This document shows positions 1 through 21,916 of a stretch of 21,916 nucleotides of DNA, one piece after another. Each line of letters starts with the position of its first letter. Position 1 is the first letter of the stretch. The notes beneath the pieces are model-generated. The model was not told the origin of the DNA and did no database searches. It saw only the letters and a program-made list of their open reading frames with translations. The translations under genes and the position numbers were made by a program. Where the stretch lies: the IMG/VR virus record IMGVR_UViG_2531839663_000005. One strand, given 5' to 3'. The stretch comes from a virus. Its lineage: Duplodnaviria > Heunggongvirae > Uroviricota > Caudoviricetes.

Positions 1-981
1 TCACACCGCCAGCCCACCGCCGAGAGGGTTTAACGTTACTGCGTGTTGCAGGTAATCGGGGGCAAGGTGAGCATAAACCATCGTCTGTTGTATGCTGGCG
101 TGCCCAAGAATTTGCTGTAACGCAATAATGTTTCCCCCGTTCATCATGAACCAGCTTGCGAACGTATGCCGAAGCACATGCGTGGCCTGCCCGCGTGGTA
201 AATCGGGCTTAACCTGTTTGAGCCGTTCGCAGAAGTTTTCATAATCAACTTTGAACAGTGGCCCGGTGTCGCTGGTCTTGATCTCTTTCTCCAGTTCTTC
301 CGATATCGGAACCGTGCGCTTTTTCCCGTTTTTGGTCTTAAGAAACGTCACACGCCCGTGATTTACCTGCTCGCCTCGCAGCGTGCTACCTTCGCCCCAG
401 CGTGCGCCGGTGCTTAGGCATAACAGTGCCACGCGTCGATCGTCGCCGGTCAGAGTGTCCAGCAATCTGCTGATCTCTGATTTGGCGAGATAGGTCATAG
501 CTGGCGGCGCTTCTTTCAGTGGTTCCAGACCCTTGCAGGGGTTTTCCTTTCTGAACTCTTCCAGCTTTATCAACGTGCTGAACATCCCGGACAAACGGTA
601 AATATCCCGGTTGATCGTTGCTGCGCTGATACCGTCTTCCAGCCGTTGGCTTCGGTGCTGTGCAATCATTCGTTTGTTCAGTCGGTTAACGGCTGGATCA
701 CCCAGCGCCCTGATTGTTTTATTCAGGTGCCGCTTTTCAATCTCGCCATTTTCCTGAGTCTGTCCATACAGCAGCCACCAGGTATCTAACAACTCGCTTA
801 AGGTGCGGCGGTCAACGCTCGCGCCCAGCCATTCTTTTTTGTCGGCGTTGGCTAATACATAACGCTCAAAAAGAACTGCCTCTTGTTTCTTCTCAAATCG
901 CCTGCGGATACGTTTTCCGTTACGTCCGCGCGGCCATACGTCCACTTCATATTGACCACCTTCGAGCTTCTTAATCGACAT
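1..981 (-). CDS. int: Tyrosine site-specific integrase, P2-type (complete; stop codon is window bases 1-3)
   Basis: 326-codon minus-strand ORF; ATG at 981 preceded by GGAGGG; C-terminal catalytic region HVLRHTFASWFMMNGGNIIALQQILGHASIQQTMVYAHL (HxxR ... Y) typical of phage integrases; located at the prophage end next to the repressor. Confidence 0.9.
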   Translation of the reverse strand: MSIKKLEGGQYEVDVWPRGRNGKRIRRRFEKKQEAVLFERYVLANADKKEWLGASVDRRTLSELLDTWWLLYGQTQENGEIEKRHLNKTIRALGDPAVNRLNKRMIAQHRSQRLEDGISAATINRDIYRLSGMFSTLIKLEEFRKENPCKGLEPLKEAPPAMTYLAKSEISRLLDTLTGDDRRVALLCLSTGARWGEGSTLRGEQVNHGRVTFLKTKNGKKRTVPISEELEKEIKTSDTGPLFKVDYENFCERLKQVKPDLPRGQATHVLRHTFASWFMMNGGNIIALQQILGHASIQQTMVYAHLAPDYLQHAVTLNPLGGGLAV

Positions 982-1050
982 AAGAAAGCCCTCCGGCGTT
1001 TATTTCCCCATCCTGATAACAGATAGTGAAAATGTAATGTTTATAAACAG

Positions 1051-1371
1051 TTAACCAGTTTGTTTCTCGGAGCGGTCTGATCCAGTTGACTCTGGCCCAA
1101 TGTGTGCGAGGGCCGGTGCGATTTGACCAGCTTGAGGGGCGGTCTTATCTGTCATAAGCCAGAGCGTGTATTTTGCGAAACGTGAATGCTGAGTGATCTT
1201 AAGCAAGATATCGCTACCAATACTCTCCACTCTTCCTGTCTCGTAATACTTCTGCGTGCCAGCAGGTATTCCTGTTAATTCAAAGAATTGCTGCCTTGTT
1301 AACCCCTCCGCATCCCTGATAGCTCTGATTTTTTCACCCACGCCGCTTGACGGGGTAGGGATCTCTACCAT
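1051..1371 (-). CDS. C: P2 C-type immunity repressor (HTH); alternative upstream starts at 1404 (ATG) or 1410 (TTG)
   Basis: HTH-like segment LTRQQFFELTGIPAGTQKYYETGR; C-terminal KYTLWLMTD...GQIAPALAH matches my recollection of P2 C; ATG at 1371 has AAGGAG 6 nt upstream; followed on the same strand by int. Confidence 0.75.
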   Translation of the reverse strand: MVEIPTPSSGVGEKIRAIRDAEGLTRQQFFELTGIPAGTQKYYETGRVESIGSDILLKITQHSRFAKYTLWLMTDKTAPQAGQIAPALAHIGPESTGSDRSEKQTG

Positions 1372-1404
1372 AACATTCTCCTTAAGGGTGGTAATCTCTA
1401 CCAT
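1347..1404 (+). promoter_or_regulatory. Candidate early promoter Pe (TTGACG 1347-1352, TAACAT 1371-1376) with two 19-nt direct repeats (1353-1371 and 1386-1404, core ATCTCTACCAT) as candidate repressor operators
   Basis: Direct repeats 33 bp apart (16/19 identical) seen in sequence. P2-type switches use direct-repeat operators flanking the Pe -10 (established). The assignment here is inference. Confidence 0.35.
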
Positions 1405-1473
1405 GATCAACCGCCAATATAAGCAGTTACAAGCCGAAATAAGCGTCTAGCGCCAACGGGGAGATTAGCACAA

Positions 1474-1758
1474 ATGGTTATGAAACATGAGGGAGAGGAA
1501 GAATCGGGCGGAGCCTTACATATGAGATCCCGCCAGATTAAGGAGAGTCAAAAACGTGGATTTATGCGGGTTATTGCAGAACGTTTGTCACTGGTGTTCC
1601 TTCGAGTTGCTCATCCAGAAATTTGTGTGTCCTCGCTAAGTTCAATGCAAGTGATTGTGTTACCCCTGCTGAAAACTGCAATCGCAGAGGAATATCACCA
1701 GCAGGGTGCGGAAGCACTACATCGAGTTGTAATTCGCCTGTCTTGGCGTCGAATTTAA
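1474..1758 (+). CDS. Hypothetical small ORF (94 aa) in the switch region, sense to the early transcript
   Basis: ATG with GGGAGA about 9 nt upstream; overlaps the antisense ORF 1571-1810; no recognisable family; several rare codons. At most one of the two overlapping ORFs is likely real. Confidence 0.2.
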   Translation: MVMKHEGEEESGGALHMRSRQIKESQKRGFMRVIAERLSLVFLRVAHPEICVSSLSSMQVIVLPLLKTAIAEEYHQQGAEALHRVVIRLSWRRI

Positions 1759-1810
1759 GACCTTTAAGGTCAGTAATCGGTAGAGGAAAAACGCCCTTAA
1801 ATTCGTCCAT
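1571..1810 (-). CDS. Hypothetical small ORF (79 aa) on the repressor strand, upstream of C
   Basis: ATG at 1810 with an A-rich leader and no clear SD; balanced amino-acid composition; no recognisable family. Confidence 0.25.
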   Translation of the reverse strand: MDEFKGVFPLPITDLKGLKFDAKTGELQLDVVLPHPAGDIPLRLQFSAGVTQSLALNLARTHKFLDEQLEGTPVTNVLQ

Positions 1811-1900
1811 TTTTTTGCCCTATTAGTGTGAGAGCTACAAGGGTAACACGCGCCGGGGCGTGAGAAAAAATCCCGGCAACAATCAATTAGAGGTAATTCT

Positions 1901-2182
1901 ATGACAGACAAAGAGTTAGAGGGGTTCATTGAAGTGCGTCACGCTGTTGACGCGGTTCCATACCCAAAATTTGCAGAATTGATCGGTAAGAAGCCCGCCA
2001 CGGTTAAGAGCATGATTGAAGACGGTAAGTTGCCGATCATCCCGTGGAAGAACCCGGAAAGCCTGGGCGCCCGCGCTGAGAACTGGATCTATATTCCTGA
2101 GTTTAACCGCGCAATGCGTGACGCCTACTACAACCGTCCGAGAGAGCAGCGCGACGCCTGGTTGCTGTGGATCGGTCTTTGA
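1901..2182 (+). CDS. cox: Cox-like excision/switch regulator
   Basis: 93 aa; AGAGG 6 nt upstream of ATG; divergent from C; pattern KLPIIPW...RAENWIYIPEFN...YYNRPREQRDAWLLWIGL resembles P2 Cox (from memory). Confidence 0.8.
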   Translation: MTDKELEGFIEVRHAVDAVPYPKFAELIGKKPATVKSMIEDGKLPIIPWKNPESLGARAENWIYIPEFNRAMRDAYYNRPREQRDAWLLWIGL

Positions 2183-2192
2183 GGTTATCGCG

Positions 2193-2396
2193 ATGAGCCA
2201 GCAAACAGCCAACCACGAAAACCGGGTGCGTGAATGCAACGACATTCTGGACACCCATTTAAAAGATATGCAAACGGGCTTCATGATTCGCACCAATAGC
2301 GGCGAATTTATGATCAGGGATAAAAAGCTGATTAAGAAAATAACCAAAGACGTGGCCCGCCATGTTGATGGTGAATTACTTAAATTGGGAATGTGA
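2193..2396 (+). CDS. Hypothetical early protein (67 aa)
   Basis: ATG at 2193 with GAGG upstream, 10 nt after the cox stop; the ORF-track start at 2016 lies inside cox and is rejected. Confidence 0.5.
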   Translation: MSQQTANHENRVRECNDILDTHLKDMQTGFMIRTNSGEFMIRDKKLIKKITKDVARHVDGELLKLGM

Positions 2397-2406
2397 GGGG
2401 GATTTT

Positions 2407-2613
2407 GTGGCTGTGCAATTAATACAGTTAAGTCGTCACTCATATTTATATCGTGGCTTCACTATACAGAAATGCCCGCGTAATCCTTTTACGTTTAAGC
2501 ACTCTTATCGTATTTCCAGTAATGGTGATTATTACGGGCGTGACTTTGCTTTAGCGGAAGCCATGCGCACGGTTGATCAGATGTATAAGCAAGGGGGCAG
2601 CAATGCACGATGA
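2407..2613 (+). CDS. Hypothetical early protein (68 aa, GTG start)
   Basis: GTG at 2407 with GAGGGGG 5 nt upstream, immediately after the previous stop (2396); AT-rich. Confidence 0.4.
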   Translation: MAVQLIQLSRHSYLYRGFTIQKCPRNPFTFKHSYRISSNGDYYGRDFALAEAMRTVDQMYKQGGSNAR

Positions 2614-2833
2614 AGGCCCATCGCTGGCAAGCCTGCTTAAGCGCGGGTGCCAGGTTACACACTTCAAGAACTCACGCGGCTGGCTGGAAACACCAGACGG
2701 GCAATTTTTTAAACCTGAGCCTAGCAAGGTTCAATTTATTAAGGGAATGAGTAAGCCCTTTGTTTATACGAAGAAGATAAACAAAGGATTGCTTTTTAAC
2801 CTTGTTAATTCTTTAAAAAATTTAATTGGCTAA
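2603..2833 (+). CDS. Hypothetical early protein (76 aa)
   Basis: ATG at 2603 with AAGGGGG 5 nt upstream; overlaps the previous ORF by 11 nt; AT-rich 3' end. Confidence 0.45.
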   Translation: MHDEGPSLASLLKRGCQVTHFKNSRGWLETPDGQFFKPEPSKVQFIKGMSKPFVYTKKINKGLLFNLVNSLKNLIG

Positions 2834-2876
2834 CAACGCCAGTTAAATAGTTATTAGAAAACAGTCTTCACTGTCG

Positions 2877-2892
2877 TCACTTAATTAAGTGA
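2877..2892. promoter_or_regulatory. Perfect 16-bp palindrome TCACTTAATTAAGTGA, candidate operator upstream of the TerB-like gene
   Basis: Seen in sequence; lies in the AT-rich 94-bp gap about 36 nt upstream of the ATG at 2928. Confidence 0.35.
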
Positions 2893-2927
2893 TGGCGCTT
2901 TCACTCATCCTAAAAAGGATAAAGAGC

Positions 2928-3362
2928 ATGTTTAATAAACTGTTTGGAAAAAAAGTAGCAGCGGCAAAAGTTGAACTTAAGAAAGTGGAAAATCGCGATC
3001 TTATGGAAGCTATTGTCGGTGGTTGTCTTTTGGTATCTGCCGCCGATGGCGAGATCGAAAAAGAAGAAACCAGCAAGCTGGATCAGCTTATTCGCTCTAA
3101 CCCGCGCCTTGCGCATTTCGGCAATGAAATCACATCCACCATCAACCGCTATACGGAACAGCTTGAAGCTGGGTTCCGCGTTGGCCGCATGAACATTTTG
3201 CGCGAAATCGACGACATCAAAAACGATCCGAAAGAAGCCGAAGAAGTCTTCGTCAACATGCTGACTATCGCCGAAGCGGACGGCCAGATCGAACCGGAAG
3301 AACAAAAGGTGCTGGAAGAGGTCGGGCGCCGTCTGGGGCTGCGTGTTGAGGATTATCTCTGA
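2928..3362 (+). CDS. TerB-like domain protein (144 aa)
   Basis: Two TerB-like segments (LLVSAADGEIEKEETSKL and LTIAEADGQIEPEEQKVL); ATG at 2928 with AGGA upstream; the ORF-track start at 2889 lacks an SD. Confidence 0.6.
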   Translation: MFNKLFGKKVAAAKVELKKVENRDLMEAIVGGCLLVSAADGEIEKEETSKLDQLIRSNPRLAHFGNEITSTINRYTEQLEAGFRVGRMNILREIDDIKNDPKEAEEVFVNMLTIAEADGQIEPEEQKVLEEVGRRLGLRVEDYL

Positions 3363-3544
3363 TGCTGCGCGTGCTGGATTCACTACGTCCGGCGCTGGCC
3401 CTGCTGTTGGCCTTCATGGTCGTAGCAGTGGATTTCACCAGCTACCTGCTTTCGGTGATTGGCGACGCCTTCTTCGTTGGCGCTCTTCTTCTCCTTGTCT
3501 GGCCTGCCCTCAAGTCAGCTAACCAATCAGCGGATCACCAGTAA
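3362..3544 (+). CDS. Small predicted 2-TM membrane protein (60 aa), translationally coupled to the TerB-like gene
   Basis: Start ATG overlaps the upstream TGA (TGATG); two hydrophobic stretches (ALALLLAFMVVAV and FFVGALLLLVWPAL). Confidence 0.5.
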   Translation: MLRVLDSLRPALALLLAFMVVAVDFTSYLLSVIGDAFFVGALLLLVWPALKSANQSADHQ

Positions 3545-3586
3545 CAGATTGCCGGGGAAACCCGGCAATTTCGGAGGCTTCGAATC

Positions 3587-3799
3587 ATGACTAAACGCGA
3601 TCAATATAACTTCATCCTGCACGTTCTCTTACCTGCTGTTGAGCGTGAAGGGCTGACGATTAAAACCCGCCGCGATGGTGAGTTAACCCTTTCTTCTGAC
3701 GATCCCTCTGTTTCCTGCTTTATCGACGACATGCGCCAGCGCCTTACCACGGCGTTGCAGCGTCCGGCTGTTCCATCTTCCCCTTACGGAGTCCTGTAA
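3587..3799 (+). CDS. Hypothetical early protein (70 aa)
   Basis: ATG with GGAGG upstream; stop 1 nt before the dam start. Confidence 0.5.
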   Translation: MTKRDQYNFILHVLLPAVEREGLTIKTRRDGELTLSSDDPSVSCFIDDMRQRLTTALQRPAVPSSPYGVL

Positions 3800-3800
3800 A

Positions 3801-4772
3801 ATGATCCGCCCGTTCATCAAATGGGCAGGGGGTAAAACCCGTGTCCTTCCTGACCTGCTGCCACACCTTCCTACAGCCGACTGCCTGATCGAACCGTTCG
3901 TAGGCGGCGCGTCGGTATTTCTGGCGACTGAATACCGCCGCTATGTGCTGGCTGATATCAACCCGGATCTTATTAACCTGTATCGGGAAGTCACCCGTTA
4001 CCCGGACTTAGTGATCGATGCGGCCCGCGAACTGTTCAACAGTAAGAACAGCCCGCAGGGATACAACGAAGTCCGCGCCGCGTTCAATAAGCAGGTGGGT
4101 ACGGTAAAAAGCGGTGGGTTGCGTTATGGCGCTGAAATGGCGTGCATTATGCGCGCTGCTCAATTCCTGTATCTGAATCGCCACGGTTATAACGGCTTAT
4201 GCCGATACAGTCGGAAGACCGGCTTTAACGTGCCGTTTGGCAAGTATAAGAGCGTCTACTTTCCAGAAAATGAAATCCGCCTGTTTGCCGAAAAGGCCAA
4301 CGATACAAAGGCAATATTTCTTTGCGCGCCGTTCCAGCGTTCTCTACAGGTCGTCACGGGTGGCGATGTTCTCGTTTACTGCGATCCGCCTTACCTGCCT
4401 GAAAGCAAAACAGCCGATTTTACCCAATACCACACCGAACCATTCACGGAAGACAACCACCGCCAGTTAGTCCAGGCACTGCTGGAAGTTAACCGTAAGC
4501 ATGGCGTGAAGGTCGTCATTTCCAACAGCGACACCGAAGCCACCCGCGCGATTTATCAGCCCTTCAAGATGCACGAAATCAGCGTGCAACGTTCCGTCAG
4601 CACTGACAAAGACAACCGACAGAAGGCCAAAGAAGTGATCGGCGTGCTGCCTGTCTGCGACTGCTGCGGGCGTTACGGCGGCGGTTGCCCTGATTGTGGC
4701 GCCGTGATGGGTGATGCGACTTACAACGCGATGGTTGCGGCGGGCACGTTTGACGATCTGGAGGCTTTTTAA
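3801..4772 (+). CDS. dam: Dam-family N6-adenine DNA methyltransferase with a Cys-rich C-terminal tail
   Basis: N-terminal KWAGGK and EPFVGGASVF (AdoMet-binding) and DPPY catalytic motif; C-terminal CDCCGRYGGGCPDCG cluster not present in host Dam. Confidence 0.85.
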   Translation: MIRPFIKWAGGKTRVLPDLLPHLPTADCLIEPFVGGASVFLATEYRRYVLADINPDLINLYREVTRYPDLVIDAARELFNSKNSPQGYNEVRAAFNKQVGTVKSGGLRYGAEMACIMRAAQFLYLNRHGYNGLCRYSRKTGFNVPFGKYKSVYFPENEIRLFAEKANDTKAIFLCAPFQRSLQVVTGGDVLVYCDPPYLPESKTADFTQYHTEPFTEDNHRQLVQALLEVNRKHGVKVVISNSDTEATRAIYQPFKMHEISVQRSVSTDKDNRQKAKEVIGVLPVCDCCGRYGGGCPDCGAVMGDATYNAMVAAGTFDDLEAF

Positions 4773-5077
4773 TGGCAAAAATCTATATCGCTGGCCCGAT
4801 GAGCGGTTTGCCTGGATTCAATCGGCAGGCATTTAACCGTGCAGCCGGGCACGTAGTGCGACGCGGAAACGTTGCCCTTAATCCGGCGATTTTGCCGGAT
4901 GGATTAGAGCAGGCGGAATACATGGATATTTGCTTCGCCATGTTGCGTTGTGCTGACGAGATCTTCTTGCTGGATGGCTGGCAGCAGTCTGCCGGGGCAA
5001 GAGCAGAATGCGCGTTAGCTCAAAAGCTGGGGTTGAAGATCCAGCACCAGACGATCGATCGGTTCACGGGGGCGTAA
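4772..5077 (+). CDS. DUF4406-like protein (nucleoside 2-deoxyribosyltransferase-like fold), 101 aa
   Basis: N-terminal MAKIYIAGPMSG motif recalled as typical of DUF4406; GGAGG upstream; start overlaps the dam stop (TAATG) and its stop overlaps the A start. Confidence 0.6.
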   Translation: MAKIYIAGPMSGLPGFNRQAFNRAAGHVVRRGNVALNPAILPDGLEQAEYMDICFAMLRCADEIFLLDGWQQSAGARAECALAQKLGLKIQHQTIDRFTGA

Positions 5078-7434
5078 TGACCGCCGTAACCCGTGGCCGT
5101 CGCGCGCCCTCTCCACCTCCACCGTATCCGGGTAACGCTGACAATGCTCTCCCTTACGCTTATGGCGGGAACAAACCATACCAGCCGATTGGCGTTGATG
5201 TAGCGCCGGGGCTGGATGGTTTCGACTATCTCACGCCGGACGGCACGCGTAAGCATATTGCGTTCAGTGAACTGGTAGCGGAAGACGAAAAGCCGGAACG
5301 CAGTAAGCTGCTGCGTCGCCGTCTGGCTTCTCTTCCGCAGTATATCCGCCGTCACTTTGCCGCGAAGCTGGATGCGCTGGACGCGAAAGACCGTAAAGCG
5401 GCAGATCTCTGGCTGGTTAATACCTTTGAGCGCCACGTATTAACGCGTATTGATAGCGTCAACAGTGTTTACCAGCCTGACACTGTGATGCCCGGCATTC
5501 TGCTACCAATCCGCGATCAGCTTTTCCGTATGCTTTGGGCAGGGAAAAAAGAGTTAAAAAGACTGGCTTATACGCTTGCCGATATCTTTACGAGAGAGTT
5601 TATTCGCGAGTCCGATCACCAGTTGGCGCGCACCGGCGATCCTGAGTTCGCGGCGCTTTCTGGCTATGGCCGTATTGCGTCGCTGGCGGTGCATCTGAAA
5701 ACGCCGATCCCAGGTTGGACAGCATATTGCAATGAAGAACTTGAAGCGGAGGACGCGTTACGCGCGGTTCTCCGTCTTGAGTCACCGCAGTGGTGGTTAA
5801 ACCGCCTGCGCCGTATCCATGCCCGGTGGCGTGAGCATTTGATGATCGCAGCGGGATACGTCCAGAAAAAATCTTCCCCATACAGTAGTGCCCCGTGCCT
5901 TACGGAATGGCTGGCCCAGAAAAAGGCTAACCGTGAATACCTCAAGGCTATGGAACTGGAAGACCAGGACACGGGCGAGCGCATTTCACTGATCGATAAA
6001 GTCGCCGGCAGTGTTGCCAATCCGGCCAACCGTCGCCGCGAACTCATGACGAGAATGCGCGGGTTTGAAGATCTGGCGAAGCTGGAAGGGTTGGCCGGTG
6101 ATTTCTACACGCTGACAGCACCTTCCCGTTACCACTCCATGCAGCATAACGGGCGCCGCAATAATAAATACTGTGGCGCGTCGCCGCGCGAGACGCAGCA
6201 ATATCTTTGCAAAGTCTGGGCGAGAACCCGCGCAGCTTGGAAGAGAAAAGGGATCCGCGTCTTTGGTTTCCGCGTGGTCGAACCGCACCACGATGCAACA
6301 CCCCACTGGCATTTACTTCTTTTTATGCGCCCGGAATGCGTCGAGCAGGCGCGCGAAATCTTCCGTAAATATGCCCTGAAAGAAGACGGCAACGAACCGG
6401 GAGCGCAGGAAAACCGCTTTCAGGTTGTGCCGATCGACGATGCCCACGGCAGCGCAACCGGCTACATAGCGAAATACATTTCGAAGAATATCGACGGCTT
6501 CGCGCTGGATGGTGAGAAGGACGACGAAACCGGGGAAGACCTGAAAGAAATGTCACTCCGCGTTAGTGCGTGGGCATCGCGCTGGGCTATTCGCCAGTTT
6601 CAGCAGATCGGCGGTGCGCCGGTCACGGTATATCGGGAACTTCGCCGCCTGGGCGATCGCGAACTGGTGTTACACCCTGAACTGGAAACCGCCCGGCAGG
6701 CCGCTAACGGTGGCGAATGGGATAACTACGTATTAGCCCAGGGTGGCCCGTTGGTTGAGCGCGATAAGCTGCGCATCCGTCTGAACTATGAAACCACTGA
6801 AAACGGCAACGCCTACGGTGATAACGTCCAGCGAATCACTGGTATTTACTGCCCGATTACGGGCAATGACTCTTTGATCTTCACCCGCACCACTCAATAC
6901 AAAATCGTGCCGAAGCGCCAGAGCGCTGACGGTGTGGCCGTTGACGTTGGTTTTTCAGGCGGCAGCGCCGCCCCTCGGAGTTCTGTCAATAACTGTACGC
7001 GGGATCCCGCGACATGTGCAGACGGTCTTGAACATGCCGATCACGAAGTGGGCGAGACGGTTAATTTTGATGCGCTTTCACGGCAGGAAAAGCGAGAACT
7101 GGCGCAGCGGCTTAGTGACGATGTGCGAAGTAAGCGTAAAAAACGGCCATCGGAACGGGAAGAGGGGGCCGGGCTATCCGTGAAAGAGCAGCAGATCAGT
7201 GAACTGCTGGTGCTGCGTGGAATTGATGCCAGTGCCGGAATGGTCAGATCGATGATGGCCGGTGCATCAGTGGCGTGTGGAGATCTTGTTATGACAGTGC
7301 AGGACGGGCGGCTGGTATCGCGCAACCGCGCAGCGTCCGGGCTGGATAAGCTGCCGTCGCAGGTCATGGCAGCGAAGAAAAAGACAAGTGACCTCGTGAA
7401 TAGGATGAAGGCTGCTTTTTCGGGGCGGAAGTAG
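5077..7434 (+). CDS. A: Rolling-circle replication initiation endonuclease (P2 gpA-like)
   Basis: 785 aa from ATG 5077 (overlapping upstream TAA; ORF-track start 5008 rejected); HUH-type motif EPHHDATPHWHLLLF and active-site Tyr region GYIAKYISKN. Confidence 0.9.
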   Translation: MTAVTRGRRAPSPPPPYPGNADNALPYAYGGNKPYQPIGVDVAPGLDGFDYLTPDGTRKHIAFSELVAEDEKPERSKLLRRRLASLPQYIRRHFAAKLDALDAKDRKAADLWLVNTFERHVLTRIDSVNSVYQPDTVMPGILLPIRDQLFRMLWAGKKELKRLAYTLADIFTREFIRESDHQLARTGDPEFAALSGYGRIASLAVHLKTPIPGWTAYCNEELEAEDALRAVLRLESPQWWLNRLRRIHARWREHLMIAAGYVQKKSSPYSSAPCLTEWLAQKKANREYLKAMELEDQDTGERISLIDKVAGSVANPANRRRELMTRMRGFEDLAKLEGLAGDFYTLTAPSRYHSMQHNGRRNNKYCGASPRETQQYLCKVWARTRAAWKRKGIRVFGFRVVEPHHDATPHWHLLLFMRPECVEQAREIFRKYALKEDGNEPGAQENRFQVVPIDDAHGSATGYIAKYISKNIDGFALDGEKDDETGEDLKEMSLRVSAWASRWAIRQFQQIGGAPVTVYRELRRLGDRELVLHPELETARQAANGGEWDNYVLAQGGPLVERDKLRIRLNYETTENGNAYGDNVQRITGIYCPITGNDSLIFTRTTQYKIVPKRQSADGVAVDVGFSGGSAAPRSSVNNCTRDPATCADGLEHADHEVGETVNFDALSRQEKRELAQRLSDDVRSKRKKRPSEREEGAGLSVKEQQISELLVLRGIDASAGMVRSMMAGASVACGDLVMTVQDGRLVSRNRAASGLDKLPSQVMAAKKKTSDLVNRMKAAFSGRK
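6973..6995 (+). other. Candidate replication origin / gpA nick site inside gene A
   Basis: CCTCGGAGTTCTGTCAATAACTG resembles my recollection of the P2 ori (inside gene A, about 1.9 kb from its start); memory-based, not verified. Confidence 0.3.
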
Positions 7435-7502
7435 GGCGCCGATAGGCATGGCAGGTTTTGACAATGTGAAACCGAATTTCTTCAAATCGCGAGCAGATAG
7501 CA

Positions 7503-7521
7503 GGCGGTAAAGCTTACCGCC
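7503..7521. terminator. Hairpin GGCGGTAA-agc-TTACCGCC between convergent gene A and the Doc-like gene (weak candidate bidirectional terminator)
   Basis: 8-bp perfect stem with 3-nt loop seen in sequence; no adjacent U-run on either strand, so weak. Confidence 0.3.
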
Positions 7522-7536
7522 GCAGCGCAAAATATC

Positions 7537-8004
7537 TTAATCGCCTTCATGAATGTTATTTTGATGATCCATTATCGCCATTGCCAGTTCCAGCTTAGTG
7601 CTTTCTAATAATTCCTCACATAGAACCAAATCATGAATAATCTGTTGTAGTAAATCCTTGCTGACAGCGCTATCCGCAACCCAAACAGCAATGTTCTCCA
7701 TTTCTTGGACAAAGAGCTTTACACAATGCTCAAACCCATTGATTTCAAGGAAGAATGCGGAGAGAAATATTCCGGATCTTTTATTGCCATCAGTAAAAGC
7801 GTGAAGTTTGTTCACTGAAAAAAACAAATGTGTGAGCTTTGACTCAAAGCTTGGGTAGTACCAATCATTTTGGATATGATCGAGGACACTCTCCAGTACT
7901 CCTCGATCGCGAATGCCTTGTAAACCGCCAGAGCGTTCAATGATGTGATCATGTACTGCTATGGCGTGCTCAATATCAAAGTAATTAAACTGAATCTCAT
8001 CCAT
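7537..8004 (-). CDS. Doc/Fic-family protein (death-on-curing-like toxin), 155 aa
   Basis: Fic/Doc active-site motif HAFTDGNKR (encoded at 7777-7803); GAGGG SD 7 nt upstream; 12 nt downstream of the partner gene stop; AT-rich compared with flanking phage genes. Confidence 0.8.
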   Translation of the reverse strand: MDEIQFNYFDIEHAIAVHDHIIERSGGLQGIRDRGVLESVLDHIQNDWYYPSFESKLTHLFFSVNKLHAFTDGNKRSGIFLSAFFLEINGFEHCVKLFVQEMENIAVWVADSAVSKDLLQQIIHDLVLCEELLESTKLELAMAIMDHQNNIHEGD

Positions 8005-8016
8005 GGCAGCACCCTC

Positions 8017-9030
8017 TTAGCGATCTTTTAAGCGTTTAAACACTTCAAGAGTTTCAGGGTCATTGAGTCTCTCTTCGAGTGACTTGCTTTTCTCGCCTAA
8101 GAATCTCTCAAAGTCGCTTTCTGGTACCGATCGGACATAAGCCTCAAGTTTTTCATGCAAGGCATCACGGAAGCATAGATCCCTGCTCGCCATTTTGGTG
8201 CGAACATCAACCAGCATTGGCTCGTATAAGGGATGCTTTTCCATTGTTGATAAGATGGATTCTGCTTCTTTATATGTGAGTTTTCTGCCCAGGTGGGTGG
8301 CTTTTTGTTTTATCTCGTGAGCGAGGCCAGCTTCGAAACTAGCAATTAAGGTGAGAACCTCAGAATACATCGTGTCACGAATTTTATCGTTTTGATGTAG
8401 TTTCAGCACCTTGCGGTACTCATTTGCATTCTCATGGAAAATGCTCTGATAAATCGCATTGGTGAGTTTTCCAAACTTCCAACCATTGGCATCTACATAA
8501 TCATTAAGAGCATCGGTGAACTGTTTCCGATAGCTTTCTTCCTTGAATGCTGCAACAAGATAATCTTCATCTCTTTGGTTGATAAATTTTGTATGTCCGC
8601 CAGCGCGTTCTGCCAGTGTGTCGATAACGATATCAAGTAAACGTGTTCGAATGATCCTCGCTTGCTCACTTTCAACAAGCAACATGGCAAGGTTTAATAC
8701 GGCTCGAAATTTAAACACTCCAAGAACAGACGTTTTGGTACCCTCATTCATGAGGGTACCATCTGCCACCTCTTTGAATTCCTTTAAAATTTTCCCTTTT
8801 AGAATGATGTATCCGTTGTTCTTTAATTCATCAATGTTGCTGGTTAGGTACCTTTCTATCGTTGCGTCGCTAACATCAAAAATCTCAACCAATTGATTTT
8901 TGGTAAACACTATCTCGCCATCAAATTCGATCCCGCCCAAAGCAAGATGCTTTTCGGCGTGCTTGAGTGCATACGAATTATTGAGAATGTTTTGTCTGTC
9001 GTGAGCGGAGGTTGTCAGATCCTTAGCCAT
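8017..9030 (-). CDS. RhuM-family-like protein (tentative), 337 aa; first gene of the cargo operon
   Basis: Strong ORF with AGGAAAAGG SD; N-terminal winged-helix-like segment and central NLAMLLVESEQARIIRTRLL / EYRKVL segments resemble my recollection of RhuM-family proteins. The family call is not verified. Confidence 0.7.
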   Translation of the reverse strand: MAKDLTTSAHDRQNILNNSYALKHAEKHLALGGIEFDGEIVFTKNQLVEIFDVSDATIERYLTSNIDELKNNGYIILKGKILKEFKEVADGTLMNEGTKTSVLGVFKFRAVLNLAMLLVESEQARIIRTRLLDIVIDTLAERAGGHTKFINQRDEDYLVAAFKEESYRKQFTDALNDYVDANGWKFGKLTNAIYQSIFHENANEYRKVLKLHQNDKIRDTMYSEVLTLIASFEAGLAHEIKQKATHLGRKLTYKEAESILSTMEKHPLYEPMLVDVRTKMASRDLCFRDALHEKLEAYVRSVPESDFERFLGEKSKSLEERLNDPETLEVFKRLKDR

Positions 9031-9114
9031 GCCTTTTCCTCGATAGGGATACGATGCGAGTAAGATAGCATTGATTGCTAAGGCCGGTTAGTGCGGGAGT
9101 GTTGGAAAGGGGCT

Positions 9115-9147
9115 GCATTTTTTTGAAATCCAGAAGGAAAAAAATGC
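9115..9147. repeat. Inverted repeat GCATTTTTTT-N13-AAAAAAATGC upstream of the cargo operon
   Basis: 10-bp perfect arms seen in sequence, about 85-115 bp upstream of the RhuM-like start on the minus strand; possible regulator or IHF-type site. Confidence 0.3.
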
Positions 9148-9268
9148 TGCAAAATTCCGCGCAAAACTGCACAAATTTTATGGTGGTTATTTTTCAGGAG
9201 CAGACCAGACGGGGCGGGCCTTCCGGTGGTCTGCACATTTGCACAAAAAAGCGGGGTTTCTGCGTGCG

Positions 9269-9288
9269 GGCGAGGCGGGGGAATGAGC
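9269..9288. other. cos-like sequence (phage cohesive end site), internal to the prophage
   Basis: GGCGAGGCGGGGGAATGAGC matches the first 12 nt of the P2 cohesive end as I recall it (GGCGAGGCGGGGAAAGCAC); lies just past the portal gene as expected for P2-type packaging. Confidence 0.5.
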
Positions 9289-9390
9289 GCGCGCTGAGGG
9301 GTGGGATAGGGTCGGTATTATCTGCGCCGATTTTCGCGCCGCTGCGCCTCGCTGCTGCGTCGTTTTCGGTTCGCCGTGGTGGTTTGAGGC

Positions 9391-9427
9391 AAAAGAAAAG
9401 CCCCTGCCAGCGGGCTGCTGAGGGGCT
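9391..9427 (-). terminator. Rho-independent terminator downstream of Q (P-Q operon)
   Basis: On the minus strand: 7-bp stem AGCCCCT/AGGGGCT with a structured loop, followed by TTTTCTTTT; about 70 nt after the Q stop. Confidence 0.55.
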
Positions 9428-9497
9428 TACGTGCGGTGTGGTCAGTTGCGGCCGTGCTGGCCGTTCCACGGTGGTGGTGGGTGTGTCCGGGCTGGCG

Positions 9498-10547
9498 TCA
9501 GATTGCTGCCTGCAACAGTGCGTAAGGATTGAAGCGCACCACGTCGATCCCCAGCCAGTCGTTTAACTCTTTCAGGCTTTCTTGTATCGGAGCCAGTTCG
9601 TTGATGGAAAACACCTTCGCCGCTTTCTCTACGTCGCCGAAGCCACCGGAGTTATTAGGCATTACCCCCATCAGAACGGGCGGCACGCGGTGCGCGGCTA
9701 GCAGGTCGTCGCGGGTGGCGTCTTTGATGCCGGTAAACTCATCCTTCGCCGCCACCTGGCTGAACGGCATAATTTGCAGGCCGTCTTTTTTCCCGCCCGC
9801 CGCGTAGACAAACAGGTTTTTAAAAGCACCGTTGCCGCGTGCATCTTTCAGCGACTTCTTAAGCTTTTCCACATCGTTATTATTCGCCACCGGGTCAGTG
9901 AGGTAGACGATCACACCCGCATGACTGCCGTTAATGTAGTAGTTGCGGCGGAACACCGTTGCTTCACCGTTCAGCATGGCGCTTTGTAGCGCGGCCAGAT
10001 ATTCCGGCGCGCCGTAGATCTCCTGGTGCGGGCTGGGGTTCTTGATCTGGCAGACGCTGCCCGGTTCGAACGCGTGATCGTCAACGTAGCGCGGAACAAA
10101 CCAGAATTGAGCCGGGTCTATGCCGCGCCGCGTATATTTCGCCTGGCTGTGCCGCAGCTCAATCGGCTGGCCGAGTCGGTTGCGGCGGCATTCCATGTAA
10201 CAGTTACCGAAAATTAAATAATCCTGCACCCAGGCGGTGAACTCCTGCCGGGTCAATAGCGGGTGTGGTATGTAGCAACTGGCGATAACATTGCGTTTAA
10301 ATATCAGCGGTGACTGGTGATAGGCGGCAACGTCGAACATGCGCGCAAGCCCGTAGGGGCTGATCGGTGGTTCATACCAGCGGCCATTGTTATGGCATTC
10401 GAGGCACTCCATAAGAGACGCGCGATCGTTGACTGCGATCGGGTCGCCAAAGCTGAAAGATTCCACGCTTTCCAGCGGGGTGGCTGCGTTGCTGGCCGTG
10501 CTGGCTGGCGCAGCAGTTGGCGCCCTGAATTTCTTTTTGCCGCTCAA
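9498..10547 (-). CDS. Q: Portal protein (P2 gpQ-like)
   Basis: 349 aa, same size class as P2 Q; TTG start at 10547 with GGAGGAG 6 nt upstream, directly abutting the P stop; position next to cos and the terminase. Confidence 0.85.
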   Translation of the reverse strand: MSGKKKFRAPTAAPASTASNAATPLESVESFSFGDPIAVNDRASLMECLECHNNGRWYEPPISPYGLARMFDVAAYHQSPLIFKRNVIASCYIPHPLLTRQEFTAWVQDYLIFGNCYMECRRNRLGQPIELRHSQAKYTRRGIDPAQFWFVPRYVDDHAFEPGSVCQIKNPSPHQEIYGAPEYLAALQSAMLNGEATVFRRNYYINGSHAGVIVYLTDPVANNNDVEKLKKSLKDARGNGAFKNLFVYAAGGKKDGLQIMPFSQVAAKDEFTGIKDATRDDLLAAHRVPPVLMGVMPNNSGGFGDVEKAAKVFSINELAPIQESLKELNDWLGIDVVRFNPYALLQAAI

Positions 10548-12260
10548 TTAAAACTCCTCCACAAAACTGCCGTTATCGCCGGTCACTTCCGCGCCGATCG
10601 GTTCGTTGTAAATGCCCTGCATAGTTGCCCATGCCAGATCGCCGTGATTGCTGCCACGGGCGCGATCGGACTGGTAGGTTATAACGCCGCCTGCGGTGAC
10701 TTTACGCACGGTCATAAACGACTGCGCGAGATCCATCATTCCGGCGTCGAACTCAAAGCGCCCGGCGCGAATGACCATCAACATTTTGAGCACCATCGAC
10801 CGCTTAAGAACCGGTGAATAGTTGTATTTAACCGCCTGCGGGAAGAACTTGACCACCAGTTGATAAACCGCATCGCCGATCCCTGTGCCGTCGATAGCAA
10901 TGTGCTGCACGTTGTAGCGGGTGGTGATCTCTTTAATAAATTTGGCCTGCTCTTCATACTCCATGCCGCGTAACTGGTGGCGCTCTACCGCGCGGAACTT
11001 ACCACCCGGCACGGCTGGCGGGGCTAGCACAACCAGCCCGGCGCTGTCGCCTTTGCCGCTGCTGCCGTTGGGATCATAGCTAACCCAGACAGGGCGATTA
11101 CCCAGCGGACGGGGTGCAAACGGGTTCCAGTCCGGCCACGCGTCCGGCATGTAGCCATCAACGCCGCAGCCCAGAATTGCGTTGTAGTCGAAGGCGCGTT
11201 CCCCGGCTTTAACGAACGTGCAGCCGTATAGGTTGGCGTATTCGTCGGGGGAGTTTTCGTTACGGATTTCATCGGTATCAACCAGATCGAAGCCGAGCTT
11301 CACGGCGTCTTCCAGCGTGACTATCTGGCGCCAGATGTTATCCCCGCATAGCTTGCCGTTTTTCAGTGCCTTATAACTGGTGTCTATATCCACCCGATCG
11401 GCACGGGGACGGTGTTTATTGAACTGATCGCCAGTCCAGAAGGGATAGGCTTCATGCTCTTCACTGGATGGCGTTGAAAAGTAGGTGCGGCGTAGCCCTT
11501 TCTGCGTCGCCATGCCTGCGGCGACTTTGCGCAGGTTGATGAAGTTGCTGATCCAGAAGGCTTCATCCAGGTACAGATCGCCGGTATAACTCTGGGCCGT
11601 CGCGGCGGAGGTGCCGAGAAAGTACAGGATCGCACCGTTGCTTAATTCAATCGCATCACCGCCCTTTAGTTCTACCCCTATTTCCCTTGCCAGCTTCTGA
11701 ATGAACCGCTTGAACTGGAACGCCTGGGCGCGGCTGGCTGACAGGAATATCTGGTTATTTCCGGTTTCCAGCGCACGCAACAGCGCTTCGCGGGCAAAGT
11801 ACCAGGTGGCACCAATCTGGCGCGATTTGAGGATAAAGCGGTTACGCCGGTTCCACTGTTTGAACCAGCGTTTTTGATGCTCGTATAGCGAATCAAAGAC
11901 CAAGGCGCGAAGCTGGGTTATCTGTTCTTCGGTGAAATGGTTTTTCGGGGTCTTTGCCTTCTTCTCTTTCTCCTGGTCGCGTCGCTCATGCCGTTCAAAG
12001 CGGTCAAGCTGGCGCGCCAGCAGGTCAATTTCTTTGAAGTCCTTCGGGGTTTTGTCGTCCTTTTCCACCAGGCGCAGGTAACGAACGTGCGTGCGATCCT
12101 GCACCCGCTGCATGGGGGTGGCTTTATCCCATTCATAGCGGCGGCGCCAACTGTAGATCGTGTTAATGCTCACCCCGATTTCCTTAGAAATCTGAGTGAT
12201 GCTAAACGCCTGCCAGTAGAGGCTTTTGGCTTTTGTGCTGAGGTCTTCGGCTGTATTCAT
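10548..12260 (-). CDS. P: Terminase large (ATPase) subunit (P2 gpP-like)
   Basis: 570 aa; N-terminal HTH-like segment (ITQISKEIGVSINTIYSWRRRY) plus ATPase/nuclease body; divergent from the O-N-M-L operon. Confidence 0.9.
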   Translation of the reverse strand: MNTAEDLSTKAKSLYWQAFSITQISKEIGVSINTIYSWRRRYEWDKATPMQRVQDRTHVRYLRLVEKDDKTPKDFKEIDLLARQLDRFERHERRDQEKEKKAKTPKNHFTEEQITQLRALVFDSLYEHQKRWFKQWNRRNRFILKSRQIGATWYFAREALLRALETGNNQIFLSASRAQAFQFKRFIQKLAREIGVELKGGDAIELSNGAILYFLGTSAATAQSYTGDLYLDEAFWISNFINLRKVAAGMATQKGLRRTYFSTPSSEEHEAYPFWTGDQFNKHRPRADRVDIDTSYKALKNGKLCGDNIWRQIVTLEDAVKLGFDLVDTDEIRNENSPDEYANLYGCTFVKAGERAFDYNAILGCGVDGYMPDAWPDWNPFAPRPLGNRPVWVSYDPNGSSGKGDSAGLVVLAPPAVPGGKFRAVERHQLRGMEYEEQAKFIKEITTRYNVQHIAIDGTGIGDAVYQLVVKFFPQAVKYNYSPVLKRSMVLKMLMVIRAGRFEFDAGMMDLAQSFMTVRKVTAGGVITYQSDRARGSNHGDLAWATMQGIYNEPIGAEVTGDNGSFVEEF

Positions 12261-12306
12261 GGCAACAGGCTATCGCGCTCGCGCGCGCAACAATATCGCC
12301 GCTGGT

Positions 12307-12324
12307 TGTCGCCTGAGTCCGACA
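12307..12324. promoter_or_regulatory. TGT-N12-ACA dyad (TGTCGCCTGAGTCCGACA), candidate Ogr/Delta-type late activator site in the P/O divergent promoter region
   Basis: Perfect dyad seen in sequence; P2-family late promoters carry TGT-N12-ACA upstream of -35 (established); adjacent alternating CG tract. Confidence 0.45.
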
Positions 12325-12413
12325 AAGTGAAGGCTTTGCGCCTTCCGGCTGCAAAGGGAATGATTGGGGCACTGGTTAATATCAATCGCTTACCAACCCG
12401 GAGCTTTGTCACC

Positions 12414-13259
12414 ATGCCAATGACAAATTTTTTCCGCGCCGCAGTAGAGGGCGCAACCTGTGACGGCCGCGTGCTGGAACGTCAGCACATCACCGAAATG
12501 GCCGAACAGTACGATCCCCAGGTCTATGGCGCCCGCGTCAATCTGGAGCACATTTTAGGCTGGTCGCCGACAAGCGATTTCCGCGCGTATGGTGATGTGG
12601 TCGAGACTAAAACCGAAGAGATTGCCGAAGGCCCGTTAAAGGGCAAGCTGGCGCTTCTGGTGAAGGTGGACGCCACGGATGAACTGGTCGAACTGAAGAA
12701 GAAACGCCAGAAAATCTACCATAGCGTTGAGGTGCATCCGTCCTTTGCAGACACCGGCAAAGCCTACCTTATGGGGCTGGCCTGTACTGATAACCCGGCG
12801 AGCCTGGGCACCGAAATGATGAAGTTTTGCACCCAGAACGCCAGCGCCAACCCACTGGCCGCGCGTCACTACGCACCTGAATGCTTCTTCACTGAAACCC
12901 TGGAATCATCCCTCGAATTTGCGCAGGAAGAGCCGCCAGCGTCCGACACCGGGAAGAATTTCTTTTCCCGTATCAAGGAAATGCTGACTGGAACCCGCCA
13001 GCACTTCGATCGTGAAAATGGCGATATCCGCCAGGCGGTTGAACTGGTAGCGGAAAGCCAGGGTGAATTGCTGGACAAGATGGAAAAACTGAGCGCAGGG
13101 CAACTTAAGAACAAGCAGACCGCCGAAGCGGTGGAGAAGTTGCGCTCTGAGTTCGACGAGATGAAAGCGCAGCTTTCTACCCAGGACGCCAGTAAATTCC
13201 GCCGCCCGGAAGCGACCGGCGCAACTGAAAAATCTAACGCCCAGCTTGCTGACTGCTGA
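12414..13259 (+). CDS. O: Capsid scaffolding protein (P2 gpO-like)
   Basis: 282 aa from ATG 12414 (GGAG upstream); the ORF-track start at 11937 overlaps gene P and is rejected; synteny P/O/N. Confidence 0.85.
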   Translation: MPMTNFFRAAVEGATCDGRVLERQHITEMAEQYDPQVYGARVNLEHILGWSPTSDFRAYGDVVETKTEEIAEGPLKGKLALLVKVDATDELVELKKKRQKIYHSVEVHPSFADTGKAYLMGLACTDNPASLGTEMMKFCTQNASANPLAARHYAPECFFTETLESSLEFAQEEPPASDTGKNFFSRIKEMLTGTRQHFDRENGDIRQAVELVAESQGELLDKMEKLSAGQLKNKQTAEAVEKLRSEFDEMKAQLSTQDASKFRRPEATGATEKSNAQLADC

Positions 13260-13299
13260 TCGCCGCCAGTAACGAAGGAACAGTACAGGAAATATAACT

Positions 13300-14346
13300 A
13301 TGCGTAATTCTACCCGTGAATTGTTTGATGCGTATCTTGAGCGACAAGCTGAACTGAATCACATCAACAAGTCCCACGTAACAAAGTCGTTCAGCATTGA
13401 TCCAAGTGTTGAGCAGACGCTTGAAGACAAGGTGCAGCAGTCTTCCGAAATGCTGAAGCTGATTAACATCTACGGCGTTAACGATCAGACCGGTGAAAAA
13501 ATCGGTCTGGGCGTGAGCGGCCCGATTTCCAGCACTAACAATTCCACCACCGATCGCCGCCAGCCTGTATCCGTTACGGCGCTGGATTCGAACAAGTACA
13601 CCTGTAATAAGGTGAACGCGGATACTTTCGCCTCATATGCGCAGCTTGATGCCTGGGCTAAATTCCCGGATTTCCAGCAGCGTCTGAGCAATCAGATCAT
13701 TCAGCGTATCGCGCTTGACCGCATCATGATCGGCTTTAACGGAACCAGCTACGCGGATAAGTCCGACCGCAACGCTAACCCGCTTTTGCAGGATTGTGGT
13801 ATTGGCTGGTTGCAACAGTACCGCGCGAACGCGCCGCAACGTGTCATGAAAGATATCACCGTGACCAGCCGCGACGATTCCAACCAGGTGATCGCTAAAG
13901 GTGATTACGGTAACTACGACTCGCTGGTTTATGACGCGGTTAACTCACTGATGGACGAATGGTACAAAGATTCGCCCAATCTTGTGGTGATCACTGGTCG
14001 TAACCTGACGGTTAGCCGTTCGTTCCCGATCATCAATGCCGTAAGCACCAATAACCCGAACTCCGAAGCGCTGGCCGGTCAGTTGATCGCATCGCGTAAG
14101 ACGATCGGCAACCTGCCTTCGTTCATCGCGCCTTTCTTCCCTGATGGCAGCATGTTTATCACTTCGTGGGAAAACCTGTCGATTTACTGGCAGGAAGGTG
14201 CGCACCGTCGCCGTATCGTGGAAGAGCCGGAATATAACCGCGTCTCTACCTACAGTTCGTCAAATGATGCCTACGTTGTTGAAGATTACGGCTTCGGCTG
14301 TCTGATCGAAGGCATTACCGCCGCAGAACCAGCACCGGCACCATAA
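13300..14346 (+). CDS. N: Major capsid protein (P2 gpN-like)
   Basis: 348 aa; AGGA upstream; synteny between O and M. Confidence 0.9.
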   Translation: MRNSTRELFDAYLERQAELNHINKSHVTKSFSIDPSVEQTLEDKVQQSSEMLKLINIYGVNDQTGEKIGLGVSGPISSTNNSTTDRRQPVSVTALDSNKYTCNKVNADTFASYAQLDAWAKFPDFQQRLSNQIIQRIALDRIMIGFNGTSYADKSDRNANPLLQDCGIGWLQQYRANAPQRVMKDITVTSRDDSNQVIAKGDYGNYDSLVYDAVNSLMDEWYKDSPNLVVITGRNLTVSRSFPIINAVSTNNPNSEALAGQLIASRKTIGNLPSFIAPFFPDGSMFITSWENLSIYWQEGAHRRRIVEEPEYNRVSTYSSSNDAYVVEDYGFGCLIEGITAAEPAPAP

Positions 14347-14355
14347 ATCAGCGCA

Positions 14356-14374
14356 GGCCAGCTAACTGCTGGCC
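14356..14374 (+). terminator. Weak hairpin after the major capsid gene (possible attenuator)
   Basis: GGCCAGC-taact-GCTGGCC followed by GCTTTGGGGG; only a short T-run. Confidence 0.25.
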
Positions 14375-14388
14375 GCTTTGGGGGCATC

Positions 14389-15015
14389 ATGTTGACACCT
14401 GCTCAACAACATTTTAACCGCGTGATGGCAGAACGCCGCCACGCCAGCCGTGAGCCGTCGCAGCTTGAAATGACGGCCTACGAAACCATGCTTCACCGCC
14501 TGCGACTGGATAAAGCACGTTTGAGCCGTGTCCAGTCCCAGAAGGCTAAAGCGGATTTAAAACGCGAACTGCTGCCGGACTATCAGCCGTGGATCGAAGG
14601 CGTACTTACGGCAGATTCCGGCCAGTCTGACGACGTGTTAACCACTGTCATGATCTGGTGTTGTGACTGCGGAAACATCGCCGAAGCCCTGCGCATTGGT
14701 CAGTACGTATTGCGCCATAAGTTGCCGATGCCGGATCAGTATCGCCGCACCACCGCCACCGTACTGGTGGAAGAAATTTGCGATCCCGTCCTGGCTGCAT
14801 TCAAAGCTAACCCGGCTGTTGCGCCGGTCGCTGCTGACCTGCTGGAAGCGTTACGGGGTTTAACCCTGAACGAAGATATGCCGGATGAGGTGCGCTCAAA
14901 GCTGCTTAAGGCGCTGGGGTATACGCTGCGCCTGACTGACAACGTTGAATCGCTTACCGCTGCGGTTGAATACCTGCGTCAGGCGGCAGTGTTGAACCCG
15001 AAAAAGCAGGCGTAA
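14389..15015 (+). CDS. M: Terminase small (endonuclease) subunit (P2 gpM-like), zero-frame part only; see frame break
   Basis: 208 aa in frame; GGGGG SD; synteny N-M-L. The ORF stops early compared with the recalled size of P2 M (about 247 aa) and leaves a 320-nt gap before L. Confidence 0.8.
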   Translation: MLTPAQQHFNRVMAERRHASREPSQLEMTAYETMLHRLRLDKARLSRVQSQKAKADLKRELLPDYQPWIEGVLTADSGQSDDVLTTVMIWCCDCGNIAEALRIGQYVLRHKLPMPDQYRRTTATVLVEEICDPVLAAFKANPAVAPVAADLLEALRGLTLNEDMPDEVRSKLLKALGYTLRLTDNVESLTAAVEYLRQAAVLNPKKQA

Positions 15016-15236
15016 CCCGTGATATTGAGCTTCTGCAACGTGCGCTTAAGAAGTCCGGGCAACCTGCTGACAGTGACGGCGCAGGCGGCAAGCCAGAAGC
15101 GAACAGCACCGAAACCCAGACGGCAACGCCGCCAGCGCAGCCAAAAGCGAAGCGGGAAACCAAAAAGCCCGCCGCTAAAAGTAAGCCGGCAGCGAAGAAT
15201 AGAACCACGACAGCCCGCCAGAAGGCGGCGTCATAA
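15006..15236 (+). CDS. M: Probable C-terminal extension of gpM in the -1 frame (76 codons, K/A/P/T-rich), reached by a frameshift at G_AAA_AAG (15000-15006) or separated by a 1-nt indel
   Basis: Open frame with no in-frame ATG/GTG/TTG; translation ...AGVTRDIELLQRALKKSGQPADSDGAGGKPEANSTETQTATPPAQPKAKRETKKPAAKSKPAAKNRTTTARQKAAS; fills the otherwise empty M-L gap. Confidence 0.4.
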   Translation, partial: AGVTRDIELLQRALKKSGQPADSDGAGGKPEANSTETQTATPPAQPKAKRETKKPAAKSKPAAKNRTTTARQKAAS

Positions 15237-15338
15237 CCGAACGTGCCCCCGCGCACCCAGGCGGCACGGCAGGCGAAAACAGGCAACGCCGCGTCTTCGT
15301 CCTGCCGTCCACCGCCTGACTTATACGGAGTAGAGATC

Positions 15339-15827
15339 ATGAGTCTGGTAGCCACTGAGCCAGTACGGCCACCATCCGATCCCGTACCGGATGATGGCGG
15401 CGCGAAAGTTGAAAGCCTGCCATTCTGGCCGGTCATTTCGCTGGCTGAACTACGCCGTGCGATGCGTCTTGATGGGCAGGTGACAACCGATCGCCTGATG
15501 TCGCGAACGGTGGAAGCGGTGGCCCATGTTAATGATCAGCTTTTCCTGTGGCGCCAGGTGCAGATTGATGCGGGCTATGAGTCACTGGCAGAAATTCCGG
15601 CCAGTCCGTTGAATGGCACTTCCGTGAAGGTATGGCGCTATAAAAATGCCGTGTATTCACTCACTAAGGCGCTGTTGATTGAAGGCTACCGCGATATTGA
15701 CACCACCAGTAAAGGCGAAGACCACGCGGCGGCATTAAGCACGCAGATCGATACGCTGTGGCGGGATGTGCGCTGGTCAATCCGTGATATCCAGGATGAA
15801 AGCCGGGGCTTGGCGGAGTTGGTGTAA
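15339..15827 (+). CDS. L: Head completion/stabilisation protein (P2 gpL-like)
   Basis: 162 aa from ATG 15339 (GGAG upstream); the ORF-track start 15243 is rejected; stop overlaps the X start (TAATG). Confidence 0.8.
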   Translation: MSLVATEPVRPPSDPVPDDGGAKVESLPFWPVISLAELRRAMRLDGQVTTDRLMSRTVEAVAHVNDQLFLWRQVQIDAGYESLAEIPASPLNGTSVKVWRYKNAVYSLTKALLIEGYRDIDTTSKGEDHAAALSTQIDTLWRDVRWSIRDIQDESRGLAELV

Positions 15828-16027
15828 TGAACGTTCAGGCGCAGCAAAACGACACGATCGACCTGCTTTGCTGGCGCTATTACGGCAGAACAGCAGGTGT
15901 TACCGAGGCGGTGATCGATGCCAATAAGGGCATTTCCGCCGCCACTGAGTTGCAGGCCGGGCAGATTGTCTACCTGCCAGAGATCCAGCCGCCAGCCCAG
16001 CGGGAAACCGTGCAGCTATGGGATTAA
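15827..16027 (+). CDS. X: Tail protein X-like (66 aa)
   Basis: Size and position match P2 gpX; translationally coupled to L. Confidence 0.7.
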   Translation: MNVQAQQNDTIDLLCWRYYGRTAGVTEAVIDANKGISAATELQAGQIVYLPEIQPPAQRETVQLWD

Positions 16028-16037
16028 GGGGGAGGGT

Positions 16038-16373
16038 ATGCACGACACACCACCGGGATTACTCGAACAAACAATGAAATGGATCGCTACTTATCTGCCG
16101 ACACTGTTTGCGGCTGGTGCGGCGCTGAGTATTTCGGCGCTAATGAGCCTTTACGATGGGCAGTCTTTGCTTAAAACCGCCACCGGATCGCTGGTATGTG
16201 GGATTGTCACGCTTGCTGTGGCCGGTTCGCTGGAATATCTGGGGCTTCCGTCCAACGCAGTAACATTCGTGGGCGCCTCAATCGGATTTATGGGCGCGGA
16301 TAAAGTCCGCAACAAAGTTACCGGGTTTATCGAAAACCGAATCGGAGGGATGAAAGGTGGAGATGAGCAATAA
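16038..16373 (+). CDS. Holin (3 predicted TM segments, charged C-terminus)
   Basis: ATG 16038 with GGGGGAGGG SD; hydrophobic segments and C-terminal DKVRNKVTGFIENRIGGMKGGDEQ; possible dual start (Met1 and Met13). Confidence 0.7.
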   Translation: MHDTPPGLLEQTMKWIATYLPTLFAAGAALSISALMSLYDGQSLLKTATGSLVCGIVTLAVAGSLEYLGLPSNAVTFVGASIGFMGADKVRNKVTGFIENRIGGMKGGDEQ

Positions 16374-16797
16374 CGGCATCAACATGCTGAAAGGCTTTGA
16401 AGGGTGCAGGCTGGCCGCTTATCAGGATTCTGTAGGCGTCTGGACGATCGGTTATGGATGGACTCAACCCGTCAACGGCGTGCCGGTTGGCAAGGGCATG
16501 ACCATCACGCAGGAAACTGCCGATAGCCTGTTGCGTAGCGGTCTGGTGCAGTATGAAAAAGGCGTTACGGGGCTGGTTAAAGTCACTATCAATCAAAATC
16601 AGTTCGATGCGCTGGTTGATTTTGCCTACAACCTGGGCGTAAAGGCGTTGGAAGGTTCCACACCGCTGAAAAAGCTGAATGCTGGCGATTTCACCGGGGC
16701 TGCGGCTGAGTTTCCGAAATGGAATAAAGCAGGCGGCAAGGTGTTGCCGGGGCTGGTTAAGCGCCGGGAAGCCGAGCGCACGTTATTTCTGGCCTGA
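16357..16797 (+). CDS. Endolysin, GH24 phage-lysozyme type
   Basis: N-terminal FEG...YQD...TIGYG pattern typical of T4/P22-type lysozymes; GTG 16357 (or ATG 16363) overlapping the holin stop. Confidence 0.8.
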   Translation: MEMSNNGINMLKGFEGCRLAAYQDSVGVWTIGYGWTQPVNGVPVGKGMTITQETADSLLRSGLVQYEKGVTGLVKVTINQNQFDALVDFAYNLGVKALEGSTPLKKLNAGDFTGAAAEFPKWNKAGGKVLPGLVKRREAERTLFLA

Positions 16798-16854
16798 TCA
16801 TTTTTAACTGTGCTGGCCGTGCGTATCGAGCGCGGTCATTTTTGACAGTGCTCC
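16798..16854. repeat. Two copies of a ~17-19 nt direct repeat TCATTTTT(A/G)AC(T/A)GTGCT in the endolysin-lysB gap
   Basis: Copies at 16798-16816 and 16836-16854 (15/19 identical); seen in sequence; function unknown. Confidence 0.3.
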
Positions 16855-16898
16855 AGCACGTCCGATATTGACGGTGCGAGCTGGCGAGAGGTTTTGAA

Positions 16899-17432
16899 AT
16901 GGGGCTGTTATCACGCTGGAAAGTGATTGTTTGTTTTGTGCTGGCCGCTGCTGCTGTATGGGGTTTTAGCCACTGGCGTTACAGCGCCGGTTACGGTGAT
17001 GCCGATCAGCACTGGCGTGAAGAGTGGGCGCAACGTGATGCACGCGACGCCACCGCGCTGGCACAAAGGCAGGCTGAGGCCAGGGCAGAAGAACAACGCC
17101 GACAAGGTGAAATTGATGCGATCAGAAAACAAGCCAGCCAGCAGCTTGCTGGCGTGCAGGCTGATGCCGATCGTGCCCGTGCTGCTTCTCGTGGGCTGCA
17201 CGACAGGGCCGACAAACTCGCCAGGCAACTGGCAGACCGTGAACGCGCCTGCGGTGCCGGATCTCCCGGCAGAAGCGAGGCAGAAACCAGCGGCGCCGTA
17301 CTGCTCGCCGACTTGTTCCGCCGCGCTGACGATCGAGCGGGGCAACTGGCAAAAGATGCTGATGAAGCAAGAGCCAGAGGATTAGCCTGTGAGGCTGCGT
17401 ATGATGCGGTTAAGTCCGGGAGGGATAAGTAA
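16899..17432 (+). CDS. lysB: Rz-like i-spanin (LysB-like)
   Basis: N-terminal TM segment (WKVIVCFVLAAAAVWGF), then a long R/A/E/Q-rich coiled-coil-like region; GAGAGG SD; follows the endolysin. Confidence 0.7.
   Translation: MGLLSRWKVIVCFVLAAAAVWGFSHWRYSAGYGDADQHWREEWAQRDARDATALAQRQAEARAEEQRRQGEIDAIRKQASQQLAGVQADADRARAASRGLHDRADKLARQLADRERACGAGSPGRSEAETSGAVLLADLFRRADDRAGQLAKDADEARARGLACEAAYDAVKSGRDK
17116..17385 (+). CDS. lysC: Rz1-like o-spanin lipoprotein embedded in lysB (+1 frame); alternative start 17164
   Basis: Lipobox LLVGC after a hydrophobic stretch, Pro-rich mature region; AAGGTGA SD before 17116; fully nested in the i-spanin gene. Confidence 0.5.
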   Translation: MRSENKPASSLLACRLMPIVPVLLLVGCTTGPTNSPGNWQTVNAPAVPDLPAEARQKPAAPYCSPTCSAALTIERGNWQKMLMKQEPED

Positions 17433-17926
17433 TGCTTAAACCCGATTTGCTGCGCCAGATGATAAGCCAGCATGTGCCCTGGCTGCGCGAGAATCCCGAT
17501 AATCTGGCGGTTTACCTGCGTAAAGGCCGTATGGTCAGCACCGGCCAGCGTGCTGCTGCGTTTGAGTATCGCTATACGCTGGAAGTGCTTGTGATGGATT
17601 ACCCTGAATCTCTGGATACTATCAGCGTGCCGGTGCTGGCATGGGCGCGCTTATATCAGCCTGATCTGTTGTTTAACCCGGACAGGCAGCAGAACGGCAT
17701 AACATTCGAAGCCGATATCCTGAGTAACAGCACGATGGACGTGCTGATCCAGATTCAGGCTGATGAAGCGGTGATCGTCACCCGTGAAGATGGCGAAATC
17801 GTCACCCGTCACCGTGCTGACCCTGCACCGGGGCCAGAAATTGGCGCGTGGTCACTGGTATTTGTTGATGAGGTCAGCGGCGAAACATGGCAGGACAACA
17901 AACCGATCCCCTCTTCCAGCAGTTAG
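17432..17926 (+). CDS. R: Tail completion protein (P2 gpR-like)
   Basis: 164 aa; GGGAGGG SD; start overlaps the lysB stop (TAATG); synteny. Confidence 0.8.
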   Translation: MLKPDLLRQMISQHVPWLRENPDNLAVYLRKGRMVSTGQRAAAFEYRYTLEVLVMDYPESLDTISVPVLAWARLYQPDLLFNPDRQQNGITFEADILSNSTMDVLIQIQADEAVIVTREDGEIVTRHRADPAPGPEIGAWSLVFVDEVSGETWQDNKPIPSSSS

Positions 17927-18531
17927 ACGACTGGCTAGCCAGTGTGGCCGCGCAGCTTTCGCCGGGGCACCGTCGCAAGCTGACGCGCGACGTTGCGATT
18001 GGGCTGCGTAAGCGTCAGCAAAAGCGTATCGCCAGCCAGAAGAACCCCAGCGGCGAAAGCTATCAGGCCCGCCGACGCAAAATCCTGCGCACCCAGGGCG
18101 GGATAAAGTTCATATGGAATGATGAGGCCAGGGAGTTACGCAACTGGCGAACTACGGGCAGGGGTGAGCACCGCGCAATCACCGGCTATGACGTTGATCG
18201 CGGTGCCCTGCGCACGTTCTATAAGCGCGATATCCAGCGCTATATTGAAATCAATCTCAACCAGTCAAAGCAGAACCGCACCAGAAAGGATCCGATGTTC
18301 CGTAAGCTGCGCACCGCACGCTTTCTTAAGGCTTACGGTACGGGCGGCATGGCCGTGGTTGGCTTTCAGGGGCATACCGCCGAAATTGCCAGCGTTCACC
18401 AGTACGGTGAAGTCGATAACGTGGTGCCGGGTGCCCGTGCGCGCTACCCGGTGCGTGAACTCCTGGGCATGACCGAGGGGGATTTAGACTGGCTGGCCGA
18501 TACTGTTGTTGCCTTCATGCAAGAGATTTGA
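17887..18531 (+). CDS. S: Virion morphogenesis / tail completion protein (P2 gpS-like)
   Basis: 214 aa; overlaps the R 3' end by 40 nt; synteny R-S-V; weak SD, so the start is uncertain. Confidence 0.7.
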   Translation: MAGQQTDPLFQQLDDWLASVAAQLSPGHRRKLTRDVAIGLRKRQQKRIASQKNPSGESYQARRRKILRTQGGIKFIWNDEARELRNWRTTGRGEHRAITGYDVDRGALRTFYKRDIQRYIEINLNQSKQNRTRKDPMFRKLRTARFLKAYGTGGMAVVGFQGHTAEIASVHQYGEVDNVVPGARARYPVRELLGMTEGDLDWLADTVVAFMQEI

Positions 18532-18532
18532 T

Positions 18533-18550
18533 TGTCACAAACCCGCCACA
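18533..18550. promoter_or_regulatory. TGT-N12-ACA dyad (TGTCACAAACCCGCCACA), candidate Ogr/Delta-type site of the late promoter for V-W-J-I-H
   Basis: Perfect dyad seen 2 nt after the S stop, about 140-155 nt upstream of the V ATG; followed by an alternating GCGCGCGCGCG tract. Confidence 0.45.
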
Positions 18551-18688
18551 ATGGCGCCGCGTTGTTTGCGCGCGCGCGACTCCTGATACTGACTGCATAA
18601 CCCAAAAGCCGAAACGGTCGTAAAGCCTGCTACCGGGTGTAAGCGACGCCGGACAGCGTAACCGGCACCACGGGAAACAGTCAGCACT

Positions 18689-19318
18689 ATGAATTTAAAC
18701 GAACTCTATCGCCTTATCTGCAATCTCGCCCGCATTGGCACCGTGCTGGAAGTGGATACGGAAAAGTATCTTGCACGCGTCGAAACCGGCGAGAACAAAA
18801 CCGACTGGATCCGCTGGGCAGTGCCGCGCGCCGGTGAAGCCGTGACGTGGTGGGCGCCGACAGTGGGCGAACAGGTTTATATTTTGTGCCCCTGCGGTGA
18901 GATGGAAACGGCATTTATTGCCGGAAGCCTTTACAGCGAAGACGCACCGCCGCCAGATGCTGGCGCTACCACCTGCGTAATCCTGCACCCGGATGGCGCC
19001 CGTATTTCATATGACCCGGAGGCCAGCGCGCTGGTTGTCAGCGGGGTAAAAACGGCAAGCGTCACCGCGTCGGAATCCATTACCGCCACCGTGCCGGTGG
19101 TAACGGTCAAGGCAGACACGCGCGTTACCCTGGACACGCCGGAAGTGGTCTGCACCAACAAGCTGATCACCGCCACGCTGGAAGTGCAAAACGGTGGGGA
19201 AATGAAGGGCAACATTACCCATTCAGGCGGATCGCTTTCGTCTAATGGTGTCGTTGTCCATTCGCACAAACATAGCGGCGTCCAGTCCGGTGGCAGTAAT
19301 ACAGGTGGCCCGGTATGA
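18689..19318 (+). CDS. V: Baseplate spike/assembly protein (P2 gpV-like)
   Basis: 209 aa (P2 V is about 211); synteny; stop overlaps the W start (ATGA). Confidence 0.85.
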   Translation: MNLNELYRLICNLARIGTVLEVDTEKYLARVETGENKTDWIRWAVPRAGEAVTWWAPTVGEQVYILCPCGEMETAFIAGSLYSEDAPPPDAGATTCVILHPDGARISYDPEASALVVSGVKTASVTASESITATVPVVTVKADTRVTLDTPEVVCTNKLITATLEVQNGGEMKGNITHSGGSLSSNGVVVHSHKHSGVQSGGSNTGGPV

Positions 19319-19677
19319 GTACAGTCCGTTACAGCGGCATGAATGCCGGTTCAGGCCATGCCATCACCGACAACGAGCATATAGCGCAGTCTATCGGCGA
19401 TATTCTGTTAACGCCGATCGGTTCCCGTGTAATGCGCCGCGCTTACGGTTCGCAGCTTTTCAACCTGATAGATCAGCCGGTCGATAACGCCATAACGAAG
19501 CTGCGCGTTATGTCTGCCATTTACAGCGCCCTGTATTTATGGGAACCGCGTATCTCTCTGACCAGTATTACCCTGAGCGCGCCGGGTGCTGGTCGGCTGG
19601 TTGCCACTATTCAGGCCAACCGCACCGACAATCAGACGCCATTTAACGCCGATATCACATTGAGGGGCCAGGCATGA
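19315..19677 (+). CDS. W: Baseplate wedge protein (P2 gpW-like, gp25-like)
   Basis: 120 aa; ATGA overlaps with V and J. Confidence 0.85.
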   Translation: MSTVRYSGMNAGSGHAITDNEHIAQSIGDILLTPIGSRVMRRAYGSQLFNLIDQPVDNAITKLRVMSAIYSALYLWEPRISLTSITLSAPGAGRLVATIQANRTDNQTPFNADITLRGQA

Positions 19678-20585
19678 GCGGCACGATCGATTTATCGCAG
19701 CTACCGCCGCCCGTGGTGGTTGAACCGCTGGACTTCGAAACGCTTTTCGCGCAGCGCAAGGCCGCATTTATTGCGATGTACCCGGAAGATGAACAGGAAG
19801 AGATCGCCCGCACGCTTGAGCTTGAATCGGAGCCGATCACCATGCTGCTGGAAGAGAATTGCTATCGCGAATTGCTGTTGCGCCAGCGGGTGAATGAAGC
19901 GGCCCGCGCGGTGATGCTGGCTTATTCCACGGATAGCGATTTGGATAATCTGGCGGTCAATTTCAACGTTGAACGTCTGACCATTCAGGAAGAAGACGAC
20001 AGCGTTACCCCGCCAATTGAAGCCGTGATGGAGTCAGATCCGGATTTACGCACGCGTACCCAGCAGGCTTTTGAAGGTCTGAGCGTGGCCGGGCCAACGG
20101 CGGCGTATGAATTTTGGGGGCGTTCGGCAGACGGGCGCGTAGCTGATATTTCGGCGGTCAGTCCTACACCTGCTTGCGTCACCATTTCGGTGCTGTCGCG
20201 TGAGGGTGACGGAACGGCCAGCGATGATCTGCTTTCCGTGGTCGCTACTGCCCTGAACGATGAAGAGGTGCGCCCGGTGGCCGACAGGGTAACGGTGCAG
20301 TCTGCGGAGATCGTGCCGTATCAGATCGATGCAACGCTTTACATCTATCCGGGGCCGGAAGCAGAACCCGTCCGGCAGGCATCGGAGCAACAGTTACAGG
20401 CGTATATTGCCGCGCAGAATCGCTTAGGGCGCGATATCCGTCTTTCAGCTATCTACGCCGCCCTGCACGTCGAAGGTGTCCAGCGCGTGGAACTGGCGCA
20501 GCCTGTTGCGGATATCGTGCTGAGTGACTACCAGGCATCACACTGCACCGAATACACCATAACGGTGGGTGGTTACGATGAGTAA
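19674..20585 (+). CDS. J: Baseplate assembly protein J
   Basis: 303 aa (P2 J is about 302); synteny. Confidence 0.85.
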   Translation: MSGTIDLSQLPPPVVVEPLDFETLFAQRKAAFIAMYPEDEQEEIARTLELESEPITMLLEENCYRELLLRQRVNEAARAVMLAYSTDSDLDNLAVNFNVERLTIQEEDDSVTPPIEAVMESDPDLRTRTQQAFEGLSVAGPTAAYEFWGRSADGRVADISAVSPTPACVTISVLSREGDGTASDDLLSVVATALNDEEVRPVADRVTVQSAEIVPYQIDATLYIYPGPEAEPVRQASEQQLQAYIAAQNRLGRDIRLSAIYAALHVEGVQRVELAQPVADIVLSDYQASHCTEYTITVGGYDE

Positions 20586-21192
20586 TGACCTGTTACCGCC
20601 GAGCGCCAGCCGAATGGAGCGCGTCGCCGCGCGCGTCTGTGCGTCGTTGGGTGAAGTGCCCGTGCCATTGCGCCAGTTGTGGAACCCGTGGACGTGTCGG
20701 GCTGATCTGCTGCCCTATCTGGCGTGGGCCTTCTCCGTTGATCGCTGGGATGAGGCCTGGCCGATCAGCACGAAACGAAAGGCGGTGGCCGATGCGTTCT
20801 ACCTGCATAAGTACAAGGGTACAACGGGTGCCATGCGCCGGGTTGTGGAGCCGTTCGGCTTCTTCATCCGGGTTAACGAGTGGTGGAACATTGATACCGC
20901 ACCGGGCACCTTCACGCTGGATATTGGCGTGGAAGACCAGGGCATTAGTGAAGAAACCTATCAGGAGCTTGAACGCCTGATCGCCGATGTGAAGCCGTGC
21001 AGCCGTCATATGCTGGGAATGTCTCTTCACCTGCAAACAACCGGCGATCTGTATATCGGCGCGGGTAGTTATTCCGGCGATACGCTGACTGTGTACCCGT
21101 ATTTCCCTGAAACCATAGCCGTGGGCGGTGATGATTACACCGGGGCGGCAATCCATTTAATTGACACCGTGGAGATCGCAAGTGGCGACTAA
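20578..21192 (+). CDS. I: Baseplate protein I (tail formation)
   Basis: 204 aa from ATG 20578 overlapping the J stop; alternative GTG at 20569; synteny. Confidence 0.8.
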   Translation: MSNDLLPPSASRMERVAARVCASLGEVPVPLRQLWNPWTCRADLLPYLAWAFSVDRWDEAWPISTKRKAVADAFYLHKYKGTTGAMRRVVEPFGFFIRVNEWWNIDTAPGTFTLDIGVEDQGISEETYQELERLIADVKPCSRHMLGMSLHLQTTGDLYIGAGSYSGDTLTVYPYFPETIAVGGDDYTGAAIHLIDTVEIASGD

Positions 21193-21916
21193 ATATTATG
21201 CCGTGCTAACCAATGTGGGCGCGGCGAAACTGGCAAATGCCACGGCATTGGGTGCGCAGGTTGAGATCACCCAGATGGCTGTAGGCGATGGTAACGGCGC
21301 ATTGCCGACGCCGAACCCGGCACAAACGGCGCTGGTTCATGAGTTGCGCCATGCGCCACTCAATACCCTGAGCATTGATCCTAACAACGCCAACCAGATT
21401 ATTGCCGAGCAGGTGATCCCCGAAGACGTGGGCGGGTGGTGGATCCGTGAAATCGGCTTATTCGATAAAGACGGCGATATGATTGCCGTAGCCAACTGCG
21501 CGGAAACCTATAAGCCGCAGTTGCAGGAAGGTAGCGGGCGCGTTCAGATTGTCCGCATGATCCTGATCGTCAGCAACACCGCCGCCGTGACGCTCAAAAT
21601 TGACCCGTCCGTAGTGCTGGCAACTCGCGCTTATGTTGATTCTCAAATTATTATCGCGAAATCGTATGCAGATGATTTGATGGATACACATCTTGCGAAT
21701 GCGAATCCACATGATCAGTACCCATTGATTGCGAATGCGCTCAAAGAAATGGCCGACGCCGGATTGGTTGACGAGGTTCTCAAAAACCTTCGTTTGGGAG
21801 CGGGTGCACCTGCCATCGGTATTCCGTTCTTCTGGCCATCCTCGGCGATGCCTAATACTGTTATGACAGAATGGGCCGATATGGTGTTTTTGAAGTTCAA
21901 CGGGGCGACATTCTCA
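21182..21916 (+). CDS. H: Tail fibre protein H, N-terminal part (3' end truncated by the window edge)
   Basis: GTG 21182 overlapping the I stop; N-terminal region (AVLTNVGAAKLANA...MAVGDGNGALPTPN...YKPQLQEGSGR) resembles the conserved N-terminus of P2 H; ORF still open at 21916. Confidence 0.8.
   Translation, partial: MATKYYAVLTNVGAAKLANATALGAQVEITQMAVGDGNGALPTPNPAQTALVHELRHAPLNTLSIDPNNANQIIAEQVIPEDVGGWWIREIGLFDKDGDMIAVANCAETYKPQLQEGSGRVQIVRMILIVSNTAAVTLKIDPSVVLATRAYVDSQIIIAKSYADDLMDTHLANANPHDQYPLIANALKEMADAGLVDEVLKNLRLGAGAPAIGIPFFWPSSAMPNTVMTEWADMVFLKFNGATFS

Follow-up and report, generated by a model that had tools for sequence, protein, structure and literature searches.

The operators of P2-type phages consist of two directly repeated half-sites, 22-34 bp apart, that flank the -10 or the -35 element of the early promoter Pe; in WPhi, 10-bp half-sites placed 34 bp apart flank the Pe -10 (PMC1904268). 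The start codons of the repressor gene C and of cox are separated by 114 bp in the annotated P2 record and by 152 bp in WPhi. The accessory ('moron') hotspots described for P2-like phages lie at gpA-gpQ, in the tail region G-FI and at int-att (PMC9122126, PMC13586616, PMC3573123), and genes with their own promoter that run antisense to lytic operons are a described signature of accessory loci (PMC7067206).

Here we analyzed the region between C and cox in a window of 21,916 nucleotides from a tailed phage (Caudoviricetes; IMG/VR record IMGVR_UViG_2531839663_000005). The interval between the two starts measured 529 bp from the C codon ATG-1371 and 496 bp from an upstream in-frame ATG at 1404. 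A preliminary description of this DNA had put the spacing at about 490 bp and given a much shorter one for P2, and both statements were confirmed, the interval being only 100 bp in the relative phiT5282H as well. Every sequence feature listed in that description was recovered at its position. Its reading of the region as an enlarged switch was not upheld: the switch is intact and compact (1347-1464), with a cargo cassette just downstream accounting for the additional DNA. We consider it probable that this two-part account, with a compact P2/WPhi-type switch followed by an inserted cassette, is correct together with the mechanism proposed below.

The switch and the start of C

The C gene (1051-1371, minus strand) encodes an immunity repressor of 106 aa with matches to HTH_31 and HTH_3 and to PHROG 147 (3e-37). 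In a tblastn comparison the protein was about 48% identical to the C protein of P2 and about 60% identical to that of WPhi. It belongs among the small (about 100 aa) HTH repressors of the P2 C type; its gene diverges from cox, with int downstream. Two in-frame ATG codons, at 1371 and 1404, share the end at 1051. ATG-1371 is preceded by a strong Shine-Dalgarno sequence (AAGGAG, 1383-1378), and the pair was present in the heteroimmune relatives that we inspected by eye, several of which were missing the ATG at 1404. Translation of C starts at ATG-1371. The earlier proposal that the 5' end of C is duplicated, giving alternative starts, was not confirmed, as the second 'ATGGTAGAGAT' is a putative operator half-site in the C leader and not a coding duplication.

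Judged from its sequence, the segment 1347-1464 is a complete WPhi-like switch with a candidate Pe, putative operators, a candidate repressor promoter (Pc) and Cox-box-like repeats. The candidate Pe (1347-1376, plus strand) has a -35 TTGACG (1347-1352), an 18-nt spacer and a -10 TAACAT (1371-1376); it was the sole sigma-70-like match of a promoter scan of 1250-2000, and its position relative to the C start agrees with the annotated P2 and WPhi records. The putative half-site O1 (1353-1371, GGGTAGGGATCTCTACCAT; core ATCTCTACCAT at 1361-1371) overlaps the C start codon, and O2 (1386-1404, GGGTGGTAATCTCTACCAT; core at 1394-1404) lies in the C mRNA leader and contains the non-conserved ATG-1404. 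These are the two 19-nt direct repeats, 33 bp apart, that had been pointed out previously. They match at 16 of 19 positions and have an exact 11-mer in common. None of 2000 dinucleotide shuffles of 1300-1500 equaled the 16/19 match, and three of the 2000 contained an exact 11-nt repeat at a spacing of 15-45.

One repeat lies on either side of TAACAT, and the spacing of 33 bp falls within the 22-34 bp of P2-type half-sites. Among 57 distinct related switch sequences, TTGAC was fixed while both half-sites changed in concert with the C type at a spacing of 32-34, and this joint change supports O1 and O2 as operators. The suggestion that the repeats are C operators flanking the Pe -10 thus gains support from their geometry, from the WPhi precedent and from their concerted change with C type, and we regard it as probable.

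For the candidate Pc, a -10 hexamer TATATT (the reverse complement of 1416-1421) was picked by hand and has a poor -35; the annotated P2 Pc likewise combines a good -10 with a poor -35. This weak candidate promoter would face Pe, with the -10 hexamers about 45 bp apart. The promoter scan called no minus-strand promoter in 1250-2000, and the positions given here for Pc and for the cargo promoter are guesses at the level of a consensus. Three A[TC]AAGC repeats with a 10-bp period (1419-1424, 1429-1434 and 1439-1444) overlap the candidate Pc within 1416-1444 and probably bind Cox. Conservation of this half of the switch follows the cox type and extends over different C types. The cox gene itself (1889-2182, plus strand) has its own Shine-Dalgarno sequence (AGAGG, 1889-1893) and an ATG at 1901; its product belongs to Phage_Cox (PF10743, 2.1e-23, above the curated cut-off), and it is the first conserved early gene.

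The cargo cassette and its slot

We compared the region with phiT5282H, whose C protein is 100% identical and whose DNA is 97.5% identical to window positions 1000-2250 over the aligned part. The two sequences are near-identical up to 1464, where the alignment breaks, and it resumes inside cox. The intervening cassette of about 430 bp (1465-1900) is absent from phiT5282H, and SEN5 carries a different 0.9-kb insert at the same slot with the same ends. Across 84 related loci, the interval between C and cox was 95-112 bp in 51, about 170 bp in 2 and 528-1514 bp in 31, the last class corresponding to insertions of about 0.4-1.4 kb. Between common cassette ends, the 31 occupied loci carried no fewer than seven unrelated sets of cargo, putative membrane proteins among them. 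All cargo types kept the right end, and most of them the left end as well. The cargo type of this window (type A) was paired with three C types, of 100%, 64% and 51% identity.

Moron hotspots are recognized by presence or absence of DNA at one site in otherwise near-identical phages and by varied content, and both were found here, with phiT5282H lacking the cassette and 31 of the 84 loci carrying cargo. The cargo ('moron') cassette was inserted at the cox 5' end, and transcripts from Pe can arrive at cox only by passing through it. Its position between C and cox is outside gpA-gpQ, the tail genes G-FI and int-att, and we did not find this slot among the P2 hotspots named in the literature searched; one report gives only a broad 'integrase to primase' region, with 8% of P2 systems (PMC13586616). 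The cox type of this clade occurred in 39 of 5426 complete genomes, and the clade is uncommon in E. coli. The collection of deposited phages contained no DNA match to the cassette.

The left cassette end (1474-1503, plus strand; GGAGATTAGCACAAATGG...ATGAGGGAGAGGAAG) is a remnant of a cox-type translation start that agrees with the cox start of phiT5282H (TTATGACACATGACAGAGAAAGAG) in about 19 of 24 positions, counted by hand. It is common to most cargo types at loci where cox is 96-100% identical, and loci with a cox of about 70% identity have a different left end. The right end carries a head of two overlapping palindromes (1847-1877), H1 pairing 1852-1857 with 1872-1877 and H2 pairing 1847-1851 with 1858-1862, and such palindromes lie upstream of every cargo type at the slot. 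H2 showed paired changes from CCACGC/GCGTGG to CCATGC/GCATGG, and H1 became GCCGGA/TCCGGC in locus L094 and GCCTG/CAGGC in lambdoid loci.

The head also holds a candidate cargo promoter (1840-1848, minus strand), with an extended -10 TGTTACCCT of the pattern TGnTA[CT]CCT and a predicted start near 1833. The homologous lambdoid loci keep the extended -10, even L011, where the palindromes are absent (TGCACA-17-TATCCT), and a motif of this kind together with a Shine-Dalgarno sequence stands upstream of every minus-strand cargo gene, oriented antisense to Pe-cox. The lambdoid locus L004 has a sigma-70-like site on the upstream side of the palindromes, which could accordingly act as 5'-UTR RNA and not as promoter DNA. 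A TAATAG hexamer, previously taken for a -10 element of a possibly leaderless minus-strand gene, is indeed present at 1826-1821 on the minus strand, but the proposed role did not stand: the hexamer aligns with the ribosome-binding site AAGGA of homologous cassettes and the conserved extended -10 is further upstream, so a leaderless mRNA is unlikely. We found no canonical terminator between 1404 and 1900 on either strand. Two further resemblances were set aside, a similarity in inverted orientation of 1831-1872 in the head to 1314-1345 in C, which has a permuted order and was treated as chance, and a 12-nt complementarity between 1657-1668 and 1838-1849, which is not conserved in the lambdoid loci.

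orf79 and the conserved island

The cassette holds two mutually antisense open reading frames, one of 94 aa on the plus strand (1474-1758) and one of 79 aa on the minus strand (1571-1810), both as first described and both, as had also been said, outside recognizable families. The proposal of an extra small gene in the interval, and the comparison of codon-type conservation suggested for it, came out differently for the two strands. The minus-strand frame, here called orf79, had 10 synonymous and 4 non-synonymous variable sites. The plus-strand frame is not conserved coding sequence, with 1 synonymous and 16 non-synonymous variable sites among close variants. Homologues of orf79 show 52-67% identity, with remoter ones near 30%, and keep a length of about 80 aa; the AF2 model is a beta-beta-beta-alpha fold with a pLDDT of 78.5. 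From the rare homologues, the substitution pattern and this confident model we conclude that orf79 is a real gene, for a soluble protein of a rare uncharacterized family, and PGAP annotates it in E. coli.

The family formed about 13 clusters among 5.8 billion proteins, and no relatives were found in 185,579 species-representative genomes. We searched orf79, the plus-strand frame and ten other cargo proteins against Pfam, PHROGs, NCBIfam and PADLOC with no significant match; against the PADLOC defense models, orf79 and seven other slot proteins gave no match and an eighth other protein gave a non-significant E of 0.036. A profile search of PDB sequences with orf79 returned nothing below E 0.1, and Foldseek against a viral library returned only uncharacterized proteins at E 0.0096 or worse. 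The COMM-domain and PUR-alpha-like dimerization folds share the beta-beta-beta-alpha arrangement with low scores for a small fold and 5-16% identity, and we treat the likeness as a lead only. Homology between the type A cargo (orf79) and the type B cargo (78 aa) was undetected by hhalign (probability 0.1).

Homologues of orf79 were also found outside P2-like phages. In lambdoid prophages the homologue lies between the leftward early genes and cI, on the opposite strand and just downstream of an OL-like operator set, and in a 186-like prophage it is among the cargo between repressor and int. In both settings the relatives adjoin the immunity repressor and run antisense to a putative early lytic transcript.

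Within the 3' third of orf79 lies an 80-nt island (1577-1656) that is conserved at the DNA level, with a mean pairwise identity of 0.82-0.94 and synonymous sites that are largely frozen. Outside the island the identity was 0.48-0.6 across most of upstream orf79 and fell below 0.45 after the stop codon. Dual coding was rejected as the cause, as in close variants the overlapping part of the antisense frame showed 0 synonymous changes and 8 non-synonymous ones. When the island, the head and the 3' flank were folded as RNA, on both strands, the z values against shuffled sequences were -0.16 to -1.08, none of them significant, and Rfam 15 gave no match on either strand of 1300-2000 up to E = 10. 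The two-part account does not explain the frozen synonymous sites.

Proposed role of the cassette and comparison with known systems

We propose that the right-end head, with its two overlapping palindromes, extended -10 and short 5' UTR with a Shine-Dalgarno sequence, would drive the minus-strand gene of the cassette, here orf79. In the lysogen, C would shut Pe and leave the cargo promoter unopposed, and orf79 would be made; with no canonical terminator between orf79 and C, some of this transcription may run on into C and int. After infection or induction, strong transcription from Pe would pass antisense through orf79 and be expected to silence it by transcriptional interference. The orf79 protein, possibly a dimer, most likely acts to the benefit of the lysogen, for instance by excluding or fending off other phages or by fine-tuning immunity. 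The slot cargo gives a defense role no direct support, matching no Pfam family, PHROG functional class, NCBIfam or PADLOC model. The anatomy of the region, the insertion, the hotspot, the coding status of the two frames and the joint variation of the half-sites are observed, and the promoter positions, the timing of expression, the read-through, the interference and the role of the protein are inferred.

Several other readings of the interval were weighed against this one. The plus-strand frame might be the real first gene of the early operon, in dual coding with orf79: it begins at a cox-like ribosome-binding site with the start MVMKHEG, as do real early genes of 151-159 aa in other cassettes, and the antisense frame of orf79 is open in 5/5 divergent homologous loci. 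It shares only its first 7 residues with those genes, however, has neither a family match nor a PGAP annotation, and shows the excess of non-synonymous sites described above, with one change inside the conserved island; we give this reading a very small probability. The preliminary description had offered, as an alternative to an extra small gene, an antisense RNA arrangement from face-to-face promoters; in the form weighed here, the interval is an expanded regulatory region with such an RNA pair as its main product, and the frames are incidental. Long overlapping transcripts would indeed result from a minus-strand promoter some 450 bp downstream of Pe, and the frozen island and the paired changes in the head palindromes could be taken in the same sense. 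The minus-strand frame is nevertheless under clear protein-level constraint, with distant homologues that keep the residue pattern and not the DNA, while the searches for a known or unusually stable RNA were negative and the other cassettes of the slot carry quite different genes, all of which makes an antisense RNA pair improbable.

More weight was given to the reading in which orf79 modulates lysis-lysogeny and brings the host no benefit or defense, perhaps with C, Cox or an antirepressor such as P4 epsilon as its target, or through a promoter that feeds additional Cox-insensitive transcription into C-int. The family always adjoins an immunity repressor, in three different phage architectures, no terminator separates orf79 from C, and the modeled fold has a weak likeness to folds involved in dimerization and nucleic-acid binding, COMM and PUR-alpha among them. 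On the other side, orf79 is missing from phages whose C and switch are identical, the protein has no DNA-binding family signature, and the unrelated cargo in the same slot, membrane proteins included, fits a generic accessory slot better, so we think such a modulator unlikely. The order of orf79 and an HTH gene on the same strand, again with no terminator between them, could also suggest a toxin-antitoxin-like pair resembling higBA, where a small gene precedes that of an XRE-family regulator. We rejected this reading for lack of obligate co-occurrence and regard its probability as negligible: C is a bona fide P2-type repressor, which most relatives (51 or more loci) have while lacking orf79, and orf79 for its part is found with three C types and beside a convergent cI in lambdoid prophages, and it matches no toxin family.

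Returning to the two-part account, we tentatively suggest an extension that we consider possible though rather doubtful. The slot would be a standardized, exchangeable site, with the same promoter and palindrome head beside the lambdoid cI, and its cargo, the orf79 family included, would be unrecognized effectors, expressed in the lysogen, that exclude other phages or bias the switch. The protein would combine a variable N-terminal sheet with a constant C-terminal helix and tail, the frozen DNA of the constant part perhaps serving as a recombination anchor. Convergent early transcription alone would control the cargo, which would be expressed while Pe or PL is repressed and silent once they fire.

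The switch itself is textbook P2/WPhi biology, to which the co-varying half-sites add many candidate immunity classes. The presence of cargo inside the early-operon leader in about a third of the sampled relatives was the less expected part. Cox, an excisionase and anti-repressor, has to be transcribed through 0.4-1.4 kb of foreign DNA, partly against an opposing promoter, and this could shift the balance between lysis and lysogeny. The direct reach of the finding is modest, since the clade is uncommon in E. coli and the orf79 family is very rare. The slot offers a compact source of small uncharacterized lysogen-side proteins for the study of phage exclusion or switch control, and the occurrence of the shared head and the frozen 80-nt island in phages of both P2-like and lambdoid type suggests that such cassettes are moved or regulated by a common mechanism.

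The immunity-region neighborhood of lambdoid phages is where sieB and rex lie. The orf79 homologues resemble these exclusion genes (rexAB, sieB) in lying beside cI, near OL-like operators and opposite the leftward early genes; orf79 differs from Rex and SieB in having no sequence or fold relationship to them, being a soluble protein of 79 aa with no membrane segment. The moron hotspots of P2-like phages, namely gpA-gpQ with old/tin, the tail slot with Z/fun and int-att (Rousset et al. 2022; PMC13586616; PMC3573123), share with the present slot a fixed site with conserved genes on both sides and variable content, cargo that runs counter to the neighboring lytic genes and has a putative promoter of its own, and the swapping of unrelated gene sets among otherwise similar phages. 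The cassettes described here differ in their small size (0.4-1.4 kb), their standard head and the lack of any cargo match to a known defense family, and their slot follows the Pe/Pc switch and precedes cox within the early-operon leader.

The closest likeness in regulation is to the switch of P2 and WPhi, with which this locus shares the gene order int, C, switch and cox, a Cox of the PF10743 family and a Pe -35 adjoining or overlapping the C start; the two direct half-sites around the Pe -10 are 33 bp apart here and 34 bp apart in WPhi. The half-site sequence is distinct from those of P2 and WPhi, and the phage therefore probably belongs to a different immunity class. C has about 10 extra N-terminal residues, so that its coding sequence includes O1 and the Pe -35. 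The locus differs most in the 430-bp cargo cassette that separates cox from the switch.

The C-cox interval and its insert

At its left end, the window has the layout of a P2-like prophage arm, with an integrase (1-981, minus strand), the HTH repressor gene C (1051-1371/1404, minus) and the Cox-family gene cox (1901-2182, plus). The long C-cox interval noted in the preliminary description was found; the start codons are 529 bp apart (496 bp from the upstream ATG), compared to 114 bp in the annotated record of P2, 152 bp in WPhi and 100 bp in Enterobacter phage phiT5282H. The phiT5282H C protein is identical to that of the window, and its flanks align with those of the window at 97.5% identity over the part that could be aligned. 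The two are near-identical up to 1464, where the alignment breaks, picking up again within cox. At the left junction of the insert, a copy of the cox translation start remains in degraded form, and a new SD with the first cox codons follows the insert at 1889-1915. Salmonella phage SEN5 harbors a different 0.9-kb insert at the same site, with left and right ends as in the window.

We surveyed the C-cox gap at 84 loci and found 95-112 bp in 51, about 170 bp in two and 528-1514 bp in 31. The inserts hold at least seven mutually unrelated cargo sets: some are a single minus-strand small gene, others pair a plus-strand gene of 151-159 aa with a minus-strand gene, and some encode ~155-aa proteins that, from their sequences alone, give the impression of having hydrophobic segments. 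The cargo-set proteins tested against Pfam and PADLOC had no significant match. The right end (the cassette head) is common to all cargo types, and the left end to most inserts at loci whose cox is 96-100% identical. Few complete E. coli genomes have this cox type (39 of 5426); cassette A, the insert type of the window, occurs in six genomes, and the two head variants in 16 and 23. Cargo A accompanies three C types (100%, 64% and 51% identity), so the cassette moves independently of the immunity module.

The alignment break and the gap survey indicate that the switch, earlier proposed to be enlarged, is not, and that a cargo cassette occupying a variable slot accounts for the extra DNA. The papers searched name gpA-gpQ, the tail genes and int-att as P2 slots, and one mentions a broad ‘integrase to primase’ region; the C-cox interval was not found as a named slot in this literature. 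The plus-strand cargo genes of 151-159 aa (1977-2453 in L002, with equivalents in L023, L025 and L027) have a cox-like start, and the first ~14 residues of the SEN5 gene (MVMKHEGRAFIEV) resemble the Cox N-terminus (MTDKELEGFIEV). These starts suggest that the cassette arose by an insertion that entered and duplicated the cox 5’ end. Separately, a TerB-family gene (157 aa) and a DUF3927 gene (60 aa) lie at 2889-3544, between a fil-like gene and the ORF before dam. The pair, present in E. coli AR_0128 and absent from phiT5282H and SEN5, makes a second small insertion of cargo genes within the early operon.

The putative repressor operators and the start of C

The switch itself is compact, with its parts intact. 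Both of the 19-nt direct repeats reported at 1353-1371 and 1386-1404 are present, with 16 of 19 positions identical, an exact 11-mer in common and a spacing of 33 bp. They exceed chance; among 2000 dinucleotide shuffles, an exact 11-mer arose three times and a 16-of-19 match never. The only sigma-70-like site that a promoter scan recovered in 1250-2000 is a plus-strand candidate for the early promoter Pe (TTGACG at 1347, 18 nt, TAACAT at 1371-1376). Of the two repeats, one falls in the spacer separating the -35 from the -10 of this site and the second just downstream of the -10. This agrees with published work on P2 and WPhi, in which C binds a pair of directly repeated half-sites on either side of the Pe -10 (PMC1904268). 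WPhi has the same layout (TTGACA, TATTGGTGAC, TATATT, TATTGGTGAC), with half-sites 34 bp apart.

We aligned the switch of the window with those of 83 related loci (57 distinct sequences). TTGAC was invariant, and the half-site pair varied in concert with C type, always at 32-34 bp spacing; examples are TTGATACCAT, TAGTAACCATAA, GGTTCCTTAT and GTTGGTCATATCTG, each present twice. This concerted change, together with the WPhi-like layout, supports the earlier proposal, and the assignment of the repeats as C operators is well supported by the comparison. The first half-site contains an ATG at 1371, with an SD (AAGGAG, 1383-1378) upstream of it. Read by eye, the alignment retained this pair in the heteroimmune relatives inspected, and the ATG within the second half-site was missing from several of them; C translation therefore begins at 1371. 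The apparent duplication of the C 5’ end is thus the operator repeat.

In the right half of the switch, at 1405-1464, conservation follows cox type, not C type. This half contains a plausible candidate -10 for the repressor promoter Pc, read from the sequence (TATATT, 1421-1416, minus strand), overlapped by A[TC]AAGC, which occurs three times with a period of exactly 10 bp (1419-1444). These repeats were kept with cox type across differing C types, and we infer that they are candidate Cox-binding boxes.

Coding and probable expression of the cassette

The preliminary description had suggested an extra small gene among two antisense ORFs, and the comparison across relatives that it proposed was run. 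Codon-type conservation was seen for the minus-strand ORF (orf79, 1571-1810) and not for the plus-strand ORF (1474-1758). Among variable sites in five close variants, synonymous to non-synonymous counts were 10:4 for orf79 and 1:16 for the plus ORF, and 6:2 and 0:8 within the overlap (1574-1755). Full-length orf79 homologues of 80 aa have 52-67% identity, more distant ones retain the residue pattern near 30% identity, and in E. coli the minus ORF is the only one of the two with a PGAP annotation. The plus ORF has MVMKHEG alone in common with the real early genes of other cassettes; beyond it, the ORF is orf79 read in antisense. Of the two, orf79 is the genuine gene, belonging to a rare and uncharacterised family.

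An 80-nt island in orf79 (codons 52-77, window 1577-1656) has 82-94% DNA identity in a set of loci whose divergence is 40-50% over most of the remaining gene and which are unrelated past the stop codon. Its synonymous sites are largely frozen across P2-like and lambdoid prophages. Dual coding was ruled out by the site counts, the plus ORF having 0:8 in the overlap. Gene conversion, anchoring of recombination and a nucleic-acid element are all possible. The island had no Rfam match, folded as RNA no better than shuffled sequence and was absent from a distant 186-like member. Our best guess is gene conversion or a role in anchoring recombination that exchanges the variable N-terminal portion.

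The head that precedes each minus-strand cargo gene contains, in order, two overlapping palindromes (GCCGGG-N14-CCCGGC and CCAYGC-N5-GCRTGG), a candidate cargo promoter with an extended -10-like TGnTA[CT]CCT, a short leader 3’ of it (CTCWCACAC) and finally an AAGGA-type SD. The palindromes lie at 1847-1877 and at the same position in L002, L020-L098, L004, L008, L010 and L015. The second shows paired C.G to T.A changes; the first becomes GCCGGA/TCCGGC in one locus and GCCTG/CAGGC in lambdoid loci. The changes are symmetric and compensatory, both from one cargo type to another and from P2-like to lambdoid contexts, and would fit a hairpin and a palindromic protein site alike, so the palindromes could be either a hairpin or a site for a dimeric regulator. 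One locus (L011) has no palindromes and keeps TATCCT with a TGCACA -35, supporting the -10 assignment. The TAATAG formerly noted as a -10-like hexamer of a possibly leaderless orf79 aligns with the SD region of other cassettes, making a leaderless mRNA unlikely. The head (1831-1872) also has an inverted, permuted similarity to C codons 9-19 read in antisense (1314-1345), with complementarity of 79% over 19 nt and 85% over 13 nt; this is probably chance.

With Pe repressed, the cargo promoter would express orf79, and transcription may continue into C and int. When Pe fires, its transcription would have to cross the cassette to make Cox, presumably silencing orf79. No terminator-like sites were found between 1404 and 1900 on either strand, contrary to lambdoid orf79 homologues, which have clean terminators past the stop codon.

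The orf79 family in other prophages

Lambdoid prophages of Salmonella and Lelliottia, together with other lambdoid-type contigs obtained from sequencing runs, carry the closer homologues. There the gene is flanked by the repressor gene on one side and by the leftward early genes (gam, kilR) on the other, and lies on the strand opposite to these early genes. L004 has a further copy of the OR operator set at 3406-3463, separating the homologue from the cI 3’ end. This copy is an OL-like site, so the homologue directly follows the promoter for leftward early transcription, in antisense orientation. The stretch between homologue and repressor gene is variable in the Salmonella lambdoid prophages L004-L007 (about 3240-4700); L005 has two extra small genes there and L006 a 384-aa HSDR_N-domain protein.

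The distant member (P0009) lies in a 186-like prophage with Ogr/Delta, CP76 and Int genes (L016, 2980-8180), among cargo between repressor and integrase that includes four other genes (one DUF4325). This region resembles the reported cI-int hotspot of Vibrio K139-like phages. In every phage context, the orf79-family gene is on the lysogenic side and faces the early lytic promoter, the placement described as a signature of accessory loci (PMC7067206).

Follow-up and report, generated by a model that had tools for sequence, protein, structure and literature searches.

The window, as the whole 21,916-nucleotide stretch of DNA analysed here is called (IMG/VR virus record IMGVR_UViG_2531839663_000005), is a P2/186-like (Peduoviridae) prophage. 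The integrase gene (positions 1–981) and an HTH repressor gene (1051–1410) lie on the minus strand. The genes that follow on the plus strand are, in order, cox, two small genes, fil, tciA, tciB, a 70-aa gene, dam, a DUF4406 gene and replication gene A, and all of those from cox to A are tightly packed. The fil-like gene (2603–2833, plus strand) belongs to the family of phage 186 Fil, a cell-division inhibitor (Pfam Phage_186_Fil, 79.6 bits; phrog_816), and as the upstream neighbour of the tciAB cassette it marks the slot of that cassette. On the downstream side is the 70-aa backbone gene (3587–3799, plus strand; phrog_21140), which directly follows the fil hairpin described below in phages that have no cassette. 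Elsewhere in the window, a 79-aa ORF without a family match is located between the repressor gene and cox, on the strand of the repressor (1571–1810, minus strand); in the closest E. coli prophage it carries the annotation hypothetical, and it is absent from phage phiT5282H. Replication gene A and the portal gene are separated by a variable slot, which is occupied by a minus-strand pair (7537–9030) comprising a Fic/DOC-family gene (7537–8004) and a 337-aa gene with no Pfam match (8017–9030), which give full-length PADLOC matches to both components of the candidate defence system PDC-M59 (component B, 104 bits; component A, 349 bits). In the closest E. coli prophage, this slot holds ImmA/IrrE and a hypothetical gene in place of the PDC-M59-like pair.

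The tciA gene (2928–3362, plus strand) encodes an acidic (pI 4.85), cytoplasmic TerB-family protein of 144 aa. Its product matches the Pfam TerB profile PF05099 with 54 bits against a cut-off of 24.4, residues 27–143 corresponding to profile positions 2–113 of 118, and matches phrog_632 ('tellurite resistance') with 209 bits. Residues 17–138 align with residues 22–144 of the solved Klebsiella TerB 2JXU (E = 1.1e-8), essentially over the full length. An alignment-based AF2 model is all-helical, with six helices and a pLDDT of 93.3; it was used in place of a poor single-sequence model (pLDDT 66). The top PDB match of this model in Foldseek is 2H5N, which we take to be a TerB-like structure, with a probability of 1.0 but an E-value of 0.03 and TM-scores of 0.51–0.59; 2JXU was not recovered. 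A first-pass annotation of this DNA, prepared from the letters alone, had pointed out two TerB-like segments of the form A(E/A)ADG.IE.EE, and both are present: AADGEIEKEE at residues 38–47 (3039–3068, plus strand) and AEADGQIEPEE at residues 115–125 (3270–3302, plus strand). Among 39 homologues, A39, G41 and E47 are invariant in the first motif and D40 is nearly so, while A115, D118 and E125 are invariant in the second, with G119 nearly so. At the DNA level, the two motifs form a 27-nt direct repeat (D1) that is 78% identical. As Pfam aligns residues 27–143 as one stretch, the acidic segments are the halves of a single TerB domain and not two domains. Compared codon by codon with its P1 counterpart, tciA has 68 synonymous and 13 non-synonymous differences, which argues for strong purifying constraint on the protein. 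By its profile and alignment matches, TciA is a bona fide TerB, in line with the TerB-like label of the first-pass annotation.

The tciB gene (3362–3544, plus strand) encodes a 60-aa DUF3927 peptide (Pfam, 33 bits; phrog_1470, 'TciB-like', 69 bits) with a conserved VDFTS motif, predicted to form a two-helix membrane hairpin. Its hydropathy profile consists of one unbroken hydrophobic stretch of ~40 residues (about residues 10–50), interrupted only by the aspartates D24 and D35, and this would fit a tight two-helix hairpin. No clear hydrophilic loop is evident between the hydrophobic halves, so the topology is given as a prediction. The translational coupling noted in the first-pass annotation is borne out: the stop codon of tciA (3360–3362) and the ATG of tciB (3362–3364) overlap by 1 nt in a TGATG junction. 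In all 81 close TciA loci, from P2-like, P1-like, D6-like and other phages, the start of tciB overlaps the stop of tciA (TGATG or TAATG; pairing scored by ORF analysis), by 1 nt in 80 of them and by 4 nt in one. Since the start codon of one gene overlaps the stop codon of the other, the two proteins are made together. A 171-aa JGI protein (P0066) combines two Pfam domains, TerB and DUF3927, and its aligned part matches the query with 100% identity; TciA and TciB may be naturally fused in it, or else a 1-nt frameshift at TGATG may have joined them. The cassette is not set apart by its base composition.

The locus is almost certainly the P2/186-like version of tciA-tciB of phage P1, an identity that the first-pass annotation did not recognise. 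In the closest E. coli genome, the same prophage is found adjoining cpxP, and its two genes already carry the RefSeq labels 'tellurite resistance TerB family protein' and 'DUF3927 family protein'. The pair is evidently not new, having been catalogued as P1 tciA/tciB and annotated in RefSeq. P1 tciAB has reportedly been known since 2004, and the name tci was given by analogy only. No functional study of TciA or TciB was found in the literature.

Between fil and tciA is a 94-bp gap (2834–2927) with a G+C content of 37%, compared with 54% for the whole window. It contains the perfect 16-bp palindrome TCACTTAATTAAGTGA at 2877–2892, confirmed from the sequence. The first-pass annotation had located it correctly in this AT-rich gap and had placed it 36 nt upstream of the gene; the distance is 35 nt, the ATG of tciA being at 2928 and not at 2929. 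The mere presence of a perfect 16-mer palindrome is unremarkable: when the window was shuffled 300 times with its dinucleotides preserved, 37% of the shuffles had one or more (mean 0.45). This one is judged to be real because related phages conserve it with compensatory changes. It forms the core of a hairpin, hp1, with the structure GTCGTCACTT-AATT-AAGTGATGGC (2873–2896, plus strand) and ten pairs, among them G-U pairs. When the full 107-nt gap is folded, hp1 is found in the centroid and not in the MFE structure, and it is part of the MFE structure of nearly all shorter leader folds. It is followed by a box, single-stranded and conserved in the alignments, that reads GCTTTC ACTCAT CC in the window (2897–2910, plus strand) and GGCGG..ACTCAY in relatives.

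In about 72 of 80 Fil loci, the hairpin and its GGCG..ACTCAY box lie downstream of fil irrespective of the next gene, which may be tciA, the 70-aa gene or one of at least two further genes. A hairpin that occurs without the cassette and in front of various genes points to a backbone element and not to a cassette-specific operator. Its stem was compared in a fixed register as well as in a MAFFT alignment. In the latter, which is unfavourable to the more distant classes, five of the ten pairs have changed on both sides. There are 21 both-side-changed cells against 8.4 ± 3.0 in shuffles, none of 500 shuffles reaches this count, and slid registers score lower. The substitutions comprise C-G to T-A in one close relative and T-A to C-G, and G-U to G-C or A-U, in others, and some relatives have wholly different stems (CCACCG/CGGTGG, CCATCGC/GCGATGG). 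Loops are AATT, TATT, ATT, AAA or longer, ranging from 3 to 8 nt and including a 1-nt deletion. The perfect 16-bp symmetry is thus a peculiarity of the lineage of the window, in which the loop happens to be AATT.

These changes bear on what the palindrome is. A dimer operator was considered and rejected, as the arms change by paired substitutions and the centre varies in length, which leaves no fixed spacing of half-sites. The variable centre and the compensatory stem changes point instead to a folded strand, most simply the mRNA. An intrinsic terminator was likewise rejected: there is no U-run, the stem is followed by GCUUUCACUC, and the terminator scan did not score it. Pairing of the 3′ arm with the ACTCAT box, as a possible switch, was considered and dropped, the complementarity being confined, by inspection, to the lineage of the window. 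Rfam gave no match at gathering score in the window and chance-level matches only in 2750–3000, and an informal look by eye found no CRP, LexA, P2 Cox or IHF consensus boxes in the palindrome. The closest parallel is positional. In the early operon of phage 186, tR1 likewise comes between the fil block and the block of genes that follows it, and it too consists of a hairpin, a pyrimidine-rich tract and the next Shine-Dalgarno sequence; however, the two share no sequence homology, and the hairpin of the window lacks a U-tract and is not called as a terminator. In the phage 186 record, tR1 is among several terminators that are anti-terminated in early lytic development. The first-pass annotation had seen in the palindrome a sign that the module is separately regulated, and this part of its reading does not stand: the palindrome appears to be the core of a backbone hairpin of RNA type and not a switch of the cassette, and it should not be taken as a regulator site.

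The gap has little else to offer in the way of expression signals of its own. A consensus scan of 2834–2927 found no sigma-70-like promoter, although weak or activator-dependent promoters may escape such a scan. The Shine-Dalgarno sequence of tciA, AAGGA (2915–2919, plus strand), may in some folds pair with ATCCT at 2907–2911. A second hairpin that would hide this Shine-Dalgarno sequence appears in many folds and was rejected: the pairing probability of 0.63, compared with 0.59 when the upstream arm is shuffled, leaves it unsupported beyond base composition. The 3′-end of the cassette is occupied by a G+C-rich hairpin, ATTGCCGGG-GAAA-CCCGGCAAT (3548–3569, plus strand), followed by TTTC and the Shine-Dalgarno sequence of the next gene; it has no U-tract, and the terminator scan did not pick it up. 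G+C-rich hairpins also follow tciB in other P2-like tciAB loci, mostly with a GAAA loop and with stems that differ by compensatory changes and are still self-complementary. In three loci (L069, L071 and L085), tciAB is flanked on either side by a copy of a hairpin-plus-box sequence of ~45 nt, an arrangement which suggests that cassettes may be swapped at such hairpins. The slot behind the fil hairpin is a place of accessory-gene exchange in P2-like phages.

The distribution of the pair agrees with an accessory status. Among 80 Fil-bearing P2-like viral contigs, tciA-tciB is present in 20 and absent from 60. The cassette is missing from phiT5282H and SEN4/5, the nearest sequenced phages (94% and 91.5% nucleotide identity, respectively, over the shared parts), in which the 70-aa gene comes directly after fil. 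In complete E. coli genomes, 41 of 5426 match the region at all and 17 match it over its full length. The order fil-tciA-tciB recurs in a diverged prophage (76% nucleotide identity) that occupies the same attachment site, so the arrangement is not a one-off. On this pattern tciAB is an accessory cassette. The first-pass annotation was right in setting the genes apart from the core replication genes, and its description of them as moron-like holds for their patchy presence in syntenic phages but not for a promoter of their own.

The pair is not restricted to P2-like phages. It is also found in the lambdoid phage JLK-2012, in Salmonella jumbo phage pSal-SNUABM-04, and in 186-like prophages of Pectobacterium, where its place is again in the early operon, with cII on one side and the replication genes on the other. 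Close TciA homologues occur in virulent phages as well, which gives the protein a wide spread across lytic and temperate phages. In JLK-2012 the pair is located downstream of Q, a position that suggests late expression; its timing would thus vary among phages, and an early function would not be universal. In three unrelated phage types, P1 (L001), JLK-2012 (L087) and pSal-SNUABM-04 (L091), tciA-tciB adjoins tRNA genes, with tRNA-Asn and tRNA-Thr upstream of the pair in both P1 and JLK-2012.

A second, unrelated combination is found in Pseudomonas prophages and in phage AF, where a TerB gene is followed, with a 4-nt overlap, by a gene for a single-pass membrane protein of 67–73 aa (L172:4441–4644, L174:4435–4638 and L088:2932–3153). 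This partner has a conserved SCxWYGYQTERxT...VGCMV...GWVPR motif, is unrelated to DUF3927 and is unannotated in phage AF. In the Pseudomonas prophages, the TerB pair lies between the repressor and integrase genes, an interval that is presumably a PL-like early operon, as in lambdoid maps. PMBT3 and Vibrio phages have TerB with no obvious membrane partner at their loci. The coupling of TerB to two unrelated small membrane proteins is, in our view, the best argument that phage TerB may work at the membrane together with a co-made partner.

Taken together, these features favour, with somewhat better than even confidence, an early-operon accessory cassette that produces a membrane-tethered TerB complex. 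Its parts differ in strength. Co-transcription of tciAB with the early operon is probable: the cassette, having no promoter of its own, would be transcribed with that operon upon infection or induction, and transcription would pass the hairpin that matches 186 tR1 in position. With the cassette located within the early lytic operon, which runs from cox to A, expression in the lysogen is not indicated. A membrane complex of TciA and TciB is rather likely. In it, TciB would anchor or partner TciA on the cytoplasmic side of the inner membrane, and the two would be a minimal equivalent of TerB-TerC, or of the TerB-like domains that DjlA and YebE tether to the membrane. A specific physiological role for tciAB can be proposed only tentatively and is more doubtful than the complex itself. 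Early in the lytic cycle, the complex might act on the physiology of the membrane or envelope, alongside host-takeover genes such as fil, and might keep the infected cell intact in the face of pore-forming colicins, superinfecting phages or abortive-infection effectors.

Among the other explanations, one would have TciA-TciB mimic or titrate host TerB membrane surveillance, whether of the ter operon or of TerB-containing defence systems, such that infection goes unsensed. Such a counter-defence role would suit early host-takeover genes adjoining fil, the Pseudomonas pair between repressor and integrase (in the presumed PL-like operon), the wide spread in lytic and temperate phages and the very strong purifying selection; but it is purely inferential, the cassette is rare in E. 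coli prophages, and we regard it as unlikely. A broader and somewhat less unlikely, if speculative, version is that the phages of Gammaproteobacteria, temperate and virulent alike, have a general early-infection device in TerB with a co-translated membrane partner, either DUF3927 in enterobacterial phages or the unrelated single-pass protein in Pseudomonas phages, which would blind or pre-empt TerB-type membrane surveillance of the host or exclude superinfecting phages. If this were true, the device would be a counter-defence or exclusion module and not a resistance gene.

Much the same low probability attaches to the proposal from which the analysis set out, that of a separately regulated moron, here taken to be expressed from the prophage, with the palindrome as the operator of a dimeric regulator and superinfection exclusion or stress resistance as its function. 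It draws on the patchiness among syntenic phages, the AT-rich gap with its perfect palindrome, the hairpin at the 3′-end of the cassette and literature that associates the ter operon of plasmids with the inhibition of phages and with colicin resistance. However, the palindrome region is present in relatives that have no cassette, its arms co-vary around a centre of 3 to 8 nt in the manner of a hairpin and not of a fixed-spacing operator, and the genes belong to a repressed early lytic operon with no promoter-like site in the gap by consensus scan. The early-operon position, the missing promoter, the backbone nature of the palindrome and the occurrence of close homologues in virulent phages weigh against the moron and against abortive infection. 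In the latter reading, TerB would sense a perturbation of the membrane and the peptide would depolarise it, in the manner of Bunzi, Shango and Dionysus. TerB domains do occur in these three validated defence systems, and in Dionysus a TerB-like protein is combined with a pore-forming membrane protein, an architecture comparable to TerB plus a membrane peptide. Nonetheless, neither protein has a significant match among the PADLOC models (TciA reaches at best an E-value of 0.003 and 14.7 bits over 36 residues, and TciB gives nothing), the pair lies in an early lytic operon and is found in virulent and jumbo phages, for which self-killing would be costly, and knock-down of tciA or tciB in P1 leaves plating unchanged, all of which makes a defence pair improbable too. 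A true tellurite or metal-resistance auxiliary gene is hardly credible: the family name and the conservation of both acidic motifs, which others have proposed to bind metal, speak for it, but terC, terD and terE are not adjoining, the neighbours being fil, the DUF3927 gene and the 70-aa phage gene, and the authors of the PMBT3 study likewise judged a lone phage terB not to confer tellurite resistance.

The preferred reading, a membrane-tethered TerB complex made from an early-operon cassette, touches on a wider matter. Ever since the first description of the ter operon, the role of TerB has been an open question, and several anti-phage systems are now found to contain TerB domains. As about the smallest natural TerB unit, tciAB would be a convenient handle on what TerB does at the membrane. 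The presence of TerB in prophages and virulent phages had been remarked on earlier.

Compared with known systems, the pair shares with the defence systems Bunzi, Shango and Dionysus (DinB-DinC) the combination of a TerB-type protein with membrane proteins, and TerB itself is reported to be membrane-associated in the defence-system literature. Unlike those systems, tciAB has no helicase, ATPase or pore-forming domain and is located in the early operon of a phage. TciA resembles the TerB of the terZABCDE operon (Klebsiella, 2JXU) over the full-length domain and in both acidic motifs, whereas the window has none of the TerC, TerD and TerZ partners and a 60-aa peptide takes the place of the multi-pass TerC. 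Weak profile matches link TciA to DjlA (E = 2.4e-5) and DUF533/YebE (E = 5.9e-5), both below the family cut-offs. The logic would be the same, that of a TerB-like domain held at the inner membrane, but in DjlA and DUF533/YebE the anchor is fused in the chain, while in tciAB it would come in trans from the co-translated peptide.

The nearest known system is tciA-tciB-tciC of phage P1, also present in P7 and D6. TciA of P1 is 91% identical in protein sequence to that of the window, and P1 TciB is 45% identical, with the same DUF3927 and phrog_1470 assignments and the same VDFTS motif; the gene order and the 1-nt overlap of stop and start codons are also the same. In a CRISPRi table for P1, knocking down any one of tciA, tciB and tciC has no effect on plating, and the genes are thus dispensable for plaques; a phage-plasmid paper describes the tci operon as one of eight variable regions in P1-like phage-plasmids. 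A proteome of P1 virions included two unique TciA peptides in purified virions, which its authors set aside on the ground of a 'well-defined non-structural role' (PMC9024508). The window differs from P1 in having no tciC, tciB being followed by a hairpin and then, 42 nt on, by the backbone gene. The upstream regions are unrelated, homology beginning at the ATG of tciA, and P1 tciAB sits between tRNA genes, whereas tciAB of the window sits in a P2-like early operon after fil. As P1 tciAB offers the same handle on TerB, the window would add a new context for this pair and not a new kind of system.

What the first reader, a model, noticed from the sequence alone, without database searches (positions are those of the whole stretch)
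7537..9150. AT-rich minus-strand cargo operon (RhuM-like protein + Doc/Fic-family protein) in the A-cos accessory hotspot: candidate uncharacterised defence or addiction module
Seen: two tightly linked minus-strand genes (12-nt spacer carrying a GAGGG SD) transcribed against the phage early operon, with clearly lower GC than flanking genes A and Q. The distal gene has the Fic/Doc catalytic motif HAFTDGNKR. The proximal 337-aa gene has a winged-helix-like N-terminus and RhuM-like segments. Established: in P2 this exact position, between A and cos, holds the lysogen-expressed old and tin genes, and this site is a recognised hotspot for anti-phage cargo in P2-like prophages. Doc-family enzymes are translation-targeting toxins. 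Inference: the partner is far too large to be a Phd-type antitoxin, so this is not a canonical phd-doc pair. The large partner may be a sensor or regulator that releases the Doc-like effector on superinfection. Whether this pairing is already catalogued cannot be decided without a database search.
Basis: partly seen in the sequence, partly recalled or inferred. Interest (0 to 1): 0.85.

Follow-up and report, generated by a model that had tools for sequence, protein, structure and literature searches.

The report
Doc-toxin gene pair in P2 prophage hotspot
A prophage carries a tightly linked gene pair, a Doc-type toxin and a large DNA-binding partner; the same pair usually sits inside restriction systems in other bacteria, is in a defence-candidate catalogue, and has never been tested.

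Summary
Two minus-strand genes, A (9030-8017, 337 aa) and B (8004-7537, 155 aa), are separated by 12 nt and form a 40-44% GC block between gpA and cos/portal of a P2-like E. coli prophage.

B is a Doc-subfamily Fic protein. Its motif HAFTDGNKR is invariant in 42 loci.

A is not demonstrably RhuM: Pfam and a profile-profile comparison were both negative. It is also not Phd-like. It has a KilA-N/ORF6N-type DNA-binding N-domain followed by a helical region.

The pair is obligate. B follows A in all 45 loci where this could be judged, from Enterobacteria to Streptococcus, Bacteroidota and Leptospira. About half of these loci place the pair co-directionally in restriction-type operons, next to PD-T4-4, DRT and Dsr1-like genes.

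The pair is already catalogued. Both proteins match PADLOC PDC-M59A and PDC-M59B full length. However, PDC-M59 was defined as a three-gene cassette, and the two-gene form, if the PADLOC letters follow gene order, was rejected by its curators. No experiment was found.

Best reading: a toxin-antitoxin-like abortive-infection or addiction module in which A restrains, and possibly senses for, a Doc kinase. This is a new member of a known kind, of moderate interest.

The parts
8017..9030 (-). Gene A: 337-aa partner protein. It has a KilA-N/ORF6N-type (winged-helix-like) DNA-binding N-domain (about aa 1-120), a helical region (aa 122-290), a flexible linker (aa 289-301) and two C-terminal helices (aa 304-336). 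It is the presumed antitoxin, regulator or sensor.
   Evidence: The ORF is. PADLOC PDC-M59A matched at 9e-105 full length. ORF6N is weak in the window protein (0.026) but hits 10 of 32 family members, best 1.2e-5. The AF2 model has pLDDT 78.9. BFVD matches are KilA-N and antirepressor proteins. The only PDB analogue is DdrC, and the match is weak. There is no RhuM or Phd homology.
7537..8004 (-). Gene B: 155-aa Doc-subfamily Fic-fold enzyme with active-site motif H68-A-F-T-D72-G-N-K75-R76. It is the presumed toxin and effector (a kinase).
   Evidence: Pfam Fic 1.1e-13. TIGR01550 DOC_P1 scored 44.6 bits against a cut-off of 38.65. PDC-M59B 2.4e-30. P1 Doc structures 3k33 and 3dd7 matched at 8e-8. 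The HxFxDGNKR motif is invariant in 42 loci. PHROG 577 'Doc-like toxin'.
8005..8016 (-). 12-nt intergenic spacer with the Shine-Dalgarno sequence GAGGG (8016-8012) for B. A and B are in the same reading frame.
   Evidence: Sequence. In relatives the distance from the A stop to the B start has a median of 2 nt and is <=17 nt in 43 of 44 loci, indicating a translationally coupled operon.
9031..9111 (-). Upstream leader of A. It contains the SD GAGGA (9041-9037) and a candidate extended -10 element TGCTATCTT (9070-9062).
   Evidence: Read directly from the sequence. TGGTATCTT lies at the same distance from the start codon in the Citrobacter relative L002, and TATAAT in L003. The consensus scan reported no sigma-70 site on this strand, so confidence is low.
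9112..9150 (.). 13-nt inverted repeat GCTGCATTTTTTT/AAAAAAATGCTGC with a 13-nt spacer, at the junction between the cargo and the conserved cos-side flank. Its function is unknown.
   Evidence: -16.5 kcal/mol, z -2.2. Homology to E. coli P2-like prophages starts at about 9147. The repeat is absent upstream of A in L002 and L003, so it is not a family-wide operator.
7503..7521 (.). Hairpin GGCGGTAA-GCT-TTACCGCC between the convergent genes B and gpA. It is a possible bidirectional terminator but has no U tract.
   Evidence: The surrounding region is not more structured than shuffled sequence (z -0.44), so confidence is low.

Best explanation
The cassette is a self-contained two-gene toxin module carried as accessory cargo in the cos-proximal hotspot of a P2-like E. 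coli prophage.

B is an active Doc-type Fic-fold enzyme. By analogy with P1 Doc it probably phosphorylates EF-Tu and stops translation.

A is its obligate, translationally coupled partner. It is a KilA-N/ORF6N-type DNA-binding protein with a long helical region, unrelated to Phd. A most likely holds B inactive, possibly through its flexibly tethered C-terminal helices, and most likely regulates the operon.

Loss or titration of A would free B and arrest the cell. The trigger could be phage infection (abortive infection) or loss of the element (addiction). The same module is normally nested inside restriction-type operons, where it would act as a second line of defence when restriction fails.

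Shown here:
- Doc identity and an invariant catalytic motif.
- Obligate pairing and tight operon coupling.
- Distribution in defence loci, prophage morons and satellites.
- Location in a documented hotspot.

Inferred:
- Toxicity of B and its target.
- Neutralisation of B by A.
- The trigger.
- Any anti-phage phenotype.
For: B passes the curated Doc and Fic thresholds and aligns to P1 Doc. H68, F70, D72, G73, N74, K75 and R76 are invariant across 42 paired loci. The motif has Lys where AMPylating Fic enzymes have Gly, and it lacks the second Arg of the GNGRxxR form; by my reading and established knowledge of the family, this is the Doc kinase signature.

B lies immediately downstream of A on the same strand in all 45 loci where it could be judged, out of 50 loci spanning Gammaproteobacteria, Campylobacterota, Leptospira, Bacteroidota and Saccharimonadia. 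The same arrangement occurs in a Streptococcus phage satellite. Median spacing is 2 nt. Pairwise identities of A and B correlate (r=0.89), so they are inherited as a unit. No other conserved small ORF exists that could serve as antitoxin.

About 25 of 46 intact pairs are co-directional with restriction-type systems: type I R-M, type III R-M, MmeI-type, McrC-like or PLD-helicase. Some abut the validated systems PD-T4-4 and DRT UG5-nitrilase, and others a Dsr1-like gene or a type IV restriction enzyme.

Both proteins match PADLOC PDC-M59A and PDC-M59B. In E. coli the pair is standalone cargo of two unrelated prophage types, P2-like and P22-like. The P2 slot is a documented defence hotspot.

There is a precedent for a large multidomain antitoxin that neutralises Doc through C-terminal helices: PanA with its Phd-C element. 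The AF2 model of A shows a low-confidence linker (aa 289-301) followed by two C-terminal helices.
Against: No experiment on this pair was found, and PDCs are explicitly untested.

The two-gene cassette presumed to correspond to A>>B was marked 'Reject' in the PADLOC curation table, and PDC-M59 proper has a third gene that is absent from the window.

A shows no detectable similarity to Phd or to any known antitoxin family, so neutralisation by A rests on gene linkage alone.

A is as conserved as B (mean pairwise identity 0.63 against 0.64). This is atypical for antitoxins and may mean that A has a function of its own.

B has an extension of about 25 residues beyond P1 Doc at its C-terminus. This could be an intramolecular regulator.

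No A-B complex model could be computed. No consensus promoter was found.
Confidence: 0.55

Rival explanations
1. The pair is a pure addiction (post-segregational killing) module. Like phd-doc of P1, it only stabilises the prophage or mobile element that carries it and has no anti-phage role.
For: B is a homologue of P1 Doc and is annotated everywhere as a type II TA toxin. The pair rides on prophages, satellites and islands. The PADLOC curators rejected the two-gene cassette as a defence candidate.
Against: More than half of the sampled pairs sit co-directionally inside chromosomal restriction-type operons, next to PD-T4-4, DRT and Dsr1-like genes. This pattern is typical of defence genes. The P2 slot is enriched for validated anti-phage systems. 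The 337-aa, highly conserved partner is more than a labile antidote needs. The two roles are also not mutually exclusive.
Confidence: 0.2
2. A is the main actor: a KilA-N/antirepressor-like or DdrC-like DNA-binding regulator that acts on phage or host DNA. B is a non-toxic modifying enzyme that tunes A or a specific target by phosphorylation or NMPylation, so the pair is a regulatory switch and not a toxin-antitoxin pair.
For: The best fold matches of A are viral KilA-N and antirepressor proteins and, weakly, the DNA-damage-binding protein DdrC. A is as conserved as B over its full length. Anantharaman et al. proposed that partners of DOC in R-M loci are effectors in their own right.
Against: All fold matches are weak (TM 0.25-0.5, PDB E>1e-3). 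The strict Doc motif and the TA-like operon layout fit a toxin better. No catalytic-looking invariant residues are evident in A; the invariant positions are E68, M116, R128 and F198.
Confidence: 0.12
3. B is self-inhibited by its own C-terminal extension (about aa 130-155, as in class III Fic proteins). A would then be an activator or sensor that switches B on, not an antitoxin that keeps it off.
For: B is 29 residues longer than P1 Doc. The extension is a partly conserved helix containing an S-T-K-L-E-L stretch that resembles, but does not match, the [S/T]xxxE[G/N] inhibitory motif (my reading).
Against: The motif is not met: Leu stands in place of Gly/Asn. Doc-type kinases are not known to use this inhibitory helix (established knowledge).
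Confidence: 0.08
4. The cassette is a decaying or non-functional remnant acquired by horizontal transfer.
For: The block has low GC and is clearly foreign. Truncated copies exist elsewhere (L022, L047, L050, L051).
Against: Both ORFs are intact and full length relative to the PADLOC profiles. The exact proteins recur in dozens of assemblies. The catalytic motif is intact.
Confidence: 0.02

Closest known systems
Phd-Doc of phage P1 (type II toxin-antitoxin; Doc phosphorylates EF-Tu)
   Same: B is homologous to Doc (PDB 3k33, 8e-8) and has the same HxFx(D/N)(A/G)NKR motif. The partner gene is upstream and translationally coupled. The module is carried by a temperate phage.
   Different: The partner is 337 aa against 73 aa for Phd, and no Phd/YefM homology was detected (hhalign probability 0.2%). 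B has a C-terminal extension of about 25 residues. The usual context is inside restriction operons.
PADLOC phage defence candidate PDC-M59 (Payne et al. 2024 preprint, guilt-by-embedding)
   Same: A and B match the PDC-M59A and PDC-M59B HMMs full length (9e-105 and 2.4e-30). Relatives are embedded in type I R-M operons, which is how the candidate was found.
   Different: PDC-M59 is listed as a three-gene cassette (FAM_01085>>FAM_00079>>FAM_00939). The window has only two genes, and the two-gene form was marked 'Reject'. The match between PADLOC letters and FAM identifiers is inferred. The candidate is untested. Here the pair is phage cargo and is not R-M-embedded.
PanA(Phd-C)-Doc of Corynebacterium doosanense (NetFlax/Panacea antitoxins)
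   Same: A Doc toxin is paired with a large multidomain antitoxin in which C-terminal helices neutralise the toxin and the globular domain is proposed to be sensory. The A model likewise ends in two helices on a flexible linker.
   Different: A has no Panacea domain and no detectable Phd-C sequence similarity. Its globular part is KilA-N/ORF6N plus a helical bundle.
RhuM-like and DOC genes in R-M/PrrC loci (Anantharaman et al. 2013)
   Same: The genomic niche is the same: nested in R-M operons and associated with Doc. A and RhuM have a similar size (about 330-340 aa) and both have an ORF6N-like HTH N-terminus.
   Different: A does not match Pfam RhuM (PF13310). The profile-profile comparison aligned only aa 33-72 at E 0.015. 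A is therefore a distinct family.
PrrC-EcoprrI (anticodon nuclease kept latent by a type I R-M enzyme)
   Same: A translation-targeting suicide effector is encoded inside a type I R-M operon and acts as a back-up when phage defeats restriction. This is a functional analogy for the R-M-embedded copies.
   Different: The proteins are unrelated. The window copy works without any adjacent R-M system, so it cannot depend on Hsd proteins.
SoFic (single-gene Fic-domain defence system)
   Same: It is a Fic-fold enzyme with validated anti-phage activity, and a 2026 preprint abstract reports that it AMPylates EF-Tu.
   Different: SoFic is a single-gene, class II AMPylating Fic protein. B is a minimal Doc-type protein with a separate partner. 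The PADLOC scan of B listed no SoFic model among its matches.

Membership tests
Fic/Doc superfamily, Doc subfamily (PF02661; TIGR01550 DOC_P1) | Score above the curated HMM thresholds | tested here: met
   Pfam Fic scored 52.3 bits against a cut-off of 24. TIGR01550 scored 44.6 bits against 38.65.
Fic/Doc superfamily, Doc subfamily (PF02661; TIGR01550 DOC_P1) | Doc-type active-site motif HxFx(D/N)(A/G)NKR, with Lys in place of the Fic Gly and no second Arg | tested here: met
   H68-A-F-T-D-G-N-K-R76 is followed by S-G-I, so no RxxR is present. H, F, D, G, N, K and R are invariant in 42 loci and align to Doc HIFNDANKR.
Fic/Doc superfamily, Doc subfamily (PF02661; TIGR01550 DOC_P1) | Kinase activity on EF-Tu and toxicity | not testable with these tools
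   This needs expression and phosphorylation assays.
Canonical Phd-Doc type II TA | Small Phd/YefM-fold antitoxin encoded upstream | tested here: not met
   The upstream gene encodes 337 aa. There was no Phd or antitoxin Pfam hit, and hhalign against the verified Phd sequence gave probability 0.2%.
Canonical Phd-Doc type II TA | Upstream partner translationally coupled to the toxin gene | tested here: met
   The spacer is 12 nt with an SD. Median spacing is 2 nt in 44 loci.
Canonical Phd-Doc type II TA | C-terminal helical segment of the partner occupies the Doc groove | tested here: inconclusive
   The AF2 model shows a linker (aa 289-301, pLDDT<50) followed by helices 304-322 and 325-336. 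No complex model was possible, and there is no sequence similarity to Phd-C.
RhuM family (PF13310) | Match to the family HMM or profile | tested here: not met
   There was no hit at E<=1 for the window protein and none at E<=0.1 in 32 diverse members. hhalign of the A profile against a 25-sequence RhuM profile aligned only aa 33-72, at E 0.015 and probability 3%.
PADLOC candidate system PDC-M59 | Proteins match the PDC-M59A and PDC-M59B HMMs | tested here: met
   9e-105 (aa 3-336 of 337) and 2.4e-30 (aa 5-153 of 155).
PADLOC candidate system PDC-M59 | Three-gene cassette FAM_01085>>FAM_00079>>FAM_00939 | tested here: not met
   The window has room for only two genes: 102 nt lie between the B stop and the gpA stop, and about 120 nt lie upstream of A. 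The supplementary table lists the two-gene form as 'Reject'. No third component was found next to the pair in 10 neighbouring genes scanned.
PADLOC candidate system PDC-M59 | Demonstrated anti-phage activity | not testable with these tools
   The source paper calls the 145 PDCs untested. No later test was found.
Cargo of the P2-like cos-proximal defence hotspot (Rousset et al. 2022) | Located between gpA and gpQ/cos, with content that varies among related phages | tested here: met
   The flanks are gpA, portal and terminase. The same prophage with the same cargo occurs in many assemblies. The E. coli relative L060 carries a DNA adenine methylase in this slot instead. The hotspot is defined.
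KilA-N/ORF6N DNA-binding domain proteins | Match of the N-terminal domain to ORF6N/KilA-N | tested here: inconclusive
   The window protein scored ORF6N E 0.026, below the gathering score. Ten of 32 family members hit, best 1.2e-5. BFVD Foldseek gave KilA-N proteins at E 1e-4 to 3e-4 but with low TM.

The most novel reading that the evidence does not exclude
The A-B pair is a genuine, mechanistically new anti-phage system. In this reading, a 337-aa KilA-N/helical-bundle protein, conserved at 45-90% identity across six phyla, is both the antitoxin and the infection sensor for a Doc kinase. One possibility is that A is titrated by phage DNA-mimic anti-restriction proteins or by phage DNA or replication intermediates, which would explain why the pair is so often nested in restriction operons. 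That would make it the first Doc-type kinase shown to be an abortive-infection effector, and a guard of restriction systems that also works standalone on prophages.
Probability: 0.25. Interest if true: 0.65.

Novelty: new member of a known kind. Interest (0 to 1): 0.42.

Why it matters
Doc/Fic genes and their large partners nested in restriction operons have been noted since 2011-2013 and are listed among untested defence candidates. What they do is still unknown.

This copy is a compact 1.6-kb, two-gene, E. coli-native version sitting alone in a validated prophage defence hotspot. That gives independent support by location for a defence role, and it provides a convenient construct for testing.

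If it defends, it would add translation arrest by a Doc kinase to the known abortive-infection effectors. It would also identify a new, very widespread sensor or antitoxin family.

If it only stabilises the prophage, it would show that cargo in this hotspot is not always defensive.

Tried and rejected
1. RhuM assignment of A. Pfam was negative for the window protein and for 32 family members. I retrieved real PF13310 proteins, built a profile and ran hhalign. Only a 40-residue HTH match at E 0.015 resulted. Rejected.

2. Phd-like C-terminus of A. The Phd sequence was verified against the PDB. hhalign gave probability 0.2%. The shared KxLx(D/N)R C-terminal ending that I saw by eye has no statistical support.

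3. Co-folding A and B by using the in-frame read-through (A-stop-EGAA-B) as a natural linker. The tools refuse translations containing a stop codon.

5. The inverted repeat 9112-9150 as an operator for A. It is absent upstream of A in the closest relatives in other contexts, so it is not a family feature.

6. The consensus promoter scan gave nothing on the minus strand. The proposed extended -10 was found by eye only.

7. Searching for the third PDC-M59 component next to the pair in related loci. It was not found among 10 neighbouring genes.

8. Literature searches for PDC-M59, and for Doc or Fic together with anti-phage or R-M terms, found no experimental work on this pair.

9. Megablast found no copy of the cassette in INPHARED phages or complete E. 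coli genomes. Only the more sensitive blastn search found copies, at 72-76% identity.
Full report
**Observation**

Gene A is 9030..8017 (337 aa) and gene B is 8004..7537 (155 aa). They are separated by 12 nt, GAGGGTGCTGCC, with GAGGG as the ribosome-binding site for B, and they lie in the same reading frame. GC content is 0.40-0.44 between 7400 and 9200, against 0.53-0.62 on either side.

The flanking genes are a P2 gpA-type replication nickase (PHROG 91, 3e-261), a portal protein (PHROG 68) and a large terminase. Further left are an integrase, a repressor-like HTH protein, Cox, a TerB-domain protein, a D12 Dam methylase and a DUF4406 protein. The cassette therefore lies in the gpA-cos-gpQ slot of a P2-like prophage and is convergent with gpA.

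The exact A protein occurs in at least 56 assembly blocks. Every place shown is the same prophage, integrated next to cpxP-cpxRA, with the same cargo. The source names for the exact A and B proteins are Escherichia coli.

**Gene B**

B matches Pfam Fic (1.1e-13) and the NCBIfam Doc subfamily model TIGR01550 above its curated cut-off. It also matches PHROG 577 'Doc-like toxin' and the solved P1 Doc structures (3k33, 8e-8).

Its motif H68-A-F-T-D-G-N-K-R76 aligns to Doc's HIFNDANKR. The H, F, D, G, N, K and R positions are invariant in 42 independent loci. The Lys in place of the Fic Gly, and the absence of a second Arg, form the Doc (kinase) variant of the Fic motif; this is established knowledge of the family (Castro-Roa et al. 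2013, listed). B is about 29 residues longer than P1 Doc at its C-terminus.

**Gene A**

- Pfam RhuM (PF13310) does not hit the window protein at E<=1.
- It does not hit any of 32 diverse family members at E<=0.1.
- A profile of the A family, compared with a profile of 25 genuine PF13310 proteins, aligns only residues 33-72 (an HTH segment) at E 0.015 and probability 3%.

What A does have is a weak ORF6N signal: 0.026 in the window protein, and 10 of 32 members with a best value of 1.2e-5. The AlphaFold model (pLDDT 78.9) shows a mixed alpha/beta N-domain (about aa 1-120) followed by long helices. A low-confidence linker at 289-301 is followed by two C-terminal helices.

Foldseek against viral models returns KilA-N and antirepressor proteins. 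Against the PDB, the only recurring match is the Deinococcus DNA-damage-binding protein DdrC. It appears for both the full model and a separate model of residues 120-337, at weak scores (E 6e-3 and 0.038, TM 0.25-0.38). There is no solved relative by sequence and no similarity to Phd.

A is thus a distinct family of probable DNA-binding proteins. NCBI simply names it 'DNA-binding protein'.

**The pair is an obligate unit**

A scan of one genome per species returned 50 loci encoding A relatives. They come from Gammaproteobacteria, Campylobacterota, Leptospira, Bacteroidota and Saccharimonadia.
- A Doc homologue follows immediately on the same strand in all 45 loci that have an intact A gene and downstream sequence.
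- One further locus has both genes truncated.
- The remaining loci are contig ends or fragments.

The spacing between the A stop and the B start has a median of 2 nt and is <=17 nt in 43 of 44 loci. Pairwise identities of A and B across loci correlate (r=0.89), and the two proteins are equally conserved (0.63 and 0.64).

The pair is also present, at about 50% and 45% identity, in Streptococcus phage satellites, where the Doc ORF is not annotated.

**Genomic niche**

In 15 loci the pair is the distal part of a type I R-M operon (hsdR-hsdM-hsdS-...-A-B). Other loci place it co-directionally with type III R-M genes, MmeI-type enzymes with a KAP NTPase, a DUF2357/PD-(D/E)XK McrC-like gene, or a PLD-helicase-DUF3427 protein. 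Together this is about 25 of 46 intact pairs.

Direct neighbours include the validated systems PD-T4-4 (between hsdS and A) and DRT UG5-nitrilase (6-38 nt after B), as well as a Dsr1-like gene and a type IV restriction enzyme. One database protein fuses an m5C methylase to an A-like domain.

In complete E. coli genomes the window's cassette is absent at high DNA identity. However, 21 of 5,426 genomes, including strain 042, carry a 72-76% identical pair. There it sits as a standalone moron at the end of a P22-like prophage next to dinD.

In the P2-like relative L060 the gpA-cos slot holds a DNA adenine methylase instead. Rousset et al. 2022 documented this slot as a hotspot: 1,650 arrangements in 18,150 loci, with old and tin in P2 itself.

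**What is already known**

Both proteins match the PADLOC models PDC-M59A (9e-105) and PDC-M59B (2.4e-30) over their full lengths. The PDCs are 145 untested 'phage defence candidates' derived by guilt-by-embedding in BREX, DISARM and type I R-M systems.

The curation table of that preprint lists PDC-M59 as a three-gene cassette, FAM_01085>>FAM_00079>>FAM_00939, with 46 occurrences. The two-gene cassette FAM_01085>>FAM_00079 has 414 occurrences and is marked 'Reject'. That FAM_01085 and FAM_00079 correspond to A and B is my inference from gene order. The window has no room for a third gene.

Anantharaman et al. 2013 had already described DOC and RhuM-like genes in R-M/PrrC loci as a proposed multi-level defence. 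I found no experimental study of this pair.

**Mechanism**

The best-supported reading is a toxin-antitoxin-like module. B has a strictly conserved Doc active site, so it is an active enzyme and, by homology, probably a translation-arresting kinase. A cell carrying it needs a restraint. A is the only conserved, coupled partner, so it is the candidate antitoxin and probable autoregulator.

A large multidomain antitoxin for Doc has a precedent in PanA, whose two C-terminal 'Phd-C' helices neutralise Doc while the globular domain is proposed to be sensory. The A model ends in a comparable pair of helices on a flexible tether, but this is a resemblance of shape only.

The distribution in restriction operons, next to validated defence systems, in a prophage hotspot and in satellites favours a defence (abortive-infection) role over mere addiction. 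The two roles are not exclusive, and neither is shown.

I put the TA-like defence or addiction module with A restraining B at 0.55. Rivals:
- Addiction only: 0.20.
- A regulatory, non-toxic pair in which A is the main actor: 0.12.
- Self-inhibited B activated by A: 0.08.
- Non-functional remnant: 0.02.

**Verdict**

The Doc assignment, the hotspot location and the non-canonical partner are right. The RhuM label is wrong. The pairing is already catalogued as a candidate, and B is routinely annotated as a TA toxin.

This is a new member of a known but uncharacterised kind. Interest is moderate. It is not surprising to a specialist, but it is a compact, E. coli-native test case for the long-standing question of what Doc modules nested in restriction systems do.

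Noticed in passing
window 9112-9150: A 13-nt inverted repeat (GCTGCATTTTTTT / AAAAAAATGCTGC, 13-nt spacer) lies exactly at the junction between the foreign cargo and the conserved cos-side flank. As RNA it folds at -16.5 kcal/mol (z -2.2). It is not present upstream of A in relatives in other contexts.
   Followed up: partly
window 2889-3362 (+): A TerB-domain protein (PF05099, 2.9e-14) is encoded inside the P2-like early operon, upstream of a D12 Dam methylase (3801-4772) and a DUF4406 gene (4772-5077). These are further accessory genes of the prophage with unknown roles.
   Followed up: partly
L061 6955-8438 (E. coli 042, NC_017626) and L062: Twenty-one complete E. coli genomes carry a 72-76% identical A-B pair as a standalone moron at the end of a P22-like prophage, after the DNA ejection/injection genes and next to a PerC-family regulator and dinD. 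This is a second, unrelated prophage family carrying the same two-gene module.
   Followed up: partly
L001 5003-5455 (Streptococcus satellite phage Javan319, MK448426): A 150-aa Doc homologue (HMFRDGNKR) directly follows the A homologue, which is annotated 'CiaB protein', but the Doc ORF is not annotated in the GenBank record.
   Followed up: yes
L004/L009 about 6050-8008; L013 9530-12733; L043 8005-11208: Embedded defence genes are stacked inside type I R-M operons: hsdS, then PD-T4-4 A+B, then A-B. In other loci a DRT UG5-nitrilase reverse transcriptase starts 6-38 nt after B.
   Followed up: partly
protein P0246 (639 aa): This database protein fuses an N-terminal C-5 cytosine DNA methylase domain (PF00145) to a full A-like domain (residues 300-638). 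It is either a real fusion or a gene-calling artefact, and it is another link between A and R-M systems.
   Followed up: no
window 8017-9030 (protein A model): The only solved structure that recurs as a fold match, for both the full model and the C-terminal 218 residues, is Deinococcus radiodurans DdrC, a protein with a wHTH and a helical bundle that binds damaged DNA. The scores are weak (E 6e-3 and 0.038).
   Followed up: partly
L060 5244-5972 (E. coli NZ_OY754834): A closely related P2-like prophage carries a 729-bp DNA adenine methylase gene, on the opposite strand relative to the cassette here, in the same gpA-cos slot. This illustrates cargo turnover at the site.
   Followed up: yes
window 7503-7521: An 8-bp GC-rich hairpin (GGCGGTAA-GCT-TTACCGCC) without a U tract lies between the convergent genes B and gpA. 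It is a possible bidirectional terminator, but the region is not more structured than shuffled sequence (z -0.44).
   Followed up: partly

Follow-up and report, generated by a model that had tools for sequence, protein, structure and literature searches.

Programmed −1 frameshifting at dnaX and at IS3/IS911-type sites relies on the slippery heptamer A_AAA_AAG, preceded by a Shine-Dalgarno-like element and followed by a stem-loop or pseudoknot. Sharma et al., in a systematic study in E. coli, found A_AA.G to be the most shift-prone tetramer; tetramers lacking a stimulator gave 0.147% against a background of 0.112%, and A_AA.G reached a few per cent only together with the IS3 pseudoknot (PMC4066793). 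P2 uses a programmed −1 frameshift in its tail-chaperone genes E/E′, a feature conserved across tailed phages. Compensatory frameshifting on homopolymer indels, for instance on the G-run of herpesvirus thymidine kinase, forms a further, reviewed class (PMC5009743).

We analysed a stretch of 21,916 nucleotides (IMG/VR record IMGVR_UViG_2531839663_000005, hereafter the window), in which the small-terminase gene M is interrupted by a frame break. A first-pass annotation made from the sequence alone had left two explanations open: a programmed −1 frameshift yielding two M isoforms, with E/E′ of the same phage family as the ground for expecting recoding, or a one-nucleotide deletion or homopolymer error. 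The E/E′ site belongs to another gene, located outside the window. Comparison with relatives makes it very probable that a single A was lost from a run of six, so that the break would be a frameshift allele or a base-calling error and not programmed frameshifting.

Gene M of a P2-like prophage is split over two frames

The window represents a P2-like prophage containing integrase, cox, replication gene A, Q/P, O, N, M, L, and X, together with holin, lysozyme, tail, and baseplate genes, a gene content also found in its E. coli relatives. Contig AFAD02000011.1 of E. coli 2.4168 (GCA_000194555.2) matches the 6.6 kb around M at 100% identity, and the nearest phage records are the Salmonella phages SEN4 and SEN5 (Peduoviridae, Senquatrovirus), with 97% identity over the M–L region. 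Gene M is located in the late operon, flanked by the P2-family capsid gene N on one side and the head-completion gene L on the other, and lies opposite Q/P, as in SEN5 and E. coli prophages. The zero-frame part of M (14389–15015, + strand), identified in the open reading frame list and by translation, comprises 208 codons followed by a premature TAA. Its product matches the complete PF05944 (Phage_term_smal) profile (positions 1–130) with residues 35–167 (E = 8.7e-43, 145.9 bits; Pfam gathering cut-off 29.4 bits), which places it in the small-terminase family of P2 gpM. The same PF05944 domain and the same position between N and L characterize gpM, the terminase endonuclease subunit of P2-like phages, the closest members being those of SEN4/SEN5 and the E. 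coli prophage protein WP_044597455.1. DNA identity to these relatives is 97–99.9%, and with the missing A put back the protein matches WP_044597455.1 at 100% identity; the window differs from them in having one A fewer in the A6 tract, which spreads the gene over two frames in this record.

Read from the ATG at 14389, the zero frame passes through CCG (14998–15000), AAA, AAG (15004–15006), CAG, and GCG to the TAA at 15013–15015, and the 208-residue product ends in ...AAVLNPKKQA. The stop is thus located 7 nt 3′ of CCG_AAA_AAG (14998–15006, + strand), as the first-pass annotation had stated. The −1 frame is preceded by a TGA at 14967–14969, open from 14970, and closed by a TAA at 15234–15236; its 89 codons include no ATG, GTG, or TTG, which bears out the earlier reading of an open frame without a start codon. 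Its portion at 15006–15236 (+ strand, 76 codons and TAA) harbors the displaced C-terminal coding part of M, which begins with AGVTRDIELLQRALKK and continues into a basic tail rich in K, A, P, and T, again in line with what had been described. The −1 frame translates as ...PEKAGVTRDIELLQRALKKSGQPADSDG...KPAAKSKPAAKNRTTTARQKAAS. Gene L starts with the ATG at 15340, which leaves 324 nt after the zero-frame stop (a gap previously estimated at about 320 nt), or 103 nt when counted from the stop of the −1 frame. This 103-nt M–L spacer (15237–15339, + strand) is normal, since annotated relatives have the same spacing; in one of them (L002), locus position 1849 is the end of gpM and 1952 the start of L. 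The motif itself is ordinary: GAAAAAG occurs in frame at four further places in open reading frames of at least 100 amino acids within the window, and in all four cases the frame continues unbroken. The frame break alone is the unusual point, and it is accounted for by one missing base.

Two long open reading frames overlap the stranded M tail, a 160-residue antisense frame (14954–15436, − strand) and a 104-residue Arg-rich frame in the frame of M (15019–15333, + strand), and in the source contig a gene caller placed a 133-residue antisense frame there (3566–3967 of L008). These are probably spurious fillers of the gap left by the frame break.

Elsewhere in the window, relatedness to the prophage in LT883142 is mosaic. 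The early and regulatory half (1–7422) is 97.75% identical (167 mismatches) and the late, structural half (9200–21800) is 99.94% identical (7 mismatches), a pattern that suggests recent recombination between P2-like prophages. Between replication gene A (5008–7434) and portal gene Q (9498–10547), a variable slot on the − strand (7537–9030) contains two genes. One encodes a 336-residue protein matching the PADLOC candidate defence family PDC-M59A (E = 9.5e-105), and the other a 154-residue Fic/DOC protein (PF02661, E = 1e-13) that also matches PDC-M59B (E = 2.6e-30). In relatives, the slot holds other cargo, including ImmA/IrrE with a hypothetical protein (LT883142) and DUF3800. In the scaffold gene O (12698–12701), paired 1-nt indels located 3 nt apart distinguish the lineages (GAAGAAG-AAAC versus GAA-AGGCAAAC); the frame is restored, and one or two residues are altered.

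The −1 frame encodes the C-terminus of M

Joining 14389–15006 with 15006–15236 mimics a −1 shift after AAG, and the resulting protein of 282 residues is 100% identical to WP_044597455.1 of ECONIH5. At the junction the fused product reads ...AAVLNPKKAGVTR, where the zero-frame product has its terminal ...AAVLNPKKQA. The restored tail contains a conserved helix, AGVTRDIELLQRAL, followed by the lysine-rich tail. A tblastn search with the 282-residue protein against 50,697 phage records matched 445 of them, and in all 60 rows sampled the match was a single piece. All but the three weakest of these rows continue past residue 206 in one frame, typically to 221–241, with P2, PSP3, P88, and Burkholderia, Ralstonia, Pseudomonas, and Yersinia phages among them; the three weakest (26.6%, 28.2%, and 24.0% identity) end at residue 210–211 in the first two cases and at 181 in the last. 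A search of PDB sequences with the same protein returned chance-level matches only, so that the role of the lost tail is not illuminated by any structure related in sequence.

Alignment of the junction with distant gpM proteins further supports this assignment. The pattern LNP(K)K-AGV[TK][RK][DE]I..L.R.L is contiguous in P88, P2, and the Burkholderia phage phiE12-2, and the first ~20 residues of the tail align in frame with all three. The fused product of the window reads LNPKK-AGVTRDIELLQRALKK across the junction, P88 reads LNP-N-AGVKREIATLSRALKK, P2 reads LDC-Q-AGVKKEIERLERELK, and phiE12-2 reads LND-R-VGVKKDIDRLTKQV. By this homology, the −1 frame stretch is the true C-terminal part of M. 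A stop at the equivalent of 15015, one of the outcomes that the first-pass annotation had considered, is not seen in homologous M proteins. The distant homologues have neither Lys-Lys nor an A run at the junction, which indicates that the wild-type A6 tract is no conserved recoding site either.

The same comparison bears on whether M might be naturally short and 15006–15236 a small gene of its own that encodes a basic DNA-binding protein. The 88 open codons and their basic, low-complexity composition would fit such a gene, but the frame has no start codon of the three kinds, its product is a collinear homologue of the C-terminus in gpM proteins made from one frame, and those proteins run on beyond the point where M stops here. 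We therefore ruled this candidate out, in accordance with the first-pass annotation, and give it a practically nil probability. In the P2 gpM family, the post-domain helix AGVxxxIxxLxRxL and the basic tail belong to one open reading frame; in the window, the codons for these residues come after the premature stop and are in the −1 frame, and since the residues are contiguous in every homologue, the window carries a frameshifted allele of a family member.

Relatives carry six adenines at the site

The A5 tract (15001–15005, + strand) is the site of the single-base loss, since alignment, pairwise comparison, and 44 pattern matches all show A6 in every homologue read there. In all six homologues read at the site, GAAAAAAG (A6) is found together with an uninterrupted gpM gene of 849 nt and 282 residues, the gene length having been checked in the five records inspected. 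In the alignment, SEN5, ECONIH5, LT883142, TOK-001, and OY754834 share GAAAAAAG, while the window has GAAAAAG. A megablast search with 14389–15340 (952 nt) found the corresponding segment to be 953 nt long in 4 of 4 phage records and 29 of 29 E. coli complete-genome records, all 33 annotated with an intact gpM or terminase small subunit. Over these 952 nt, one A is all that separates the window from its closest relative, ECONIH5. The prophage in LT883142 aligns in two blocks over ~20 kb, and the missing A is the only indel. A search with a pattern that accepted A5 or A6 likewise returned A6 throughout (44/44), in 24 of 24 IMG/VR contigs, 19 of 19 metagenome contigs, and the single GTDB match, from one representative genome.

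The sequences themselves demonstrate that the base is missing, that this loss sets the window apart from these relatives, and that the tail is homologous to the C-terminus of M. These findings agree with the alternative of the first-pass annotation in which one extra A would fuse the two frames. The A-run length and the two-frame arrangement, which that annotation had suggested comparing among relatives, are not conserved. It had itself held that homologues with a single uninterrupted frame and six As would refute programmed frameshifting and point to a sequencing or assembly error, and this is how the homologues are arranged.

The features of a programmed frameshift site are absent

An evolved programmed −1 frameshift at G_AAA_AAG, of the dnaX or IS3 kind, would produce M isoforms of 208 and 282 residues in a set ratio. 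The locus resembles such a site in several respects: like dnaX and the IS3/IS911-type sites it has AAA_AAG in the zero frame and a stop soon after, the A_AAG that it contains is of the most shift-prone tetramer type in E. coli (PMC4066793), and the open −1 frame, which lacks a start codon, supplies the true C-terminal part of M. The two-frame layout, however, was seen in none of the homologues examined, which comprise the 33 BLAST records, the 44 pattern matches, and the distant phages. Near-identical siblings with A6 exist in the same sequence background; the layout has therefore arisen very recently and is no conserved trait.

The heptamer is also non-canonical. The first-pass annotation called it dnaX-like, which holds for AAA_AAG in the zero frame but not for the first base, which is G instead of A. 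In CC[G_AAA_AAG] the X_XX position of X_XXY_YYZ is occupied by G_AA, and only the A_AAG tetramer is canonical, because the P-site AAA (tRNA-Lys) would have to re-pair to GAA. Removal of any one A from the wild-type CCG AAA AAA GCA gives CCG AAA AAG CAG, so the slippery-looking site CCG_AAA_AAG is an automatic by-product of the deletion.

In addition, the stimulatory elements found at dnaX and IS3/IS911-type sites were not detected. The 40 nt upstream (14961–15000) contain no GGAG, GAGG, AGGA, AGGG, or GGGG that could act as a Shine-Dalgarno-like stimulator. Downstream, where the first-pass annotation had suggested looking for a stem-loop, three windows were folded against dinucleotide shuffles, in predictions limited to hairpins, and none performed better than the shuffles. 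The best hairpin, in 15007–15060, reaches −14.4 kcal/mol (z = −0.5), a stability equalled or exceeded by 52 of 200 shuffles; the two longer windows are worse than their shuffles (z = +0.7 and +1.5). Since unstimulated tetramers barely exceed background in E. coli (PMC4066793), any slippage at this site is expected to be near background. Programmed frameshifting at M is refuted by these comparisons, and we consider it extremely unlikely that two isoforms are made by recoding.

Slippage during transcription was dropped as a candidate on general grounds. E. coli RNA polymerase slips appreciably on runs of about nine or more, and A5–A6 would be too short for this.

The A5 allele recurs in several sequence backgrounds

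The exact 208-residue product (WP_001373665.1, EII66257.1) is encoded by about 12 contigs (11 in the cluster table, 12 in the contig look-up), while the exact 282-residue protein occurs in 265 contigs and belongs to a cluster of 948 members. The A5 contigs represent at least four sequence backgrounds, separated by 27–41 mismatches over 1.5 kb. An A6 sibling (L048) differs from the background of the window by 2 mismatches over 6.6 kb, and another (L064) differs by 1–3 mismatches from group B, the second main A5 background. Since the two best-sampled backgrounds each have a near-identical A6 sibling, the A5 state is recent and recurrent, and does not represent an old conserved lineage.

Four of ten A5 contigs (L009, L012, L014, and L016) contain further single-base deletions, all of them in homopolymers (T6 to T5, A6 to A5, G6 to G5, A5 to A4, A3 to A2, and C3 to C2). 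Such additional deletions are the signature of homopolymer under-calling in error-prone reads. The other six A5 contigs show no other homopolymer indel, and for two of these otherwise clean contigs the run accessions adjoin those of the deletion-bearing runs. The recurrence of A5 was therefore rejected as proof of a real, selected variant: it fits a homopolymer hot spot for errors or mutations, and provides no evidence of selection.

The extra deletions are located at the window equivalents 12428, 13084, 13496, 14139, 14262, and 15246 (L012, L014, L016, and L009), and at 5266 in L009. In public (Logan) assemblies, deletions of this kind split capsid gene N into products of 71 and 263 residues and split a CHAP lysis gene.

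Whether the A is missing from the DNA of the strain or only from the assembly is rated about even. A pure sequencing error, that is, a homopolymer under-call in the assembly, would be in keeping with the plainly error-prone reads behind part of the A5 contigs. Against it, the window shows no other indel relative to LT883142 over ~20 kb aligned, with 17 homopolymer runs reaching 6 nt or more and 74 reaching 5 nt or more, and the six A5 contigs noted above are equally free of other homopolymer indels. A real slipped-strand deletion in the homopolymer of a gene on which no selection acts in the lysogen, leaving an M-defective prophage, is about as likely. Against this reading, A5 is found in none of 77 sequences from complete or curated collections, and part of the A5 contigs are of error-prone origin.

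Discussion

Taken together, M of this SEN4/SEN5-type (Senquatrovirus-like) prophage of E. coli 2.4168 is normally one uninterrupted gene of 282 codons containing CCG AAA AAA GCA. With one A gone from the A6 tract in this record, the frame meets a TAA two codons past the tract, and the last 76 codons, encoding the conserved helix and the lysine-rich tail, are stranded in the −1 frame. G_AAA_AAG is the remnant of AAA AAA G minus one A, and no evolved signal. We found no evidence contrary to a one-base loss. Of the first-pass interpretation, the deletion or error alternative and the identification of the tail as the M C-terminus were upheld, and programmed recoding with two isoforms was not. The locus contains no new feature: it is a known gene in an ordinary frameshifted allele, or else an artefact.

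One non-trivial reading is left, compensatory frameshifting, which supposes a real deletion and a trace of gpM restored by adventitious −1 slips of tRNA-Lys on A_AAG at a low level. A rare −1 slip after AAG yields exactly the wild-type protein, residue for residue, which makes such restoration possible, and the prophage would be leaky rather than dead. As a tetramer preceded by a Lys codon, A_AAG has some intrinsic slipperiness in E. coli and may allow a trace of full-length M protein. The A5 allele is also present in several assemblies free of other homopolymer errors, and the locus shares with the documented homopolymer frameshift alleles (PMC5009743) a single-base indel on a run where a slip would restore the wild-type protein. 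In contrast to that class, the window gives no sign of selection of the allele or of slippage above background, and its deletion may exist in the assembly only. The expected unstimulated efficiency is near background, around 0.1–0.5% (PMC4066793), and no stimulatory element was detected. There is also no sign that the allele persisted long enough for selection, because the background of the window and the main second background each have an A6 sibling 0–3 mismatches away. We consider this reading unlikely, though with a small probability of being correct. An extended version, in which A5 is real in E. coli 2.4168 and other lineages and is tolerated through low-level tRNA-Lys slippage, with the A6 tract acting as a crude, reversible on/off/leaky packaging switch, is very unlikely; if true, it would be a case of compensatory frameshifting in a phage terminase.

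The single-base loss, which remains our preferred explanation, carries a caution: a stop just past AAA_AAG together with an open −1 frame mimics textbook recoding, and is here the mechanical result of one lost A. An annotation of M should flag a frameshift or a possible sequencing error, and should not list a 208-residue protein (WP_001373665.1) followed by a gap, a gap that one gene caller has already filled with a spurious antisense frame. Truncated proteins from error-prone assemblies populate protein databases.

If the deletion is real, the zero-frame product would keep the PF05944 core (residues 35–167) and would lose the basic tail together with the helix, which is conserved from enterobacterial and E. 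coli phages to Burkholderia phages. A truncated M without this conserved post-domain segment would likely have lost terminase function. The prophage would then probably be defective in packaging, which bears on any inference of its inducibility.
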